64,000 bases of DNA, taken from assembly GCA_002435985.1 (NCBI GenBank), contig DIXD01000024.1:13167-77166 (forward strand), written 5' to 3'. This document shows, one piece after another, positions 1 to 64,000 of this stretch (positions within the stretch are counted from its first letter, which is position 1; the number at the start of each line of letters is the position of its first letter). The position numbers and the translations under genes are program-made. The notes under the pieces are model-generated. The model saw only the letters and a list, made by a program, of their open reading frames with translations. It was not told the DNA's origin and made no database searches. This DNA is from Spirochaetaceae bacterium UBA6089. GTDB taxonomy: Bacteria; Spirochaetota; Spirochaetia; Treponematales; Rectinemataceae.

Positions 1-21
1 AAAATATTGGTGGAATTATAT

Positions 22-1791
22 ATGGAAAAGACACAAGACGCGATGGACCTCGGCGGAGGATTCTTTCGGGTTGGAGCATCTCAGCTTGTTGGAGAACTTC
101 AGTCGAACATCTATCTTCTCGTCGATGATGGCGAGGCCGTATTGTTTGGGCCAGGCGCAATGGTGAATTTCGATAAATTGAAAGAGAATATTCTTAAATA
201 CGCTTCTCTTCGACCGCTCAGAGCCATTGTCGTCCACCAACAGGAACCGAGTTCATCTTCTGCGCTCATATATCTCGAAAAAGAAGGTGCACGCGCCACT
301 GTCGTCACGCATTGGCGCACCTGGGGTCAGCTTCGTTTCTACGGGCTTTCCAGTCAGCCTTATTTCATCGACGAGCATGGTTGGGTCCTGCGTCTCTCAT
401 CGGGCAGGGTGCTGCAGTTTATTCCGACGCCATATCTGTATCAGCCGGGAGCTTTTGCCACGTACGACAGGACCACAAAGACCCTCCTTACGGGGGCACT
501 CCTTTCATCGTATTCAGAGAGCATGGCGCTTTATGCGGACGACACGCAGTTCTTGGATCGGTTGAAGACCTTTCACCGGCAGAACATGCCCTCAAGAGAA
601 TTGCTTGCCCCAGTGATGCAGGTCCTTTCGAACTGGGACATTGAGCGCATAATGCCCTCCTACGGTCCCATCATTCGAAGCGACGTCAAGCGAATCTTTT
701 CTGAACTGGCTAAAGTGGAGTGCGGAGTGCTTTTACGTACCGAGGGATCTGAGGTTGCCTATGCAGGTATGGAACAGAGTGGTGCGACGACTGCCGAAGT
801 GACACGTCTCAAGCAGGAGCTGGAGACGCTGCGCAGACTGAATGAAGAGTTACAGCATAGCATCGAAGTCTCCAAAGATCGTGCGATTCGCGATCCGATG
901 ACGGGCTTGTATTCGGAGACTTTCTATAACTCTTTTATCGATGAAGATATCGCAATAAGAATTTCCGAGTCTGGACCGGAAGGCCACGTGCTCGCGGTGT
1001 TTGGCATCGATGAAAACATCGCCCAAATCGAGTACAAGTATGGCTCGCGCGAGGTGGAGGCGCTCCTGCGTGGTGTTGCGAGGATTATCGAGGAGCATTT
1101 GCCCAAAACAGCGATGGCCTTCAGACTCCATGGTGCCACCATGGCTGTCTGGATACCCGAAATTCTATTCGACAAGGCGATAGCCTTATGTGATACCATT
1201 CGTTATCAAATCGAAACGTCGAAGAGTTTCGTCGAGCCGGTCACCGTGTCGGTTGGTATCGCGACGCTCGAGGAAGTGACGAACATACAGCCTGAGCTTG
1301 AAAAAATGGCAGCAGATATAACCGACCTCGGCATCCGTCGTCTTCGTCTTGCACGGCGCCAGGGAGGGAATATTGTCTATTTTACTTCGGATGAAGAGAA
1401 TGAGAGCGAGGTGAAGGCGCACATTCTCATCGTCGATGACGACGAGGTCAATCTCGATGTGCTCAAAACCTATCTCAGCAATGAAGGCTATTCTATTTTG
1501 TCAGCTACCGACGGACAAGAGGCGCTCAACATCGTGGGGAAAGAGATTGTCGATCTTGTGATTTCGGAGTTGATGGTCCCTAAACTCGATGCATATTCCT
1601 TGAAAGAAGCATTACTCTCCAAAACAGCGACAAAGGATATCCCGATCGTCCTCATCTCGCACCTCAAGACCGAGGTCAGCATTCGTCGTGCACATGGACT
1701 CGGGATCACCTACTATTTACAAAAACCGATCATCCTTGAGGAATTATTGGGAATCGTGCAGAATCTCACTCGTGTAGGCAGTGGTTTATGA
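22..1791 (+). CDS. Multidomain signalling protein: degenerate ODP/MBL-fold domain, coiled coil, degenerate GGDEF domain, atypical REC domain
   Basis: N-terminal ODP/flavodiiron-like MBL fold (NIYLLVDDGEAVL, THWRT, FIPTPYL, FH..MPS). RDPMTGLY marks the GGDEF start but the motif reads LHGAT. C-terminal REC has ILIVDDD and KP, with Glu at the phospho-Asp position. ATG at 22 follows GGTGGA (ORF track starts at TTG 7). Confidence 0.85.
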   Translation: MEKTQDAMDLGGGFFRVGASQLVGELQSNIYLLVDDGEAVLFGPGAMVNFDKLKENILKYASLRPLRAIVVHQQEPSSSSALIYLEKEGARATVVTHWRTWGQLRFYGLSSQPYFIDEHGWVLRLSSGRVLQFIPTPYLYQPGAFATYDRTTKTLLTGALLSSYSESMALYADDTQFLDRLKTFHRQNMPSRELLAPVMQVLSNWDIERIMPSYGPIIRSDVKRIFSELAKVECGVLLRTEGSEVAYAGMEQSGATTAEVTRLKQELETLRRLNEELQHSIEVSKDRAIRDPMTGLYSETFYNSFIDEDIAIRISESGPEGHVLAVFGIDENIAQIEYKYGSREVEALLRGVARIIEEHLPKTAMAFRLHGATMAVWIPEILFDKAIALCDTIRYQIETSKSFVEPVTVSVGIATLEEVTNIQPELEKMAADITDLGIRRLRLARRQGGNIVYFTSDEENESEVKAHILIVDDDEVNLDVLKTYLSNEGYSILSATDGQEALNIVGKEIVDLVISELMVPKLDAYSLKEALLSKTATKDIPIVLISHLKTEVSIRRAHGLGITYYLQKPIILEELLGIVQNLTRVGSGL

Positions 1792-4700
1792 CAATTCCGT
1801 CTGAGTATTTGCTCGGTGCGGTCATACTCTTCTTATGGTTCATGTTGTATGTAGCCATCAGTATCTTTCTCAACAAAGCAAGGGTGACGATCCACCTAGA
1901 AAATCTCAAGAGTGAGCTTCGCCAGCTTCCTCAGCTTTTTGCGCCTTCATATGAACAGAATCCGCGAAAAATGCGGTCGCTTCTAGCATATGTTCTCTAC
2001 CTGACTCAGAACATCAAATTGCCCATGCGACAGCAGCATATCTTCAATACTACTTCAGTGCAGTATTTCGAAAGGGGGCAGATACGTCGCATTGCCCGCG
2101 GCAATCGATTCGTCAGGATGAGTGCCGCAAGACACCTTTCGAACATCAACACCGACACTGCGCGGAAAGCTATAGAGAAGGCGCTCATCAAGGAAAAGCA
2201 TTTTCCCACGAAACTATATCTCGCGAACGCGCTTGCGGATGTCGGCGATCCTCGCTCGCTCTATGTCCTCATTCAGAGCCTCTATGGTTCTCATTATTGG
2301 TACCGGAACAAGGTCAACATGCTTATTGCGTCGTATGGCGATCGGGTCAAGGAAGTAATAGGCGGCTATTTCTGGAAGAAAGATATCGAGATCCAAGATT
2401 TGCTCGTCGATCTTGCCGGTTCGATTCCGACCGAAGAATTTAGAGACTATCTCATCGATATCATCCAGCACGGTTCGCTCGAAGTAGGCAGGCTGGAGAA
2501 GATTACTGCACAACTGCCGACAAAATGCTGCTATTACTGTGTGCATGGGCGGCAAGAAGCAGACGATTTGCACCGTCAGTGCCCTTATAAAAGAATAGTG
2601 CCCAACAACTTTCGCTGTTTCCGGTATCGCACCCTTGTTACGAGCCTTTCGCCAGCCTCAAATTTTCACCGTATCATGATCCGTGCTGGGGAAACGCTCG
2701 AAAAATATTATCCACAGGTACTGTATTCGGACTACTACCTCGAACATGTCGACAAAGATATTCGGTCGATTGCGGTTCGCGCCTTAGGCCGAATGCCGCG
2801 CCTCGAGAATCTTTACAGACTTATCGAATACCTTGAGCGAGAGGATACGACCGCGGCCGCACGCGAGGGCTTGCGCAACCTTCTCGATCATCATCCTGCA
2901 TTTATCGTGCAGCTGATTCAAGCCTTTCAGGATTCGCACGGTATTTTACACAACAGGCTCGCCGAGGTCCTTTCCAATAGGATCGAATACATTATCACCA
3001 AACTTTTAAGTCATGAACGCACCGTCGCAACAGCGATACTCAATGAGCTAATCTCGATGGGCAGAGTTTCGGAGATTATTGAATTTTTGAAGCGCAACAA
3101 GAATGTCGAGCTCGAAGACAATCTCATTTTAGTCCTCAAACCAAGACTTTTGGACAATGAACATTTAGCAAAAGAGTGCAGTCTTTTCCTGCCAGACCGT
3201 ATACTCGACAAGTTAGGGCTGGAGCGAATTTTGCCCCAAGCACAAAAGCGGGAAGAAAAAATCGACAAAAAGTTGACTCGCCGACTCTATGGAATCCTGG
3301 CCTTTGCGCTCGGCTTCTTTCCTCTTCTCTATGTGTTGGGTTATTACGACAGGCTGGGCACGATGCCCCTCATCCAGCACCTGAAGTATTTTGTCTTGAA
3401 CTTCAATGTGAATTTTGCCTATTATGCGATAGCCGTCAATCTGATATACATCATTCTTCTTTTCCTTTCGAAACTGAACATTGCGCGCGCTACCAAACTG
3501 TGGGAGCTCAAAAATATGAGCATGCTCTTCAAGCCGCGCATGCTTCCCTCGGTATCGATCATCGCACCTGCGTATAACGAGGAGACGACGATCATCGAGA
3601 GCGCGAATTCGCTCTTGAGTTTGAAATATCCGGATTTCGAACTCGTCATCGTCAACGATGGCTCCAAGGACAACACACTCAAGACGCTCATCGACTATTT
3701 CGACTTGAAAAAGACCGACTTTTCTTTACACGAGCGCCTGCAGCATTATCCAATCCGTGGTATTTATACCAATCCCCGCATTCCGAGCCTCATCGTGGTC
3801 GACAAGGAAAATGGGGGCAAGGCGGACACGCTGAATGCAGGCATCAATGTTGCATCCAAGGAATATTTCTGCGGTATCGACGCAGATTCTCTTCTCGAAT
3901 CCGATGCCCTACTTAAGATCGCCTCGCTCACGCTGGATTATGGCGTCGAGACTCCCGCACTGGGCGGCAACGTCTTTCCCATCAACGGATGCAAGGTCGA
4001 CAAAGGGAAAATCGAGAAAATCGGCGTTCCCAAGCACTGGCTCGCTCGCCTCCAAATGGTCGAATATATGCGCGCATTTATGTGCGGTCGCCTCGGTTGG
4101 GACTATATAAATTCGCTTTTGATCATATCGGGGGCCTTCGGCCTTTTCAGAAAGGATAGGGTGATTTTGGTCGGCGGCTACCTCACAAGTAGGGGCAAAT
4201 ACCAAACGGATACCGTCGGGGAGGATATGGAACTCGTCGTGCGTATTGCCCGCCATATGCATGAGTCGAAGCGGCCATATCGCATAAGTTATGCTTTTAA
4301 CGCCAATTGCTGGACTGAAGTGCCGGAAAGCATGTCGAGTCTGCAGAAACAGCGTAACCGTTGGCAGCGTGGGCTCATCGACATCATGTACTTTCATCGT
4401 AAACTTATTTTCAACCCATCGTATGGGCTCATGGGTATGGTCGGTATGCCCTACTATCTCATATTCGAGATGATTGGACCCCTCTTTGAAATGCAGGGAT
4501 ATCTTATGGTGATCGTCGCGGCGCTATTCGGTATGCTCAGCGTTCGGCTTGCTCTTCTTCTCTTCTTTGCCTCTGTGTTGATGGGGATTTTCATCTCGGT
4601 CTCTTCGATAAAAATAGCCGAGTCGCTCAATGTCTATTTTAATTACCGTGATACTATCAAGCTCGTGTGGACATCGATCATCGAAAATTTTGGTCCGCGG

Positions 4701-4835
4701 CAATTGTTTTCCATGTGGCGGGTGATCGGCTTTGTGCGGGCAATGCAAAAGCCTCGAGGATGGCAAAAGTTCGAGCGCAGAGGTTTTAAGGACAACGACC
4801 GAAAGGATGGTGCCATGGGAGGAGCGCAGCAATGA
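1788..4835 (+). CDS. HEAT-repeat / processive family-2 glycosyltransferase fusion (putative polysaccharide synthase)
   Basis: N-terminal TM and HEAT-like repeats (VRMSAARHL, IRSIAVRALG), two TMs, then GT2 motifs PAYNE, VNDGSKD, GGKADTLN, DADS, SGAFGLFRK, GEDMEL, QRNRW, followed by C-terminal TMs. ATGA overlap with the upstream gene. Confidence 0.9.
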   Translation: MTIPSEYLLGAVILFLWFMLYVAISIFLNKARVTIHLENLKSELRQLPQLFAPSYEQNPRKMRSLLAYVLYLTQNIKLPMRQQHIFNTTSVQYFERGQIRRIARGNRFVRMSAARHLSNINTDTARKAIEKALIKEKHFPTKLYLANALADVGDPRSLYVLIQSLYGSHYWYRNKVNMLIASYGDRVKEVIGGYFWKKDIEIQDLLVDLAGSIPTEEFRDYLIDIIQHGSLEVGRLEKITAQLPTKCCYYCVHGRQEADDLHRQCPYKRIVPNNFRCFRYRTLVTSLSPASNFHRIMIRAGETLEKYYPQVLYSDYYLEHVDKDIRSIAVRALGRMPRLENLYRLIEYLEREDTTAAAREGLRNLLDHHPAFIVQLIQAFQDSHGILHNRLAEVLSNRIEYIITKLLSHERTVATAILNELISMGRVSEIIEFLKRNKNVELEDNLILVLKPRLLDNEHLAKECSLFLPDRILDKLGLERILPQAQKREEKIDKKLTRRLYGILAFALGFFPLLYVLGYYDRLGTMPLIQHLKYFVLNFNVNFAYYAIAVNLIYIILLFLSKLNIARATKLWELKNMSMLFKPRMLPSVSIIAPAYNEETTIIESANSLLSLKYPDFELVIVNDGSKDNTLKTLIDYFDLKKTDFSLHERLQHYPIRGIYTNPRIPSLIVVDKENGGKADTLNAGINVASKEYFCGIDADSLLESDALLKIASLTLDYGVETPALGGNVFPINGCKVDKGKIEKIGVPKHWLARLQMVEYMRAFMCGRLGWDYINSLLIISGAFGLFRKDRVILVGGYLTSRGKYQTDTVGEDMELVVRIARHMHESKRPYRISYAFNANCWTEVPESMSSLQKQRNRWQRGLIDIMYFHRKLIFNPSYGLMGMVGMPYYLIFEMIGPLFEMQGYLMVIVAALFGMLSVRLALLLFFASVLMGIFISVSSIKIAESLNVYFNYRDTIKLVWTSIIENFGPRQLFSMWRVIGFVRAMQKPRGWQKFERRGFKDNDRKDGAMGGAQQ

Positions 4836-7800
4836 AAATCCGCAACAAAGAATATGTGAAGGTTTCTCTTCTTTGGGTCTTCGGCATATTCATATTTGTT
4901 CTATTTACGGTGCTCATTGCCTCTCCCTTTATCCTCTGGATTATGCAGCCCTACCGTCAGCTCGATATCTGGGTCGTCGACAAAACTGTGCCGTACCCGG
5001 ATTTTAGAGAGCACGCGGGCCTGTTTTGGCTGCTGAACAATGAGAAGATCTCCAAGCCGGGTACGAAGGTGTTGTACGATGTGCGAACGGATTACTACGG
5101 ATTTTATCCCTTTGCCAAGGATGAGTGGCGGACCATCCCGATACCTCGGGGTGCAAAAAGGCCTGACCTCATTTATATCGCGGATACCTATGGTGTCTAT
5201 CGCGACGATTACATGCAGAAAAAGCTCCCGAATGATTTTTCTTCGATCATATACGGCGGCTTAGACAATGATGACTATACTACCATCCAGGAGTCTCTGG
5301 GCGATGGGAACACACTTATCGCCGAGTTCAACACTGCGGCGTCGCCGACCAATGGCAGGGATCGGGCACTTTTTGGCCGTCTTATAGGACTTAAATGGTA
5401 TGGATGGATAGGGAATTATTACGAAAGCCTCGCGAAGAACGGCGGTGTTCCCGACTGGGTCGTCGAGAATTGGGAGACCGAAAGAAACCAGATATGGGAA
5501 TATTCGGGACGAGGCATCGTGCTGCTCGACGAGGGTGGCAGGGTCGAGGTACTCACTGAGCAAGAAGACATCGGCAAGAACGGAATGAAAGTGGTATTCG
5601 AGCAACAGTGGGCTAAGACGATCGGCATACAGAAGCCTACTTCATACCGTTACTGGTTCGAATGGGTAAGTACCGATCCACTTGTCGAGGAAATCGCACA
5701 CTATGATCTCGATTTGACTCCTTCTGGAAAGCACAAGCTCGACGCCCTGGGGTTGCCCAATGTTTTTCCCGCAGTGGTACGATTCAAGAACAATCAATGT
5801 ACCAGCTGGTATTTTGCAGGCGACTTCGCTGATCTACAGTTTTCGGGTACCACCTACCGTATGAGGGGCATCCAGACCATAAAGCGCGTGCTGGCCGACG
5901 ACACCGTGGACAACAACAGCTATTTCTTTTGGAACGTGTATGCACCACTCATGCATTACATTCTCTCCACCATTGAACGACACAAGGTAGATGCGGAGGC
6001 GACGATGAAACCGCCCGAGCTGCAGGTAAATGTACGGGCGGTAAAAGAAGGCTTCCAGTTGAAATCGACAGAAGGAGAATGGCGTACGATCTTTCTCCGC
6101 AGCGTTAACCTGGGTATCGCCGAGCCGGGGAAATATTTTACGAATTTTCCTTCCGACAGCGATACCTATGTGCGCTGGCTTGAGGATATAGGCAGACTTG
6201 GGGCGAATACGGTGCGCGTCTATACCTTGTTGCCACCGGAATTCTACCGCGCGCTCAAGATCTATAACCAGACCCATCCGGACAGACCCCTCTTTTTGTT
6301 GCAGGAGATATGGCCCGAAGAGCACCCGCCCGGCAACGATTATCTGCAGCCTGCATACCAGGAAGCGTATTTGAAGGAAATACAGTATGCCATCGATGCG
6401 GTGTACGGCAGAGCGAATGTTCCCCAGCGTACGGGGCGTGCGTGGGGTTTGTATTCCGTGGATGTCTCGCAGTGGCTCATAGGCTGGCTTGTGGGCAGAG
6501 AGCTCGAAAGCGCCGAAGTAATGCAGACCGATGCATCTCATCAAGGTGTGACGTATACCGGCAACTATGTGTCGGCAGGGCAGGGGGCCTCGCCGACAGA
6601 GGTGTGGCTCGCAGCGTCGCTCGATGCGGCGGCGATGGCGGAGGCGGAACGCTACGGGACTTTACACCCTGTGGGCATCGTGAGCTGGCCTACATTGGAT
6701 CCCCTCGAGCATGATACGGAGTGGGATCCCGAAACAGGCAAACGTAACCGCTGGAATGACCGAGCGAGTGTCTCGATAGAGCATCTCGATGTCACCGAAA
6801 AGATGGGCGCAGGGCTCTTCGGTGCCTATCATATTTACCCAAACTATCCGGACTTCATCGTCAACGAACCTGCCTATGATAGGTACCACGATCAATTCGG
6901 CGTACTGCGGTACGGGGGCTATCTCGAGGAATTCATGACGACGCACACTCGCTACCCCGCCGTTGTTGCGGAATTTGGCATGGCTAACGGCGCGGGGGTG
7001 GCACATATCTCATCCGACGGGCTCAACCATGGAGGCGTCGACGAGACCACTGCCGGCAGGGATATTCTGCGCATGTATACGGCTATCCAAAAGACAGGGT
7101 ACGCAGGTGCATCGATCTTTGAGTTCATGGATGAGTGGGCAAAGAAAACCTGGGTTACCGAACCTTTTATGATACCCTTCGATCGCAGAGTCTTGTGGCA
7201 TAATGTCGTCGATCCCGAGCAGAATTACGGCCTCATCGCCAACGAGGCAGTGCCACCCACGCTCATTGAGCAGCAAATTCAAGGGATCGAGGTGTTGTCG
7301 GATCTAGAGGTTATGCACGACGCCTCGTATCTCTATCTCACGCTCCGGCTGGCGGGATTGAAGTCGCCGACGGAGTATGAAATTCTCCTTGGTATCGATA
7401 CCTATGACCGCACGCTGGGACAGATGCGCTGGCCCGGGAATTTAGACAAGACGGCCTCGGGGTTGGAATTCCTTCTCGATATCAAAAACAATGAGGCTAG
7501 ATTGTTGGTTATTCCATCGTACAATATCGCCTCATCGAAATACGCGTCGACCCTTCGCCGCGACGGCATGTTTGAAGAAATCAGTATGCTGGTCAACGGT
7601 ACAGTCACGACGAAAGATGGCAGAGTCATACCCGAAAAGCGCTTCGATGCCTCACATATGCGGCAGGGATCCTTCGATGAAGCCGGTAATCTCTGGTACG
7701 TCGAAGGGAATTCGATCCATGTACGCATACCGTGGAATCGTCTCAACGTGACGGATCCCTCTTCGCTCAGAGTGCTGCACGACACACGAAATATAGGCTC

Positions 7801-8065
7801 GCCCGAAACGGATATGCTCAGGACGACACGCACGGACGGCTTTGTGTTCGATGCGCGCGTACTCGATCCCGCGACGCGAGCACAGGTGGGGAGCCTAAAC
7901 GCAAATACGGGCTCTCCCTATATGTGGCAAGGATGGGAGGAGACCCCTCCATACCGTAAACGGATCAAGAAGAGCTACATGATAGTCCGCGATGCATGGG
8001 AGCAGGAAGCCGAAAAGGAAAAGGCCATCCTCGTCGATTTTGTAGGGACAAAAGAGGCGCGGTGA
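4832..8065 (+). CDS. Membrane-anchored fusion: uncharacterised N-terminal domain plus clan GH-A-like TIM-barrel glycoside hydrolase and C-terminal domain
   Basis: N-terminal TM; RSVNLG, GANTVRVYT, GRELE (putative acid/base), YHIYPNYP, VAEFG (putative nucleophile), FEFMDEW, EQNYGL. ATGA overlap. Confidence 0.75.
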   Translation: MKIRNKEYVKVSLLWVFGIFIFVLFTVLIASPFILWIMQPYRQLDIWVVDKTVPYPDFREHAGLFWLLNNEKISKPGTKVLYDVRTDYYGFYPFAKDEWRTIPIPRGAKRPDLIYIADTYGVYRDDYMQKKLPNDFSSIIYGGLDNDDYTTIQESLGDGNTLIAEFNTAASPTNGRDRALFGRLIGLKWYGWIGNYYESLAKNGGVPDWVVENWETERNQIWEYSGRGIVLLDEGGRVEVLTEQEDIGKNGMKVVFEQQWAKTIGIQKPTSYRYWFEWVSTDPLVEEIAHYDLDLTPSGKHKLDALGLPNVFPAVVRFKNNQCTSWYFAGDFADLQFSGTTYRMRGIQTIKRVLADDTVDNNSYFFWNVYAPLMHYILSTIERHKVDAEATMKPPELQVNVRAVKEGFQLKSTEGEWRTIFLRSVNLGIAEPGKYFTNFPSDSDTYVRWLEDIGRLGANTVRVYTLLPPEFYRALKIYNQTHPDRPLFLLQEIWPEEHPPGNDYLQPAYQEAYLKEIQYAIDAVYGRANVPQRTGRAWGLYSVDVSQWLIGWLVGRELESAEVMQTDASHQGVTYTGNYVSAGQGASPTEVWLAASLDAAAMAEAERYGTLHPVGIVSWPTLDPLEHDTEWDPETGKRNRWNDRASVSIEHLDVTEKMGAGLFGAYHIYPNYPDFIVNEPAYDRYHDQFGVLRYGGYLEEFMTTHTRYPAVVAEFGMANGAGVAHISSDGLNHGGVDETTAGRDILRMYTAIQKTGYAGASIFEFMDEWAKKTWVTEPFMIPFDRRVLWHNVVDPEQNYGLIANEAVPPTLIEQQIQGIEVLSDLEVMHDASYLYLTLRLAGLKSPTEYEILLGIDTYDRTLGQMRWPGNLDKTASGLEFLLDIKNNEARLLVIPSYNIASSKYASTLRRDGMFEEISMLVNGTVTTKDGRVIPEKRFDASHMRQGSFDEAGNLWYVEGNSIHVRIPWNRLNVTDPSSLRVLHDTRNIGSPETDMLRTTRTDGFVFDARVLDPATRAQVGSLNANTGSPYMWQGWEETPPYRKRIKKSYMIVRDAWEQEAEKEKAILVDFVGTKEAR

Positions 8066-8095
8066 TATATAGTCAGAGAAGAAAGGAAAGCACAG

Positions 8096-9214
8096 ATGGA
8101 AGATCTACGACTTAGAAAACTCGCTCATCTCTTGGTGAATTACTCGACCAAGGTCAAGCCCGGCGACAGGGTGCTCATCGAAAATGTGAACCCTGAGCCC
8201 GATTTTCTGCGCCTGCTCATCGAGGAGGTACATGCGGCCGGCGGGCTCGCCTTCCTCTCCCTGCGGGATAGGCGGCTCGAGCGCACGCTTTTTATGAATG
8301 CGCCCGAGGAGCAGTTTGTGCTGCAGGCCGAATTCGAGCGCGCCCGCATGGAAGAAATGAATGTCTATATCGGCTTTACGAGCTTGCAGAACGCCTTCGC
8401 GTGGGAGGACCTACCGCAGGACAAAATCGAGCTCTATAATCGTCACATCTGGAAAAAAGTGCACATAGAGCGGCGCATCACCAACACCCGATGGGTCGTC
8501 CTGCGCTACCCGAGCGCGGCCATGGCCCAGAACGCCGGTATGAGCGAGGAGCGCTTCGAACAATTTTATTTTGATGTCTGCACCATGGACTATGCCAAGA
8601 TGTCCCGCGCCATGGACGCCCTCGTGGGCCTCCTCGAAAAGAGCGACAGGGTCCGCATCGTAGCGCCCGGCACGGACCTTGAATTCTCGATTGCGGGCAT
8701 GCCTGCGATCAAATGCGACGGCACCATGAATATCCCCGATGGTGAGGTCTACACCGCTCCTCTCCGCGAATCGGTGAATGGCGTGCTCAGTTACAACACG
8801 CCGAGCGAAAAGGATGGCTTCAAGTTCGAGAATATCGTCTTCGAGTTCGAGAAAGGCAAAATCGTCGACGCAAAAGCCAACGACACCGCGCGCATCAACA
8901 AGATTCTCGACATCGACGAGGGTGCGCGATATCTTGGTGAATTTTCATTCGGGCTCAACCCGTACATTACAAGGCCGATGCTCGAGACCCTGTTCGACGA
9001 AAAGATTGCAGGCTCACTGCACATCACACCCGGCAATTCGTACGACGACTGCGACAACGGCAACCATTCTGCCCTTCACTGGGACATCGTCCTTATGCAG
9101 GGTGCGGACTCGGGCGGCGGCGAGGTCTGGATCGACGGGGAACTGATACGCAAGGATGGCCTCTTCGTCGTGCCGGAGCTGCTCGCGCTGAATCCCGATG
9201 CCCTGAAAGGCTGA
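8096..9214 (+). CDS. Aminopeptidase, M29 family (AmpS/PepS-like)
   Basis: NIPDGEVYTAP, LGEFSFG, LFDEKIAGSLHITPG, SALHWD motifs. Confidence 0.93.
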   Translation: MEDLRLRKLAHLLVNYSTKVKPGDRVLIENVNPEPDFLRLLIEEVHAAGGLAFLSLRDRRLERTLFMNAPEEQFVLQAEFERARMEEMNVYIGFTSLQNAFAWEDLPQDKIELYNRHIWKKVHIERRITNTRWVVLRYPSAAMAQNAGMSEERFEQFYFDVCTMDYAKMSRAMDALVGLLEKSDRVRIVAPGTDLEFSIAGMPAIKCDGTMNIPDGEVYTAPLRESVNGVLSYNTPSEKDGFKFENIVFEFEKGKIVDAKANDTARINKILDIDEGARYLGEFSFGLNPYITRPMLETLFDEKIAGSLHITPGNSYDDCDNGNHSALHWDIVLMQGADSGGGEVWIDGELIRKDGLFVVPELLALNPDALKG

Positions 9215-9267
9215 GCTTCCTGGCATCGGTGAATCGGTGAAGTGCGCTGCCTACGAAGCCTTCTGTA

Positions 9268-9498
9268 TTATTCACCATCGTCGCCGATAGCCTGGACAGG
9301 GCACTCCTCCTGCGCCTGGACCGCGAGGCTGGTCTCTTCTGCTGTTTCGGGCTGGCGTACCACGATGGCCTGCCCCTCGTTGTTCAGCGCAAATATATCG
9401 GGTGCAGTCGATGTACACAGGCCACAGCCGGTACACGAGGCGTCGACATACCATTTACCTTTTACATTATCCGGAAGTCTGGCTGACTTGTCGGCCAT
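9268..9498 (-). CDS. Single-cluster ferredoxin
   Basis: CTGCGLC...CP motif, 76 aa, AGGAG SD. Confidence 0.9.
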   Translation of the reverse strand: MADKSARLPDNVKGKWYVDASCTGCGLCTSTAPDIFALNNEGQAIVVRQPETAEETSLAVQAQEECPVQAIGDDGE

Positions 9499-9604
9499 AC
9501 GTATCTCCTTTGCCGGAAAACCGGCCTTTTTGGATCTCTGTTCCCTAAAAATACTATTGTGGCCCGGCGATCGACTATAACTATTATTACGAAACCATTC
9601 TTAC

Positions 9605-9640
9605 AAAAAAGGGGGCCGCCCGGTACGTGGGCGGCCCTTT
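9605..9640 (-). terminator. Intrinsic terminator downstream of hsp20
   Basis: 9-bp stem GGGCCGCCC (9613-9621)/GGGCGGCCC (9629-9637) followed on the minus strand by CCTTTTTT. Confidence 0.85.
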
Positions 9641-9647
9641 CCCGTGG

Positions 9648-10073
9648 TCAGTCGATTTTTACCTCAATGGCTTTCGGCGCAGCTTCGGGCTTCTTGGGTA
9701 TGGTGACCTGCAATACTCCGTTCTTGAAGTGAGCCTCGATGGCGTGTGTATCGACATCATCAGGCAGTGAGAAGGTCCGTACGAACCGGAAATCTCGACG
9801 CTCTCTGCGGATCCAGCCTTTCTTGGATTTCTCCGATTTATCCTCGGATTTTTCACTCTTCGCGGTGGAAAGAGTGAGCTGTCCACCACGCACTTCGAGC
9901 TTGATATCCTTTTCGCTCAACCCGGGGAGCTCAGCCTCGAGCATGTATTTGTCGCCCTCTTCGTAGACGTCGATTACCGGGGTGCGGAACCTCGGCGTGG
10001 AGAACCAGTCATCGTTGAAGAATCTCTCCATTAGCTCAAAGGGATTGTTTTCATACACCTGCAAGCCATCCAT
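9648..10073 (-). CDS. Small heat-shock protein (Hsp20/alpha-crystallin family)
   Basis: IDVYEE...ELPGL...RER...F.RTFSLP...AHFKNGVLQVTIPK, C-terminal IEV motif, GGAGG SD. Confidence 0.95.
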   Translation of the reverse strand: MDGLQVYENNPFELMERFFNDDWFSTPRFRTPVIDVYEEGDKYMLEAELPGLSEKDIKLEVRGGQLTLSTAKSEKSEDKSEKSKKGWIRRERRDFRFVRTFSLPDDVDTHAIEAHFKNGVLQVTIPKKPEAAPKAIEVKID

Positions 10074-10171
10074 AAGTGACCTCCATTATGCGGTGAATCT
10101 CGGCGGATGTAGATCCTCACGGGATCCTGACAATCCGTCCGGAGCCCTATTCGGCGCTCATTTATAGTATC

Positions 10172-10188
10172 AGCAAGAAATATGCCAA
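10172..10188 (-). promoter_or_regulatory. Sigma54 (-24/-12) promoter of hsp20
   Basis: Minus strand TTGGCATATTTCTTGCT has exact GG-N10-GC spacing, about 100 nt upstream of the ATG, next to an AT-rich tract. Confidence 0.75.
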
Positions 10189-10329
10189 AATAAAAAAATA
10201 ATAATAATTCATACTTTATTGTAATATATAGAATTAAATTTACTACTGCTGAGTCTTAACTGCCTGGCTTTTGAGAGCGCTCTTCGTTGGGCCTGTATGA
10301 AACGGCGCTTGTGCCAAGCAGCCTTTCTC

Positions 10330-10390
10330 TGTATATCCGAACGACACACATGTATTAAAATGAACCATTCGTCTGTATATAATTGAAACA
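10330..10390. promoter_or_regulatory. Three TGT-N11-ACA boxes (putative bEBP upstream activator sites)
   Basis: TGTatatccgaacgACA (10330-10346), TGTattaaaatgaaCCA (10351-10367), TGTatataattgaaACA (10374-10390), spaced 21 and 23 bp. Confidence 0.6.
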
Positions 10391-10456
10391 AATGGCCGAC
10401 AAAACCCTCTCGTGGTTGTCCGTGCAGTGTGCTTTCATGCCGGCAGAACAGCCCCC

Positions 10457-10504
10457 CTAGTGCTCTCAACCTTGTGCAAAGGCCAAGAAGGTTGAGAGCA
10501 CTAG
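10457..10504. repeat. 17-bp perfect inverted repeat (hairpin) 3' of the ABC fusion gene
   Basis: CTAGTGCTCTCAACCTT (10457-10473) and AAGGTTGAGAGCACTAG (10488-10504), 14-nt loop, no U-tract. Confidence 0.85.
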
Positions 10505-10517
10505 CCACGTCGTGCGC

Positions 10518-12251
10518 CTACGTATTCTGGCGCCACCTCAGAAGATATGCCTCGATGGCGTCGATGATCAGATAGAGGACTAGACCGAACAGAGAAAGAG
10601 CGAGGATGGCCGCATACATATCGGGGTAATCGATGCGCGACCACGCGTCCATGATGTACCAGCCGAGCCCGTCGATGGAAGCGAAAGTCTCCGAGAGGAA
10701 GAGCACGGCGATGGCGGTTCCCATGCTGACGCGGAGCGCGGACATGAGCTCCGGGATCGTGGAGGGTACAATCGCCAGTCTGACGATCGAGAGGCGGGAA
10801 AAACCGAGGATTCTTACGCTGTCGAGCAGGGCAGGAGCGATGCTCTTGGCGGCGTCGCGGCCTGTGACGAAGAGCTGGCCGAAGATGACAAGCCCCATCA
10901 AAGCGACTTTCGAAGCGTCGCCAAGCCCCAAAAAGAGCATGAGGATGGGAAGGAAGGCCACCTTCGGCATCGGGTGGAAGAAGTATATGAGGGGGGCGAA
11001 GAAGTTGTCGAAGAAACGAATCCGCCCGGCCAGGAGCCCTAGCGTCCACGCAAGAGGCCCGGCTGCCAATAGGGCGAGGAAGACGCGCCGGGCCGAGGCC
11101 AGCACATGGACCTGGAAGACACCCTTTTGAAAGTTCTCCGAAAAGCTGGCGAAGGCGAGCCGAGGTGAGGGCAAAAAAGGCCGATTCATGAGCGCGGCGG
11201 CAGCCCACCACACCATACAGATGAATATCGCCGCGGCGAGTATCTGCGCAGTTCTCCTCAAAAAATTCGAGACCGAAGGCGAAAGCCCCGAAGCTGAGCC
11301 TGCCGGGGCAGTTCCGCCTTTTATCTTTGGAGTAGCGTTCTGTGCGGTCTGCGCCTTCCGTGTCACCGCCTCATCGAAGGTTCGGCGGAGTCTGCCCACT
11401 GCGGAGAGGTACGACGCGTGCTGACGAGGATCAGATTGGCCTAAAGGCTCAGAGGAACCAGGGGAAGATTGCGTCGAATGGCCCTGATCGGAATGGCCCT
11501 GATCTGAATGATATTGATCCGGATAGCCCTGATCCGCCGCCCCGGCGGCGAGTGTCTGCTGCTTTTGTGCTGGAATATCCGGCTTGCTCGGCGCCTGTTC
11601 CCACACGTGGGGATTGTGCACCACCGTACAGCCTTGTACCGGCGTGCTGCCGTCGAGGACGAGGATATCGTCGGCCAGATACACCGCCTCTTCGATCGAG
11701 TGCGTGACGAGGACAATGGTCGTGTGGTGCGCGCGCTGGATCGTGCGCAGCATGTCCTGGACCGACTCACGCGTCAGCGCATCGAGGCTCGAGAATGGTT
11801 CGTCCATAAGGATGAGGTCTGCCTCGATGGCGAGAGCCCTGGCGACCGAAACTCTCTGCTGCATGCCTCCCGAAAGTCGCACCGGGTATACTTTTCGCCA
11901 CTGAGAAAGCCCGAGCTCTTCGAGGATGTCGCAGACTCTTCTGCGGCGCTCCTCGGCAGGTATGCCGAGGGCCTCGAGCCCCAGACCTGCGTTCCGTTCG
12001 ACGGTCAGCCAGGGCAAAAGGCCGAAATCCTGAAAGATGAAGCCGATCCTCGACCGCTGTGTCTGGATACTGCCCCCCTGAGGAGATAAAAGACCGGCGA
12101 TGAGCCGCAGGAGTGTCGTCTTGCCGCAGCCGGACGGGCCTATAACCGCCGTGATTCGCTCTTGCTCGAAGTAGGCCGAAAAATGTTCGAAGACGGGGAT
12201 CGGATTCCCGCGGACGGTATAAGAAAAACTGATGTTGTCGAGGCTTACCAT
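10518..12251 (-). CDS. NitT/TauT-family ABC transporter, fused ATPase and permease
   Basis: Walker A GPSGCGKT, LSGGMQQR, ILMDEPFSSLD, VTH; then a low-complexity linker; then an SsuC/TauC-type permease (PMPKVAFLP, EAA-like LLDSVRILG, GLGWYI). Confidence 0.9.
   Translation of the reverse strand: MVSLDNISFSYTVRGNPIPVFEHFSAYFEQERITAVIGPSGCGKTTLLRLIAGLLSPQGGSIQTQRSRIGFIFQDFGLLPWLTVERNAGLGLEALGIPAEERRRRVCDILEELGLSQWRKVYPVRLSGGMQQRVSVARALAIEADLILMDEPFSSLDALTRESVQDMLRTIQRAHHTTIVLVTHSIEEAVYLADDILVLDGSTPVQGCTVVHNPHVWEQAPSKPDIPAQKQQTLAAGAADQGYPDQYHSDQGHSDQGHSTQSSPGSSEPLGQSDPRQHASYLSAVGRLRRTFDEAVTRKAQTAQNATPKIKGGTAPAGSASGLSPSVSNFLRRTAQILAAAIFICMVWWAAAALMNRPFLPSPRLAFASFSENFQKGVFQVHVLASARRVFLALLAAGPLAWTLGLLAGRIRFFDNFFAPLIYFFHPMPKVAFLPILMLFLGLGDASKVALMGLVIFGQLFVTGRDAAKSIAPALLDSVRILGFSRLSIVRLAIVPSTIPELMSALRVSMGTAIAVLFLSETFASIDGLGWYIMDAWSRIDYPDMYAAILALSLFGLVLYLIIDAIEAYLLRWRQNT
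11475..11534 (-). repeat. 4 x 15-nt coding tandem repeat (DQGYP DQYHS DQGHS DQGHS)
   Basis: Plus-strand units cgaatggccctgatc, ggaatggccctgatc, tgaatgatattgatc, cggatagccctgatc. Confidence 0.9.
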
Positions 12252-13174
12252 CCGCTTACCATGCCTGCATCGACGAGGTCGGCGGGCTTTGGCAGTACCT
12301 TGACGAGGCCCTTCGAGAAGAGCCAGTTTTCGGCGCTCTCGATGCCTGCGAGAGACGGAAGGCGCGGCTTCTCGTAGACAGGAAACACAAAGGCGCGGGC
12401 CGCATCCTCAGGGAAGCTGAGCGAATCGACGAGCATCTGTCTGTATTGGTCGGGATTGGCGTTGATGCGCTGGGCCGCCTTCCAGTACGCGCGGTAAAAC
12501 CGTTGTATCGCGACGGTATTCTTTGCAATAACCGAAGGTGGAAAGGCGATGACGCCTGCCTCAAGCCCCGAGTCGTCCGAGGAAATGAGAACTTTTGCCC
12601 CGCGGAGCTTTGCCGCGGTGAGGAACGGCTCAGGTAGAACCGCGGCAGGGATCTGGTCAGAGAGCAGCATTTCGAGGCGCACCGGCATCTTCGGCACCGG
12701 AACCAAGGTAAGGGAGTTTTGATCGAGCCCCGCGCGCTCTGCGCTCCAGTCGGCGAAGTAATGGATGATGGTGTTGAGGGATACGGCCACGTTCTTTCCC
12801 CCGAGCTCTTTCATGGACTGAATGTTCGATTTGGGAGAGACCGCGACCCCGTAGCGACCATTCGTGAGGCTCGTGATCTTAAGTGGAAAACCTCCCTGAT
12901 TCGCGAGCACGACGGCAAGCACATCGGTTACCGCGCCGTCGATTTTCCCCGCCTGCAGGGCCGAGTCGCGCTCGACCGCGCTCGAGAAGCGCACGAGGTT
13001 GACCTCGACGCCTTCGCGCTGAAACAGGCCCTCGTTCGTCGCCACGATGAGCGGAAGGGAATCGGCATCCGCGAAGATTCCGATGCGCAAGGGACCGGCT
13101 GTCTGCACCGAAGGCTGCGCCCAGGGCTGCACAAGCGCCGCGAGCGCAATCAGGAAAACAGAAAATATTTTCAT
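12245..13174 (-). CDS. ABC substrate-binding protein, SsuA/THI5-like
   Basis: Signal peptide MKIFSVFLIALAALVQPWA; LRIG...DSLPL..A...GLF..EGVEV; ALQAGKIDG; LPEP. Start could instead be 13201. Confidence 0.85.
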   Translation of the reverse strand: MKIFSVFLIALAALVQPWAQPSVQTAGPLRIGIFADADSLPLIVATNEGLFQREGVEVNLVRFSSAVERDSALQAGKIDGAVTDVLAVVLANQGGFPLKITSLTNGRYGVAVSPKSNIQSMKELGGKNVAVSLNTIIHYFADWSAERAGLDQNSLTLVPVPKMPVRLEMLLSDQIPAAVLPEPFLTAAKLRGAKVLISSDDSGLEAGVIAFPPSVIAKNTVAIQRFYRAYWKAAQRINANPDQYRQMLVDSLSFPEDAARAFVFPVYEKPRLPSLAGIESAENWLFSKGLVKVLPKPADLVDAGMVSGW

Positions 13175-13179
13175 GGGAA

Positions 13180-13785
13180 TTATGGCTCCTCTCGACTCCA
13201 TCTGAAAACATTTTTATCGATAATGCCCAGATGGTCAAGTATCCGATACACGACGGTGTCCACGAGGGATTCGATATCCTTGGGTTTGCCGTAAAAGCTG
13301 GGAGAGGCGGGAAGGATAACGGCGCCCGCTTCCTTGAGCTGGGTCATGGCGCGGAGCGAGATCAGAGAGAGCGGGGTCTCGCGGGGCACGAGAATGAGCG
13401 GCCACCCCTCCTTGAGGGCAACTGCGCCTGCGCGGTGGATGAGGTTTGTACAGGTCCCGCTCGAAATAGCGCCCAGTGTACCCATAGAACAGGGAACGAT
13501 GACGGTGCCCGAGATGCGGAATGAGCCTGAGGCGATGGAAGCGGAAAAATCGCTGTTCTCGTGGAGCCGGATGAGGGTGGGAGCACCTTCCGGGCCGCCC
13601 TGTCGCTGCAGCTTTCCAAGCCAATAGCCCAGCGGCCGGCCTGTCTCTTCCAGAAGCACTCGGGCACCCCACTCGCTCGCCACCACATGGAGAATGACGC
13701 CTCTTGCGGCGAGTGCGGACATGAGGCGTACCGCATAAACGCCACCGGATGCGCCGGTTATGCAGACGAGGTAGCGAATAGGCAT
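13180..13785 (-). CDS. ubiX: Flavin prenyltransferase UbiX (MqnM-like)
   Basis: ITGASG, IASGS, PCSMGTL, NLIHRA, RETPL, PSFY motifs. Confidence 0.95.
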   Translation of the reverse strand: MPIRYLVCITGASGGVYAVRLMSALAARGVILHVVASEWGARVLLEETGRPLGYWLGKLQRQGGPEGAPTLIRLHENSDFSASIASGSFRISGTVIVPCSMGTLGAISSGTCTNLIHRAGAVALKEGWPLILVPRETPLSLISLRAMTQLKEAGAVILPASPSFYGKPKDIESLVDTVVYRILDHLGIIDKNVFRWSREEP

Positions 13786-13794
13786 AGCTGTATT

Positions 13795-14799
13795 CTAGCG
13801 TACGTAAATATCTAAGGCAACACCGAATAGATAGATAATTGGAAGAATCTGATTCAGCGTGTAGGCCGCCAGTTTGATACGGTGCTCGGTTTTTTGGACC
13901 GCAATGAGCTGCTCCGCCACAAGAAGAACAAAACAGAGCGCAAGGGCGATGGCCGTAAAGAGTCCTGGCGTTTCCCAGAAATAGTAAATGCTTGCGAAGC
14001 CCAACAATGCACCCGTGTGACTCAGTGCGGCGAAGATGCGGCCGCCGGTCTCGCCGAAACGGGCCGGAATCGAATAGAGGTGCTCCTTTCGGTCGAATTC
14101 GATGTCCTGAAGTGCATAGAGGATATCGAATCCTGCGACCCAGAGGGCTACGCCCGCAGTGAGGGGAAAGTAGCGCAGCTGAAATGTTCCTGAAATGCCC
14201 AAGAAAGCGCCCATGGTGGCGGCCGAGCAGGCGATGCCGAGCCAGTAGTGGGACAGCCACGTAAAGCGCTTCGTGTACGAGTATCCGAAGAGGAGGACAC
14301 CTGCGACGGGCAAGAGCATGACGCAGAGCGGGTTGAGCATCGCCGCGCCGAGCACGAGGAGGGCGAGCATGAATGCGGTGAAGAGCCAGAGGTCTCGAGG
14401 TTTGAGTCGGCCGCTCGGTAGGTGCCGACCTGCGGTGCGGGGGTTTTTCGAGTCGATATCCTTGTCGATGATGCGGTTGAGGGCGTTGGCTGCGTTGCGC
14501 GCCCCAAAGGCGGCGACGACAATCCAGAAGAGTTTCCAGAACGGGGGCCGGCCGTCGGTCTCCAGCAGTATCGCGCTGATCACGAATGGAAGTGAAAAGA
14601 GCGTGTGGGAGATCATCACGGAGTCGCCAATGGCGCCGAGACGCCGGAAAGGGCTGCGCCCCTCGGCAGTACCTGTGGCTCGCCCGACATCTTGTACTGA
14701 GCTCCGTGCCTTTGGGCTTATATCAATAGGCTCCCCACAAGGCGCACTTTGTGGCGCCCCCGTCGGCGCACCGTCAATGTTTTGTCTGTCCGATGCCAT
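13795..14799 (-). CDS. ubiA: UbiA-family prenyltransferase (MqnP-like)
   Basis: HTLFSLPF, NRIIDKDIDSKNPRT..RHLP, YSYTKRFT, GFDILYALQDIEFD. Start placed at ATG 14799, overlapping the ubiD end. Confidence 0.9.
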   Translation of the reverse strand: MASDRQNIDGAPTGAPQSAPCGEPIDISPKARSSVQDVGRATGTAEGRSPFRRLGAIGDSVMISHTLFSLPFVISAILLETDGRPPFWKLFWIVVAAFGARNAANALNRIIDKDIDSKNPRTAGRHLPSGRLKPRDLWLFTAFMLALLVLGAAMLNPLCVMLLPVAGVLLFGYSYTKRFTWLSHYWLGIACSAATMGAFLGISGTFQLRYFPLTAGVALWVAGFDILYALQDIEFDRKEHLYSIPARFGETGGRIFAALSHTGALLGFASIYYFWETPGLFTAIALALCFVLLVAEQLIAVQKTEHRIKLAAYTLNQILPIIYLFGVALDIYVR

Positions 14800-16240
14800 A
14801 GTCTTTCCAGCGAGCATTGACGAGTTCGACGATGTCGGTGCGCATCGCGAGCGGATCCGGCCACTCTCGCTCGTGACCTTCCTCCGGCCACTTGTGCGTC
14901 GCATCGATGCCGAGGCGGGTACCGAAGCGCGGCGCAGGCGATGCATGGTCGAGCGCGTCGAGCGGTCCTTTTGAAAACACGAGGTCGCGCTCTGCGTCGA
15001 TGTTGTTGAAGACCTTCCAGGCGACCGCCGAGAGGTCCTGCAGGGAAACATCGTCGTCCACCACTACGATCAGCTTTGTGTACATGAGCTGGCCCATGCC
15101 CCAGAGGAAGTTCATGACCTTGCGCGCCTGGCCCGGATAGCGCTTGTGGATCGACACGAGGACGCAGTTGTGGAAGACGCCTTCGATGGGCATGTTGATG
15201 TCGCGGATCTCCGGGCAGAGCTGTTTGAGGAGGGGCAAAAAGAGGCGCTCCGTGGCCTTTGCGAGGAAGCAGTCCTCCTTCGGCGGAATGCCGACGATGG
15301 TCGCGGGGTACACGGGGTTCTCTCGCCGCGTCATGCGCTCGAGATGGAAAACCGGATACTCGTCGGGCAGGGAATAGAAACCGGTGTGGTCTCCGAATGG
15401 CCCTTCGAGGCGGAATTCTTCGGGGTCGACGTAGCCTTCGAGGATGAACTCGGCGTCCGCGGGCGCGAGGATGCCCGTATCGCCGATCTCGACGACGTCG
15501 GCCGCTCTGCCGCGCAAAAAGCCCGCGAACATCGCCTCCCAAATGCCCTCGGGCAGGGGGGCGGTGGCGGCGTAGGTGACTGCGGGATCTCCGCCCAGGG
15601 CGACGATGACGGGCATGCGGCGTCTCTGCGCCTGGTATTTCTGGAAGAAGTGCGCGCCGTCCTTGTGGATGTGCCAGTGCATGCCGGCGGTCCGATCGTC
15701 GTACACCTGCATGCGGTACATCCCCCAGTTTTGGGCACCTGTCTCGGGGTCGACCGTACAGACGACAGGCAGGGTGAGAAAGCGCCCGCCGTCCTGCGGC
15801 CAGCACTGAATGACGGGGAGGCTGTCGAAGCCCCTTTCATCCTCAACGGCGCGGCAGGGTGCGCGCCGCACCTTTTTGGGCATGAGGGAGCGCGCTATAG
15901 GCAGTTTGGGGAGTGCCTCGGGGATGGCCGAAAGCAGCGAAAAATCTCGCAGCTGGCTCCAAGCCCAGCCGATGAGCGATTCGATCTCGCTCGCCTTGTC
16001 GTCAAGACTCTCGGCGCCGAGCGACCATGCCATCCGCTTTTCGGATCCGTAGGCGTTGATGAGCAGCGGCCAGGCGGACCCGCGCACATGCTCGAAGAGC
16101 AGGGCAGGGCCGCCCTCCTTCATCACCCTGTCGGCGATTTCGGTGATTTCGAGGATAGGATCGACTTCGGCGGATATCCTCGCCAGTTCGCCTTTGGAAT
16201 CAAGAAAGGAAATAAATTCCCGTAACCCGCTGTATGCCAT
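14774..16240 (-). CDS. ubiD: UbiD-family decarboxylase (menaquinone biosynthesis decarboxylase, MqnL-like)
   Basis: GGPALLFE, WPQDGGRF, GMYRMQ, EGPFGDHTGFY, LDHAS motifs. Confidence 0.93.
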   Translation of the reverse strand: MAYSGLREFISFLDSKGELARISAEVDPILEITEIADRVMKEGGPALLFEHVRGSAWPLLINAYGSEKRMAWSLGAESLDDKASEIESLIGWAWSQLRDFSLLSAIPEALPKLPIARSLMPKKVRRAPCRAVEDERGFDSLPVIQCWPQDGGRFLTLPVVCTVDPETGAQNWGMYRMQVYDDRTAGMHWHIHKDGAHFFQKYQAQRRRMPVIVALGGDPAVTYAATAPLPEGIWEAMFAGFLRGRAADVVEIGDTGILAPADAEFILEGYVDPEEFRLEGPFGDHTGFYSLPDEYPVFHLERMTRRENPVYPATIVGIPPKEDCFLAKATERLFLPLLKQLCPEIRDINMPIEGVFHNCVLVSIHKRYPGQARKVMNFLWGMGQLMYTKLIVVVDDDVSLQDLSAVAWKVFNNIDAERDLVFSKGPLDALDHASPAPRFGTRLGIDATHKWPEEGHEREWPDPLAMRTDIVELVNARWKDYGIGQTKH

Positions 16241-16248
16241 ACGACTTC

Positions 16249-16277
16249 AGTATAATAACGGAGAGAAGCATATCCAA
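16249..16277 (-). promoter_or_regulatory. Sigma70-type promoter of the ubiD operon (probably leaderless mRNA)
   Basis: TTGGAT-N17-TATACT; ATG lies 8 nt after the -10; no SD. Confidence 0.6.
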
Positions 16278-16387
16278 GACCCAGGGCTCATCTGTTATAA
16301 TTATTCATTTTATTTTCAGGAATTTCATATGGAATGAGCCTCTAAGAATCGTTAGCATGGAGCTTGAATTTTCGAAAAGGAAGTGCC

Positions 16388-17173
16388 ATGTCGGAGATCA
16401 TCATCAGCCTTGATAAGGTAAGAAAAGTCTACTTCCTCGATACCGTCGAAGTGGAGGCATTGAAAGACATCTCCCTCGATATTCATGCAGGGGACTTTGT
16501 GAGCATCGCAGGCCCTTCGGGATCGGGAAAGACAACGATTTTGAACCTCATCGGCTGTGTCGACAAGCCCACCTCAGGCACGGTCATCGTTCACGGCAAG
16601 CGCACGAGCGACCTCGACGACGATAGCCTGACCGAACTTCGTCATAAGTCCATAGGGTTTATTTTCCAGAGCTTCAACCTCATTCCCGTGCTCAATATCC
16701 GCGAAAACGTGGAGCTGCCTCTCCTTTTGGACGGCCGGTCGGGGAGCGAACACAAGGCCGACCGCAAAGACTGGGTGGACTACCTCATAGAGAGCGTCGG
16801 GCTCAAGGACCGCATGCTGCATAAGCCGGCGGAACTGTCGGGCGGCCAGCGCCAGCGCGTCGCCATTGCCCGCGCCCTTGTGATGAAGCCCGCCATCGTG
16901 CTCGCCGACGAGCCGACCGCCAACCTCGATTCGGCCACGGGCGAGAGCATTCTGCGCCTCATGCGCCACATGAACGAGACCCTCGGCACCACCTTCATCT
17001 TCAGCACGCACGATCCGGACATCGTCGAAGAGGCCGACCACCTCATTCGCCTCCGCGACGGCAGGATCGTCGAAGACCGCAGGATACATGGGAAGACTTC
17101 GATCGATTTTGCCGTGGCGAGGGGCACGAACGAAGCCGTCGACGCCACAGAGACAGAAGGCGGGCAGCCATGA
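16388..17173 (+). CDS. ABC transporter ATP-binding protein, LolD/MacB type
   Basis: GPSGSGKT, FIFQSFNLIP, LSGGQRQRVAIARAL, ADEPTANLD, STHD. Confidence 0.95.
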   Translation: MSEIIISLDKVRKVYFLDTVEVEALKDISLDIHAGDFVSIAGPSGSGKTTILNLIGCVDKPTSGTVIVHGKRTSDLDDDSLTELRHKSIGFIFQSFNLIPVLNIRENVELPLLLDGRSGSEHKADRKDWVDYLIESVGLKDRMLHKPAELSGGQRQRVAIARALVMKPAIVLADEPTANLDSATGESILRLMRHMNETLGTTFIFSTHDPDIVEEADHLIRLRDGRIVEDRRIHGKTSIDFAVARGTNEAVDATETEGGQP

Positions 17174-18669
17174 TCGCAGCTCGGCTGGCGTGGGGCAATC
17201 TCGGCCTCCATCGGCGAAAGTCTCTCCTCATCGGCATGATCATGGGTATGGGCATCCTTATTCTATTTTTGGGGAATTCGCTCATCGATACTGCGCTTTC
17301 GGGCCTTCAGCGCATGTTTGTCCAAGGCTATACCGGGGACCTCATGATCACCGGTCCCACCGAATTTTCCACCACGGTGCTCGGCGAGACGGCGGGGAGC
17401 GAGGAGGTGCTTCCTCACATTGCCCAGATAAAAAAATACGAGGATTTTTTGGCGAGCCGGAGCGATGTTGCGTCGACGCTACCCCTTTTGAGCGGGCAGG
17501 TGTCGTTCGGCATCGGCGAGACCGAGCTCGGCTCCGGGTACTGCTTTGGCGTGAACGTCGAGGACTACCGCAACTTCTTCCCCGACAACGTGACGCTGGT
17601 GAACGGCGACTGGCCTACTACAGATGAGGGACCATGGGTTCTGCTCTCCGAGCCCACACTCGAGCTCATCAATACGAGCGCAGCGAGCCCCGTAGAGCCC
17701 GGCACGAAGATCATCATGTCGGCCCTCGCGAACTCCGCGGGCACCGTCATCCGCGAGGTCACGGTGAAAGGCGTGATCAAGTTCAACCAGAGTAACCAGC
17801 AGCTTGCCGGTATCACCCTGGTCGATGCGGACACCATGCGCGACCTTTTAGGATTTGCGAGCCTCAGGGATGGAGCCCCTGTTCTGTCGGCACAGGAAGC
17901 GGCTTTTGTGGCCGGCTTCGACCCGGAAAGCCTGTTCACCGACCTCTTTGCCGGAAGCGACGGAACGACGGCGAATGGGGTGACCCAGGAAGCCCAAGAC
18001 GCGAAGCAAGGTGACTCGGCGCAGAGCTCTGGGCAGGGCATGAGCTCTTTCTCCGCGCAGACAAGCTTTGTAGCCGACCCCGTGCCCGCGTGGCAGTTTC
18101 TTCTCGTGCGTGTCAAACCAGGGGCAGATGCCTCGAGGCTCATCTCCGACCTTTCGGCCTTCTCGGAGAAAATCGGCGACGGAGACCACGTGCAGGATTG
18201 GATTGCGGGCGCAGGCAGGGTCGCGCGCACTGCGGTGACCATACGTCTCGCCTTCAATCTCCTCGTTGCGGTCGTGGCGGTCGTCGTGGTCATGATCATG
18301 ATGAACGTGCTCGTCATCTCGGTCAATGAGCGGCTCTACGAGATCGGCACGCTCCGGGCGATCGGTGCGAAGCGCCGCGTGGTGCGGAACATGATTTTGT
18401 TCGAGACGACCTTTTTGGCTCTCATCGCGGGGGCAGCAGGCCTGCTCGTCGGCCTTGTTCTGCTTCTGGTCCTGGGAAAGATAGGGATAAGGGCGCCGAA
18501 TCTATTCTTCGAGGCGTTGTTCGGGGGACAGGTACTTAAGCCGATGGTGTCCGGCAGGGCGGCGATCACCGCCTTCCTCTGGATTCTGGCGATGGGGCTC
18601 GGCGCGTCGTGGTATCCGACCATCGTCGCGCTGCGGATCGAGCCGGTTGTCGCCATGAGAGGAGACTGA
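17170..18669 (+). CDS. FtsX/LolE-type ABC permease
   Basis: AWGNL..HRRKS plus TM, large periplasmic domain, SVNERLYEIGTLRAIGA, C-terminal IEPVVAMR. Confidence 0.9.
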   Translation: MIAARLAWGNLGLHRRKSLLIGMIMGMGILILFLGNSLIDTALSGLQRMFVQGYTGDLMITGPTEFSTTVLGETAGSEEVLPHIAQIKKYEDFLASRSDVASTLPLLSGQVSFGIGETELGSGYCFGVNVEDYRNFFPDNVTLVNGDWPTTDEGPWVLLSEPTLELINTSAASPVEPGTKIIMSALANSAGTVIREVTVKGVIKFNQSNQQLAGITLVDADTMRDLLGFASLRDGAPVLSAQEAAFVAGFDPESLFTDLFAGSDGTTANGVTQEAQDAKQGDSAQSSGQGMSSFSAQTSFVADPVPAWQFLLVRVKPGADASRLISDLSAFSEKIGDGDHVQDWIAGAGRVARTAVTIRLAFNLLVAVVAVVVVMIMMNVLVISVNERLYEIGTLRAIGAKRRVVRNMILFETTFLALIAGAAGLLVGLVLLLVLGKIGIRAPNLFFEALFGGQVLKPMVSGRAAITAFLWILAMGLGASWYPTIVALRIEPVVAMRGD

Positions 18670-18671
18670 AA

Positions 18672-20039
18672 ATGCGCCTGATACACTTGAAGCTCGCAGC
18701 GCGGAATGTGCGCAGACAGCCTCACAGAACGATTGCACTCGGCGGAGCGGTGGCGTTCAGCGCCCTCGTCATGGCCCTGATCTTGGGTTTTGTGAACGGC
18801 ATGGATCTCGCGATCCAGAACAACGTGACGCTCTACTCCGGAGGCCATGTGCTTGTTTCAGGCTATACCGCAAGCCAAAGCGGCAGGCTCCAAAACAGGT
18901 TTACCGACGATACCGTCGTGAAGATCGTAGAGAGCACGAAGGCCGATATCCTCACGGTTTCGCCCATCGCACAGTCCAGGGCTACCGTCGTATTCGGGAC
19001 CCGGGAGATTCAGCTTATGCTCCGCGGTGTCGACTGGTCCAGGGATCAGCTCTACCACGAATCGCTGATACTCACCGAGGGCGACTGGAAGGGGCTCGAG
19101 GATTCCCGCACGATGCTCATGAGCGGCCAGACTGCGGAGCGGTTCGGCCTTGCCGCCGGAGATCGGGTGATCGTACGGCTCTCCACAGCCTCGGGCCAGC
19201 AGAATGTCACGGACTACAAAGTCGCCGCGATATACGACGACAGGGCTGCGGGCGGCATGAATACGGCCTTCGTCGCCTTCGGGGACCTTGCCGCGGACCT
19301 GAACATGAAATCGAACGAGCAGCAACAGATTGCGGTCTTTCTGAACAACAGCGCCGCTGCAGAGGAAGCCGCACAGGCCATCGCGGCGGGGCTTTCGGCG
19401 CAGGGATTTGCCGTAAGCCGGGGATCGGCGTCGAATGACGGCGCCTTAGGTGCGGCCACTCCACAGGATGCGTCTATTATACCGGACGCCTTCCAAGCAA
19501 CCGGGGGCACGCAGGGGGGCGCGAATCGACGCCTCGCGCCGGGAACAGCCGTCTACCGCATCTCCACAGTCCAGGAACTTGCAGGCGAAATCGGCGCTGC
19601 TCTCGGCTCTATCCGCTGGATCGGCTATGCGGTCTTTGCCCTCATGCTCCTCGGGAGCGCGACCGGCATCTCGAACTCGTACCATATGGTGCTGCTCGAG
19701 CGGACCAAGGAGATCGGCATGCTGCGCTGCATCGGATATAAGAAAAAGGACATATTTTCTTCTTTCGTTTGGGAAGGGATATTGCTTGCGGGCGGCGCAG
19801 CCCTGGTCGGCATTGTCCTCGCCCTGCCGATAGGATTCGGCATCGGCCTTATTCCTTTTGATCCACACGGAGATTTCGGGGCTGCGCTTGTGCAGGGGCA
19901 TCTGCGATTTGCACCTACCCTGGGCCAGTTTCTGTTGATTTTGGTTTTTGTGACGACTGTGGCGATCGCCGCAGTCTTTGTGCCCGCCCGGAGAGCGGCC
20001 GATGTCGTGCCCGTCGAGGCACTGAGAAAAACTGCATAG
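18672..20039 (+). CDS. FtsX/LolE-type ABC permease (second subunit)
   Basis: AARNVRRQPHRT, ERTKEIGMLRCIG, PARRAA...PVEALR. ATG 18672 follows GAGGAG. Confidence 0.9.
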   Translation: MRLIHLKLAARNVRRQPHRTIALGGAVAFSALVMALILGFVNGMDLAIQNNVTLYSGGHVLVSGYTASQSGRLQNRFTDDTVVKIVESTKADILTVSPIAQSRATVVFGTREIQLMLRGVDWSRDQLYHESLILTEGDWKGLEDSRTMLMSGQTAERFGLAAGDRVIVRLSTASGQQNVTDYKVAAIYDDRAAGGMNTAFVAFGDLAADLNMKSNEQQQIAVFLNNSAAAEEAAQAIAAGLSAQGFAVSRGSASNDGALGAATPQDASIIPDAFQATGGTQGGANRRLAPGTAVYRISTVQELAGEIGAALGSIRWIGYAVFALMLLGSATGISNSYHMVLLERTKEIGMLRCIGYKKKDIFSSFVWEGILLAGGAALVGIVLALPIGFGIGLIPFDPHGDFGAALVQGHLRFAPTLGQFLLILVFVTTVAIAAVFVPARRAADVVPVEALRKTA

Positions 20040-20070
20040 TGTGCAGTGACAGCAGATTTGAGGAGTAACC

Positions 20071-20979
20071 ATGGCGAACAAAAGAAGCATGAACATGAAG
20101 TTATTGAATGCACGATTGACAAGCAAACTGAGCATCGTGCTCTTCGGGCTCGTCCTTGTGTTCAGCGCAGAGGCACAAAGCGGCCCCTCTCGGGGCGGTG
20201 GAGGAGACCCGATGGGAGGCATAGACCTGCCCCCCGGTTTCCTAGAACAGAACAAGGATTACAAATTCCCTGATGATATAACGAAATATACAGCTACCGA
20301 TTTTCTTATGCTCGTGCGGCGCACCGATATCCGCTCCAGCTTCTACAACAGCGATATGAGCGCGACCATCTCGATGGTCACCGTGAGCCCCGACCGCGGC
20401 ACCAAGACTTTCAAGCAGCAGATTTTTAGGCGCGACAAGGACGACGCCTTTCTCATGATCACACTGGAGCCCGAATCGCGCAAGGGACAGGGTATGCTCC
20501 GCGTGGACAACAACATGTGGAGATACGACCCGACGAGCCGCAAGTTCACGCACACCACCATCAAGGACACGTACGAGAATTCCACGGTGACCAACAACGA
20601 CTTCCGCCGATGGCAGCGGTCGATCGATTATTCCGTGGAGAAGATCTCTTCGGGTACACTCGGCAACTACAACGTGATCATCGGAGAACTCAAGGCGAAC
20701 AACGATGAGGTCCCCTTCCCCTACATCAAGATGTACATCGAGGCTGACCGGAAGATCGTGCTCAAGGTGGAGGAATACAGCCTGTCGATGAAGCTTCTGC
20801 GCACTGCTTATTATACCCAGTATGTGCAGATTGGAGACTCCTTCGTGCCGACGGTGCAGATTTTCCAGGACGGGCTGATCCCGGAGAAGCGTTCGCAGAC
20901 GACCTATACGAACATCTCGACCAAACCTCTTCCCGATTACTATTTCACCAAAGAGTATTTGGAGCGGGTGAGCCAGTAG
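20071..20979 (+). CDS. LolA-like outer-membrane lipoprotein-sorting family protein
   Basis: Signal peptide; P..RKGQGMLRVDNNMWRYDP, E.YSLS.KLL, C-terminal LPDYYFTKEYLE. Follows the ABC permeases. Confidence 0.8.
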   Translation: MANKRSMNMKLLNARLTSKLSIVLFGLVLVFSAEAQSGPSRGGGGDPMGGIDLPPGFLEQNKDYKFPDDITKYTATDFLMLVRRTDIRSSFYNSDMSATISMVTVSPDRGTKTFKQQIFRRDKDDAFLMITLEPESRKGQGMLRVDNNMWRYDPTSRKFTHTTIKDTYENSTVTNNDFRRWQRSIDYSVEKISSGTLGNYNVIIGELKANNDEVPFPYIKMYIEADRKIVLKVEEYSLSMKLLRTAYYTQYVQIGDSFVPTVQIFQDGLIPEKRSQTTYTNISTKPLPDYYFTKEYLERVSQ

Positions 20980-20989
20980 GAGAACAGTG

Positions 20990-22618
20990 ATGAAAACAAG
21001 AACCATGCGCTGCTTCGGGCCGATTGTTATGATCGGTTTTTCTCTTTGGTGTGTGGTGGGCCTTTGGGCGCAGACCTCAGGCACCTCTACGGGAACAACC
21101 GCCCCCACAAATACGACCACGTTCACGAGTACGATACCGCCCGAGGTGATCGATGAGGATTCTCTTTTCGGCGGGTCCAAGGACATCGTCACCGTGATCG
21201 ACGAAAGCACTGCCTCGGCGGGGACCGTGCAGCTCGTCGAAGACACGAAGACCTATCCGGTCTTTCTCTTAAGTGGAACCGCGGGTGCGGGGCTGTATGG
21301 AAACTATACGCCGGTGGGGTCCTCTTCCTCCGACACTCAGGCGCTCTACGGGGCAGTGAATCTGTCGGGCCTGCGGATCGATTATCTGCCTACGAAGAAC
21401 CTTCATTTCTCCATATCCGGCGATTTGCTCACAGTTCCTGACGATATCATTGCAGCTTCCGTCACCACATTCGCGGACCTACGGCACAGCGAACTCGTGC
21501 GGCTCTATGTGGCGAGCTCCTTCGACTACGATCCTTCTATCGGTCTATCGACCTACAGCCTCGATGAGCTCTTCGTGGACACGCACATCGACGAAAAGGT
21601 CTTCTTTCGTCTAGGTAAGCAGCGCATACGGTGGGGTGTGGGATATTGGTACCAGCCTTCCGACGTCTTGAGCCTGTCGGCGATCGACCCCGACGATCCG
21701 ACCGCCGCGCGCGATGGTCCTTTTGCGTTCAAGGTCGATGTGCCCATGAATCTCAATCACTTGATGGTCTATATGGTGCCGCCGGTTTCGGGGTCCGCGG
21801 CATCCTCATCCATCGCGAGCAAATATGACTGGATCGTCAACGGCTGGGAGCTGAGCTTCGGGGGCTACGGCCGCGCCGACATGCTCGCCAGGCCGCGCGC
21901 CATCTTCTCCTTTACCGGCGCGATCGGCACCTTCGATGTGTATGGCGAAAATGTACTCCTCTACGGTTCCGACCGTATATATGTGAAAGAATCTTCGACA
22001 AGCCCCGGCACCTACGAGACCTATCGCCGGGAGACCACACCCTTTTTCCAGTCGACCCTGGGCATCAAATACTCGGCGGGCTACTCGAGCGGCCTGTCGT
22101 ACTCCTTTCACGCGCAAGGCTACTACAACGGCACAGGCTACGCGGACTCGAGCATAATGCAGAATCCGAGCGCCATAGCCGTGATAAAAGCCGACTATCC
22201 CGACACCTATAAGGACAGTGCGAGCGCCGCAGGCGCGGGCATGTGGTACCTGGCGGGTTCGGCTTCGGTGTCGGGCCGCTTTGGGGAGGGGCGGGACCTC
22301 ACGCAGGTGACGGGGTCTATGTATGGCATGAGCAACTTCTCGGACCGCTCGCTGCGCTTCAATCCTACACTCAAGGTGGCCATAGGGGATCAAGGGGGCC
22401 GCACGACCGTCACGCTTTCCTGCTTGACTGCGATAGGGAATATGGGTTCAGAATATGCTCCGAAGGGAAACAGGACGACTCCGGCGCTCTCCTTCAGCGC
22501 CCTCAACGACGCGATCGAGCTCGAGGTCTCTGTTCCCATCTCGCTGAATACCGATTTTTCGGTGAATAAGGTGCAGACTGCATTCAGTGTCTTCTGGAAC
22601 GCAGTCCAGTTCGATTGA
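20990..22618 (+). CDS. Exported protein, putative outer-membrane beta-barrel
   Basis: Signal peptide; LDELFVD...FRLGKQRIRWGVG motif typical of barrels in such operons; alternating aromatic C-terminus FSVFWNAVQFD. Confidence 0.6.
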   Translation: MKTRTMRCFGPIVMIGFSLWCVVGLWAQTSGTSTGTTAPTNTTTFTSTIPPEVIDEDSLFGGSKDIVTVIDESTASAGTVQLVEDTKTYPVFLLSGTAGAGLYGNYTPVGSSSSDTQALYGAVNLSGLRIDYLPTKNLHFSISGDLLTVPDDIIAASVTTFADLRHSELVRLYVASSFDYDPSIGLSTYSLDELFVDTHIDEKVFFRLGKQRIRWGVGYWYQPSDVLSLSAIDPDDPTAARDGPFAFKVDVPMNLNHLMVYMVPPVSGSAASSSIASKYDWIVNGWELSFGGYGRADMLARPRAIFSFTGAIGTFDVYGENVLLYGSDRIYVKESSTSPGTYETYRRETTPFFQSTLGIKYSAGYSSGLSYSFHAQGYYNGTGYADSSIMQNPSAIAVIKADYPDTYKDSASAAGAGMWYLAGSASVSGRFGEGRDLTQVTGSMYGMSNFSDRSLRFNPTLKVAIGDQGGRTTVTLSCLTAIGNMGSEYAPKGNRTTPALSFSALNDAIELEVSVPISLNTDFSVNKVQTAFSVFWNAVQFD

Positions 22619-22620
22619 AC

Positions 22621-22671
22621 CGTGTCGGCAAGTCCGGCGCGTGTCGGTAAGTCAGGCAAAAGAAGCCTGAC
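22621..22671. repeat. Short tandem duplication plus hairpin in the intergenic gap
   Basis: cgtgtcggcaagtccggcg and cgtgtcggtaagtcaggca; AGTCAGGC-N7-GCCTGACT hairpin. Confidence 0.65.
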
Positions 22672-22691
22672 TCGCCGCAAAAGGAGGGGGC

Positions 22692-23399
22692 ATGCACGGC
22701 AGAATTTTGATTGTGGAGGACACAAAGGAACTGGCCGAGCTCTACATGCTCTATCTTCAAAATGAAGGGTTCGAGTGCAGACTCGCCTTCGACGCGGAGA
22801 GTGCCCTTCCCTTGGCGCACGAGGAGGACTGGGATCTCATCGTGCTCGACATCAACCTTCCCGGCATAGATGGTTTTCAGTTTCTCGAGCGACTGCGCAA
22901 GACCAAATCCACGCCCGTGATGATTCTGACGGCCCGGGAAGCCGATGAAGACGTCATTTTAGGGCTGGGCGTGGGCGCCGACGACTTTGTCACCAAGCCA
23001 TGTCCGCCCAAGGTTTTGACAGCGCGTGTCCGCGCGCATATCCGGCGAACCATCGCCCTGCAGACTCGCCAGAACGGCAGCGTGGTGAAATTCGGCCCCT
23101 TTGAGCTCGATATCGAAGGGATGTACCTCACCAAAAATGGAGAGCCCATCAGCCTATCTGCCAGAGAGTTCAATATATTGAAAGAACTTGTATCGAATCC
23201 CGGCAAACCTTTCACACCGGAGGACCTCTATGCCAAGGTCTGGGGCCTGCAATATGGGGATGTCAGCGCTGTAGGCGTGTATATCCAGAGGCTGCGGAAG
23301 AAGCTCGAGGATGACCCCACCAATCCTTTCTATATCCAGACACAATACGGAATGGGCTACCGTTTCAACCCGGAGGCCTTTGCAGAGGCAAAGCCGTGA
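22692..23399 (+). CDS. OmpR-family response regulator
   Basis: REC domain (LIVED, LDINLP, TKP) plus winged helix (VYIQRLRKKLE, GMGYRF). Confidence 0.95.
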   Translation: MHGRILIVEDTKELAELYMLYLQNEGFECRLAFDAESALPLAHEEDWDLIVLDINLPGIDGFQFLERLRKTKSTPVMILTAREADEDVILGLGVGADDFVTKPCPPKVLTARVRAHIRRTIALQTRQNGSVVKFGPFELDIEGMYLTKNGEPISLSAREFNILKELVSNPGKPFTPEDLYAKVWGLQYGDVSAVGVYIQRLRKKLEDDPTNPFYIQTQYGMGYRFNPEAFAEAKP

Positions 23400-24793
23400 A
23401 AATGAAACTTCGGACGCAGTTCTCTATTCTCATTGTCGCGGTGACGCTTTTTCCCATCGTTTTTGGCCTTCTTGTCTTTACCGGCCAAAGGAACAAGCGC
23501 GATCCGCGCGAGCCGACACGAATCTTTTTGAACGAAGTGGCGGCGATGTGGCGCGAAAATCCGAACCTCGGCATCGAGGATATCCGGACGGCAGGAGAAG
23601 TGTCGGGGCTTCCGATCATCAATGCGGCGCTCATCTCGCCCGATGGTACGGTACTGGTGTCGTCGTTCAAAGAATTGCCCGCCGGCGCCACGCTGGAACT
23701 CGAGGACTTGGTCAGTCCGCCCATGACGCCCTATATGGACAGACCTAGGTCTGAACTTATGTTTTTGCCCATCGATACCACTCTGGAAAAAAGTCCGCTT
23801 CTGCTCTTCGACATCCAGCAATTCTGGTTGAAAGAAGATCTCCGAAGCCGGAATTTCATGCTTATAGCGAGTTTCGCCTTTGGGGCCTTCGTCGTCGCGG
23901 GGCTGATGTCGCTCATCATACTTCGCTCGACCAATAGGGCGATCAAGAACATCATCGACGATACGGCGATTGTGGCGAGCGGGCGACTCGATCACGAGGT
24001 GAAGGGAAGCGGCGCAGAGGAGCTCAGGTCCCTGGCGGACAGCATCAACCGCATGCGCCTCGCGCTGCGCGACATGATCGCTCGCCGCATGAACATGCTC
24101 ATCGGTGTGAGTCACGACCTCAAGACCCCGATCGCCCTCATTCAGGGATACACCGATGCGCTCAGCGACAATATGGCGAGCGACGAGGCCACGAGGATGC
24201 ATTACCTAGAGATCATTAGGGAGAAGAGCGTCCAGCTCGAGGATCTCGTCTCGGACCTCATCGAATTCATGAAGATCGATGACTTCAATGTGCCGCAGGA
24301 GATCGTGGATTTGGAAACGATCATGATTTCGCTCGGAAAACGCTTCGAGGAGGACGCGCGTCTTTTGGGGCTCGAGTTGACCTACGGTTTCGGTCGGCTC
24401 GGCGCGGCGCCGTCGAGGGAAGCGCTTTTCAGCGTCCCAAAAGTCAAGATGAATCGGTCACTCTTCGAGCGCGCTGTCGAAAACCTTGTCTCGAATGCGT
24501 TTCGGTACACGGGCCCCGGGGGGAAAGTGGAACTATTGTTGAATATGGAAGAAGGGCAGCCGGTGCTGACCGTCGCGGACAATGGCCCCGGCATCCCCAA
24601 CGAGGAGTTGGCCTACATTTTCGACGCATTCTACAGGGGAACCCCTTCTCGGCAGGAGGCCGGGTATGGCCTTGGCCTCACTATCGTCAAATTGGTGGTC
24701 GATCTGCACGGATGGAGTATTTCGGCGCAAAACAGGCAGCCTTCCGATGGGCACGGTCTTGTGGTCAGCATCAGGATGAAGGCTTCGGCGTAG
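23396..24793 (+). CDS. Sensor histidine kinase (HAMP-HisKA-HATPase)
   Basis: Two TMs, HAMP, SHDLKTP H-box, NLVSNA, DNGPGI, GYGLGL. Confidence 0.95.
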   Translation: MKMKLRTQFSILIVAVTLFPIVFGLLVFTGQRNKRDPREPTRIFLNEVAAMWRENPNLGIEDIRTAGEVSGLPIINAALISPDGTVLVSSFKELPAGATLELEDLVSPPMTPYMDRPRSELMFLPIDTTLEKSPLLLFDIQQFWLKEDLRSRNFMLIASFAFGAFVVAGLMSLIILRSTNRAIKNIIDDTAIVASGRLDHEVKGSGAEELRSLADSINRMRLALRDMIARRMNMLIGVSHDLKTPIALIQGYTDALSDNMASDEATRMHYLEIIREKSVQLEDLVSDLIEFMKIDDFNVPQEIVDLETIMISLGKRFEEDARLLGLELTYGFGRLGAAPSREALFSVPKVKMNRSLFERAVENLVSNAFRYTGPGGKVELLLNMEEGQPVLTVADNGPGIPNEELAYIFDAFYRGTPSRQEAGYGLGLTIVKLVVDLHGWSISAQNRQPSDGHGLVVSIRMKASA

Positions 24794-24802
24794 GAGGTGC
24801 GG

Positions 24803-24935
24803 TGCGCACGTGGCGGCGCTTACGAGCGGCGCAGTTTTACGAACATGGCGGCGCGAGCCTACGAGTGGCGCTGCGTATACGTACATGGCGGCGCTTACGA
24901 GCGGCGCGGCGTATACGCACATGGCGGCGCGCTGC
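24803..24935. repeat. About 3.5 copies of a 36-40-nt imperfect tandem repeat between convergent genes (REP-like)
   Basis: Unit consensus acg.acatggcggcgcttacgagcggcgc.gcgtat; internal mini-hairpin CGCT-TACG-AGCG in two copies. Confidence 0.85.
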
Positions 24936-24944
24936 ATACTCCGT

Positions 24945-26231
24945 TTATGCGCCCCGCATGCGTGCGGTGGTCGACCAGAGCCCGAGCGCAGGATTCGGCA
25001 CGAAGAAAAAATCCTCTCCGTCGGCGGTTTTGTGGAAGCCCGCGAGCCTGCCCCGGGGCGCATAGCGTTCGAGCGCGCGGTCGAGGTCGGCCCACTGGTA
25101 ACCCACCGAAGTAATCTCTTCCTTGCTGATGGAGGGGCCGGGGGCGTAGCTGATGCGGAAGCGGCCTTCGCTGGAGCCGTGGATGAGGTGGGCGGCGGCG
25201 GAGAGGTTGTCTGCGAGGGCAGGCTCGCGTGCGACGAGGGCCTGGATTTCTGCTCTCGGGCGGTAACCATAGTGCCGGATCACCGCATCGATACTTGGGT
25301 CTTCGCCGAAGCTGCGCAGCCCGGGTGCGAGGATGAGCAGCTCGCCGCCGTCGGCCATGGCCATCCTCATGCGATAGATCGACTTATTGCCGAGCCACGT
25401 GCTCCGGTACTCTTCCGGGTCGAGCCACACCACTGCTTTTTGAACCGGCTCCTCGAGAAGCTGAATGTTGACCTTCGCGGACAGGGCTGCCGCCTCTTCG
25501 AAACAGCGCCTGTCGGGGCTCGAAAAATAGCCCCGCAGCGCAAGAGAGCCGTCCTCGGCCGGGCTTATCACCGTGAGAATCCATATGATAGGAGGAAGCT
25601 TTCCCGCCACCATGCCCAGCGCCTCGTCGAGCAGCGCCCGCACCGGCGTGTCCGCCCGCCCCATAATCCCTTCCATGCCGCACACCGCGCTAAGATAATG
25701 ACTGCGGTCGATCGCCTCTTTACCGCCTGTGCCGACGAAGATATTCTTCGCGTGGTTGGCCATCCCCACAACCTCGTGGGGCACCACCTGCCCTACTGAG
25801 AAGATGAAGTCCACTTCTCCCGACGACAGAAGCCTGTTCGCCTGGACAGGATAGGAGTAGTGCACTTTTCCGCCGGAAATCTCGGCGACACGGCTCTCTG
25901 GTATGCGGCCGAGCTCGGTGACATCCCGTCTCCAGTCGTGAACCCTGAAAAGCGCCTGAGGCGAGCCTGGATACATGTGCGCGATTTCTGCTTCCGTCAT
26001 CTGCGAATGGGTGCCGAGCGCCGGCATTATCGCCGCCACGCGCCGGCCCAATTTTGCGACGAGTAGGTCGGTGATTTTGCCTGCACGCGAGTGAAGGCGG
26101 GTAATGTCCGGTGGAATGACGAGTATGCGCTTCGCCTTATATGCGCCGGAATCTTCGATGGTCTTCTCCACCAACACATCAAGCTCGTCGTCTTGTATAC
26201 TCCGGTTCAGACTCTGCTCAGCTACGTACAT
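24945..26231 (-). CDS. LarA (lactate racemase) superfamily epimerase, probable GntE-like mannonate/gluconate 2-epimerase
   Basis: PPDITR, ALGTH, VVPHEVVG.ANHAKN.FVG motifs; divergent from uxaE. Confidence 0.8.
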   Translation of the reverse strand: MYVAEQSLNRSIQDDELDVLVEKTIEDSGAYKAKRILVIPPDITRLHSRAGKITDLLVAKLGRRVAAIMPALGTHSQMTEAEIAHMYPGSPQALFRVHDWRRDVTELGRIPESRVAEISGGKVHYSYPVQANRLLSSGEVDFIFSVGQVVPHEVVGMANHAKNIFVGTGGKEAIDRSHYLSAVCGMEGIMGRADTPVRALLDEALGMVAGKLPPIIWILTVISPAEDGSLALRGYFSSPDRRCFEEAAALSAKVNIQLLEEPVQKAVVWLDPEEYRSTWLGNKSIYRMRMAMADGGELLILAPGLRSFGEDPSIDAVIRHYGYRPRAEIQALVAREPALADNLSAAAHLIHGSSEGRFRISYAPGPSISKEEITSVGYQWADLDRALERYAPRGRLAGFHKTADGEDFFFVPNPALGLWSTTARMRGA

Positions 26232-26327
26232 CGCAGTGCTCCCCCATGGCGGGATCGTTGTGGCCCTTGTGCGGCTTCTCTTCAGTCGCCATTATTATAT
26301 ACAAAGATATCTATGGAGGAATAGAGA

Positions 26328-27560
26328 ATGCAACTCTCGCGTTTTTCTATTGGAACGGGTGATCGATTCGGCCTCGAGGGCGAAGCACAGATAGCGGCGT
26401 TCGAAGAATTGCGCGCCCAGGGCGGCGAGGCTGATATCGTCTGGAACAAGAGCAACCGCGAACATCTGATCATTGGCTCGTCTCCTGCAGACCAGGCGGC
26501 CCGCGCCGCCGCAGCCATACAACGTACAGGCTGGGACGGGCCATGGTTCGTCGATGCCGACCACATCAGCCTCAAGACCGTCGATTGGTTCTTGCCGCAC
26601 TGCAATTTCTTTACGATCGATGTCGCCGAGACGATAGGGAAAAAGGTTTCTGCGGCGGCGCGGGCCGCCTATCTCGAGCATGCGCGGTTCCTCCTCGACG
26701 AGGGCGCAGCCCCCGTGGCTGTCTCTCAGGCCGACATCGAGACCGTCGCCGACAAATTCCTTGCCGCCGTGCAGGAAGCGGGCACCACGTACCGCTACAT
26801 CGCCGCTAAAAAACCAAAGGACTCTTTTGTCGTCGAACTTTCGATGGATGAGACCGATGTCCCTCAGACTCCCGCGCAGGTCGCCTCGATACTCGTCGCG
26901 GTAGCGGCAGAGGAGATACCGCTTGCTACGTTTGCGCCTCGCTTTCCGGGAAAATTTCTCAAGGGCATCGACTATGTGGGCGATGTCGCGGCATTTTTGG
27001 GTGCCTTCGAGGCAGAGACGAAGATCGTGTTGTGGGCTGTCGACAGGCTGGGGCTGCCAAGGGGCTTCAAACTCTCCGTACATACCGGAAGCGACAAGTT
27101 CAGGCTCTATAGGGGCATCCACGAGATTGTCGCGCGGCTTGGGGCTGGTGTGCACTTGAAAACTGCGGGCACGACCTGGCTTGAAGAGATCGTGGGGCTT
27201 GCAGAGGCCGGCGGCGATGGGCTTGCCCTTGCCAAGCGAGTGTACCAGGCTGCCTATGCCCGCATCGATGAGCTTGTGGCCCCTTACGCGAATGTCGTCG
27301 AAATCGACAAGGCCCGCCTGCCTCGACCGGAAGAGGTGGCGGCCTGGGATTCGGCCACCTTCGTGCAAGCGCTGCGCCATGAGCCAGGCTCCTCCACAAT
27401 GCAGCCGGACATGCGCCAGCTCATGCATGTGGGCTTCAAGATCGTCGCGGAAATGGGCAGGGAATTCAGTGACGCCGTCCTAAAGCACCGTGGATCGGTG
27501 GCCCGCAATGTCCAGCGCAACTTGTACGAGCGGCACCTTCGGCCGCTTATTCTCGGCTGA
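26328..27560 (+). CDS. uxaE: Tagaturonate/fructuronate epimerase
   Basis: SIGTGDRFG, DADHI, ELSMDET, KGIDY.GD, KLSVHTGSDKF, HLKTAGTTWLE. Confidence 0.9.
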   Translation: MQLSRFSIGTGDRFGLEGEAQIAAFEELRAQGGEADIVWNKSNREHLIIGSSPADQAARAAAAIQRTGWDGPWFVDADHISLKTVDWFLPHCNFFTIDVAETIGKKVSAAARAAYLEHARFLLDEGAAPVAVSQADIETVADKFLAAVQEAGTTYRYIAAKKPKDSFVVELSMDETDVPQTPAQVASILVAVAAEEIPLATFAPRFPGKFLKGIDYVGDVAAFLGAFEAETKIVLWAVDRLGLPRGFKLSVHTGSDKFRLYRGIHEIVARLGAGVHLKTAGTTWLEEIVGLAEAGGDGLALAKRVYQAAYARIDELVAPYANVVEIDKARLPRPEEVAAWDSATFVQALRHEPGSSTMQPDMRQLMHVGFKIVAEMGREFSDAVLKHRGSVARNVQRNLYERHLRPLILG

Positions 27561-27563
27561 GCC

Positions 27564-29108
27564 ATGCGTATTCCGCATCCGGGCATTCGAGGCAAGATAC
27601 TGATATGCCTCGTGGTGGCCCTCGCCTTTTTCCTCGTACTCACACTGATCATGCAGCATGAGTCCATGGAGCTGTCCCGACAGTATGGAGCAAGCCTTTC
27701 GAACTACCACCTGGTGCACCGGTTTCGGCTGAATCTGAGCGCTTTTCATGCGCTCGCCGATCGTTACCTCCGCGATCCAGCCTCCGTCGCCGCCGAGGAG
27801 GTGTATGCGGGTATCTCCTTGCTAAACGCACAGTATGCGGCCTTGGTTCCGCTGGAGCATATCTCCGTCCTCGCCGAGTTCGAGGTGCGCGCGACAGGCT
27901 ATGGCCTCGATGCATATCTTCCTCTTGTGTCCCGAGCAGTCGGACTTCGGGCTGGAGGTTCTCCGGACTATTACCAGGTCTTTGTCAAGGCGGCTCGGAT
28001 AGAGGGCTATATCGATGTCTATCTCAACAGAATGCTCTCCGAACTCATGAGGAGCGGCGAAGAGACCTATGCGGTGCTCTCGCATAGATCCGAGATGCTC
28101 AATCGCACCATTCTAATCTCGATGATCCTGGCGAGTATTCTCGCGATGATTGGTGTCGTGCTCGTGGCCGGGGCGATCACTGCCCCCTTAAGGAGGCTTG
28201 CCAGGGAGGCGGAGAAGCTCGCGGGAGGAGACCTCGACGCGGGGATTGTCGAGGTTCACACAAAGGACGAAGTAGAGAAACTCACACGTTCTTTTGCGAC
28301 GATGGCCAAGAGCATCAAGGAGATGGTGGAGGGGCTCAAAGAGAAGGCCGCGCTCGAAAAGTTGCTCCACCAAGAGGAGCTCGCCCTCGTGAGCATGGGC
28401 AAGGCGCTGCGCGAAGCCCAGTTCATGAATCTACAGGAACAGATGAAGCCGCACTTCCTCTTCAATGCCTTGAATACCATTGCGCGCAGCGCCCTGCTCG
28501 AACAGGCACCCAGAACCGAGGCGCTCTCCATGGGGCTGGCGACCCTTCTTCGCGCGACACTCCGGGATTCCGGCCCTCTGTCCAGTTTAGATGATGAGCT
28601 TACGATTGCACAGGCCTACCTCGAATTTCAGCACGCCCGTTTTGGATCGCGGCTGCAGTGGAACATTGATGTCCCTTCGGTACTGCGCTCCGCCAGAGTT
28701 CCCAGACTTATGGTGCAGCCGCTCGTAGAAAACGCTGTCCGACACGGGCTCGAGCCGAAGATAGAAGGCGGTTCACTCTCCATCAAGGCTCGTATGCGCA
28801 AGGGAAATCTCATCCTTTGGATACTCGACGACGGCGTCGGCATATCGCAAGAACGGCTTGCCGGAATCCGCACGAGTATCGCAGCGACCCTCAGTCGGAT
28901 CTACGAAAGGGGGGAAACTTTTGCGGATGCTGGTGTGGACATTCCGGCAAACACCACACTTTTAGAGGGAACCGGTATTGGCCTTGCCAATCTGGCGACG
29001 CGCTTCGCCATTCTCTACGGCGGCAACGGCCGCTTCGACATTGTCTCCCGGCTGGACAGGGGCACGCTTGTCCGGGTGGTCATACCCATGGAAGGGGTGT
29101 CGGAATGA
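27564..29108 (+). CDS. LytS/YesM-type sensor histidine kinase
   Basis: Two TMs, HAMP, LQEQMKPHFLFNALN, QPLVENAVRHG, DDGVG, GIGLAN. Confidence 0.92.
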   Translation: MRIPHPGIRGKILICLVVALAFFLVLTLIMQHESMELSRQYGASLSNYHLVHRFRLNLSAFHALADRYLRDPASVAAEEVYAGISLLNAQYAALVPLEHISVLAEFEVRATGYGLDAYLPLVSRAVGLRAGGSPDYYQVFVKAARIEGYIDVYLNRMLSELMRSGEETYAVLSHRSEMLNRTILISMILASILAMIGVVLVAGAITAPLRRLAREAEKLAGGDLDAGIVEVHTKDEVEKLTRSFATMAKSIKEMVEGLKEKAALEKLLHQEELALVSMGKALREAQFMNLQEQMKPHFLFNALNTIARSALLEQAPRTEALSMGLATLLRATLRDSGPLSSLDDELTIAQAYLEFQHARFGSRLQWNIDVPSVLRSARVPRLMVQPLVENAVRHGLEPKIEGGSLSIKARMRKGNLILWILDDGVGISQERLAGIRTSIAATLSRIYERGETFADAGVDIPANTTLLEGTGIGLANLATRFAILYGGNGRFDIVSRLDRGTLVRVVIPMEGVSE

Positions 29109-30478
29109 TCCATGTCCTCGTTGCCGACGACGAGGTGCTCGAGCGCGAGGCCATGTTGCATATTCTGCGAGGAGTGGATACAGGGGAGCCTCTAGAAGTG
29201 AGCGAAGCCCTCAACGGCCTCGAAGCGCTCAAACTCGCCCAGGAACGCAAGCCCGACATAGCCTTCTTGGACATTCGTATGCCGGGTATGGATGGGCTCG
29301 ACCTCGCCAAAGAATTCTCATTGCTCCCCGATCCGCCGGTCGTCATCTTGGTGACCGCATACGATTATTTTACCTATGCGCGCACGGCGCTGCGCTTCGG
29401 TGTCTTCGATTATCTCCTCAAACCCGCATCGACCGAGGATGTCCTCGGTGTCTTTTGGAGGGCTCTCCACGTCATCGCCGAAAGAAGGAAAGATGCTGCA
29501 CGGCGCAGGGTGGACCAGACCGTGGCAGCGGATATACAGAAGGCTCTTTATACCGACATCTGTACGGGACTTGGCTCCGGCACCGTCAACGACGAGGAAG
29601 TCCGGCGGCTTGTCGCCCTTCAGACCGCCTCTCAGCTCGATTCTCAGACGAGCGCCGTGGGGTGGACCTGCATCGCGATTGTCGCGGGGGTGGAAAAAGG
29701 CTCTGGGAAGGTTCCTCCCTCGATCGCCTCGAGAGAATTCTCACGATTTTTCCGTGCGCTGGCAGAGCGATATCTGCTGCTCGATCTAGGCTTAGCCAAC
29801 GCCGATACTCTGCTCTTCGTTTCGCCGTTAGAGTCGAATGCTGCCCAGGTCGGGACTATGCATGTGCTCGTCGTTGTTCCGAAGTCTGGTATCGAAGGTG
29901 CGGCCGACACAGGGGCTGCGCCACACCAGGTGTCACAGCCCCTGCGGAAACAGATCGGCGAGGGCATGGATCGCTTCTCTCAGAGATGCAACAATGCAGG
30001 AGGAATGGCTGTCAGGTTCGGTGTCGGTGTGGATGCGGAAGGTAAGGCCGGAACGGCACTGCAGACGGCAAAAATCGCGTTCAATCTTTCGAACGCAGAA
30101 TACCCCATACTGCTGTTGCATTCGGCACATGAGGTTCGGCAGGCTTGGTCGTCTACCACATCCATCTCGGCACGTGCGGTGATGTGGCTTAAGGAGCATT
30201 TCATGGAGAGTGTCGGTATCCAAGACCTTGCGCGCTCGCTTGGGCTGAACCCCTCATACCTTTCACGCATCCTCAAGAAAGAGCTCGGCATAGGTTTCGG
30301 AGAGACGCTCGCGCGCATCCGTATCGCCTACGCAAAAGACATCCTGGCCGGCGGTGCGTCGGCCAAAGAGGCTTCATTTCTGGTTGGCTTTCGGGATCAG
30401 AGCTACTTCACCAAGGTTTTTCTGAAGATCGAAGGGGTGTCCCCTTCTCAGTATGTCAAGGATCTTCAATCGATCTAG
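29105..30478 (+). CDS. YesN-type response regulator (REC plus AraC HTH)
   Basis: VADDE, DIRMPGMDG, YLLKP; C-terminal YLSRILKK...GFRDQSYFTKVF...P.QY. ATG 29105 overlaps the HK stop. Confidence 0.92.
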   Translation: MIHVLVADDEVLEREAMLHILRGVDTGEPLEVSEALNGLEALKLAQERKPDIAFLDIRMPGMDGLDLAKEFSLLPDPPVVILVTAYDYFTYARTALRFGVFDYLLKPASTEDVLGVFWRALHVIAERRKDAARRRVDQTVAADIQKALYTDICTGLGSGTVNDEEVRRLVALQTASQLDSQTSAVGWTCIAIVAGVEKGSGKVPPSIASREFSRFFRALAERYLLLDLGLANADTLLFVSPLESNAAQVGTMHVLVVVPKSGIEGAADTGAAPHQVSQPLRKQIGEGMDRFSQRCNNAGGMAVRFGVGVDAEGKAGTALQTAKIAFNLSNAEYPILLLHSAHEVRQAWSSTTSISARAVMWLKEHFMESVGIQDLARSLGLNPSYLSRILKKELGIGFGETLARIRIAYAKDILAGGASAKEASFLVGFRDQSYFTKVFLKIEGVSPSQYVKDLQSI

Positions 30479-30613
30479 TCAAATCCTTTCGGCGAGCATC
30501 AAATTACCAACGGTGCGCAACGAACTACCACACCACATTGCACATTTGCTTCCTATAATGTCCTATAATAACTCAGATTGCAGAAACTCTGCAGTCATTA
30601 AGGAGGTTTGCGT

Positions 30614-31591
30614 ATGAAGACCATGCAGAAGGTGGCTCTTATTCTGATGCTCGTCCTTTTCCCTGTCATGCTGTTCGCTCAGACAAAACCGATCGTGCTG
30701 CGGCTCGCCGAGACTCATCCGAAGGGCTATCCTACGGAGCTGGGCGATGAGGAGTTTGCTCGTCTCGTCAAAGAGCGATCGAATGGCCGCATCATCATCG
30801 AGGTGTATCCGGGCTCTCAGCTCGGCGAGGAAAAGGCGGTGATCGAGCAGGTCCAGTTCGGAGGTATCGATCTTACCCGCGTATCGATCAGTCCGCTCGC
30901 GAGCTTTGTACCGAAGCTCAATGCGTTCCAAATGCCCTATCTCTACAGAGATGCCGACCATATGTGGAAGGTGCTGAAAGGGGATATCGGCAAGGAACTG
31001 CTGGCAAGCCTGGAGCCCTTCGGTTTCATCGGCCTGGGCTGGTTCGATGGGGGAGCGCGGAGCTTCTACAATAGTAAGAAAGCGGTCCGCACTCCGGCCG
31101 ATCTCAAAGGCCTGAAAATCAGGGTCCAGGAGAGCGAGCTTATGCTTGACCTCGTCCGTTCCTTCGGCGCTATTCCCACCCCGATGCCCTATGGCGAAGT
31201 CTATTCCGGTCTCCAGACCGGGGTCATCGACGGCGCCGAGAACAACCCGCCATCATACTATTCCGCAAGCCACTATGAAGTCGCGAAATACTATACCCTC
31301 GACGAGCATACCAAGGTTCCCGAAATCGTCATCGGTTCCAAGATTTCGCTTGGTAGGCTTTCGAAGGCAGATCAAGAGCTGATCAGGCAGGCCGCCTTCG
31401 ATTCCATCGACTATCAGCGCGCCCAGTGGGATGCCTATGTGAAGCTCTCGATGGACAAGGTCACGGCCGCCGGCTGCACCATCATCCCCGTGCCGGATAA
31501 GACCGAGTGGATGAAGGCTGTGGAGCCTATGTACCTGAAGCAGCCCAAGGAGATCCAGGACCTCGTTGCCCGCATTCGTGCGGTCAAGTGA
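30614..31591 (+). CDS. dctP: TRAP transporter substrate-binding protein
   Basis: Signal peptide; YPGSQLGEE, DLKGLKIRVQ, EVYSGLQTGVIDGAENN. Confidence 0.95.
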   Translation: MKTMQKVALILMLVLFPVMLFAQTKPIVLRLAETHPKGYPTELGDEEFARLVKERSNGRIIIEVYPGSQLGEEKAVIEQVQFGGIDLTRVSISPLASFVPKLNAFQMPYLYRDADHMWKVLKGDIGKELLASLEPFGFIGLGWFDGGARSFYNSKKAVRTPADLKGLKIRVQESELMLDLVRSFGAIPTPMPYGEVYSGLQTGVIDGAENNPPSYYSASHYEVAKYYTLDEHTKVPEIVIGSKISLGRLSKADQELIRQAAFDSIDYQRAQWDAYVKLSMDKVTAAGCTIIPVPDKTEWMKAVEPMYLKQPKEIQDLVARIRAVK

Positions 31592-31610
31592 GCCTTGCAA
31601 CATCATGCAT

Positions 31611-31640
31611 AGGGCCGCGCGACACACTGCGCGGCCCTTT
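31611..31640 (+). terminator. Hairpin after dctP (partial terminator or mRNA stabiliser)
   Basis: AGGGCCGCGC/GCGCGGCCCT 10-bp stem followed by TT. Confidence 0.65.
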
Positions 31641-31675
31641 ACGTTATTGTTTTGCCCGAGCCCTCGAGGTGTGAT

Positions 31676-32221
31676 ATGAAGAAGTTTATTGTTTCGGCAG
31701 TGACGCTGATCCACATTCTGCTTATAAATCTTTCCATGATCATGATCGTGGCCATGTTGCTCTTGGTGTTTGCGAATGTGGTGCTCCGCTATGTCTTCAA
31801 TAGCGGCATATTCTGGTCGGAGGAGATAGCCCTTGTCTTGGAGGTGTGGTTCATTTTCCTCTCACTGGGGCTCGGCGTAAAGCACCGATTGCATTTTTCG
31901 ATCAACCTCATGCCGCGCGAGAAAATTTCCGCATGGCTTAATCGGGCTCTCGATCTGCTGTCCGATATCGTGTTCATCGTCATTGGGGCGGTCATGATAC
32001 TTTACGGAAGCAGACTTGTGCAATTTACGATGCGCTCGATTATGCCGGCGACGAAGTTGCCGGCCGGCATTCTGTACCTCGTCCTCCCTATCTCGGGCTT
32101 TGTCGTCATTGTCGAGGCTCTCTTTCACATTTTCGGGTTCACCATGTTCGACGAGAAGATCGACGCGTATTTTTCCGGCAAGGGCGGAACACTGAAGGAC
32201 ATTTTCAGGAGCGAAGCATAA
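31676..32221 (+). CDS. dctQ: TRAP transporter small permease
   Basis: NVVLRYVFN..IFWSEE, four TMs. Confidence 0.92.
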   Translation: MKKFIVSAVTLIHILLINLSMIMIVAMLLLVFANVVLRYVFNSGIFWSEEIALVLEVWFIFLSLGLGVKHRLHFSINLMPREKISAWLNRALDLLSDIVFIVIGAVMILYGSRLVQFTMRSIMPATKLPAGILYLVLPISGFVVIVEALFHIFGFTMFDEKIDAYFSGKGGTLKDIFRSEA

Positions 32222-33522
32222 TGGATACGACGATTGCGACCACAATACTCCTGGGTGGGTTTATCCTGCTTCTGCTGCTGAGGATCCCCATAACGTTCTC
32301 GCTTGCGGCTGCCTCCATAGCGACGGCCATCTATTTGAATATACCGCTCATGTCGATCGTTCAACAGATGGTGCAAGGGGTCAAATCCTTTTCACTGCTC
32401 GCAATTCCCTTTTTCATCCTTGCCGGCGAAATGATGGGGCGCGGCGGCATTGCGGAGAAAATCATCAACCTCGCGAATGTGCTCGTCGGCAGGATCCGCG
32501 GCGGGCTTGGCATGGTGAACGTCGTGGACAGCATGTTCTTCGGCGGCATCTCGGGTTCTTCGGTCGCCGACGTCGCCTCGACGGGCACCATCATCATCCC
32601 TCTTATGAAAAAGAAGGGGTACGACGACGACTTTTCGGTGGCCATCACGGTCACAAGCTCCACGCAGGGGATCATCATTCCGCCGAGCCACAACATGATC
32701 ATCTACTCAGTTGCCGCCGGCGGCGTCTCAGTCGGGCGCCTCTTCCTCGCAGGATACCTGCCGGGCATTCTGCTCGGAATATCCCTCGGCGTCATCGTCT
32801 ATGTCATTTCAGTGAAGAGAAACTACCCAAAGGAAAGAAAATATTCGTTCAAAGAGGGGGTGAAGATCTTCCTCGATTCCTTCTTGGGGCTGCTCACTGC
32901 CCTCATCATTATAGTCGGCGTCATCTCCGGTATATTTACCGCCACGGAGTCGGCTGCGGTCGCAGCGGTCTATGCGTTCATCATAACATTCTTCGTCTAC
33001 CGGCAGATACCGCTTAAGGAGTTCAGGGGAATTCTCTACGGCACGCTCAAAACCCTCACGATGGTGATGACGCTGATCGCCTCTGCAAGCGCATTTTCAT
33101 GGCTCATGGCGTACCTGCGCATTCCCGCGATGGCAACCGAGTTCCTGCTGTCGATTACGGACAACAAGATTCTGTTGCTGATGCTCATCAATGTGCTTCT
33201 GCTGCTTATGGGTATGATCATGGACATGGCACCTCTCATTCTCATCGTGACGCCGATTCTGTATCCGGTGGTTGTCGACAAATTGGGAATGTCGCCGATT
33301 CATTTCGGCATTATGCTGATGCTCAATCTCGCCATAGGGCTTTGTACGCCGCCTGTCGGTTCCGCCCTGTTTGTGGGATGCGCCATAGGAAAAATTTCGA
33401 TCGAAAAGGCGACAAAGGCGATGATACCGTTCTATATCGCCATGATTGTGGTTTTGTTCCTCGTGACGTATATTCCACAGATAACGATGTTCCTGCCCAA
33501 CCTCATCATGCCTGGAGGCTAA
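32221..33522 (+). CDS. dctM: TRAP transporter large permease
   Basis: LLAIPFFILAG, GISGSSVAD, IIPPS, FTATES, TPPVG. Confidence 0.95.
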   Translation: MDTTIATTILLGGFILLLLLRIPITFSLAAASIATAIYLNIPLMSIVQQMVQGVKSFSLLAIPFFILAGEMMGRGGIAEKIINLANVLVGRIRGGLGMVNVVDSMFFGGISGSSVADVASTGTIIIPLMKKKGYDDDFSVAITVTSSTQGIIIPPSHNMIIYSVAAGGVSVGRLFLAGYLPGILLGISLGVIVYVISVKRNYPKERKYSFKEGVKIFLDSFLGLLTALIIIVGVISGIFTATESAAVAAVYAFIITFFVYRQIPLKEFRGILYGTLKTLTMVMTLIASASAFSWLMAYLRIPAMATEFLLSITDNKILLLMLINVLLLLMGMIMDMAPLILIVTPILYPVVVDKLGMSPIHFGIMLMLNLAIGLCTPPVGSALFVGCAIGKISIEKATKAMIPFYIAMIVVLFLVTYIPQITMFLPNLIMPGG

Positions 33523-33613
33523 GGGAGCGCGGAAGGTTGTGTGTCCGGCGTTCGACATTGGCGTGTGTTGAAGTCTGTGCGGGCGCGGGCAGCGCAAAGG
33601 AAGGAGTGTTTCT

Positions 33614-34441
33614 ATGTCGTTTGTGGAGTCTCTTTTTGGGTTGCGTGGAAGTATTGCGGTGGTGACGGGGGGAGGCGGGGCCTTGCCCTCTTCGATTGCC
33701 GTCGCCTTTGCCAAGGCAGGGGCCAAGGTGGCGCTCTGGGGCCGCGGGGCGCATCACCCTATGGCCGAAGCCGCCGAGCAGGTCAAAAGGCAGGCGGAGA
33801 TAGCTCCCGATAGCTCCGATGTGGTGGGGATTACGGTGGATACGGTGTCGGGCGCGGCCTGCGAGGCGGCCTTCGATGCGACGCTAGCCTCGCTCGGCAT
33901 GCCCGATATCCTCCTCAATGGCGTCGGTGGAAACATGGGCCGAAGTAGTTTTCTCGACTTCGACGAAAAAGTGTTCGAGGATGTCCTCAGACTCAATCTT
34001 ATGGCGGGGCTCATGGTGCCTTCTCGGGTATTCGCGCGGCGCTGGATCGAGGCAGGTGTCAAGGGTTCGATGATCAATATGACCTCAATGGCGAGCTATA
34101 AGGGCCTTTCTGCGGTCTGGGCGTACGATGCCGCCAAGGCGGGAGTGCTCAACCTTACGCAAGCGCTGGCCAAAGAGCTCGCCCCTCATGGCATACGGGT
34201 GAATGCGGTAGCGCCGGGCTTTTTTGTGGGCAACCAGAACCGCGCGCTGCTCTTCGACGAGAAGACTGGCAATCTTACGGCCCGGGGCCAGGCGATCATC
34301 GCGCGCACGCCCTTTGGCCGCTTCGGCGAATATGAGGAGCTCTGGGGGGCGGTGCTGTATCTGGCGAGTTCGAAGGCCGCAGGATTTGTGACTGGGGTCA
34401 GCATCCCCGTCGACGGCGGATATCTCAGCGACAATATATGA
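33614..34441 (+). CDS. uxuB: SDR oxidoreductase, probable D-mannonate (fructuronate) oxidoreductase
   Basis: TGGGG, YDAAK catalytic motif, APGFF...QNRALL...LTARG..II..TPFGRFG. Hexuronate context. Confidence 0.75.
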   Translation: MSFVESLFGLRGSIAVVTGGGGALPSSIAVAFAKAGAKVALWGRGAHHPMAEAAEQVKRQAEIAPDSSDVVGITVDTVSGAACEAAFDATLASLGMPDILLNGVGGNMGRSSFLDFDEKVFEDVLRLNLMAGLMVPSRVFARRWIEAGVKGSMINMTSMASYKGLSAVWAYDAAKAGVLNLTQALAKELAPHGIRVNAVAPGFFVGNQNRALLFDEKTGNLTARGQAIIARTPFGRFGEYEELWGAVLYLASSKAAGFVTGVSIPVDGGYLSDNI

Positions 34442-34465
34442 CAATATTTATTGAGGGAGGGCAGC

Positions 34466-35905
34466 ATGGCCCAATTTCTGGATGAGAATTTCCTGCTGAA
34501 AAACGAAACGGCAAAACGGCTCTTCTTTCATGTTGCGAAGGATCTGCCGATCTTCGATTATCATTGCCATCTGTCCCCGAAGGCGATCGCCGAGGATGAG
34601 CCTTTCGATGACATCGCGCGCATGTGGCTCGAGGGGGATCATTACAAATGGCGAATCATGAGGGCGAACGGAGAGCCTGAATCGCTCTGTGGCGGTGCTG
34701 GCCCATGGGATGAGAAATTCGTTGCGTACGCCCGTGCTCTTTTGAGAGCCGCGGGGAATCCCCTTCTCCATTGGTCGCATTTGGAGTTGCAGAGAATCTT
34801 CGGCATCTCTGATGTGCTGACACCGCAGAATGCTCTCGAAATTAGGCAAAAGGCAAACCGCCTGCTCGCCGCCGGAAGGATCAGCCCGCGCTCTCTTCTT
34901 GTGCAATTCAATGTGAAGGTTCTGTGTACGACGGATGACCCTGTCGATGATCTGCACTGGCACAGGACGATCGCCGAAGAACAGAAGAAGGGCTCCGCGT
35001 TTCAGACAAAGGTGCTCCCCGCCTTCCGTCCGGACAAGGCGTTGAATACGAGCGATATCGCCGCATGGAACAAGTACGTCGATGAGCTCGGCAGGGCTGC
35101 CGGTGTCGACATCGATGCGTACCCTTCTCTGCTCGAGGCACTTGCGAAACGTCACGACTACTTTCACTCGATGGGCTGCAGGCTTTCGGACCACGCGCTC
35201 CTCGTGCCGCCCTATGTGCCGGCTTCGGATGCGGACCTCGATGCCATCGTGAAAAAGGGCCGAGGAGGGAACTCGCTTTCTTCTGTGGAACAGGAAAAGC
35301 TGGCGACGGCTCTACTCCTGCATTGTGCGCGCCTGAATGCGCAGAAAGGTTGGACGATGCAGCTGCATATTGCAGCGCTCAGAAACGTCAATCCGAGACT
35401 GTTCCGGGCCTTAGGTCCGGACGTGGGCGGCGATAGCACGTCCGACGCCCCTATCGTGGCACCGCTCGCCAGTTTTCTAGGAGCCTTGGAGGGAGAGGAC
35501 GCGCTTCCAAAGACTATTCTCTATTCACTCGATCCTTCGAAGCACAATCCTCTTGCGACGCTCGCGGCGAGTTTTGCCGGAACATCGCCAGAGGCCACGG
35601 TTTCGCAGGTAGCGGGCAAGGTGCAGCTCGGTGCCGCATGGTGGTTCAACGATCAGAAAGATGGTATGGAGCGCCACCTCAGGGAGTATGCTGGGGTAGG
35701 GCTCATCGGTGCGTGGGTGGGGATGCTGACCGATTCCCGCTCCTTTATGTCGTTTCCTCGGCACGAATACTTCAGGCGCATCCTCTGCAATACAGTCGGA
35801 GAGTGGGTGGATGCCGGCGAGTTGCCCGATGACCCGGTGTACACAGACCAGCTCGTGCGCAGCATCTGTTGGGAAAATGCAGTCAATTATTTTGAAATGC
35901 CGTAA
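34466..35905 (+). CDS. uxaC: Uronate isomerase
   Basis: DYHCHL, DHYKWRIMRANG, TTDDP, WWFND, GMLTDSRSF.S.PRHEYFRRILC. Confidence 0.97.
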   Translation: MAQFLDENFLLKNETAKRLFFHVAKDLPIFDYHCHLSPKAIAEDEPFDDIARMWLEGDHYKWRIMRANGEPESLCGGAGPWDEKFVAYARALLRAAGNPLLHWSHLELQRIFGISDVLTPQNALEIRQKANRLLAAGRISPRSLLVQFNVKVLCTTDDPVDDLHWHRTIAEEQKKGSAFQTKVLPAFRPDKALNTSDIAAWNKYVDELGRAAGVDIDAYPSLLEALAKRHDYFHSMGCRLSDHALLVPPYVPASDADLDAIVKKGRGGNSLSSVEQEKLATALLLHCARLNAQKGWTMQLHIAALRNVNPRLFRALGPDVGGDSTSDAPIVAPLASFLGALEGEDALPKTILYSLDPSKHNPLATLAASFAGTSPEATVSQVAGKVQLGAAWWFNDQKDGMERHLREYAGVGLIGAWVGMLTDSRSFMSFPRHEYFRRILCNTVGEWVDAGELPDDPVYTDQLVRSICWENAVNYFEMP

Positions 35906-35922
35906 CAATAATCACAACACGT

Positions 35923-35960
35923 ATGAGGGCTCCGCGACCAGCTGGCCGCGGAGCCCTCAT
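35923..35960. terminator. Hairpin between convergent uxaC and ugpE
   Basis: 14-bp perfect stem ATGAGGGCTCCGCG/CGCGGAGCCCTCAT. Confidence 0.7.
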
Positions 35961-36013
35961 CGCATAGGGGCATAGTCAAGGACATAGCGCAGGTGCCGCC
36001 ACCTTGTGCGCTG

Positions 36014-36889
36014 CTATTTTTCTGTCTCCGTCATGCCTGCGATAAACTGTTTCTGCATGAGTACCACCACGATGACGGGCGGTAACATGGCCAGCAAGGT
36101 CGTCGCCATAGCGATCTGCCACTCGATCTGGACATCCGCCCCGGACATCATTCGGTTGATGCCGATGAGCAGTGTATAGAATTCGGGTTTTGTCGTGATC
36201 AACAGCGGCCAGAGGTACTGGTTCCACCCATAGATAAACTGAATGACGAACATGGCGGCGATGGGCGTACGGGTCATGGGCGCAAGGATGTGGCGGAAGA
36301 ACTGCATCGGTGTCGCACCGTCGATCTGTGAGGCCTCGGCGATCTCACGCGGAATCGACATGAAGAATTGTCTAAAGAGGAAGACTGCGGTCGCCGACAC
36401 GATCATGGGCAAGATGAGGCCGGCGTAGGTGTTCAGCATGCCGAGGTCAGAAATGACCTTGTAGGTCGGCATGATACGCACTTCGACCGGCAGCATGAGC
36501 GTGATGAAGATGCTCCAAAAACAGAAGTTTCTGAGCGGAAAATTGAAAAAGACGATGGCGAAGGCCGCCAGAAGTGAGACAATGATTTTGCCTGTGGAGA
36601 TGCCGAGGGCCATGATGAGCGAGTTCTTCATCATGACGAGGACGGGGGTGCCCATGTTTTTGGTGCCTTCGAAGAGAGCTTGGCGATAATTTTCGATAAG
36701 GTGCGGACCGATGCCGAGCGGCATGGGCGCGGCCTGAATTTCGGCGCTCGTGTGTGACGAAGCAGAAAAAATGAAATAAATCGGGAAAATGATAATCGCG
36801 ATGCCGATCCAGAGCACGATGTGCGGGAAGAGCCCCTTGATCACCTTTGTACGGTGTGCGGCTTTATTGATGCGCTGTTCTGCTGTCAT
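36014..36889 (-). CDS. ugpE: sn-glycerol-3-phosphate ABC permease
   Basis: TLMLPVEVRIMP, FLFRQFF, FIYGWNQYLWPLL, C-terminal ETEK. Confidence 0.93.
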   Translation of the reverse strand: MTAEQRINKAAHRTKVIKGLFPHIVLWIGIAIIIFPIYFIFSASSHTSAEIQAAPMPLGIGPHLIENYRQALFEGTKNMGTPVLVMMKNSLIMALGISTGKIIVSLLAAFAIVFFNFPLRNFCFWSIFITLMLPVEVRIMPTYKVISDLGMLNTYAGLILPMIVSATAVFLFRQFFMSIPREIAEASQIDGATPMQFFRHILAPMTRTPIAAMFVIQFIYGWNQYLWPLLITTKPEFYTLLIGINRMMSGADVQIEWQIAMATTLLAMLPPVIVVVLMQKQFIAGMTETEK

Positions 36890-36906
36890 ACGTACTTCCT
36901 CCCGCC

Positions 36907-37791
36907 TCAGTAGGTGACGCGCCGCTCGATGAAGCGGAACTGGAATACCGTCAGGACAATGACCATCAGCATGAGGATCACCGACTGGGCAGCTGAGCTC
37001 CCGAGGTCAAGATTGATGACGCCGTCGCGCCAGACCTTGTACACAAGAATGCCCGTTGACTTGCCCGGAGCTCCCTGCGTGATGGCGTGCACGATCGGGA
37101 AGGTTTCGAAGAAGCCGTAGACCAGATTCATGACCAATAGATAGAAAGTGGTCGGCGAGAGCAGAGGGAAGATGATCTTCCAAAAACGTCTGGCGGCTCC
37201 GGCTCCATCGATCTCCGCTGCCTCAACGAGGGTGGCCGGCACGCTCTGCAGCCCGGCGAGAAAGAACACGAAGTTGTACGCGAGCTGTTTCCAGCTCGCC
37301 GCCATAGTGAGGAGAAAAAAGGCTTGATTGAAGTTCAAAAGATACTGCCAGTCGACGTGGAAGGTGTGCTTGAGCACGTATGCGATGACACCGACGTTCG
37401 GATTGAACAAAAAGAGCCAGATGACGCCGGCGACGAGCGTCGACACGGCGTAGGGCCACACGAGCATCGTCTTGTAAAACGAAGCAAAGCGGATCTTCTT
37501 GTTCGCCTGAATCGCGAGGAAAAGAGAAATTGTCATGGCACTGAGGGTGATGCACAGCGCGAACGCGGTGGACACTCTAAACGACTGCCAGTAGTCGGGA
37601 TCGACGAGAAGTTTCGAATAATTCTGAAACCCGACGAAGATCATCCTGCCGCCGAAGGGGTCTTGCAGGTAAAACGACTGCAGAATGGCCTGGGCCGCCG
37701 GCCAGAAGAAAAAGATGAACACAATGACCATCTGGGGCAGCACAAGCAGGTACGGCAAAACCGGTGCTTTGAATTCGTATTGTTTGGCCAT
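36907..37791 (-). CDS. ugpA: sn-glycerol-3-phosphate ABC permease
   Basis: FFFWPAAQA, EAAEIDGA, PLLSPTTF, SAAQSVILM, QFRFIERRVTY. Confidence 0.93.
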   Translation of the reverse strand: MAKQYEFKAPVLPYLLVLPQMVIVFIFFFWPAAQAILQSFYLQDPFGGRMIFVGFQNYSKLLVDPDYWQSFRVSTAFALCITLSAMTISLFLAIQANKKIRFASFYKTMLVWPYAVSTLVAGVIWLFLFNPNVGVIAYVLKHTFHVDWQYLLNFNQAFFLLTMAASWKQLAYNFVFFLAGLQSVPATLVEAAEIDGAGAARRFWKIIFPLLSPTTFYLLVMNLVYGFFETFPIVHAITQGAPGKSTGILVYKVWRDGVINLDLGSSAAQSVILMLMVIVLTVFQFRFIERRVTY

Positions 37792-37873
37792 AGTACTTCC
37801 TGACAAAGATTACATTATTATACCAGTCTACTCGTCAATTGTATAGTTGAAGGCATTCTTCATTTCGAAGCCC

Positions 37874-37904
37874 AAAAAAGGCCGCCGACCGGCGGCCTTT
37901 TTTT
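37874..37904 (-). terminator. Bidirectional-type intrinsic terminator between ugpB and ugpA
   Basis: AAAAAAGGCCGCC-gacc-GGCGGCCTTTTTTT. Confidence 0.85.
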
Positions 37905-37938
37905 ACGGCGCATAACAAGGTATGGCAACAATGTCGTT

Positions 37939-39240
37939 TTACTTGTAGAGCTTCTCGAACTCGCGGAGTGTCTTGTTGCCCTCGCTCACCATCTTGTCGA
38001 GTCCAGCTTTTACCGAGATCTTACCGGAAAGAATGTCTTCCCATATCTGGTCTTCGATCTCGCGGATAATAGGCATATTCCCGAAGCGGACGCCCATCGA
38101 ATTTGGGGTGGGTGTCTTGTTCGTGAGCTGTTTGATGGCGACTTCAAGACCGGGGTTGTCCTTGTAGTAACCCTGGGATTTTGTCAGCTCGTAGGCGGCC
38201 TGCGTGACAGGCAGATACCCAGTCGCTTTGTGCCAGAGCGATTGGATTTCAGGTTTGGAGATGAAGTTGAAGAACTCGGCGACAGTCTTGTACTCAGCCG
38301 CTGGTCTGCCATTGAACACCCACAGGGATGCGCCGCCGATGATCGAGTTCTGCGGTGCCCCTGGAACATCGGGATAGTAGGGCAGGCGAGCCACGCCAAA
38401 GTCGAACTTGCAGTTGGCCTTCATGTTGCCGTAGCCACCGATCGATTCGAAGTGCATGCCGACTCGGCCTGAGGTGAATAGTGGATTGGCCTTGTTCTCG
38501 CGGCCGCCATAGATGAACACGCCGGTCTTGGAGAGATCGTAGATGTTCTGGAAGTGGCGCACGGTGATCGGGCTGTTGAACACGAGCGTGGTGTCGAGTC
38601 CGTCGAAGCCGTTGCTCCGGGTGCCGAAGGGAATATTATGCCATGCGCAGAAGTTTTCAAGCTGGATCCAGCTGATCCAGTTGGTGGAGAAGCCGCCCTC
38701 CATGCCGGAGGCTTTCAGCTTCTTTGCGACTTCAAAGAACTCGGGCCATGTGACGGGCGGTTTTTCCGGATCGAGGCCGGCCTTGCGGAAGGCATCCTTA
38801 TTGTAGTACATGACTGCCGTAGAGCTATTGAAGGGCATGGACAACATGCGGCCATCGGAAGTCGAATAGTAAGATTTGATGGTCGGAATGTAGATGTTCG
38901 GATCCCACTTCATGTTGTTTTCGGCCATAAGCTGGTAGACTGGTTTGATTGCGTTCTTGGCGGCCATCATGGTCGCGGTGCCGACTTCGTACACTTGAAT
39001 GATGGCTGGTGCCTGGCCGGCGCGGAACGCCGCGATTCCCGCATTCATAGTATCGACATACGATCCCTTATATACGGGAACAACCTTGTACTCTTTCTGA
39101 CTTGCGTTGAACTGGTCGCAAATGGTCTGTACCATTTCACCGTTTTTACCAGTCATGGCATGCCAGAACTCGACAGTGGTCTGTGCGTAGAGCCCGACAG
39201 CCATGCAGAGAACGGTCATCAGCACAATGACTCGTTTCAT
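37939..39240 (-). CDS. ugpB: sn-glycerol-3-phosphate-binding protein
   Basis: FWHAMTG, QVYEVGTATMM, MPFNSST, IIGGASLWV, TGYLP. Confidence 0.95.
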   Translation of the reverse strand: MKRVIVLMTVLCMAVGLYAQTTVEFWHAMTGKNGEMVQTICDQFNASQKEYKVVPVYKGSYVDTMNAGIAAFRAGQAPAIIQVYEVGTATMMAAKNAIKPVYQLMAENNMKWDPNIYIPTIKSYYSTSDGRMLSMPFNSSTAVMYYNKDAFRKAGLDPEKPPVTWPEFFEVAKKLKASGMEGGFSTNWISWIQLENFCAWHNIPFGTRSNGFDGLDTTLVFNSPITVRHFQNIYDLSKTGVFIYGGRENKANPLFTSGRVGMHFESIGGYGNMKANCKFDFGVARLPYYPDVPGAPQNSIIGGASLWVFNGRPAAEYKTVAEFFNFISKPEIQSLWHKATGYLPVTQAAYELTKSQGYYKDNPGLEVAIKQLTNKTPTPNSMGVRFGNMPIIREIEDQIWEDILSGKISVKAGLDKMVSEGNKTLREFEKLYK

Positions 39241-39353
39241 TACGTCGCCTCCAGGATTTTAGATAGATACCGGACAAACTGCCCAGTATGAGTTACAAAG
39301 ATTAGTCTACAACTGCTTTGTTAAGCGCGCAATAGGAAGCTATAAAAATTTCT

Positions 39354-40364
39354 TTAAAATAAGGTTTTTACCTTGATGAGGCCCATATCCGGGAAATCGG
39401 TGATGATCCCCGAAACTCCCCAGCCGATGAGGGTGGTCATCCTCGAGGGATCGTTCACTGTCCAGGGCAGCACGCTCATTCCGGCCGCGCGCGCCGCCTT
39501 GACTGTTGTCTCGTCGAGGTATTTCTCATTCGGGTTGAGGGCGATAGCGCCGAAATCCCTAAGCGTCGCAACCGGGTCCTTCAGAGGCTTGTCGATGAGC
39601 ACAGCAATGTCGATCTTCGGCTCGGTCTTTTTTACCCGCTTCAGGTAGGCATGGTTGAATGAGGAAATGAGCACCGAAGAGACCATGTCGAGTTCCTTCA
39701 CAAGGGCGACGGTCTTTTCGACGATCCAGGCATCGCAGGCGAAGCCCGTCGCGTCCTTGATCTCGATGTTGATGCGCCAGCCGAGGCGCTTTGTCAGCTC
39801 GAGCGCCTCGCGGAGGGTCGGAATTCTTATGCCGGTGAAGGACCGAAGTTCTTCGGAGCCGACTCCCCCCGCCTTGATCTGAAGAAAAGGGTCGGTGCGT
39901 GCGTACCATGAGCCCGCATCGAGGGATCGTAGCTCAGCGAGCGTAAAGTCGTAGACATTCCATGGTGAGCGGGAGGGAAAGCGGACTTTCGCGTCGGTGG
40001 TGCGGACCAGTGTCGTATCGTGTAACACGACGAGCTCGCCGTCGCTCGACGCCGCCACGTCCAGTTCCCACATATCTGCGCCAACATCGAAGCTTTTTTG
40101 GGCGGCAACGAGGGTATTCTCCGGCGCGATAGCGCGAAAACCGCGGTGAGCGATCACAAGCGGACGGGATGCGTGCATGAGTAGTTTCTCCATTGAAAGA
40201 TGTTCAGGCCTATCCTGGCCATAGAGCGTAAATCCGGCATGCATCATGAGAATGCTGCTGAACACCACGGACTGCAGACGAATCGGTCTCCTTCTTTTTT
40301 GGAGATGGTGCAGCATGCGGAACTTCATTCCAAATATTTTAGGATTTCTCTGTATCTCTGGCAA
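39354..40364 (-). CDS. glpQ: Glycerophosphodiester phosphodiesterase (start uncertain, possibly 40316 or 40328)
   Basis: IAHRG..A.APENT, ELDV, HD..L.RTT, NIEIK, SSF, WTVN, GIITDFP. Confidence 0.88.
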   Translation of the reverse strand: MPEIQRNPKIFGMKFRMLHHLQKRRRPIRLQSVVFSSILMMHAGFTLYGQDRPEHLSMEKLLMHASRPLVIAHRGFRAIAPENTLVAAQKSFDVGADMWELDVAASSDGELVVLHDTTLVRTTDAKVRFPSRSPWNVYDFTLAELRSLDAGSWYARTDPFLQIKAGGVGSEELRSFTGIRIPTLREALELTKRLGWRINIEIKDATGFACDAWIVEKTVALVKELDMVSSVLISSFNHAYLKRVKKTEPKIDIAVLIDKPLKDPVATLRDFGAIALNPNEKYLDETTVKAARAAGMSVLPWTVNDPSRMTTLIGWGVSGIITDFPDMGLIKVKTLF

Positions 40365-40497
40365 GCGGGCGCCTTTGAAACCCTCAGAACGCGTCTGAAA
40401 CCACCCGACCCCCCTGAAGTCCTCTGAAACCAGAGTGTGCTCTTCACAGCTTGCGCTTTATAGAAGGGAAGCATAGGATAGTGCGCGGAGACGGAAC

Positions 40498-41082
40498 ATG
40501 ATCGTAGGTGACGGAAACGGCGCGCGCAAGTGGATTACACTCTCTTCGCGCAAGGTGTATGAGTGCAATGTTTTCAGTGTGTTTGAACAAGAAAGCCGTG
40601 GACCCGACGGCCGCACAGGCCATTTTTCCGTTATGGAAGCGAAGGACTGGGCCGTTGTCGTGCCCTATGTCAGAACCCAAGAGGGTGTCTCGTTCCTTAT
40701 GGTGCGCCAGTATCGCCACGGCGCAAACGTGATGAGCCTCGAATTCCCCGGCGGCGTGGTCGAGCCCGGAGAAGAGCCGGCCAATGCGGCGGCGCGTGAG
40801 CTCGCCGAGGAGACCGGCTGGGTGTCAGAGCAAGTGCTCGATGCGGGCACGGTATTCCCCAATCCCGCAATTCAGGACAACCATTTTCATGTGTTTGTGG
40901 CGCTTGACCCGAAGCCGGGGGTAGCCCGGAATCTCGACGCGAACGAGATCATCGATGTGGAGCTCGTTGCCGCCGATGAGGTGCGCCGCCGCATGGGCGA
41001 AGGTGACCTTCAGCATGCCCTTATGGTCTCGGCACTCTACCTTGCGGATAGGTGTGTCGCATCTTTGAGTGCACAAACCTAA
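40498..41082 (+). CDS. NUDIX hydrolase (ADP-ribose pyrophosphatase-like)
   Basis: VRQYRH, Nudix box GGVVEPGEEPANAAARELAEETG. Confidence 0.92.
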   Translation: MIVGDGNGARKWITLSSRKVYECNVFSVFEQESRGPDGRTGHFSVMEAKDWAVVVPYVRTQEGVSFLMVRQYRHGANVMSLEFPGGVVEPGEEPANAAARELAEETGWVSEQVLDAGTVFPNPAIQDNHFHVFVALDPKPGVARNLDANEIIDVELVAADEVRRRMGEGDLQHALMVSALYLADRCVASLSAQT

Positions 41083-42220
41083 AGGGTGCCCGACCAACCG
41101 AAATGGCCCCGGCAGGGCACACCTCGTGACAGCAAAAGCAGGTGATGCATCGCCCATCATCGATGTGGATAATGTTCGATCCGGATCTCTTTGTAAGACA
41201 GAGTGCGTCGGCTGGACATATTTCGATGCAGGCGCCACAGCCGATACATTTTTTCGTATGGAAGATGGGGCGCATGCGAATAAAGGAACCCGCGAGTGCT
41301 CTAAGGCTGTCGGGAATCGAAATGAGCCTTTGGCCGACCTTGCTTTTACCATACGGCAGCAGTTCGAACCCTTCGTGCCCGATCTCGCTCACAATAAGAG
41401 GATATGTCGCCGGCTCAGCGAAAGATTCACTTCCTACGGTCCTCTGCATGCCGTCGAGCACATAGGGAATGCGCGAAGGATCATAGCCTATACATCGTGT
41501 TGCGACCCAGTCGAGCATCGCAACGCTCTGCGATGCGAGCACGATGCCGAGAGGGTAGGGGGTCCCGGCACCGGGCCCTTCGCCCTGCATGGCGACAATG
41601 CCGTCCATAAAAGTGAAACATCGCGGCACCGAGAGGGCAAGGTCCACGAGCATCTGGCCGAAATCGGCGACATTGGGGTACTGCAGGTGCATAGCGCTCT
41701 TTGCAGTGCCGGGAATAAGGCCGAAAAGGTTCTTCATCGCGCCGGTATAGGTCATAAGGTGATGATTCTTCAGCTTCGGCAGGTTCACGACGAAGTCTGC
41801 CCTCCTGAGCGCCGTGGTCAGGGGAAGATTCTTTAATTTCTTGCCGTTTGTGATAGGGAAGAGGCTGGCTTCTCCGAAGTCTACCCACACGCCTCCATGT
41901 TTCTGAACACTCTCGTAGATGCCACAGACCTTGGCGGCAAGTGTACCGGGCTGCCAACCGGGCGAGTCCCCGACGAGCACTTCTTTGGCTCCCCGCGCTC
42001 TGACGAACTTTATGACGGCGCCCACAAAGGAGGGATGCGTAGTCACGGCCTTTGTGGCGGGGGAAGCATTCAAAACGTTTGGTTTGAGAAGGACGGTTGC
42101 TCCCCGCACGTCCGGAAAGCCCGCGATCTCCGCCGCCTGGGCGATTATGGCGTCCAGCTTCCGGTCTTCGTAGTCTTCGCATCGAAGCAGCGCGACGTCG
42201 GCTCTTTTTGTATTGCTCAT
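41021..42220 (-). CDS. DUF362 protein with C-terminal 2x[4Fe-4S] ferredoxin domain
   Basis: VLLKPN, TTHP, NLPKLKNH, KNLFG, GEGP; CIGCGACIEICP and CITCFCCHEVCP. Confidence 0.88.
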   Translation of the reverse strand: MSNTKRADVALLRCEDYEDRKLDAIIAQAAEIAGFPDVRGATVLLKPNVLNASPATKAVTTHPSFVGAVIKFVRARGAKEVLVGDSPGWQPGTLAAKVCGIYESVQKHGGVWVDFGEASLFPITNGKKLKNLPLTTALRRADFVVNLPKLKNHHLMTYTGAMKNLFGLIPGTAKSAMHLQYPNVADFGQMLVDLALSVPRCFTFMDGIVAMQGEGPGAGTPYPLGIVLASQSVAMLDWVATRCIGYDPSRIPYVLDGMQRTVGSESFAEPATYPLIVSEIGHEGFELLPYGKSKVGQRLISIPDSLRALAGSFIRMRPIFHTKKCIGCGACIEICPADALCLTKRSGSNIIHIDDGRCITCFCCHEVCPAGAISVGRAPFRFVHSKMRHTYPQGRVPRP

Positions 42221-42351
42221 ATGTTTGATCCTTCGGGGCGTCAGTATATGCCGATACCGCGATCTCCATCAAGGCAAAAAATTGTACTTGCAAAGTTCGA
42301 TGAAGTGCCCGTATAATGACATATACCTATACGGAGAGGTTCCTGGGCAGA

Positions 42352-43284
42352 ATGCGAATACGGTTTGATCGAAACAACTGGGTGTACTATATCGGACGCG
42401 GAACGAATCTGCGGACGCTGCTGTTGGCGGTAGGCTGCATGCTCATGCTGCTCGGTTCAAGCTTCAGACCTTCTCCCGGCCCCATGTCGGCCCGCGGAGG
42501 ATCCGACGTGAACGACCATGCGCTCGGCGAGGAGATCGTTATGCCTGAGCCGGAGGACAAACTCGTCAAATATTCCGTCTACGAAGTCAAAAAGGGCGAC
42601 ACTCTTTCCGAAATCGCCGAAGACTTCGACATATCGCTCGATACGCTCATCAGCATTAACGGATTTACCTCTGCAAAGTCACTAAAGCCGAACCAATTGC
42701 TCAAGGTGCCGAATCAGTCGGGCATCGTATATGTCGCCCCAAAGGCGTCGTCCGTACAGGAGATCGCCGATTCGTATAATATCAGCGCCGACAGGATTAT
42801 CGATGCGAATGGGCTCTTGAGCGAAAATATTCCGGCGGGCAAGCCTCTTTTCTTGCCCGATGTCCGCCTGCCTGCAGCCCAACTGAGAGAAATTGCAGGA
42901 ACGCTGTTCAAATGGCCGGTGCGCGGCCGCCTGACGTCGTGGTTCGGATGGCGCAAAGACCCGTTCACCGGACGCCGATCTTTCCACAATGCCATCGATA
43001 TCGCGGCGCCCTATGGCTCGCCGATTGGCGCTTCTATGGATGGCCGTGTGGTAGAGACAGGCTATTCGCCCATCCTCGGTAAATATGTGATGATGTCGCA
43101 TACTGGAGGATGGAAAACTCTGTATGCTCACATGTCCGAGATTGTGGTGAAGGAAGGCCAGTATGTCTCACAAGGCCGGACCTTGGGGCGAATAGGAACA
43201 ACGGGATACAGCACGGGGCCTCATGTCCATTTCGAAGTGATCAAGAATGGAGTCCTCGTTAATCCGCTCAACTATCTGCCGTAA
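42352..43284 (+). CDS. LysM / M23 peptidase (peptidoglycan DD-endopeptidase)
   Basis: LysM YEVKKGDTLSEIA; M23 HNAID, YAHM, STGPHVHFE. ATG 42316 overlaps a TATAAT -10 box, so 42352 is preferred. Confidence 0.9.
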   Translation: MRIRFDRNNWVYYIGRGTNLRTLLLAVGCMLMLLGSSFRPSPGPMSARGGSDVNDHALGEEIVMPEPEDKLVKYSVYEVKKGDTLSEIAEDFDISLDTLISINGFTSAKSLKPNQLLKVPNQSGIVYVAPKASSVQEIADSYNISADRIIDANGLLSENIPAGKPLFLPDVRLPAAQLREIAGTLFKWPVRGRLTSWFGWRKDPFTGRRSFHNAIDIAAPYGSPIGASMDGRVVETGYSPILGKYVMMSHTGGWKTLYAHMSEIVVKEGQYVSQGRTLGRIGTTGYSTGPHVHFEVIKNGVLVNPLNYLP

Positions 43285-43346
43285 AGAATCCCAGGACGGA
43301 AAAGCTAAGATGCGGCCTTGCGTGGCGCGCACGTACAGTCTCTTAT

Positions 43347-43375
43347 TTGACGCATAAAGAAATATCTGCTACAGT
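43347..43375 (+). promoter_or_regulatory. Sigma70-type promoter of ptsI (near-leaderless)
   Basis: TTGACG-N17-TACAGT with extended TG; ATG lies 9 nt downstream; no SD. Confidence 0.65.
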
Positions 43376-43384
43376 TGTTGCACT

Positions 43385-45106
43385 ATGAGAACAACGAAAG
43401 GCATAGCGGTTTCTCCTGGTGTATCGATAGCGCCGGCCTTTATATTCAAGGATGATTCCGCCGAGACACCCCAGTATCGCATCAGCGCTGCGGAGGTGGA
43501 GACTGAGCTTGCTCGTTTTCGTGAGGCTTCTCTCTTGGCAAAGAAGGAAATAGAGACATTCCGAGACCGCGCCAAAAAAGAAGCCGGGGAAGAACAGGCG
43601 GCCATCTTCGATGCGCACCTCATGATGCTGGAAGATCCCGAGTTGCTCGAGCAGATCGAGCAATCTCTTAACAACAATCTCTTCAACGTCGAATCCGCTA
43701 TTCTCTCGTTTGAGACCGAAATGGTCGACAAGCTCTCCTCCTCGGCCGATCCGCTCATTCAAGAGCGAGTCTCGGATGTGCACGACGTGGTCCGACGCAT
43801 ACTCCAGCATCTCCTCAAAAAGGAAAGGATTTCCCTCTCCGATATCGAAGTAGAGATCATTCTGGTGGCCAAGGATCTTATGCCCTCGGACATGGTGGGC
43901 ATGTCGCGCAGTAAGGTGCGCGGAATAGTGACGGAATCCGGCGGACGCACGAGCCACGCAGCCATTTTGGCGAGGGCTTTTGAGATTCCCGCGGTGCTCG
44001 GCGTGGGGCCCGGCTTTGTCGATCAGGTCAAGCCAGGCCAACCCGTGTATGTCGACGGCGAAAAAGGTATCGTCGTTGTCGATCCCGACGATATCTTTAT
44101 CCAGAAAGAAAGGAGAGCTCGACTTGCCCGCATTCAGCGTGAAAAAGAAGACAAAGGACTCCGCGATGTTCCTGCCCAGACCAAGGATGGCACACGCATT
44201 TCGCTTGTGGCGAATATCGAGATGTCCGACGAGGTGACCAATGTCATCGACTATGGCGCAGAAGGAATTGGGCTTTTCAGATCCGAATTTTTATTCTTGG
44301 GTGGGCACGTCCCCGGCGAAGAGGAACAGTGTAGGGAATACACCAGAGTGGTACAGGCCATGCAGGGCAAAGCGGTAACCATCCGTACCCTCGATATCGG
44401 CGGAGATAAGGTGCTGCCCGAACTCGGCGCAGTGGGCGAGAAAAACCCCCTCCTCGGTTGGAGAGCGATTCGTTTCTGTCTTGAAAAGACCGAGCTGTTC
44501 AAGACGCAGCTTCGGGCGATCCTGCGCGCCTCCGTGCACGGAAAAGTCAAGATCATGTTCCCCATGATAAGCACGATCGATGAGCTTATCCGCGCACAAG
44601 GTCTTTTGGCTGAGGTAAAATGGGAGTGTAAGACCCTCGGTTATAGCATCGATCCGAATATCGAGGCCGGTATTATGGTCGAAGTGCCTTCGGCGGCGAT
44701 CTGCGCCGATGTGCTCTCCCGGTCCTGCGATTTCTTCTCGATCGGGACGAATGATTTGAGCCAGTACACGCTCGCGGTGGATAGGGGCAACCAGAAAGTG
44801 GCCTATCTCAACGAGCCCTACAATATAGCGGTGCTGCGGCTCATCAAAATGACGATTGGCTATGGAGAACACGCCCACATCGATGTGAGTCTCTGCGGCG
44901 AGATGGCCGCCGACCCTGCAAGCGCAGTGCTCCTCGTGGGCATGGGGCTGCGGACGCTCTCCATGTCCGCTTCGTCGATACCGGCAGTCAAACGCGCCCT
45001 CAGATCCGTCACCATCGAAGAAGCGTCCGCCCTTGCTCACCAGGCGCTTTCTATGCATACTTCGTCGCAGGTCAGCATGCTTTTATCGTTGAAGCTCAAT
45101 ATTTAG
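43385..45106 (+). CDS. ptsI: PTS enzyme I (phosphoenolpyruvate-protein phosphotransferase)
   Basis: GGRTSHAAI phospho-His, GIGLFRSE, RTLDIGGDK, SIGTNDL.QY, CGEMA. Confidence 0.96.
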   Translation: MRTTKGIAVSPGVSIAPAFIFKDDSAETPQYRISAAEVETELARFREASLLAKKEIETFRDRAKKEAGEEQAAIFDAHLMMLEDPELLEQIEQSLNNNLFNVESAILSFETEMVDKLSSSADPLIQERVSDVHDVVRRILQHLLKKERISLSDIEVEIILVAKDLMPSDMVGMSRSKVRGIVTESGGRTSHAAILARAFEIPAVLGVGPGFVDQVKPGQPVYVDGEKGIVVVDPDDIFIQKERRARLARIQREKEDKGLRDVPAQTKDGTRISLVANIEMSDEVTNVIDYGAEGIGLFRSEFLFLGGHVPGEEEQCREYTRVVQAMQGKAVTIRTLDIGGDKVLPELGAVGEKNPLLGWRAIRFCLEKTELFKTQLRAILRASVHGKVKIMFPMISTIDELIRAQGLLAEVKWECKTLGYSIDPNIEAGIMVEVPSAAICADVLSRSCDFFSIGTNDLSQYTLAVDRGNQKVAYLNEPYNIAVLRLIKMTIGYGEHAHIDVSLCGEMAADPASAVLLVGMGLRTLSMSASSIPAVKRALRSVTIEEASALAHQALSMHTSSQVSMLLSLKLNI

Positions 45107-45113
45107 GAAGTCT

Positions 45114-46520
45114 ATGAACAGAGAGAGAACGGCTCAGGTTACACCACCCGAGAGCAGCGCAGAGTCCCCGGCAGTCCGCTATGAAAACCTCCCGCTGGTA
45201 GTTCTCGCGGGGAGGCCGAATGTCGGCAAATCCACGCTCTTTAATCGCCTCATAGGAAAGCGTAGGGCTATCACTGACCCTCAGCCTGGGGTAACGCGCG
45301 ATCCCATCGAAGAAGAGTGCACGCTGCGAGGAACCGACAAGAAGGTGCTCTTGGTGGACACCGGCGGATTCAGGCTGGAGCGCGAGGGGCTGGACGAGCT
45401 GGTCGTCGCCAGGGCCCTTGCGTATATCGAGCGGTCGGATCTGGTCCTGTTTATGGTGGATGTAAGTGAGATAACACCGGAAGACGAAGAGTTTGCGGCA
45501 TTGTTGCGGCTTTACGCGGACAAGCTCATGCTCGTGGTGAACAAGGCGGACAGCCCCGAGCGCGATGCGCTCGTGTGGACACACGCGCAATGGGGATTCG
45601 AGCCTGTGTTCTTCGTTTCCGCGGAGCACAACCGGAACATCGACGAACTTGCCGAAGTCATTGCGGCTCACCTCGATTTTTCCCACGTGCGCGAGGTTGC
45701 GCTTGAGAAAGCGGATATCCGGATCGCCATCATGGGTAAGCCCAACACCGGAAAATCGACCCTCCTCAACGCGCTCGTGGGGCAGGAGCGGAGCATCGTT
45801 TCCGCCGAACCGGGCACAACCCGCGATATCGTCGAAAGTCGCTTTCTCTACAAGGGCAGAGGCATCAGCGTCCTCGACACCGCGGGTATCCGCAGAAAGA
45901 AAAAGGTCACCGATAACGTCGAATACTATTCGGTAGTGCGGTCCATCGCCGTGGTGAACCGGGCCGATGTGGTTATTCTTTTGATCGATGCAAAAGAAGG
46001 GCTCTCCGAGCAAGATAAAAAGATCGCCGCTTTTGCCGTGGAAGCAGGCCGGCCGGTGGTGTTGGCGCTGAGCAAGTGGGACACAATGCCGACCATGAAG
46101 AATGCCTTCGAGGCTGCCCGCGACCGCCTGCGCTTTTTTTTCGGGCAGATGGCCTATGCGCCCGTCGTCGCGATTTCGGCAAAGGAAGGGCAGGGGATCG
46201 ATAGACTCATGGGCACGGTGGTTTCGCTCTACGGTAAGGCGAACAAGGTGATCGAGACATCGCGTCTCAATCAGGCGGTCGCGGCTTGGATGGGAGCAAC
46301 GCCGCCACCGGCCGGCCCGCGCACTCACTTCAAACTGCGCTACGCCGTCCAGGCCTTCGTAAATCCACAGCGCTTCATTTTTTTTGTGACGCGTCCGGAA
46401 GCGGTGACGGAATCCTACCGCAGTTTTCTAAAGAACAAAATTCGTCTCGAATTCGGGCTCGACGGTATTCCCATTCAGCTTGAGCTGCGTGCATCTCGAA
46501 AAGATAGGCAGTGGGGTTGA
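45114..46520 (+). CDS. der: Ribosome biogenesis GTPase Der/EngA
   Basis: Two G domains (GRPNVGKS, DTGG, NKAD; GKPNTGKS, DTAG) plus a KH-like tail. Confidence 0.97.
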   Translation: MNRERTAQVTPPESSAESPAVRYENLPLVVLAGRPNVGKSTLFNRLIGKRRAITDPQPGVTRDPIEEECTLRGTDKKVLLVDTGGFRLEREGLDELVVARALAYIERSDLVLFMVDVSEITPEDEEFAALLRLYADKLMLVVNKADSPERDALVWTHAQWGFEPVFFVSAEHNRNIDELAEVIAAHLDFSHVREVALEKADIRIAIMGKPNTGKSTLLNALVGQERSIVSAEPGTTRDIVESRFLYKGRGISVLDTAGIRRKKKVTDNVEYYSVVRSIAVVNRADVVILLIDAKEGLSEQDKKIAAFAVEAGRPVVLALSKWDTMPTMKNAFEAARDRLRFFFGQMAYAPVVAISAKEGQGIDRLMGTVVSLYGKANKVIETSRLNQAVAAWMGATPPPAGPRTHFKLRYAVQAFVNPQRFIFFVTRPEAVTESYRSFLKNKIRLEFGLDGIPIQLELRASRKDRQWG

Positions 46521-46523
46521 GGC

Positions 46524-46907
46524 ATGCCGTACCTGAGCATCGGGCAGTTGGAAAGGCTCCTCTCGGTCCCTGCTTCGACGCTCCGTTTCTGGGAGAAATC
46601 GGTGCCTTTCTTGGCACCCATGCGAACTAAGTCAGGCCGCCGGACATACTCGATCTCCGAAGCTGGGCTGATCGCCCGTCTTAAGCATATGGCACTCGAC
46701 AGAAGATTCGGGCTTCAGCGTTCTCGGCGCCTTTTAGAATTCGAGCTGCTCTACGAGGACCAAGATTATCGGGCAGAGGTGAGGGCGCTTCGGGACAGGA
46801 TATTTTTTCTTATGCTGGAAAGCGAGCAGTGGCAAGAGGCGTATCGAAATTTTACAAAGGAGTTATGCGATGGAACAGGCGATACAACGCTTGATGGACT
46901 TCATTGA
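46524..46907 (+). CDS. MerR-family HTH protein
   Basis: LSIGQL..LL.VPASTLRFWE.....L.P.R..SGRR.Y. Confidence 0.8.
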   Translation: MPYLSIGQLERLLSVPASTLRFWEKSVPFLAPMRTKSGRRTYSISEAGLIARLKHMALDRRFGLQRSRRLLEFELLYEDQDYRAEVRALRDRIFFLMLESEQWQEAYRNFTKELCDGTGDTTLDGLH

Positions 46908-48165
46908 TGCCTCTCCCTCGCCGTTTCAGGCTGTCGACAATCTGGTCGGCATGCTGGACGCGATAGGAGCACAGGCGCTCGACGAGGGGCAGATATGGCA
47001 GCTCGAGCCCGGCGCCGTCTATTATGTGTGCCGAGGGGGAAGTTCGTTGATCGCCTTTAGAATGGGGCTTAAGGCCCCTGCGGAGGCGGGCTTCCTGCTC
47101 GCCGGAGCCCATACCGATAGTCCAACGCTCAAGATTCGCCCAGAAAAAGAGCTTCAGTCCAAGGGTTATATGCGTCTTGCACTCGAGTCCTATGGGGCGC
47201 CGATTCTTTCCGGTTGGTTGGATAGGCCGCTCGGGCTTGCAGGGGCTATCGCGGTCCGTCTAAAAGAGGGTATCGATTCGAGATTCTACATCAGTCACGA
47301 GCCATGTGCGGTCATCCCCAATCTAGCCATTCACTTGAACAGAGACATCAACAAAGGGTTCGAGTATAATCTGCATCAACATATGCCCGCGATTTTCGGG
47401 CTTGTTCATTCCGAGGAAGAGGCTACGAGCGCATCTTCATCCGGGACCCCGGAAATCCTCTTGCGTATCGCGACGGAGCTAGGAATCGAGCCTAGAGCGA
47501 TCGTCTCAGCCGATCTCAGGCTTTTCGATGCCGAACCCTCTCGTCTCATCGATGGGTCTCTCGTCAATGCACCGCGCCTCGATGACCTTGCGGGCTGTGC
47601 CGCAATTATGGAGGCCTTTGTCGAAGCGGGAGCCCAGGCCGCGACGCAGGTGGCGTGCTTCTTCGATGCAGAAGAGATCGGCTCGATGACGCTTGGAGGT
47701 GCACAGTCCTCGTATCTCCGCGATATCCTCGCCAGGATCACGCTCGCATCCCGCAACTCGGGCCAAGATTTCTACAGAGCCCTGTCGCACTCTTCGTGTA
47801 TCTCGGTGGATGCGTCTCAGGCGTGGCATCCGGGCTATCCAGACAAATTCGACGAGTTCTATACGCCGGTGCTCGGCGGGGGAGTTGCAGTAAAGTCGAA
47901 TGCCAACATGAATTATGCCACCGATTTTACGTCGCTGCGGATCGCGGAGGCTGCTGCCGCCAAGGCGAAGGTCGCTGTGCAGCACTATATGGCTCGGGCA
48001 GACATCCAGCCAGGCAAGACGATCGGTCCCATTACCGCGAGCCGCACGGGCATCACCACGGTGGATGTGGGCCATCCGCTGCTTGCGATGCATGCGATCC
48101 GCGAAACAATCGCGGCGTCCGACCACCTGGACATGATCGCCTTTTTGCGCGCCTTCTATTCTTGA
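46870..48165 (+). CDS. M18 family aminopeptidase
   Basis: SPSPFQA, GAHTDSP, IPNLAIH, RLDDL, DAEEIGS, LAMHAIRE. Confidence 0.93.
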   Translation: MEQAIQRLMDFIDASPSPFQAVDNLVGMLDAIGAQALDEGQIWQLEPGAVYYVCRGGSSLIAFRMGLKAPAEAGFLLAGAHTDSPTLKIRPEKELQSKGYMRLALESYGAPILSGWLDRPLGLAGAIAVRLKEGIDSRFYISHEPCAVIPNLAIHLNRDINKGFEYNLHQHMPAIFGLVHSEEEATSASSSGTPEILLRIATELGIEPRAIVSADLRLFDAEPSRLIDGSLVNAPRLDDLAGCAAIMEAFVEAGAQAATQVACFFDAEEIGSMTLGGAQSSYLRDILARITLASRNSGQDFYRALSHSSCISVDASQAWHPGYPDKFDEFYTPVLGGGVAVKSNANMNYATDFTSLRIAEAAAAKAKVAVQHYMARADIQPGKTIGPITASRTGITTVDVGHPLLAMHAIRETIAASDHLDMIAFLRAFYS

Positions 48166-48254
48166 ATGATCGTGCTTGCATGGACTCGCTTTGTTCGCCG
48201 CCGCAAGAGGTGCTGAGGTGCACCTGAAGTGCAAGATGGCTTGAAGGAACCTGC

Positions 48255-48347
48255 GCACTAAAGCAATTGGCTCTTAAGCAATTGGCGCTGAAGTGAAGCA
48301 ATTAGCACAGAACAATTAGCACAAAGCAATTAGCACTAAAGCAATTG
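48255..48347. repeat. Six imperfect 14-20-nt tandem units, core AAGCAATT(A/G)GC
   Basis: gcactaaagcaattg, gctcttaagcaattg, gcgctgaagtgaagcaatta, gcacagaacaatta, gcacaaagcaatta, gcactaaagcaattg. Confidence 0.85.
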
Positions 48348-48352
48348 CCGAC

Positions 48353-48382
48353 AAAAAAGGCCGCCCATAAAGGGCGGCCTTT
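48353..48382 (-). terminator. Intrinsic terminator of the LysM lipoprotein gene
   Basis: AAAGGCCGCCC-ataaa-GGGCGGCCTTT with a T6 tract on the minus strand. Confidence 0.85.
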
Positions 48383-48411
48383 GGTCTATCAAGACCTTGC
48401 GCGTCGAAACA

Positions 48412-51400
48412 TTATTTGGCAAGCGGCTGATAGGTCTTGTTCGGGTCCCATACCCCCTCGCGAAGTTCTTTCTTGATGCTTGGAATCTTGAGCACTTGGC
48501 CGGGGAATATCAGGTGGGGGTTCGACGGATCTTTGAAGGTGGCCTTATTCGCCTCATACAAGACCGGCCACTTATACGGGTTGTTGTACACGAACGGATA
48601 CTCAGCGATCCTCCACAGGCAGTCCCTGCGCTCGGGAATAAGGCGCACTACATAACTCGCGGGCAATGGGGCAAACTCATCGATCTGCATCAGTGTCCAG
48701 TAGGACTGCGCCGCAAGATCCTTTGCGCGGGTATAGTCGAGTGCGTTGAAAGCGGTCTTGGCATCGGCGAGCGCCTCTCCTCCCTTCTTGAAGAGCTCGG
48801 GGTAGTTGTTGGCGGCATTTTTGGAGGCTACCCAGTCATACCTGCTCTGAGCATCTGCAATGGCCGTCTGTGCATATTTCATGTTCTGGGCAATTTCTGC
48901 CTCTGCTGCCTTTTTGGCCTTTTCTTTTTCGGCGGCCTCTTTTTCGGCTCTCTCGCTGGCGACCCTGGCCTCGAAGTCGGAAGAGAGGGTCGAAAGGACC
49001 TCGTTGGCGAGCATTGTGGCCGGCGCGTACTTCTCGATGCCGTAGGCTTTTTCAGCGGCGGTCATCGAGGCTGCGGCAGCCTGATATTCCTTAGGATAGT
49101 CGGCCTTGATATTGGCCTGGTCTGCCCACGCCATGCGGTCGCGCGCCTTCGGCAGCACCTCATCCGCCACCGCCTTGTCCTTGGCAAGTTGGGCAGCAGC
49201 ATCTCTTTCCTCATTCACCTGTGCCATGAAGTCGTCGGAGAGAATGCGGAGCACGTCGTTCGAGAGCGCTAAAGAAGCATCATACTCTTGCTGACTGTAC
49301 GCCAGGTCGGCGGCCTGCATCGAGGTGCTCGCATCGCGATATTCGTCGGGGTAGTCCGAGGCGAGGCCAACTTGCTCTGCCCATGCCATGCGGGAATGAG
49401 CCTGTCCGAGCAGATTCGCGGCATTGCTTGCCTTTTCAATTTCAGCACGCTCTTTGGCGGCTCTCTCGCTGGCGACCTTGGCCTCGAAGTCGGGAGAGAG
49501 GGTCGAAAGGACCTCGTTGGCGAGCATTGCGGCCGGTGCGTACTTCTCGATGCCGTAGGCTTTTTCAGCGGCGGTCATCGAGGCTGCGGCAGCCTGATAT
49601 TCCTTAGGATAGTCGGCCTTGATGTTGGCCTGGTCTGCCCACGCCATGCGGTCACGCGCCTTCGGCAGCACCTCATCCGCCACCGCCTTGTCCTTGGCAA
49701 GTTGTTCCTTTGCGGCGCGGTCCGAGGCTACCTGAACCTGGAAATCGTTGGAGAAGATGGCAGAAACTTGTTCGGCCTTCTCTTTCGAGAGCAGATAATC
49801 TTCGTTGCCATAGGCGACATAGGCGCCCACCATTGCGACGCTCGCTTCTTTATATTGATCCGGGTAATCGGTGCGGACCTGTTGCTCGTTGGCCCAGGCC
49901 ATTCTCGTCTCCGCATCGGCGAGCGCCGCGTCGGCGAGACCCTTGTTCAAGGCCTTCTGGCGGGCCTCCTCTTCAGCCTGGGCAGCCTTTGCCTTTGCGG
50001 CTTCTCTGGCGGCCAAGACTTGCTGCTGGAACTGGTCTGAGAGCGTAGTGGATACTTCTTCGGCAAGGGTCTTTGCAGGCACATATTTCTCGATGGCGTA
50101 TGCCTTTTCTGCAGCGACCATGGCACTAGTTGCATTGGTGTATTCTTTCGGATAGTCCGACTTGAGATTCACCCCGTCGGCCCATGCCATGCGCGCTTTC
50201 GCATCGGCGATCGCCGCGTCGGCGGCGGCCTTATCTTTTTCGAGCTGCTCGAGGCGGGCTTTTTCTCTTATCTGGGTCTCTTCTTTCACAAAGTTGTCGG
50301 AGAGCCCGATGTAGTTGAACACTTCATTGGCTTCGAAACGTGCATCGCTGTAAAGCATGTCTTCTTTGAGGGTATTAGCCTTGTCGAAGTGTTCGGCGGC
50401 TGCGGTGAGATAGATGTTCTCTTCCAGTCCGAGTTCGGAAGCCCTGTCCTTCGCCTCCGTCAAGCTGGTTTCGGCCTGTGCGATGGCATCGGCTGCATCC
50501 TGTGCTTTGACGTCGGTCACATCGAGGGCTGCCTCAAATGCGCTCGTCGCATCCGAATACAAGGAATAAGCGCTCTTATAGTTGCCTTCATCCATGTTTT
50601 TCTCGGCCTCCGCCAGGATATCCACTGCCTGCTGGTACTCGTCGGGGGCATTAACGTCAGCTTTCTTTTTGAGGGCTTCCTCTTGGGCTGCCGCGGCATT
50701 GTCTTTACCCTCGAGCGCCTTGATCTCGGAACCCTTGCTCTGCACGAAGGAGTAGTAATCCTTGGCTTCCTCGAAAACGGCCGTCGAGGCCTTTATGTCT
50801 TCCAGCGTGCCCTTTTGCCACAGGTCCTGAGCCTCTCGGTACTTGTCCTCGCCCATCGAGAAATACATCCGAATGCTTTCATATTCTGCATAGCCGTTCT
50901 TCTCGATGTCTTCACGCAGCGCGTTTACCTGTGCAGCGGCCGCGGCGCTCTCAAACGCGGCGGCGGCGAGTCGGTACGAGGCAATGGCTCCCCTGAAATC
51001 GGCGGCGTCATACTCCATCGAAGCCTGTGCATAATACTGCAGACCTGTGTCGTACTGTACTGAGGCCTGTGTGGGCGCATCGACGTTCAACGCTGCAGCT
51101 CTCGCTCCATCCGCTGCACTCTTCTCCGCATCCGCGCGGAGCGGCAGACCATTCTCAACAACACCAGTCCATGCGGCAACAAGGTCTTCCAGATCTTGTT
51201 TCAGTGGGTATGCCTTTACGCCATCATACTCGGCAGGTGCATCGACAAGCTCTTGGTATCGTGCAGCAACGGCATCGTGCTTGTTGTTCGCAGCAAGAAA
51301 ACCATCGGGATAGACCGAGTTCAAGTCGAAGTCAGTCGCTTCGGCCTTCAACATATTGGCCTGTCGGAATAGATTTTGCAGCTCATATTTCTCTACGGAA

Positions 51401-51573
51401 GGTTGCTGGGGTTGTATTTGAGGCTCAGGCGCAACCTCGGCTTGCTCCTGAGGTTGTTCTGGGACCACAGGTGGTATCTCTGTTTCCGTTGGTACCTGAC
51501 TGGTAGCGCATGATGCAAATATCAAGGCGACTACCACCATCAGTGGGAGAAACCGTTTCATGAATTTCATCAC
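48412..51573 (-). CDS. Large helical-repeat lipoprotein with C-terminal LysM (BB0323-like architecture)
   Basis: Lipobox IFASC; Ala/Glu/Lys-rich helical modules, six with (R)MAWA..DYP.EY; C-terminal RRDCLWRIA...W..LYEAN...P.LIFPGQVL.IP LysM. Confidence 0.85.
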   Translation of the reverse strand: MMKFMKRFLPLMVVVALIFASCATSQVPTETEIPPVVPEQPQEQAEVAPEPQIQPQQPSVEKYELQNLFRQANMLKAEATDFDLNSVYPDGFLAANNKHDAVAARYQELVDAPAEYDGVKAYPLKQDLEDLVAAWTGVVENGLPLRADAEKSAADGARAAALNVDAPTQASVQYDTGLQYYAQASMEYDAADFRGAIASYRLAAAAFESAAAAAQVNALREDIEKNGYAEYESIRMYFSMGEDKYREAQDLWQKGTLEDIKASTAVFEEAKDYYSFVQSKGSEIKALEGKDNAAAAQEEALKKKADVNAPDEYQQAVDILAEAEKNMDEGNYKSAYSLYSDATSAFEAALDVTDVKAQDAADAIAQAETSLTEAKDRASELGLEENIYLTAAAEHFDKANTLKEDMLYSDARFEANEVFNYIGLSDNFVKEETQIREKARLEQLEKDKAAADAAIADAKARMAWADGVNLKSDYPKEYTNATSAMVAAEKAYAIEKYVPAKTLAEEVSTTLSDQFQQQVLAAREAAKAKAAQAEEEARQKALNKGLADAALADAETRMAWANEQQVRTDYPDQYKEASVAMVGAYVAYGNEDYLLSKEKAEQVSAIFSNDFQVQVASDRAAKEQLAKDKAVADEVLPKARDRMAWADQANIKADYPKEYQAAAASMTAAEKAYGIEKYAPAAMLANEVLSTLSPDFEAKVASERAAKERAEIEKASNAANLLGQAHSRMAWAEQVGLASDYPDEYRDASTSMQAADLAYSQQEYDASLALSNDVLRILSDDFMAQVNEERDAAAQLAKDKAVADEVLPKARDRMAWADQANIKADYPKEYQAAAASMTAAEKAYGIEKYAPATMLANEVLSTLSSDFEARVASERAEKEAAEKEKAKKAAEAEIAQNMKYAQTAIADAQSRYDWVASKNAANNYPELFKKGGEALADAKTAFNALDYTRAKDLAAQSYWTLMQIDEFAPLPASYVVRLIPERRDCLWRIAEYPFVYNNPYKWPVLYEANKATFKDPSNPHLIFPGQVLKIPSIKKELREGVWDPNKTYQPLAK
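48945..49704. repeat. 247-bp near-identical intragenic direct repeat (48945-49191 and 49458-49704)
   Basis: Offset 513 bp (171 codons) with only a handful of mismatches. Confidence 0.92.
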
Positions 51574-51827
51574 TACCCTCCTGGGATGATATATACAGTC
51601 TTTGTTTAAATGATATACCTATATCGCAATCGAGTAAACAAGAAAAACAAAAATTTCTCTTTTCTCCGCTGCCTCCTCTAACGATGTTCTTTTCATTGAA
51701 AGATGAGAATCACGGTTGTCTGCAGATATAATTATATCACTCTATGTTCAGGACGACACAATTTTTCATAAAAAGAGTATGAAATAACTATGCTTTTGAT
51801 TATAGTATCTGTAGGAGTTGCATAGTC

Positions 51828-53051
51828 ATGAACGAAAGGTATGCCCTAGGGCATCGTCATGAGCCGACGGCAATGTTGGGGAAGGTTATCCTCCTCTGCG
51901 TTCTTTCTCTTTTCACCTCAGGCTGTGCGCTCGTTTCCTCTTCGTTTCCAAAAGGATTCGTGCAGATCCCTTCGAAGCTCGAGGCCTGGGAAAATCCGAG
52001 CGAGGGTTTTAACCTGGTCATCGTTTCGAACAATGACAGAGCGCAAGGATTTCTCGAGTGGGAAACGCAGGGTATCTATGGAAGAATAGTGGAAGCCGGA
52101 AAAAAGGGAAATGTGTGGACGCTCTCTCTGGGCGACGGAGGCATGGACGGGGTCGAATTGACCGCAGAGATGCAGGGCTCTTCGATCGAGGTGCGCTATA
52201 GCCCTCGTGACTGGACCGGGAGCGGCGGAGACCGAGAAGAAGTTAGGATCAAGGCGACTTGGGTTAAGGCTGCGAGAAGCTTACAAGTTTTGGCCGCAGC
52301 GTATACCACGCAACAAGAAGGGTATACCACGCAAGAAGAGGGCCGTAGCATGTCGCTTCGTCTTCAGTATCTCAGCGCAAGCCAGAAGTCTCTACGTCAG
52401 GTGTTCGACGAGGTGCTGAGGCGCAGTAAATCTCCGTACCAAAGGGCGGCCTTTGTGCGCGCCCAGCAGGAAACGATTTCCATCAATGTACATCAAAATT
52501 CTTCGGAAAAGTCGCAGCATCCCCCTCTACTCCTCGAATATGAGGAGATTCAATGCCCTGTCTTTATTTCCGAGCATTTTGTGAGCGTCGCGACTCAACA
52601 TTATCTGTTTGAAGGAGGGGCTCACGGCGCTGCCTCGACATCGTTCGACGTCATCGACCTCACGGCAGGTCGACGGCTCGACATCGGAGACATATTCGAG
52701 GGGGAAGGTTGGAAAACAGGTCTGTCTCCGCTGCTCAAGGCCGAGCTGCAGAGACAGCGAAGCTTCCAAGATGCACAAGAGAAGGCGGTGCTCGGTACCG
52801 GCCCTGCGGGAGGCGACGCGGATGTATCCGGTTACGAGCGAAGTTCGACCGATCTGCGTTCACTGGGTCTCTTCGAGCCGGATATCGTGCCGTCCGAGGA
52901 CGTCTTCATCTGTGGAAGCGGTGTCGGTTTCGAATATGACCGTTATCAGATTGCCCCATGGTATATGGGAGAATTCATCATCGTTCTGCCATGGCGCGAA
53001 CTGAAACCCTATCTTAGTTCACGCATGTTGTCCGCCGGCCTCTTCGAGTGA
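51828..53051 (+). CDS. Lipoprotein with C-terminal RsiV/PdaC-like (DUF3298) domain
   Basis: Lipobox FTSGC; YLFEGGAHG, G.RL.I.DIF, YQIAPWYMG motifs. Confidence 0.75.
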   Translation: MNERYALGHRHEPTAMLGKVILLCVLSLFTSGCALVSSSFPKGFVQIPSKLEAWENPSEGFNLVIVSNNDRAQGFLEWETQGIYGRIVEAGKKGNVWTLSLGDGGMDGVELTAEMQGSSIEVRYSPRDWTGSGGDREEVRIKATWVKAARSLQVLAAAYTTQQEGYTTQEEGRSMSLRLQYLSASQKSLRQVFDEVLRRSKSPYQRAAFVRAQQETISINVHQNSSEKSQHPPLLLEYEEIQCPVFISEHFVSVATQHYLFEGGAHGAASTSFDVIDLTAGRRLDIGDIFEGEGWKTGLSPLLKAELQRQRSFQDAQEKAVLGTGPAGGDADVSGYERSSTDLRSLGLFEPDIVPSEDVFICGSGVGFEYDRYQIAPWYMGEFIIVLPWRELKPYLSSRMLSAGLFE

Positions 53052-53077
53052 GTCCCAGGGCTCAGACCACCCAGGGC

Positions 53078-56000
53078 TCAGACCTTCGCGAGTTTCACTG
53101 TCCAAGTCTTTTCGCCGGCCTCCACCGGAGTTCCGCTCGCCTGCGAGGACCAGTCGATCTTCACCGCGAGCGTCTCCTCTGCGACGAGCTGATCGAAGCG
53201 GTCGAGCGCGGCGCGAAGATCTTCGTCGCCGGATATTGTCAACGCGATCCGGTCGGTGACCTCGAGGCCAGTTTCCTTGCGGGCATTCTGAATGCCGCGG
53301 ATGAGGTCGCGCACATAGCCTTCATAGAGGAGATCGGGCGTGATAGTCGTATCGAGAGCCACGGTCAGCGTGCCTTCATTGAGCACCTTGAGCCCCTGCC
53401 TTTCTTCGCGGACGATGTCGACCCGGTCCTTGTCGAGGCTGATGGTTTTACCTGACTGAAGCACAAGAGGCACCGTCTCTCCATTCAAGATACGCACAAT
53501 TTCCTCGGTGCCCAGTGCAGCGATCTTGGTCGCCGCCTCTTTCATATCCGGGCCGAGCTCCTTGCCGAGCACGCGGAAGTTTGCCTTCGCGTGGTATTCC
53601 ACGAGGTCTTCTTCCTTTTCGTGTACGACGACGGTTTTGACATTGAGCTCTTCGCGGAGAATGTCTTCCATACGTCTCAGCACTTCCTGCTCTTCGGGCT
53701 TGCGGGTTATGAGCTGCACCGAGGCGAGGGGCTGGCGGATTTTGAGGTCGTGAGCGACACGGAGTGCGCGCCCCATCGAGACGGCCTGACGAACGATGCG
53801 CATATCTCGTTCCAGCCCAATATCCCGATACTGTGCTTCTTCAGTCGGCCAGTGGAGAAGGTGGATCGATTCCGGTTCGCTCTCGAGTTTGAGATTCTGA
53901 TACATGGTCTCTGTGATGAAGGGTGTGACGGGGGCCATCACCATGGTCAAGCGGCGCAGTACCCTGTACAGCGTCTTGTACGCGCTCTTCTTGTCCGCAT
54001 CATTCTCGGATTTCCAGAAGCGTCGACGCGAACGGCGGATATACCAGTTGTTCAGGCTGTCGACGAATTCGACCATCGGTCCGATTGCGGCCTGGAGGTC
54101 GTAGGCTTCCATGGCCGTAGTGACGTCGGCAACCAGTTTTTCGCAGACCGAAAGGATCCACTTGTCGAGCGGATTTTCGACGCCGGCACAGTCAAACCCA
54201 TCGGCGACGAATCCATCGATGTTGGCGTAGGTGACGAAGAAGCTGTAGGCATTCCAGAGTGGAATGAGGACACCTTTGAGCACCTCCTTCACTCCTTCGT
54301 CCGAATAGCAGAGGTCTTCCGCCTTCGTCACGGCGGAATTCATGAGAAAGAGTCTCAATGCGTCTGCGCCGAACTTGTCCATCACTTCGGAGGGGTCGGT
54401 GTAGTTGCGTAGGCTCTTGGACATTTTCTTGCCGTCTTCGGCGAGCACAAGCCCGTTGACGACACAGGCCTTGAATGCCGGCTTGTCGAAGAGGGCAGCG
54501 GCGAGAACAGCCAGGGTGTAGAACCAGCCGCGGGTCTGGTCGAGCCCTTCGCAGATGAAGTCGGCAGGAAAGTTCTGTTCGAATTTCTGTTTATTATCGA
54601 AAGGATAGTGGTTCTGGGCATAGGGCATCGCGCCGGACTCGAACCAGCAGTCGAGGACTTCGGGAATACGGTGCATGGTTCCGCCGCAGGAGCAGGGAAG
54701 CGTGACCTTGTCGATGAAGTGCTTGTGAAGGTCCTCCGGCACCTCACCGCCGAGGTCGGCGAGCTCCTTGCGGGAACCCACGCAGACAGTCTTGCCGCAT
54801 GTGTCGCATTTCCAGATGGGCAGCGGATTGCCCCAGTAGCGGTTGCGGCTGATCGCCCAGTCGCGCGCATTTTCGAGCCATTTGCCGAAGCGCCCGTCGC
54901 GGATGTGCGAGGGTACCCAGTAGACACTCTTGTTTGCCCTGAGCATGGCTCCCTTCACTGGTTCGATCTTGACGAACCAGCTCGAGATGGCCCGATATAT
55001 GAGAGGGCTGCCGCAGCGCCAGCAGTGGGGATACGCGTGCAGAATCTGCTCACGCTTGATGAGTTTGCCCTCCTGCTTTAAGCGTTCCATGATCGCCTTG
55101 TCGCTGTCCTTGACGAAGACGCCTTTATAGTCGGGGACCTCGTCGGTAAACCTGCATTCGGCATCTACGGGGCACACCGTGGGTATACCGGTGCCGCGCA
55201 GCACCTCGTAGTCGTCTTCTCCGAAGCCGGGGGCAGTGTGCACGATGCCGGAGCCATCCTCGGTCGTGACATAGTCACCGAGGACCGTGACGAAGGCCCC
55301 CTTCTCGGAGAGGGAGGCGAAGTAGGGGAACAGCGGCTCATAGCGGATTCCAGCAAGTTCCCGTCCTTTCTTTTTCCATGCGATTTGGAGCGATTCGGGA
55401 TGCTTGTAATATGCACTTAACCTCGATTCCGCGAGGATATATCGTTCATTACCGTCTATTACGCAGACATAGTCGATGTCCGGCCCCAGCGCGAGCGCGA
55501 GGTTCGAGGGCAGGGTCCAGGGCGTCGTGGTCCATGCGACGAAATAGGTCGAGCCGTCGGCGAGGTCGGCGAGCCCCGCGTCTGGCTTCGAAGCGGAGAC
55601 GTCCGTTATCTTGAACCTGATTGTGATGGCCGGATCGTGGACATCTTTGTAGCCGCCCAGCGAGAGTTCGTGATTCGAGAGAACCGTGGAACAACGCGGA
55701 CAATACGGAAGTATGTAGTGGCCTTCGTAGATGAGCCCCTTATCCCAGAGCGACTTGATGACCCACCAGATCGATTCCATGTAATCGGGATCCATCGTCT
55801 TGTAGTCGTGGTCGAAATCGACCCAGCGCCCGAGGCGTGTGACGATCTGGCGCCACTCTTTGACGTAGCGGAGAACCGAGGCGCGGCAGGCCTCGTTGAA
55901 TTCGGCAATGCCGTAGCGCTCGATGTCGGTTTTCGAATTGAGGCCGAGTTCTTGTTCAATGAGGGTTTCGACAGGTAGCCCGTGGCAGTCCCATCCAAAG

Positions 56001-56245
56001 CGCCGCTCGACGCGGTACCCTCGCATGGTCTTATAACGGGGGAAAATATCTTTAATCGTGCCGGGGACAAAGTGGCCGAAGTGAGGTAGACCGGTCGCGA
56101 AGGGGGGGCCGTCGTAGAACACAAATTCCGGCGCACCTTCCCGCTGCGAAATGGATTTTTGGAATATCTTTCGCTCTTCCCAAAATTGTACGACCAATTC
56201 TTCCTGTTGAGGGAAGTTGACCTTGGGGTCAACGGGTTTATACAC
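53078..56245 (-). CDS. ileS: Isoleucine--tRNA ligase (type 2)
   Basis: DGPPFATGLPHFGH, GWDCHGLP, WTTTPWTL, SRNRYWG, EGLDQTRGWFY, KMSKS, NWYIRRSRRRFW. GTG 56245 follows GAGGAGG. Confidence 0.97.
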   Translation of the reverse strand: MYKPVDPKVNFPQQEELVVQFWEERKIFQKSISQREGAPEFVFYDGPPFATGLPHFGHFVPGTIKDIFPRYKTMRGYRVERRFGWDCHGLPVETLIEQELGLNSKTDIERYGIAEFNEACRASVLRYVKEWRQIVTRLGRWVDFDHDYKTMDPDYMESIWWVIKSLWDKGLIYEGHYILPYCPRCSTVLSNHELSLGGYKDVHDPAITIRFKITDVSASKPDAGLADLADGSTYFVAWTTTPWTLPSNLALALGPDIDYVCVIDGNERYILAESRLSAYYKHPESLQIAWKKKGRELAGIRYEPLFPYFASLSEKGAFVTVLGDYVTTEDGSGIVHTAPGFGEDDYEVLRGTGIPTVCPVDAECRFTDEVPDYKGVFVKDSDKAIMERLKQEGKLIKREQILHAYPHCWRCGSPLIYRAISSWFVKIEPVKGAMLRANKSVYWVPSHIRDGRFGKWLENARDWAISRNRYWGNPLPIWKCDTCGKTVCVGSRKELADLGGEVPEDLHKHFIDKVTLPCSCGGTMHRIPEVLDCWFESGAMPYAQNHYPFDNKQKFEQNFPADFICEGLDQTRGWFYTLAVLAAALFDKPAFKACVVNGLVLAEDGKKMSKSLRNYTDPSEVMDKFGADALRLFLMNSAVTKAEDLCYSDEGVKEVLKGVLIPLWNAYSFFVTYANIDGFVADGFDCAGVENPLDKWILSVCEKLVADVTTAMEAYDLQAAIGPMVEFVDSLNNWYIRRSRRRFWKSENDADKKSAYKTLYRVLRRLTMVMAPVTPFITETMYQNLKLESEPESIHLLHWPTEEAQYRDIGLERDMRIVRQAVSMGRALRVAHDLKIRQPLASVQLITRKPEEQEVLRRMEDILREELNVKTVVVHEKEEDLVEYHAKANFRVLGKELGPDMKEAATKIAALGTEEIVRILNGETVPLVLQSGKTISLDKDRVDIVREERQGLKVLNEGTLTVALDTTITPDLLYEGYVRDLIRGIQNARKETGLEVTDRIALTISGDEDLRAALDRFDQLVAEETLAVKIDWSSQASGTPVEAGEKTWTVKLAKV

Positions 56246-56442
56246 GATATCCTCCTCGATAATTTGAGGAATAATGCTGTATGTTGCAAAAGGTTTCAAT
56301 AGGTTGAGAGACTTCGGTTCTTCGGTTCTTTTGGTCCTCGCCAAAAATAACAAGCTGTGGTATAATTTCAAGAAATAATTAATTTCTGCCCCGAGGCATG
56401 GAGCAGCTATGGATCTGATTCGGCACGTGGAGGCACTGTTGA

Positions 56443-57318
56443 ATGCGCACCGAAGGTGTTGACATAGATTTTCGATTTGTCGAGGATGTCCAGCGTATAG
56501 ACCATGTCAGGCGTATTGTGCTCCGTGTTTCGGAGGGCGATATCACCGTGACCAAGTCGGAAGATGCGAATCTTTATTATTCTATTGAGCTTGAAGGTGC
56601 TTCTTCCGAAATCGACACATGGTCCTGCAGGCTCCGGCACGCCGAGAGCATCGCCATTCTCGACGTGATAGGCAATGAATTCGTGCGGATCGGTAAATGT
56701 ACTGTCTACATACCGCAGCATGTCTCCGATATCGAAGTACATTCTTCACGAGGTTCGATCCAGGTGCGCGACTTACAGTCGAACGTGCTCGCCATCACCG
56801 AGCGGAGCAGTATCGGCGTCAGGGCCGCCAAATTCGTCGAAGCTTCGAGCGTGAGCGGCGCCATCAGCATCGATCGTTGCGAAGGCTGTTCTGCGAGGAG
56901 CATAGACGGCATGATCAGGTGCAGCAGAATTTCAGGCTCGGTGCAGGTGGAGATACAGAACGGATCGGCCTTTATCGATCAGGTCGAGAAAAACGTGGCG
57001 GTGGTTTCCGAACAGGGCAAGGTGAGCGTGCGCGATGTCCGCGGGAGGATCAGACTCATCTCCAACAGGGGAGATATAGAATTCGAAGTCCTTGGTCTCT
57101 TCGGCGGAGGAGAAATCCAAACCTATTCGGGAGACGTCTCGGTTCAGCTCGAACATAGCAGCGTGGAATTCAGGGCCGAGACGCTCTCGGGGCGCATCGA
57201 TACCATTCATTCGGTGAACGCTGCAGGCATGGGACCGCAACGCTGCGCATTTCGCACCGGCGATGGCGCCCGTAGGCTCTATGTGAAGAGCGTTTTGGGC
57301 GACATCGAAGTGAATTGA
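56443..57318 (+). CDS. DUF4097-type beta-strand repeat protein
   Basis: Repeated S..G.I.v motifs (SSRGSIQV, SVSGAISI, SNRGDIEF, TYSGDVSV, SVLGDIEV). Confidence 0.75.
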   Translation: MRTEGVDIDFRFVEDVQRIDHVRRIVLRVSEGDITVTKSEDANLYYSIELEGASSEIDTWSCRLRHAESIAILDVIGNEFVRIGKCTVYIPQHVSDIEVHSSRGSIQVRDLQSNVLAITERSSIGVRAAKFVEASSVSGAISIDRCEGCSARSIDGMIRCSRISGSVQVEIQNGSAFIDQVEKNVAVVSEQGKVSVRDVRGRIRLISNRGDIEFEVLGLFGGGEIQTYSGDVSVQLEHSSVEFRAETLSGRIDTIHSVNAAGMGPQRCAFRTGDGARRLYVKSVLGDIEVN

Positions 57319-57347
57319 GTCGGATTTGGGCGACATCTCGGCGATGA

Positions 57348-59297
57348 TTATTCTGCGAACAGTGCTCGTATCTGATTCTTGTACAAGTCATTGATGGTGT
57401 GCCGCTTTATTTCCTGCTTGGCCGATAACTCGCGGCCGGGTTCAAACGGCGTTGCTAAAAGGGCGAAACGGAATATTCGCTCGAATGGCTTGAAGCCGTT
57501 CTTCGTGTTTACACACGCGTTGATCTCGCCATCAATCAGCTCTTTTACCTCGGGTTGCTCAAGGAGCGACGCATAGTCGGCGAAAGGGATCTCGTTTTCT
57601 TCGGCCCATTGCGTGAGAGCTTCTTCCTGCGGCACGATGAGGGCCGCGAGGTATTTCTGGTCTTGGCCGAGCACGACCGCCTGCTCAATATAGGGGCTCT
57701 CGCACAGCCTCTGTTCGATGGGGACGGGTTCGATATTCTCGCCGCCGCGCAACACGATGGTGTCCTTTGCCCGTCCGACGATGCTTATTTCCCCATGAAT
57801 GGTGAGCATACCGAGGTCGCCGGTGTCGAGCCAACCGTCCTCGGAGAGAATTTTGGCGGTGAGGTCGGGGCGTTTGTAGTAGCCGAGCATGACCTGCGGT
57901 CCGCGTACCTGGATGACGCCCTTTTCCCCGGCAGGGAGGATGTTGCCGTGTTCGTCGACAATGCGGATTTCGGTGCCGCGGTGGATGGGGCCGACCGTTC
58001 CGGTCACTGGATGCGTCCTCAGCCTGACCGCGAGCACCGGCGCCGTCTCGGTGAGGCCGTAACCCTCAAGGACGAGAATGCCGAGTGCATCGAAGAATTT
58101 GTCTACCGACGGCGGCAGGGCTCCACCTCCGGAAATGCCTGCAATAAAGCCCTTGCCGAGTTTTTCCCGTATTTTTTTGAATACGAGGACGTTACCCAAT
58201 GCGCGCAAGGGGCTCAAAAGTATAAAGGGTATGATGGCTACGGCAATGTCGATCACCCTTGATCGCGGAGAGAATTTCGGAAGCCGATCGAGCAGCATAT
58301 TCCTAAAGTAGGAATGCGCCTCACCGATGCTGACGAATATGGAGAACAGCACCTTTGTGGCGCCGCCGCTCTGGCGTATTGTCTTATAGACACCGTCTTT
58401 GATCGATTCCCAAATTCGGGGAACGGAGGTAAACCACTGCGGTTGCACTACCTGCATATCTGCAAGCAAGATCGAGCCCACGGGTTTGGAGTACGCGATC
58501 GTGGCTCCCGCCTGCAAGACGATGTACTGGACGGCGCGCTCGAAGGAGTGCCAAACCGGAAGCACGGCGAGAAATACGTCGCCACTCTTTACTCCAATGA
58601 GGCCCGGCAGGTACTCGGTCTGATGGAGAAAGTTGCCGTGGCTCAGCATGACGCCTTTGGGGTCTCCTGTCGTGCCCGATGTGTAGATGATGGTCGCGAG
58701 ATCCTCGCGCCTGCCTTTTGCCGCTTCATGCTGAAAGAAAGCAGGGTCTTTCTCGTAGAGAGGGAGCCCCTCTCGCATGATGTCGGAGAAGAGCAGAACA
58801 TCGAGGCTTGCGTCTTTGGCCTGTTCAATCATCGATGGGGCTGGTGAATCGAAGAGAATGACGGTTTTCAGATGCACATAGGGTGGTTCTTGCAGAGACT
58901 GGGAGCCGAAGGGGATGCGGCCAGTCTTGATGTCGAGGATTTTCTGCAGCTGACGGTCGTTCTCGAGTATGACGGTCGCACATTCGCTCCAGCTCAGAAT
59001 ATAGGCAATTTCTTGGGCGGTCGCATCGCAGCCGCGCGGCACGTCCGCTGCCCCGAGGCCGAGCATGGCAAGGTCGGCGATGAGCCACTCTTTTCTGTTG
59101 TCGGAGATGAAGCCGACTCTGTCGCCTCGCCTGATGCCCACATTGTACAGGCCGTGGGCACAGATGCTCACTTCCTTCAGCAGCGTGCCGTAGCTTGTCG
59201 GCTGGAATATGCCCTGAGCATCTTTGGAAAGCTGCGCCTTGACGTCCGGCTGCTTTTGAGCGATTTCGATATACATTTGAGGGATGGTATTTGCCAT
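57348..59297 (-). CDS. Long-chain fatty acid--CoA ligase (AMP-dependent synthetase)
   Basis: IYTSGTTGDPKGVML, EGYGLTET, DTGDLG, GRAKDTIVL.GGENIEP. Confidence 0.92.
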   Translation of the reverse strand: MANTIPQMYIEIAQKQPDVKAQLSKDAQGIFQPTSYGTLLKEVSICAHGLYNVGIRRGDRVGFISDNRKEWLIADLAMLGLGAADVPRGCDATAQEIAYILSWSECATVILENDRQLQKILDIKTGRIPFGSQSLQEPPYVHLKTVILFDSPAPSMIEQAKDASLDVLLFSDIMREGLPLYEKDPAFFQHEAAKGRREDLATIIYTSGTTGDPKGVMLSHGNFLHQTEYLPGLIGVKSGDVFLAVLPVWHSFERAVQYIVLQAGATIAYSKPVGSILLADMQVVQPQWFTSVPRIWESIKDGVYKTIRQSGGATKVLFSIFVSIGEAHSYFRNMLLDRLPKFSPRSRVIDIAVAIIPFILLSPLRALGNVLVFKKIREKLGKGFIAGISGGGALPPSVDKFFDALGILVLEGYGLTETAPVLAVRLRTHPVTGTVGPIHRGTEIRIVDEHGNILPAGEKGVIQVRGPQVMLGYYKRPDLTAKILSEDGWLDTGDLGMLTIHGEISIVGRAKDTIVLRGGENIEPVPIEQRLCESPYIEQAVVLGQDQKYLAALIVPQEEALTQWAEENEIPFADYASLLEQPEVKELIDGEINACVNTKNGFKPFERIFRFALLATPFEPGRELSAKQEIKRHTINDLYKNQIRALFAE

Positions 59298-59335
59298 TGT
59301 CTTTAGTCCCCTTGGTGCATTTTATTGACATAATT

Positions 59336-59364
59336 ACTATAAATGTAAAAATGTATATCGTCAA
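59336..59364 (-). promoter_or_regulatory. Sigma70-type promoter of the acyl-CoA ligase gene
   Basis: TTGACG-N17-TATAGT on the minus strand. Confidence 0.7.
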
Positions 59365-59410
59365 GTCGATACTGGATTTCGGCTGGATTTCTTGCCCGCG
59401 GCGGGGGACT

Positions 59411-60403
59411 CTATCGAAACCTGTCCTGAGGAACCTCATCGAAATATCGTGTGAGACAGGCTCTCATCGCGTCGAGCGTAGATGCATTGATGAGCGAAAA
59501 TCTGAGGTGGTGTGCGAAGCTCACGTTGTCTGCATAGTACCAGAAGACGCGTCGGCAGGTTTCTTTTTGCCATTCGCTCGGCAGCATCATCTCCACAAGC
59601 TCGATGTAGCGTAGGCCGATTGCAAGAAGGTCGTATGTCTGCAGCGGGCATGTGGAGCGACCAGCGAGTGCGGCGTGGAGGCGCTTGAAGAGCCATGGCT
59701 CACGGACCGCGGCCCGGCCTATCATGAGGCTGTGAATCTTTCCCGAGGCAAGAAGTGAGCGACAGTCTTCGGCCGTCGAGATGTCTCCGTTTGCGATGAC
59801 GGGAATGGAGAGTTCCTGTGCCAGCAAAAGGGCGAAGCCATGGTCGGCCTTCCGGCGAAATTTCTGCGTGTCGAACCTTGCGTGGACCACAAGAAAATCG
59901 AGGCCTGCCTCTGCCAGCGATTTGGCCAGGGCTATGGTCCCCTCTTCACCCTGTACTGAGCTGAGGCGTATCTTTGCGGAGAGTATGCCTGTCCAGTTTT
60001 CGCGCGCAGCGGCGACCATCTCCCGTGCTCGTGCTGTGGTGTCGAGGAGTGCGGCACCTCGCCCCGAACCTTTGATGTGCGGGACCGAGCAGCCCATGTT
60101 GATGTCGATTCCTGCTGGGCGCTGCATGTCGGCCACATTGGACAGCGCTCTGCATGCAGCAGCGAGCGATTCCGGAGTGCGTGCGGTAAACTGGACAGAG
60201 GTATGCGAGGGGCATGGTGCCGGATCGAGGTAAACCGCTTCGTTTCTTCCGCCTGCCAGGAAAGCCTCCGCACTCGCCATCTCGGTCGTATACCAGTCCG
60301 CACCTCCAAGCTCATGCACCAATGTTCGGAACGCTCTGTTCGTAATGCCGACCATGGGCGCCAAAAGCAAAGAACCGCGGGGGAAGCAGATCATAATCCG
60401 CAA
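59411..60403 (-). CDS. dus: tRNA-dihydrouridine synthase family protein (start uncertain)
   Basis: LAPMVG, TEM, DINMGC, VHAR, IANGDI, MIGRAA. Confidence 0.9.
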   Translation of the reverse strand: MRIMICFPRGSLLLAPMVGITNRAFRTLVHELGGADWYTTEMASAEAFLAGGRNEAVYLDPAPCPSHTSVQFTARTPESLAAACRALSNVADMQRPAGIDINMGCSVPHIKGSGRGAALLDTTARAREMVAAARENWTGILSAKIRLSSVQGEEGTIALAKSLAEAGLDFLVVHARFDTQKFRRKADHGFALLLAQELSIPVIANGDISTAEDCRSLLASGKIHSLMIGRAAVREPWLFKRLHAALAGRSTCPLQTYDLLAIGLRYIELVEMMLPSEWQKETCRRVFWYYADNVSFAHHLRFSLINASTLDAMRACLTRYFDEVPQDRFR

Positions 60404-60481
60404 GGTACTTCAAGGAGAGAACTACGGCAAGCCCAGCAGCCCGAGTTGACTTCTTACCGGATAATAGTATATAAGATTTCG

Positions 60482-60542
60482 GCGCATGTTCCCTCATTCG
60501 GGCTCTGCATGGGAACGGATGTGCAAGGATACAACGGAGCCC
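60482..60542 (+). ncRNA. Candidate H-type pseudoknot in the rpsP operon leader
   Basis: Stem 1: 60482-60493 with 60511-60524 (12 bp, 2-nt bulge). Loop segment GGGCTCTG (60500-60507) pairs with CGGAGCCC (60535-60542). Confidence 0.5.
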
Positions 60543-60575
60543 ACAGCGCGATGTTTCGAAATTAGGAGGATATTC

Positions 60576-60827
60576 GTGAGCATACACATCAGACTTAAAA
60601 GGTTCGGCGCGAAGGCCAGGCCATATTACCGGATCGTCGTCATGGATTCTCGCTCCGCGCGCGATTCCAAAACAATCGATGAACTTGGTTATTATCACCC
60701 CATCGAGGCCGAGGACAAGCAGCTCAAGATCGATGAGACCAAGGCCAGAGAGTGGCTCTCGAAGGGTGCGTTGCCATCCGACACTGTTCACTCTCTCTTC
60801 AACAAGAAAGGGATACGGCTCGGCTGA
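60576..60827 (+). CDS. rpsP: 30S ribosomal protein S16
   Basis: IRLKRFGAKARPYYRIVVMDSR..RD, WLSKGA.PSDTV. GTG start follows AGGAGG. Confidence 0.97.
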   Translation: MSIHIRLKRFGAKARPYYRIVVMDSRSARDSKTIDELGYYHPIEAEDKQLKIDETKAREWLSKGALPSDTVHSLFNKKGIRLG

Positions 60828-60842
60828 GTCGGGTGGTATACT

Positions 60843-61076
60843 ATGGAACGCGATCTCGTTGAGTATATTGTCAAGTCGCTTGTCGACAATCCCGATGCCG
60901 TCGACATCAAGGTGATCGAAGGTGAAAAATCCACCATCCTCGAGCTGAGAGTAGCAGAGAGCGATGTGGGCAAGGTCATCGGCAAAAACGGCAGAATCGC
61001 GCGTGCGATTCGGACTATTCTATCCGCCGCAACCTCGTCGCAGTCGAAACGCGTCATTCTGGAGATCCTGGACTGA
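60843..61076 (+). CDS. khpA: KH-domain RNA-binding protein
   Basis: LVDNPD, GKVIGKNGRIARAIR; conserved position after rpsP. Confidence 0.93.
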   Translation: MERDLVEYIVKSLVDNPDAVDIKVIEGEKSTILELRVAESDVGKVIGKNGRIARAIRTILSAATSSQSKRVILEILD

Positions 61077-61091
61077 ATTCGGCCGGCCGCT

Positions 61092-61619
61092 ATGCATGAG
61101 ATGCGAAAGCCCATGTATCTCGCTGTTGCAAGGCTCGGAGCGATTAGAGGGCTGGCGGGTGAACTCAGGCTCATAAGCTATTCCGGCGAATTTTCGCACA
61201 TTGCGGAAGCAGGCGAAATTCTCGTGGGCGGATCGCTCGGGCTGGAGGATGCCCGGACGCTGAAGGTCCAGCAGGTTCTGGTGGGTGGTTGGGGAGCCAG
61301 TATTGTCTTTGAGGGCTATCGGACGCCCGAAAAGGCGCGTCAGCTTGTAGGTCGAGAGCTCTTTTTGCCGCGCGGGCAGGCCTGTCCAAAGAAGAAGGGC
61401 GAATATTATGTCGCTGATCTGGTGGGCATGGTCGCCACAGTAGGTGGCGCGCGCATTGGGGTGGTCGCCGCGGTGCTCGAAGGGGGCGCCGACGACCTTC
61501 TGGAGATCACGCGCGATAGTGGGGGAACGGCGCTTGTTCCTTTTCGCAGAGAATTTGTAGGCGAGGTCGACGAAGAGAAGGGTGAATTCGAAATTATAAG
61601 CCCGTGGATTCTGGAATGA
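61092..61619 (+). CDS. rimM: Ribosome maturation factor RimM
   Basis: GAIRGLAGE, EYYVADLVG, ALVPF; synteny. Confidence 0.9.
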   Translation: MHEMRKPMYLAVARLGAIRGLAGELRLISYSGEFSHIAEAGEILVGGSLGLEDARTLKVQQVLVGGWGASIVFEGYRTPEKARQLVGRELFLPRGQACPKKKGEYYVADLVGMVATVGGARIGVVAAVLEGGADDLLEITRDSGGTALVPFRREFVGEVDEEKGEFEIISPWILE

Positions 61620-62386
61620 ATATCAAGATTCTTTCGCTCTTTCCCGAAATTCTCGAATCGTATTTTTCGGCTTCGGTCATGAAACGGGCCGTGGAGAAAG
61701 GGCTCGTTTCGTACGAACTCATCGATATTAGAGAGTATGCCTACGATCGCCACCGCAAGTGCGACGACGAGGTGTTCGGTGGAGGGGCAGGCATGCTGAT
61801 GAAGCCGGAACCCTTGGATAGAGCCCTTGAGGCAGCGGGATCCCCGGCGCTGCGGACGATCTATGTGACGCCTTCAGGAAGGCTCTTCAACCAGGCGATG
61901 GCTGCCGACTTCGCGAAGGAAGAGAATCTCGTCATTCTCTGCGGACGCTATGAAGGCATCGATCAGCGCATCATCGACACGCGCGTGACCGATGAAGTCT
62001 CCATTGGGGATTATGTGCTTTCGAGCGGAGAGGTTGCGGCGATGGTGCTGGTCGACGCGATATATCGTTTAATACCTGGCGTCATTTCGAGCGAATCGCT
62101 CTCGGAAGAGAGTTTTTCGTCGGGTCTCTTGGAGTATCCCCAGTATACAAGGCCCGAAGAATATGCTACATTACACGTCCCGGAAGTGCTCGTCAGCGGC
62201 AATCACGCTGCAATTGCCCGTTGGCGGCTTAAGGCGAGTCTTGTGAAGACACTCGTCTATAGACCGGAACTTTTGAATACTATCGATCTGTCCAGCGAAC
62301 TCGGCAGATTGCTCAAAGAAGTGATAGACGGAGGGGGAGAGAATGAACCTCGTACAGCAGATTCAGGCGGAACAGGCACGGACTGA
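61616..62386 (+). CDS. trmD: tRNA (guanine-N1)-methyltransferase
   Basis: [43 protein letters not shown]. Confidence 0.97.
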
Positions 62387-62723
62387 CATGCCCGCGTTTA
62401 GGGTTGGAGATACTGTCCGCGTCAGTTTCAAAATTGTCGAAGGCAAAACCGAGCGAGTTCAGGCATATGAGGGCCTCGTCATCGCAATGAAGAATGCGGG
62501 GGCCGGCAAGACATTCACGGTGCGGAAAAACTCTTACGGCGTGGGCGTCGAGCGCGTGTTCCCCTACAATTCACCCCGCGTCGAGAAGGTCGAGATCATG
62601 AAGACTGGTAAAGTTCGCCGCGCCAAGCTCTACTATATCCGCACCAAGGTCGGCAAAAAGGCGAAGGTCAAGACTTTGGTCGGCGGACGCAAAAGCGGTC
62701 AAGGCAATCGACAGGAAGCATAA
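62343..62723 (+). CDS. rplS: 50S ribosomal protein L19
   Basis: [36 protein letters not shown]. Confidence 0.97.
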
Positions 62724-62762
62724 CAGAGACTACGGCGCGTATGGCGCCACTTTCGACTATAG

Positions 62763-62795
62763 AGCTGCCCCAACAGAAATCCAGGCAGCTTTTTT
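62763..62795 (+). terminator. Intrinsic terminator after rplS
   Basis: AGCTGCC/GGCAGCT stem followed by TTTTT. Confidence 0.7.
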
Positions 62796-62862
62796 ATAAC
62801 CGAGCGTTGAAGCAAAGACCGGATAATCCTGCGTAATCTATTCAGGGAGCTTTAAGGTAGGA

Positions 62863-63231
62863 ATGAAATGTACGGTACAGCGGGGGAAGGAAGGAGAAGC
62901 AGTCGGTCGGCAGTACCTTATAGATGCAGGCTGGTCCATTCTGTCCAGCAATTTCCGCACGAGGCGTGGAGAAATCGATATAGTTGCCCTGCGCGGTGGA
63001 ATCGTAGCCTTCGTCGAAGTCAAAATGGTAAACCGGTATACTCAAGCGGACCTTCAGCATGTCATCAGCGCAAAAAAGCGCAGGTCGATCATCGAAACTT
63101 CTAAACTATTTCTTGCGATGAATCGAAAATATAATCAGTACCGCGTTCGGTACGATGTGATGTTGGTGCAAGGGAATGCCTGTGTGAGGCATATGGAAGG
63201 CGCATTTGCGGAACACGATGAAGCAGAGTAA
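62863..63231 (+). CDS. yraN: YraN-family PD-(D/E)xK protein
   Basis: GKEGE, NFRTRRGEIDIVA, FVEVK, RYDV. Confidence 0.9.
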   Translation: MKCTVQRGKEGEAVGRQYLIDAGWSILSSNFRTRRGEIDIVALRGGIVAFVEVKMVNRYTQADLQHVISAKKRRSIIETSKLFLAMNRKYNQYRVRYDVMLVQGNACVRHMEGAFAEHDEAE

Positions 63232-63439
63232 TGTCTCGAGGGACATGCCGGCCTGGGCCGGCTCGAGCCCCGATGATTTTCTTCTTTCGAAATACGATAT
63301 CACCGAAGAGATGAAGGCTACGAACTGGAAACGCCTTTACGAACTCAAACACAAGCTGATCGACGACCGCTACCTGGAAGGGGCGATTGCATCGATTGCC
63401 GAAATGCTGTCAAATAGCGTCAAAGGCAAATCCAAATGA
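63218..63439 (+). CDS. Small hypothetical protein
   Basis: Overlaps both neighbours on the same strand; helical C-terminus LKHKLIDDRYLEGAIASIAEMLS. Confidence 0.65.
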   Translation: MKQSNVSRDMPAWAGSSPDDFLLSKYDITEEMKATNWKRLYELKHKLIDDRYLEGAIASIAEMLSNSVKGKSK

Positions 63440-63879
63440 GCACTGAATCGAACAATAATCCACCGAAGGCCGGAAATGGAAAGTCCCACAACCACCACGT
63501 TCGCAGACGAAAATCGCCGCGACCGGCTACACAGCGAGGCGCAAACGCGTCGTCGTCCCAGAAACCTCAAGCCGAGCGTCCGCCACAGGAGCTCAAAATA
63601 TGCGCGGTCTGCGGCAAGCCGATCTTTGATCTGACAGGGGCGGTTGCCTCCCGCGAGGACGGCGAGCCGATTCATTTTGACTGTGCTCTAGAAATCTTGT
63701 CGAAAGAAGAAAAACTTGCGTCCGACGAAAAACTTGTATACATAGGGAGCGGATGCTTCGGCGTCTGCGTTCAGGCCCCGGGCGGCAAGCTGGAGATACG
63801 GCGAAAAATTCATTGGGAGTCGGCCGGCACGATCCAGCCTTGGCGTAGACCGATGATGTCGTCGCCCAATCTACCTTGA
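63436..63879 (+). CDS. Hypothetical protein with a CxxC...HxxC putative zinc site
   Basis: Basic disordered N-terminus; CAVCGKPI...HFDC; YIGSG.FG. ATGA overlap. Confidence 0.75.
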   Translation: MSTESNNNPPKAGNGKSHNHHVRRRKSPRPATQRGANASSSQKPQAERPPQELKICAVCGKPIFDLTGAVASREDGEPIHFDCALEILSKEEKLASDEKLVYIGSGCFGVCVQAPGGKLEIRRKIHWESAGTIQPWRRPMMSSPNLP

Positions 63880-63888
63880 TACGAAGCC

Positions 63889-63999
63889 CTACAACGTATT
63901 TCGGACCTTGCCGCGCGGCCCTATGGCCTCGAAGCCGCAATAGGGAATGAGGGCCTTAGGAATTCGCACCGAACCGTCTTCCTGCTGGAAGTTTTCGAG
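63889..63999 (-). CDS. serS: 3' end of serine--tRNA ligase (truncated by the window edge; not in the ORF track)
   Basis: Minus strand translates to [36 protein letters not shown], matching the SerRS C-terminal EN.Q..DGS..IP..L.PY motif. Confidence 0.85.
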
Positions 64000-64000
64000 A

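Follow-up and report, generated by a model that had tools for sequence, protein, structure and literature searches.

Synthase-dependent systems such as those for cellulose, PNAG, alginate and Pel underlie biofilm formation and, to our knowledge, all well-studied representatives are switched by c-di-GMP. In known systems, the chain is trimmed, released or cleared by enzymes such as BcsZ, PslG, PelA and PgaB. The PgaABCD/IcaADBC systems share with the three-gene set described here (ORF1 to ORF3) a membrane-embedded processive GT2 carrying the D, DxD, ED and QRxRW motifs, as well as the pairing of this synthase with an extracytoplasmic polymer-processing enzyme. In contrast to Pga/Ica, however, the present system comes without PgaD/IcaD, CE4 deacetylase and PgaA porin. 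Instead of c-di-GMP binding at PgaCD, it displays a 430-aa HEAT arm and an ODP-GGDEF-REC partner with degenerate GGDEF and REC domains, and its hydrolase fold is GH157-like, compared to GH153 in Pga. Bcs systems are distinguished by a PilZ domain on the synthase and the partner BcsB, neither of which is matched here (Pfam, E ≤ 0.01). BcsE resembles ORF1, at the level of domain superfamilies, in being a cytoplasmic regulator with dead REC and GGDEF domains and an extra N-terminal domain, and it acts via protein contacts at the membrane (PMC7439463), as is proposed below for ORF1. While BcsE is arranged as NTD-REC-GGDEF, with both latter domains degenerate, and uses an RxxD I-site (R415, D418; PMC7439463) to bind c-di-GMP, ORF1 displays the order ODP-GGDEF-REC, lacks RxxD and has the HEAT arm as presumed partner rather than BcsQ/R/F. 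Also PelD, Listeria PssE and Bacillus subtilis YdaK represent degenerate GGDEF genes located beside a synthase and a glycoside hydrolase (ydaJKLMN: PMC13274460). These proteins are membrane-bound I-site c-di-GMP receptors, whereas ORF1 is soluble and without I-site. The corresponding hydrolases YdaJ and PssZ belong to GH8 and PelA to GH166, rather than being GH157-like. Literature searches retrieved no description of the present gene set. It follows the same plan, but its control parts differ, comprising a HEAT adaptor and a di-iron sensor whose signalling domains are dead, and its processing enzyme carries no database name.

Locus and HEAT-GT2 synthase

The gene set is located at the beginning of the window, i.e. 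the whole stretch of 64,000 nucleotides analysed, which originates from an anaerobic, diderm spirochaete. Its features are as follows (aa numbering refers to the respective protein).

22-1791, + strand: ORF1, 589 aa, cytoplasmic regulator with degenerate ODP, GGDEF and REC domains, without TM segment (Pfam, alignments)
97-666, + strand: ODP (di-iron MBL-fold) domain, aa 26-215, metal-ligand positions replaced (Pfam PF19583, 1.9e-38)
883-1284, + strand: degenerate GGDEF domain, aa 288-421, RLHGATM replacing RxGGEEF (Pfam 2.8e-10, alignment)
1423-1758, + strand: pseudo-receiver REC, aa 468-579, phospho-acceptor Asp replaced by Glu (VISELMVPK; Pfam 1.2e-18, PleD alignment)
1788-1791, + strand: ORF1/ORF2 stop/start overlap ATGA (read from the sequence)
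1788-4835, + strand: ORF2, 1015 aa, TM-HEAT-TM-TM-GT2-TM synthase (Pfam, profiles, TM segments)
1965-3257, + strand: HEAT-repeat arm, predicted cytoplasmic, about aa 60-490 (Pfam HEAT_2, PDB alphaRep matches)
2526-2627, + strand: Cys4 insert (CxxC...C...C) within the HEAT arm, present in most fused homologues
3276-4787, + strand: membrane-embedded processive GT2 core, about aa 497-1000, with D, DxD, ED and QxxRW (motifs, profile)
4832-4835, + strand: ORF2/ORF3 stop/start overlap ATGA, with a GGAGGAG ribosome-binding site just upstream
4832-8065, + strand: ORF3, 1077 aa, predicted N-in single-pass membrane protein with large extracytoplasmic part (TM prediction, model)
4949-5911, + strand: GATase1-like (GH42 domain B/ThuA/GIFT-like) domain, about aa 40-360 (model m153cf11fd43b, pLDDT 88.6)
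6020-7231, + strand: (beta/alpha)8 barrel of clan GH-A type, about aa 397-800 (Foldseek, VIA)
6500-6502, + strand: E557, candidate acid/base two residues past predicted strand 4 (VGRE), invariant (model and alignment)
6971-6973, + strand: E714, candidate nucleophile on strand 7 (VAEFG), invariant (model and alignment)
7232-7966, + strand: C-terminal beta-sandwich region, about aa 801-1045, followed by an amphipathic helix, 1047-1071 (model)

An earlier note on this DNA had described three genes joined by ATGA overlaps, with an ODP-GGDEF-REC protein in first place and without PilZ, BcsB or PgaB-type parts. Indeed, both junctions read ATGA, all three Pfam domains are found in ORF1 and the partners that define Bcs, Pga/Ica and Pel are missing. 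The ORF1 ATG at position 22 is preceded, at a distance of 8 nt, by a GGTGGA ribosome-binding site. In ORF1-3, PilZ, BcsB, CE4 and GAF yielded no Pfam match at E ≤ 0.01. Furthermore, Polysacc_deac_1 was found by Pfam neither in these proteins nor in the flanking genes, and the cluster contains neither a CE4 deacetylase nor a small PgaD/IcaD-like gene. DUF2194, the family to which we take YdaL to belong, gave no match in the window's genome, nor in the B. subtilis control. Although the host is diderm, an outer-membrane export component was not found in or near the cluster; the polymer may remain periplasmic, or export may be encoded elsewhere. The downstream M29 aminopeptidase gene was rejected as a member of the system, being syntenic in close relatives only. 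Its co-transcription with ORF3 is possible, since no clear terminator is found between the two genes.

In ORF2, a first TM helix (aa 8-26) is followed by the HEAT arm, within which Pfam HEAT_2 matches aa 108-173, and by TM2 and TM3 (aa 500-518 and 543-561). As these two helices set the arm apart from the GT2 domain, the arm would lie on the cytoplasmic side. It has homologues in the split systems described below, where TM-HEAT proteins stand alone; the Cys4 insert is missing from all split HEAT proteins as well as from Sphaerochaeta-type proteins and the L013 clade. GT2 models match at 590-931, and the domain is flanked by the hydrophobic segments 500-518 and 543-561 before and approximately 899-917 and 921-939 after it. 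The processive motifs, which the earlier note had read as intact, are invariant in 16 aligned homologues (NDGSKD, IDADS for DxD, GEDME for ED, and QRxRW, which is QRNRW in ORF2). With these motifs and flanking TM helices, ORF2 belongs to the processive membrane GT2 superfamily (BcsA/HAS/PgaC/NodC), and its GT2 profile aligns to structures of hyaluronan synthase (Chlorella-virus HAS) and BcsA. Nevertheless, it scores well under the cut-off of every curated synthase family in NCBIfam: the best match, PgaC_IcaA (TIGR03937), reaches 110.9 bits versus a cut-off of 422.3, while the CelA model covers residues 539-631 only, with 33 bits versus 699.

Regulator and membrane-anchored barrel protein

The N-terminal domain of ORF1 is a clear member of the ODP family (132.7 bits versus the PF19583 cut-off of 27.2; phmmer to 6qrq 1.8e-19). 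ODP of Treponema denticola and Thermotoga maritima (6qrq, 6qnm) is cited as a chemotaxis O2 sensor (PMC7666581). In ORF1, the domain is fused to degenerate GGDEF and REC domains and coupled to a polysaccharide synthase instead of a chemoreceptor. Alignment of ORF1 to 6qrq reveals that Q/E/S, Y and Y replace H/D/D, H and H at the positions which, from general knowledge of the fold, we take to be iron-ligating. ORF1 reads HQQEPS, YLYQPG and PSYGP, compared to HQDPD, LH..G and QHG in 6qrq and most homologues; the motifs HHQDPD, YLHFPG and PQHGS are kept by most homologues of ORF1. Hence, the term pseudo-sensor used in the earlier note is appropriate for the window's lineage, but not for the family, which, because most of its members keep the metal-ligand motifs, is probably a genuine O2/Fe sensor. 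Within its clade, the ODP domain that lacks the ligands is nonetheless maintained at 59-82% identity. Additionally, a segment of about 85 aa between ODP and GGDEF, present in most homologues, is missing from ORF1. With both ligands and segment lost, regulation of this copy could differ from the family norm.

Both signalling domains of ORF1 are degenerate. The GGDEF domain scores 43.9 bits, compared to 141-160 bits for the five other, apparently intact GGDEF genes of the genome. The diguanylate cyclase motif GG[DE]EF reads HGATM in ORF1 and occurs in none of the ODP-type family homologues, while the residues aligned to the guanine-binding Asn and Asp of PleD are both Glu. At the RxxD I-site position ORF1 carries PKTA, and this position is variable, being conserved in none of the 43 ODP-type homologues. 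In the receiver, the acidic pair and the Ser/Thr and Lys positions are retained. The residue aligned to D53 of PleD, however, is Glu in ORF1 and in 43/43 ODP-type homologues aligned, whereas most split-type regulators possess the receiver Asp.

ORF3 carries a single TM helix (residues 11-29) and belongs to no Pfam or NCBIfam family; even at E 10, Pfam gave nothing on three pieces of the protein. Likewise, neither phmmer nor a profile search found a PDB chain, and the protein atlas returned unnamed clusters only. Structure prediction proved more informative: the AF2 model (pLDDT 88.9, pTM 0.88) comprises a GATase1-like domain, a GH-A barrel and a beta-sandwich. The earlier note had listed an unknown domain plus a GH-A barrel; the former can now be described as GATase1-like in fold and the latter is borne out by the model, Foldseek and VIA. 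For the GATase1-like domain, VIA gave Z scores of 14.6 with GH42 domain B, 14.2 with 3rht, 14.1 with Agd3 and 9.1 with PelA. Despite this fold similarity (Z 10-14), the class I glutamine amidotransferase triad is absent, with no Cys invariant or nearly so in residues 40-390. Top Foldseek matches of the barrel are GH157, GH2, GH35, GH39 PslG, GH158 and GH5. In VIA, GH157 9g4n_C ranks best (Z 33.4, rmsd 2.4 Å, 318 aligned residues), leading the next family by five to six Z units, with GH2 enzymes at Z 26-28. Sequence identity between ORF3 and 9g4n amounts to 15%, and this structure was missed by phmmer and by profile.

In common with GH157 (LaGH157 9g4n; BcellWH2_01931, PMC10229575) and as characteristic of clan GH-A, the modelled barrel displays one Glu near the end of strand 4 and one on strand 7. 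These residues, E557 and E714, would form the catalytic pair; E557 as well as the GH5-like signature R462, H667, Y669, E714 and W769 are invariant in 35 aligned homologues. ORF3 differs from GH157 in its extra TM anchor, the N-terminal GATase1-like domain and its C-terminal region, and it is encoded in a biosynthetic rather than a catabolic operon. Moreover, Arg precedes E557, where GH-A enzymes usually carry Asn. Due to this exchange and the lack of a sequence-level link to GH families, the predicted hydrolase activity is not assured. Between phyla, ORF3 is conserved across all 1050 aa at 40-45% identity. In distant relatives, a CE4 deacetylase replaces or follows the C-terminal beta-sandwich region.

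Occurrence and layouts across genomes

A gene-neighbourhood survey, as had been suggested earlier, revealed that the components co-occur across phyla. Neighbourhoods were called by hand from fetched loci, and the ORF3-centred set comprised 48 genome loci with flanks of at least 6.5 kb. The full triad of ODP-type regulator, HEAT-GT2 and ORF3 is present in 34 of these, while a short GT2 adjoins ORF3 in 10/48, accompanied by a separate TM-HEAT gene in all six of those checked. ORF3 stands alone in the remaining 4/48 loci; in three of these four genomes an orthologous GT2 is encoded elsewhere (E 1e-132 to 1e-210), and in both ORF3-alone genomes whose surroundings were examined this distant GT2 has a HEAT gene and a GGDEF-REC regulator as neighbours. 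Among regulator-centred metagenome contigs with enough flank, HEAT-GT2 is located directly downstream in 28/28 and ORF3 is present as well in 23/28.

HEAT occurs as a separate gene in some Bacillota and Caldisericota. In such split systems it is a membrane-anchored gene product of its own, encoded between regulator and GT2. The ODP-type regulator is always paired with fused HEAT, whereas the split systems examined use a different GGDEF-REC regulator without ODP domain. The gene order is 1-2-3 in most lineages and 3-1-2 in Sphaerochaeta. Hence, the earlier description as a compact three-gene machine built from fusions applies here but not as the general form: the system consists of four modules with at least two layouts, of which the three-gene fusion is one. 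Further fusions were found in P0185, which joins GT2 and ORF3 module (hhalign 100%, 41% identity to the GT2 profile), and in P0220, a HEAT-GT2-ORF3 protein (40% identity over 690 aa). The ORF3 module also has relatives fused to CE4 deacetylase or TPR, both typical parts of exopolysaccharide systems. A catabolic role for ORF3 was rejected, as the natural fusions to synthase argue against it.

The gene set recurs in hundreds of species, mostly uncultured. Searched against 185,579 species-representative genomes, ORF3 patterns match 528 relatives. More than 1000 protein clusters are defined by the ORF3 module. In a 250-genome sample of the phylum no ORF3 homologue was found, which reflects patchiness among the genomes searched and not absence. 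Divergence of the three proteins is correlated (r 0.92-0.96), as shared ancestry alone would also produce. The Thermosyntropha cluster is closely followed downstream by an HD-GYP-type gene and a strong GGDEF gene.

Proposed mechanism, polymer and competing readings

We consider it fairly likely that the locus encodes an undescribed synthase-dependent glycan system in which ORF1 contacts the HEAT arm for control and ORF3 processes the polymer. ORF1-3 would thereby form one membrane machine making and processing an extracytoplasmic polysaccharide. ORF2, as a processive GT2 of the hyaluronan/cellulose/PNAG-synthase type, would polymerise a nucleotide-sugar in the cytoplasm and thread the chain via its own transmembrane channel. 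The membrane-anchored HEAT arm of about 430 residues may serve as the adaptor through which ORF1 controls the synthase by direct contact, i.e. without c-di-GMP or phosphorylation; such a docking platform is indirectly supported by the position of split HEAT between regulator and GT2 and by the regulator type tracking the HEAT form. In most family members, ORF1 would combine a di-iron (ODP) O2/Fe(II) sensor with a catalytically dead GGDEF and a Glu-locked receiver, while the copy in the window, having lost its iron ligands, probably serves as a structural subunit that is constitutive or gated in another way. ORF3, presumably anchored by its one N-terminal helix and facing the periplasm, could act as a retaining endo-glycanase with GH157-like GH-A barrel and the candidate residues E557/E714, belonging to a new family without a name, and thus trim, release or clear the nascent chain.

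Only tentatively, with doubt prevailing, can this be extended to a new class in which ODP senses O2/Fe(II) and signals to the synthase via HEAT, mostly in anaerobe lineages and with neither second messenger nor phosphorylation, ORF3 representing a new GH family, the polymer possibly being a beta-1,3-glucan and the window's lineage being sensor-dead. If true, O2/iron sensing would be linked directly to matrix production in lineages known chiefly as anaerobic, ORF3 would found a new GH family, and the fused, split and sensor-dead forms would offer a natural series well suited to dissecting the switch mechanism.

Control by c-di-GMP, with the degenerate GGDEF domain of ORF1 as the receptor activating the synthase upon a rise of the messenger, in the manner of Pel, Pss, Yda or BcsE, appears unlikely. 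PelD and BcsE do use degenerate GGDEF domains as I-site receptors (PMC7439463), the genome holds five apparently intact GGDEF genes, HD-GYP-type and strong GGDEF genes follow the Thermosyntropha cluster, and some split-type regulators carry a near-canonical AGDEF or NGDEF. However, PKTA at the I-site position, the unconserved state of this site in all 43 ODP-type homologues, Glu at both guanine-binding positions and the lack of PilZ or GIL-type Pfam matches in ORF1-3 speak against it, and the receptor reading was set aside for want of an I-site. Equally improbable is a divergent PNAG-type (Pga/Ica) system, in which ORF2 would make poly-beta-1,6-GlcNAc and ORF3 would correspond to the PgaB glycosidase domain or dispersin. 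Although PgaC_IcaA is the best curated match of the GT2 and CE4 deacetylases are fused to distant ORF3 relatives, as in PgaB, the score of 111 bits versus 422 and the cluster's lack of both CE4 deacetylase and small PgaD/IcaD-like gene disagree with this assignment, which was set aside on account of the low score and missing deacetylase. Furthermore, the barrel is nearest to GH157, and PgaB or dispersin chains do not appear among the structural matches listed, which is not an exclusion.

A role of ORF3 as non-catalytic, BcsB-like co-synthase or scaffold, guiding the chain through periplasm or wall with a barrel that only binds glycan, would agree with conservation over its whole length, with its membrane anchor beside the synthase and its fusion to synthase in some proteins, and with Arg replacing the usual Asn ahead of the acid/base Glu. 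Yet, both candidate catalytic Glu and the GH5-like signature are invariant in the 35 homologues, and an active glucanase matches the barrel very closely in structure (Z 33.4, rmsd 2.4 Å), rendering this role very improbable.

Within the favoured reading of a synthase controlled through its HEAT arm and a processing ORF3, a first guess for the polymer is a beta-glucan, possibly beta-1,3-linked, with a GlcNAc-containing polymer as alternative. The hints conflict: GT2 scores and CE4 fusions point to GlcNAc, whereas the barrel points to a beta-1,3-glucanase, GH157 being an endo-beta-1,3-glucanase family (PMC10229575). The hint towards beta-1,3-glucan derives from the GH157-like barrel together with a GH16 gene flanking some clusters. 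This small, TM-anchored GH16 gene was observed beside the system in Acetobacterium, Eubacteriaceae, Proteocatella and another Clostridia MAG.

Gene organization and co-occurrence

The gene set is real and conserved, undescribed as far as the literature was searched (no publication describing a system of ORF1-3 was found), and a variant on the known plan of synthase-dependent polysaccharide systems. It lies in a MAG of 1.72 Mb (80% complete), of which the window is C86:13167-77166, and comprises three genes which an earlier note had described as joined by ATGA overlaps, and both junctions indeed read ATGA.

22-1791, + strand: ORF1, regulator; ATG at 22 preceded by the ribosome-binding site GGTGGA; ODP (aa 26-215), GGDEF (aa 288-421) and REC (aa 468-579) by Pfam
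1788-4835, + strand: ORF2, synthase, ATGA overlap with ORF1; hydrophobic segments at aa 8-26, 500-518, 543-561 and about 899-939 (segment scan); HEAT repeats detected at aa 108-173, the helical region continuing to about residue 490
2526-2627: Cys insert CxxC...C...C in the HEAT arm of ORF2
4832-8065, + strand: ORF3, ATGA overlap with ORF2; in the AlphaFold model an N-terminal helix (aa 2-38), a GATase1-like domain (about 40-360), a (beta/alpha)8 barrel (about 397-800), a beta-sandwich region (about 801-1045) and a terminal helix (1047-1071)
8096-9214: M29 aminopeptidase gene, 30 bp past the end of ORF3

On the opposite strand, cstA is located 172 bp upstream of the cluster. Beyond the M29 gene follow a small ORF and then a convergent hsp20. 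Synteny of the M29 gene (68-93% identity) is confined to relatives in Rectinema and Treponemataceae; Bacillota and Sphaerochaeta loci lack it. It probably has no relation to the cluster but may be transcribed together with it; a clear terminator was not found on inspection of the gap between ORF3 and M29. The cluster (window 1-8000) has 50.7% G+C and the seven remaining blocks of 8 kb have 55-58%, a difference that may stem from horizontal acquisition or from the composition of membrane proteins. The closest homologous loci belong to Rectinema and other Spirochaetota MAGs.

Gene-neighbourhood surveys centred on ORF3 and on the regulator revealed co-occurrence across genomes. Among the best 80 genome loci of the ORF3-centred survey, 48 are flanked by 6.5 kb or more on each side, and 34 of these contain the full triad with fused HEAT-GT2, while a short GT2 (about 470 aa) adjoins ORF3 in ten and ORF3 stands alone in four. 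In metagenome contigs, surveyed around the regulator, HEAT-GT2 is found directly 3' of the ODP-type regulator (the type with an N-terminal ODP domain) in all 28 sufficiently flanked loci, ORF3 being also present in 23, and no contig extending more than about 1 kb beyond such a regulator lacks the synthase. A split four-gene layout exists in Bacillota and Caldisericota: a separate membrane-anchored HEAT protein (350-390 aa) is encoded directly 5' of GT2 in all six short-GT2 loci examined, and a GGDEF-REC regulator upstream of the HEAT gene in three of them, the Paenibacillus version being Hpt-REC-GGDEF-REC. The Asp is retained in the split-type receivers inspected, Thermovenabulum excepted; the GGDEF motifs of these regulators vary between AGDEF or NGDEF at one end and full degeneracy at the other. 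Three of the four ORF3-alone genomes harbour an orthologous GT2 elsewhere, one copy with an in-frame stop, and in both genomes whose surroundings were examined this GT2 adjoins genes for a HEAT protein and a GGDEF-REC regulator.

A search of the ORF3 profile against 1.84 billion representatives yielded 2567 related clusters (1074 at E <= 1e-30), many of which have only the barrel-plus-sandwich module in common with ORF3; fusions include GT2-module, HEAT-GT2-module, module-CE4 deacetylase and TPR-module. Jointly, surveys, split layouts and fusions show that the ORF3 module functions alongside HEAT and GT2 and that it is a recurrent component of exopolysaccharide systems.

Several loci deviate in detail. 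The orthologous GT2 of Caloramator australicus (L086/L087, G004:C33:43574-44979) matches as two pieces with an in-frame TAA and the Thermovenabulum copy (L084) contains one TAA; gene breakage or misassembly may account for both. In a Treponema MAG (L024:6225-13078), regulator, synthase and ORF3 match in fragments (372 aa, 758 aa, split matches), which looks like a decaying copy. At five metagenome loci (L119, L121, L127, L128, L142), the ORF3 relative 3' of HEAT-GT2 matches only residues about 400-1058, comprising barrel and sandwich without the GATase1-like domain.

Degenerate sites of the regulator

ORF1 (589 aa; most homologues about 670 aa) displays no hydrophobic segment in a scan. In alignments, the positions H, D, D, H, H of ODP structure 6qrq correspond to Q, E, S, Y, Y, while comparison with PleD gives HGATM at the GGEEF motif, PKTA at the RxxD I-site and Glu at the phospho-acceptor Asp. 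The GGDEF domain scores 43.9 bits, compared to 141-160 bits for five other GGDEF genes of the genome. Each of the 43 homologues compared, drawn from related loci, has a degenerate GGDEF motif and Glu at the receiver phospho-acceptor position; the I-site position is conserved in none. The ODP motifs HHQDPD, YLHFPG and PQHGS are kept in nearly all lineages among these homologues, but lost in every member of the window's small clade, the more distant L010 retaining the third only. By alignment, this is a demonstration that the sensor-ligand loss is specific to the window's lineage; hence, the term pseudo-sensor, introduced in the earlier note, is apt for this clade but not for the family. A conserved segment of about 85 residues between ODP and GGDEF is missing from the window's clade and the L013 clade. 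The ligand-less ODP domain exhibits 59-82% identity inside the window's clade and is therefore under constraint.

Synthase and ORF3 protein

The GT2 core of ORF2, for which intact processive motifs had been claimed before, does carry NDGSKD, IDADS, GEDME and QRxRW as invariant motifs, and its profile aligns with structures of hyaluronan synthase and BcsA; the best curated family, PgaC_IcaA, scores 111 bits versus a cut-off of 422. Since the GT2 domain must be cytoplasmic and two helices lie between GT2 and HEAT, we infer a cytoplasmic HEAT arm. Its Cys insert, which may bind Zn or an Fe-S cluster, is conserved in fused synthases of the Rectinema-type, Treponemataceae, Acetobacterium and Oscillospiraceae; the Sphaerochaeta-type, the L013 clade and every stand-alone HEAT protein lack it.

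ORF3 matched no Pfam or NCBIfam family and no PDB sequence, profile searches included. Hundreds of full-length homologues (40-96% identity), all annotated as hypothetical, occur in Spirochaetota, Bacillota and Caldisericota. The AlphaFold model, built from 35 sequences (pLDDT 88.9, pTM 0.88), resolves what had been read as a membrane-anchored unknown domain plus GH-A barrel into a GATase1-like domain and a clan GH-A barrel. When modelled separately, the former best matches GH42 domain B (Z 14.6), a GATase1-like protein (14.2), Agd3 (14.1) and PelA (9.1), and contains no conserved Cys. By Foldseek, the barrel belongs to clan GH-A, matching GH157, GH2, GH35, PslG, GH158 and GH5; upon re-alignment, GH157, an endo-beta-1,3-glucanase family (PMC10229575), ranks first (Z 33.4, 318 residues aligned at rmsd 2.4 A) and GH2 enzymes reach Z 26-28. 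In this model, the candidate catalytic residues are two invariant glutamates, E557 two residues past strand 4 (VGRE) and E714 in strand 7 (VAEFG). R462, H667, Y669 and W769 round out a GH5-like signature, with Arg where Asn usually precedes the acid/base.

Proposed mechanism and candidate polymers

The best-supported reading of the cluster is a synthase-dependent glycan machine. In a plausible mechanism, ORF2 would polymerise the chain and translocate it, ORF3, with an N-in anchor and its bulk in the periplasm, would cut or release it, and ORF1 would control ORF2 via contact with the HEAT arm. Across the ODP-type family the enzymatic and phospho-acceptor sites are dead, but most members have an intact sensor site, so the output must be conformational. 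In the window's ORF1 the input site is gone, which therefore probably makes it a constitutive or differently gated subunit. The carriers that could be named come from lineages usually regarded as anaerobic, which is compatible with an oxygen-protection role. For most members, the input is probably O2 or Fe(II), by analogy with stand-alone ODP, for which it is established according to work cited in PMC7666581.

The cluster shares the logic of Pga, Bcs, Pel and Pss/Yda systems yet lacks the distinguishing features that were compared, in keeping with the earlier view that it matches none of them. The closest analogue of ORF1 is BcsE, a REC*-GGDEF* regulator in cellulose secretion which, however, has the opposite domain order and binds c-di-GMP at its I-site (PMC7439463). 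The sole hint of a c-di-GMP link that was seen comes from Thermosyntropha lipolytica, where the ORF3 homologue is directly followed by an HD_5 (HD-GYP-type) gene and a high-scoring GGDEF gene of 167 bits (L036:11748-14370).

Regarding the polymer, the GH157-like barrel and a flanking GH16 gene in several Bacillota suggest a beta-glucan, while a GlcNAc polymer is indicated by the PgaC/IcaA-like score and by the fusion of distant relatives to CE4. The genome that contains the window, 80% complete, yielded no GH16 gene. In several Bacillota lineages the GH16 gene adjoins the system at two different positions, being located just 5' of ORF3 in L053, L061 and L075; the gene for this small membrane-anchored protein was mapped as follows.

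L045:4234-4935: small membrane-anchored GH16 gene, also present in L046, L050-L054 and L070

Follow-up and report, generated by a model that had tools for sequence, protein, structure and literature searches.

A candidate importer of a quinone ring precursor encoded with late futalosine-type genes in a Rectinema-like spirochaete

The window analysed here, a 64,000-nucleotide stretch of DNA, comes from the MAG of a Rectinema-like spirochaete that is only 79.7% complete, which counts against the interpretation. Five closely packed genes on its minus strand (16240–10518) encode, in order, a UbiD-type decarboxylase, a UbiA-family prenyltransferase, a UbiX-type flavin prenyltransferase, a substrate-binding protein (SBP), and a fused ABC transporter. 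The transporter is predicted from sequence to import a quinone ring precursor, a reading to which we assign a probability of about 0.6, and the five genes probably constitute one salvage operon. The features are as follows:

14774..16240, minus strand: ubiD/mqnL, 488 aa; prFMN-dependent, futalosine-type (SCO4490 family) decarboxylase; Pfam UbiD_N/UbiD/UbiD_C
13795..14799, minus strand: MqnP-like UbiA-family aromatic prenyltransferase; Pfam UbiA, 170 bits
13180..13785, minus strand: ubiX/mqnM, 201 aa; flavin prenyltransferase, prFMN for UbiD; Pfam Flavoprotein, 127 bits
12245..13174, minus strand: NMT1/SsuA (NitT/TauT)-type SBP, secreted, periplasmic, 309 aa; Pfam NMT1 (69.6 bits) and NMT1_2
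10518..12251, minus strand: fused ABC ATPase-permease, 577 aa; Pfam ABC_tran (103 bits) and BPD_transp_1 (63 bits)
16241..16363, no strand: intergenic region, 123 bp, AT-rich, common to a divergent lolD-like gene and the operon

The preliminary description of a tightly packed or overlapping ubiD-ubiA-ubiX-SBP-ABC array on one strand holds for all five genes, which are separated, in gene order, by −26, +9, +5 (or −22), and −7 nt. The ubiA reading frame is open back to 15051; a GGAAAG motif lies upstream of the ATG at 14799, which is probably, with some uncertainty, the start and gives the 26-nt overlap with the ubiD stop. An alternative SBP start at ATG 13201 would yield 318 aa, and the database copy begins at the second methionine. 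The intergenic region contains two sigma-70-like matches on the minus strand (16328–16300 and 16276–16249) and probably holds the operon's promoter. No Rfam family was matched in 9000–17500.

The UbiD homologue passes the cut-off of TIGR03701, “menaquinone biosynthesis decarboxylase” (594.1 bits versus 495.9), and fails that of the Escherichia coli-type UbiD model PRK10922 (390 bits versus 788); among 14 control genomes, only those of Thermus and Deinococcus, both of which use the futalosine route, pass TIGR03701. The UbiA homologue passes TIGR01475, “UbiA-like polyprenyltransferase” (254 bits versus 180.8), and its best named matches are the MqnP models NF041586, NF041585, and NF041584 (245, 204, and 187 bits versus cut-offs of 430, 375, and 420), with none of these three MqnP-specific NCBIfam cut-offs reached. 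UbiX passes TIGR00421 (174.4 bits versus 108.9).

Conservation of the arrangement was assessed in 58 related spirochaete loci with enough flanking sequence. The ubiD-ubiA-ubiX-SBP-ABC order is kept in 42 of these, with SBP identity down to 44% and a reach that extends to Sphaerochaeta, which argues that the arrangement is not due to chance. Thirteen loci are unlinked, two (L051 and L077) have ubiX alone beside the SBP gene, and no other neighbouring gene is broadly conserved across the loci. In a panel of 121 sampled Treponematales genomes, MqnL scores above its cut-off in 43 and 46 have an SBP orthologue (score of at least 160 bits), 45 of them together with MqnL, unlinked cases included; the related genomes of this panel are non-independent, and these counts overstate the statistical weight. 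Both genes are kept apart from one another in about a dozen genomes, and MqnL was found elsewhere in the genome for five of five “unlinked” SBP loci. The only clear case of MqnL without an SBP orthologue (G104) has ubiD-ubiA-ubiX, and among 72 sampled MqnL-negative genomes an SBP orthologue was found in none but one fragmented assembly. The shared phylogenetic profile and conserved linkage of SBP and MqnL anticipated in the preliminary description are thus borne out, and the co-occurrence persists when the genes are unlinked. Module carriers include the cultured Breznakiella homolactica RmG30 and Rectinema subterraneum, and many carriers, judged by record titles, inhabit termite guts or digesters, which are rich in phenolic acids.

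A termite-gut relative (L068) carries the importer in another setting. Its SBP orthologue (45% identity) nests within the clade linked to ubiD-ubiA-ubiX and comes after genes for NDH-2, two FMN-binding proteins, a prenyl synthase, and a MenA-like DHNA prenyltransferase, a FLEET-like locus, in a genome in which MqnL, MqnA/D, and MenB were not found. The pairing of the importer with MenA, with no ubiX beside it, indicates that the link is to ring prenylation rather than to prFMN.

The early mqn and men genes, noted before as absent from the window, were sought in the whole assembly, in which no MqnA/D (PF02621), MqnC/E (TIGR03699, which also detects MqnE-like radical SAM proteins), MenB, MenD, or MenA-like match was found. 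Nor was the early ring pathway found in about 45 MqnL-carrying relatives, most of which are at least 90% complete and one of which (G056) is a single contig, so that the proposed salvage is contradicted by no complete early pathway elsewhere in the MAG or in these relatives. Across the 121 genomes, MqnC is above cut-off in none, genuine MqnA/D occurs in a single genome (G045), and MenB occurs in two, all three occurrences being in MqnL-negative genomes. MqnA/D and MenB were also not found in the complete genome of B. homolactica RmG30 or in four further genomes, including a Sphaerochaeta chromosome and R. subterraneum. MenG/UbiE (TIGR01934) is not above cut-off in our MAG or in four other genomes (G056, G126, G091, and G059).

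Ubiquinone biosynthesis likewise begins with UbiA, UbiD, and UbiX, which there act on 4-hydroxybenzoate, and the imported ring could instead be a benzoate (4-hydroxybenzoate or another lignin-derived phenolic acid) that yields a polyprenyl-phenol or benzoquinone-type lipid. We consider this unlikely. It would fit the phenolic-acid-rich habitats of many carriers, the unmet MqnP-specific cut-offs, and the finding of UbiC in 0 of the 121 sampled genomes, with which 4-hydroxybenzoate too would have to be imported. However, the UbiD homologue passes the futalosine-type cut-off and fails the UbiD one, the UbiA homologue scores higher against the MqnP models (245 bits) than against proteobacterial UbiA (104 bits), and the orthologous SBP of the termite-gut relative is paired with a naphthoate prenyltransferase of the MenA type. 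The failure to find UbiE/MenG, the sole ubiquinone methyltransferase searched for, also speaks against a benzoate.

The operon holds all the parts of a NitT/TauT-type importer, namely a secreted SBP of the NMT1/SsuA fold, a BPD_transp_1 permease, and an ABC ATPase, each passing its Pfam cut-off. The SBP has an N-terminal signal peptide and lacks a lipobox cysteine. In the fused protein, the ATPase (residues ~1–215) is followed by a low-complexity linker rich in Q, S, H, and D (~215–330) and by the permease (~330–577); relatives have the two parts fused (L004) or as two genes (L002). The AF2 model of the SBP (pLDDT 90.8) adopts a type II binding-protein fold with Foldseek TM scores of ~0.7 to SsuA, TauA, and PqqT. 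Among solved structures, PqqT (PDB 9B1U), which binds the carboxylated quinone PQQ in the periplasm (PMC11331073), gives the best sequence-profile match; identity to the solved relatives, which bind sulfonates, taurine, pyrimidines, or PQQ, is only 15–20%. The SBP falls below the cut-offs of the specificity models SsuA_fam (105 bits versus 163.5), taurine (20.6 versus 304), and SaoX (18.9 versus 300), and no ThiY-type match is listed in the profile search. The SBP family has 44 invariant residues, 22–31 of which are kept by paralogous SBPs in the same genomes.

Sulfonates, taurine, and thiamine pyrimidines are among the ligands of this fold family, and the transporter might accordingly serve some other need (a flavin or prenol precursor of prFMN, a sulfonate, or a thiamine pyrimidine), with the ring made by an endogenous route from chorismate. 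Chorismate synthase is present and would allow such a route outside the recognised ones, and the two loci that keep ubiX alone next to the SBP gene would suit a cargo for prFMN. Both of these genomes, however, carry MqnL elsewhere, the importer of the termite-gut relative stands with MenA and no ubiX, and the SBP misses the SsuA, taurine, and related equivalog cut-offs; its near-complete absence from the MqnL-negative genomes is not the pattern expected of a transporter with a general role in sulfur or thiamine supply. We therefore regard a cargo other than the ring as quite improbable.

A candidate user of the quinone is encoded on another contig of the same MAG (G000:C80), where a single 675-aa protein joins an NDH-2 to a DoxX-like membrane domain. 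Residues 15–405 match full-length NDH-2 (4nwz, E 2e-67), and the C-terminal part is a multi-TM domain that carries the precomputed Pfam label DoxX in many homologues. The next gene encodes a HepT-like long-chain prenyl-diphosphate synthase. The two genes occur together in 47 of 48 MqnL-positive genomes and directly adjoin the module in two (G005 and G004), in the second of which ApbE is present as well; in a genome of the same genus (G043), MqnL, the SBP, the NDH-2 fusion, and the second prenyl synthase are missing together. Our MAG thus has a FLEET-type core of a dedicated NDH-2 and a HepT-like synthase, in which the role of prenyltransferase would fall to MqnP. FMN-binding proteins and ApbE are present beside the system in relatives (L068 and L093); tblastn with these FMN-binding proteins (L068), standing for the PplA-like component of FLEET, and with ApbE (L093, the FmnB component) gave no match at E 1e-6 in our MAG, which is 80% complete. 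Cytochrome bd, NuoH, VKOR, and class-2 PyrD were found in none of five genomes tested, our own and two complete genomes included; two of the five, our own not among them, have an SdhA/FrdA-type flavoprotein domain.

These partners bear on a further reading, that the operon detoxifies or catabolises aromatic acids, with UbiD and UbiX decarboxylating an imported phenolic acid in the manner of VdcBC/PAD and the UbiA homologue having an unrelated membrane role. UbiX and UbiD do score 177 and 221 bits against the VdcB and VdcC hydroxyarylic acid decarboxylase models, but these values lie far under the cut-offs (290 and 650), and the MqnL model is passed. As ubiA is held between ubiD and ubiX in 42 loci, and a long-chain prenyl synthase and NDH-2, needless for soluble detoxification, are present in 47 of 48 genomes, this reading is highly improbable.

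For import of a quinone ring precursor, the following scheme can be drawn. The SBP would capture a soluble aromatic-carboxylate head group released by other microbes, most plausibly 1,4-dihydroxy-6-naphthoate, after which the futalosine route has no further soluble intermediate, or a closely similar naphthoate isomer; we put the odds that it is the 6-naphthoate in particular somewhat below even. The fused ATPase-permease would bring the head group into the cell, the MqnP-like membrane UbiA would add a long polyprenyl chain supplied by the HepT-like synthase, and the MqnL-type UbiD would strip the ring carboxylate with prFMN from UbiX. We infer a demethylmenaquinone-like lipoquinone rather than menaquinone as the product because no MenG/UbiE was found. 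Its use by NDH-2::DoxX would provide an extra route of NADH re-oxidation for an otherwise fermentative spirochaete, and the final acceptor may be FLEET-like periplasmic flavoproteins or oxygen. The preliminary description had the SBP import a naphthoate or other aromatic acid that the cell only prenylates and decarboxylates; the missing early pathway and the linkage largely support this, and the identity of the ligand still stands as a prediction. That description covered neither the quinone-using partner nor the missing MenG. More tentatively, ring auxotrophy may be shared by many spirochaetes, both free-living and from guts (Rectinema, Breznakiella, termite-gut Treponema, and Sphaerochaeta), which would import naphthoate leaked by futalosine neighbours, convert it to demethylmenaquinone, and use this with NDH-2::DoxX as a non-respiratory electron outlet; the transporter would then be the first ABC importer of a ring precursor that can be identified.

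The operon's pump is a strong and testable candidate for the importer by which microbes take up shared quinone building blocks. Physiological work has documented that quinone precursors are cross-fed, with DHNA feeding lactobacilli and gut isolates (PMC10746273, PMC5738691), and importers of such precursors “remain to be annotated” (Ravcheev and Thiele 2016, PMC4746308). As the preliminary description had supposed, no published importer of this kind was found, and phrases for a DHNA or naphthoate transporter are absent from a literature corpus of 8.4 million texts. The operon, which cultured hosts also carry, supplies a specific candidate for expression and titration, and it widens the idea of quinone-precursor salvage from the classical to the futalosine pathway. 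If the proposal is correct, 1,4-dihydroxy-6-naphthoate would be a “vitamin” exchanged within communities, with DHNA as its parallel. The view of Treponematales as quinone-free fermenters is altered, with ~40% of the sampled genomes carrying the module and a dedicated NADH:quinone reductase. New here are NDH-2::DoxX and the prenyl synthase as the quinone-using partner and the link of the importer in the termite-gut relative to a MenA-type prenyltransferase.

As an importer, the system resembles the NitT/TauT members SsuABC, TauABC, and ThiXYZ in its type II fold, BPD_transp_1 permease, and TauB/SsuB-like ATPase, and differs from them in the fusion of ATPase and permease and in missing all equivalog cut-offs; PqqT provides a precedent for a type II fold that can hold a polycyclic carboxylated quinone (PMC11331073). 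Its enzymes resemble the MqnP/MqnL/MqnM module (SCO4491/SCO4490/SCO4492 type), named by Ravcheev and Thiele in 2016 from genomic predictions rather than biochemistry (PMC4746308), in that the same three families are clustered, UbiD passes the equivalog, and UbiA is nearest to the MqnP models. In that study the late trio and the Mqn pathway occur in exactly the same genomes, neither without the other (PMC4746308). Whereas the described futalosine organisms have the trio with MqnA–E, here the early genes and MenG were not found and an ABC importer lies in the operon. Lactiplantibacillus plantarum uses exogenous DHNA with a DmkA/DmkB/Ndh2 FLEET locus (PMC10746273, PMC9888254) and is, likewise, a fermenter that does not make the ring but retains a prenyltransferase for it, together with a long-chain prenyl synthase and a dedicated NDH-2; the gene set of the termite-gut relative almost equals that of L. 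plantarum, including the FMN-binding proteins and the MenA-type enzyme. The spirochaete differs in its phylum, its diderm envelope, and its MqnP-type prenyltransferase, whose need for a separate UbiD/UbiX decarboxylase points to the 6-carboxy isomer. It differs, too, in having an uptake system in the operon, whereas the 2023 study of L. plantarum describes the DHNA uptake pathway as “yet to be identified” (PMC10746273).

Profile searches bear out the five-gene operon of the preliminary description, placing five closely spaced genes on the minus strand from 16240 to 10518 of the window:

16240..14774, minus strand: UbiD decarboxylase, matching TIGR03701
ORF open to 15051, likely start ATG 14799, minus strand: UbiA-family prenyltransferase, overlapping the ubiD stop and matching TIGR01475
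13785..13180, minus strand: UbiX, passing TIGR00421
13174/13201..12245, minus strand: NMT1/SsuA-type binding protein (Pfam NMT1), Sec signal peptide, lipobox absent
12251..10518, minus strand: ABC ATPase fused to a BPD_transp_1 importer permease, a single protein of 577 aa with a Q/S/H/D-rich linker

The linker of the fused protein (residues ~215–330; gene at window 10518–12251) is a low-complexity stretch of about 115 residues with repeated "DQGHS"-like units; among relatives, ATPase and permease are fused at loci L004, L075, and L040 and are two genes at L002 and L048. Between the ABC gene and hsp20 lies a 99-aa ORF (window 10209–10508, minus strand) that has no family match and is probably not a gene. 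No Rfam match to an RNA leader or riboswitch was obtained in window 9000–17500 at an E value of 0.1. Divergent from the operon, from 16364 to 20039 and onward on the plus strand, are genes for a LolD-like ATPase and two FtsX-type permeases, a set joined in relatives by a TP_0789/LolA-like protein; across the Rectinemataceae-like genomes (L002, L004, L005–L016), though not in other families, it stays beside the module, and it may act on the lipoquinone or be no more than syntenic.

In terms of family assignment, the UbiD protein scores 594 bits against TIGR03701, the equivalog model of the futalosine-type menaquinone decarboxylase MqnL (cut-off 495.9), and 390 bits against the UbiD-proper model, where it fails the cut-off of 788. 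Of 14 control genomes, just two pass TIGR03701, those of Thermus and Deinococcus, which both use the futalosine route. The UbiA protein passes the broad TIGR01475 model, and its best named matches are three MqnP models, all of whose cut-offs it misses. The binding protein belongs to Pfam NMT1 and falls short of the cut-offs of the SsuA, taurine, and related models. A link to naphthalene carboxylase, suggested by the origin of Rectinema in naphthalene-degrading enrichment cultures, was dropped because the UbiD is of the MqnL type and the literature consulted on it reported nothing relevant.

The absence of mqnA–E and men genes, noted earlier for the window, extends to the assembly for the proteins looked for: no MqnA/D (PF02621), MqnC/E-like protein, MenB, or true MenD was found in it. 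As this assembly, placed in Rectinema/Rectinemataceae (Spirochaetota) by the names of its homologues, is an incomplete MAG (1.72 Mb in 119 contigs, 79.7% complete), the searches for the early pathway were repeated on 121 genomes sampled across the order Treponematales. MqnL scores above cut-off in 43 of these genomes, or 48 with contig-end fragments included; most carriers are 90–99% complete, and one (G056) is a single contig. MqnC above cut-off and UbiC chorismate lyase were each found in none of the 121 genomes, genuine MqnA/D was found only in G045, and MenB only in G008 and G079, all three being genomes without MqnL. Searches for MqnA/D and MenB were likewise negative in the complete genome of Breznakiella homolactica RmG30, a Sphaerochaeta chromosome, Rectinema subterraneum, and two further genomes. 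The sole genuine matches of the order sample to MqnC (a partial one, 218 bits) and to MqnA/D (187 bits) share a short contig of G045 (C86:5-1345) and could be contamination or a real remnant of the early pathway. As a chorismate synthase is encoded, the ring could formally still arise by some unrecognized route that starts at chorismate. The reading in which a ring precursor would be imported is supported by the lack of any known ring route among these searches, by the co-occurrence and linkage of the binding protein with MqnL, and by an association at a second type of locus, L068, from a termite-gut spirochaete MAG (Th196P1bin3).

A scan of species-representative genomes returned 170 relatives of the binding protein, of which 80, all from Spirochaetota, were kept. 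Upstream sequence of at least 3.3 kb was available for 58 loci, and at 42 of them ubiD-ubiA-ubiX directly precedes the binding-protein gene, a conserved linkage whose absence the preliminary description had named as evidence against import; the remainder have ubiD-ubiA (1), ubiX only (2), or none of the three (13). MqnL is encoded elsewhere in the genome in all five of the "none" genomes examined and in both ubiX-only genomes. The phylogenetic profile proposed earlier was taken up for the binding protein and MqnL on the order sample, in which orthologues of the binding protein (≥160 bits, ≥38% identity) separate cleanly from paralogues (~33%). Orthologues occur in 46 genomes, 45 of which have MqnL, the exception being a 690-contig assembly (G063); conversely, an orthologue is clearly missing from only one of the 48 MqnL carriers (G104). 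About 12 genomes retain MqnL and the binding protein on separate contigs or 10 kb apart. These counts are to be read as a pattern and not as a P-value, since related genomes are not independent; the pattern does repeat in five families. Losses of module parts appear to be joint; in G043, of the same genus, MqnL, the binding protein, the NDH-2 fusion described below, and a second prenyl synthase were all not found.

The ~33%-identical paralogues of MqnL-negative genomes were uninformative, as their surroundings are unrelated and lack a prenyltransferase. No other neighbor is broadly conserved across the 80 loci, the only synteny being the lineage-specific Lol-like genes and Hsp20 of Rectinemataceae. 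In one clade (L040, L061, L066, L071, L075, and L078), a ~1850-aa surface protein carrying Big_5, Big_13, and PKD-like domains (bacterial Ig-like) is inserted between ubiD-ubiA-ubiX and the binding-protein gene, separating the two sets by ~10 kb with both kept.

The AF2 model of the binding protein is confident (pLDDT 90.8), and its structural neighbors are SsuA, TauA, Thi5, ThiY, and PqqT (TM ~0.7, 15–20% identity). An enzymatic role for this NMT1-fold protein, as in THI5, MqnA, or MqnD, was rejected, as a signal peptide is present and an ATPase and permease always follow. PqqT, the top profile match among solved sequences (E value of 7e-7), is located in the periplasm and has a Kd of ~60 nM for PQQ, a tricarboxylated quinone (PMC11331073). 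PqqT shows that the fold can take a ligand of this kind and does not thereby identify the ligand here.

At L068, positions 1557–9535 encode on one strand an NDH-2 fusion, two RnfG/NqrC-like FMN-binding proteins, a polyprenyl synthase, a MenA-like protein, a binding-protein orthologue (45% identity), an ATPase, and a permease, and MqnL, MqnA/D, and MenB were not found in this genome. The MenA-like 1,4-dihydroxy-2-naphthoate prenyltransferase scores 230 bits, below the cut-off of 289. In a quick maximum-likelihood tree, the L068 binding protein nests within the clade linked to ubiD-ubiA-ubiX, sister to that of L080 (SH-aLRT 98%), and it retains 38 of 44 invariant residues, with changes including D45A, D47E, and Y117F. 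L068 is a locus resembling those for flavin-based extracellular electron transfer (FLEET), in a diderm. Where the other type of naphthoate prenyltransferase has taken the place of the ring-processing enzymes, the importer is retained, which links it with the ring substrate rather than with prFMN or one particular enzyme. In G037 and G116, too, the NDH-2 fusion is directly preceded by a MenA-like gene.

The usual quinone consumers, being rare or not found, cannot account for the module: no more than four MqnL carriers have cytochrome bd; VKOR, NuoH, class-2 PyrD (DHODH), and MenG/UbiE were found in none of five test genomes; and SdhA/FrdA was not found in three of the five and is present in two. 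Two variant loci, in G005 and G004, led to a candidate; there, the module adjoins genes for a ~750-aa Pyr_redox_2 protein and a polyprenyl synthase, with ApbE also in G004. The corresponding operon of the present genome lies outside the window:

Contig C80 (L097), 5114-8228: NDH-2::DoxX-like fusion (675 aa), then a HepT-like long-chain polyprenyl diphosphate synthase

Residues 15–405 of the 675-aa protein match full-length type II NADH dehydrogenases (4nwz, E value of 2e-67), as well as Bacillus subtilis YjlD and Staphylococcus aureus NDH-2, and the last 270 residues are a multi-TM domain with the precomputed Pfam label DoxX in many homologues; such a fusion seems not to have been described before. 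The synthase is matched best by hepta-, hexa-, and solanesyl-diphosphate synthases. Of the 121 genomes, 70 have the fusion, among them 47 of the 48 MqnL carriers, and it adjoins the synthase in every locus checked; at least two polyprenyl_synt genes are present in 45 of 48 carriers versus 27 of 73 other genomes. L097:12431-15216, a few kilobases from the NDH-2 operon, encodes a second Pyr_redox_2 protein and a FAD dehydrogenase that is GlpA-like and includes a BFD [2Fe-2S] domain; this might be a glycerol-3-phosphate dehydrogenase complex. The candidate quinone-user pair and the L068 association extend the original proposal of import; the ligand, product, and terminal electron acceptor of the system are ones that we infer.

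MqnP, MqnL, and MqnM were proposed from comparative genomics to catalyze late futalosine steps and were reported in every Mqn-pathway genome and in no others; according to the same paper, importers for soluble precursors of menaquinone "remain to be annotated" (PMC4746308). Our literature search returned no description of such an importer, in agreement with the earlier statement that no characterized one is known for this intermediate, nor of the module in spirochaetes. A parallel case is Lactiplantibacillus plantarum, a quinone auxotroph that uses exogenous DHNA, with Ndh2 and PplA, for extracellular electron transfer and takes up DHNA by a route yet to be found (PMC10746273, PMC9888254). The proposed mode of working is alike in the two; unlike L. 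plantarum, the spirochaete system, from another phylum, has MqnP with a separate decarboxylase and an encoded importer.
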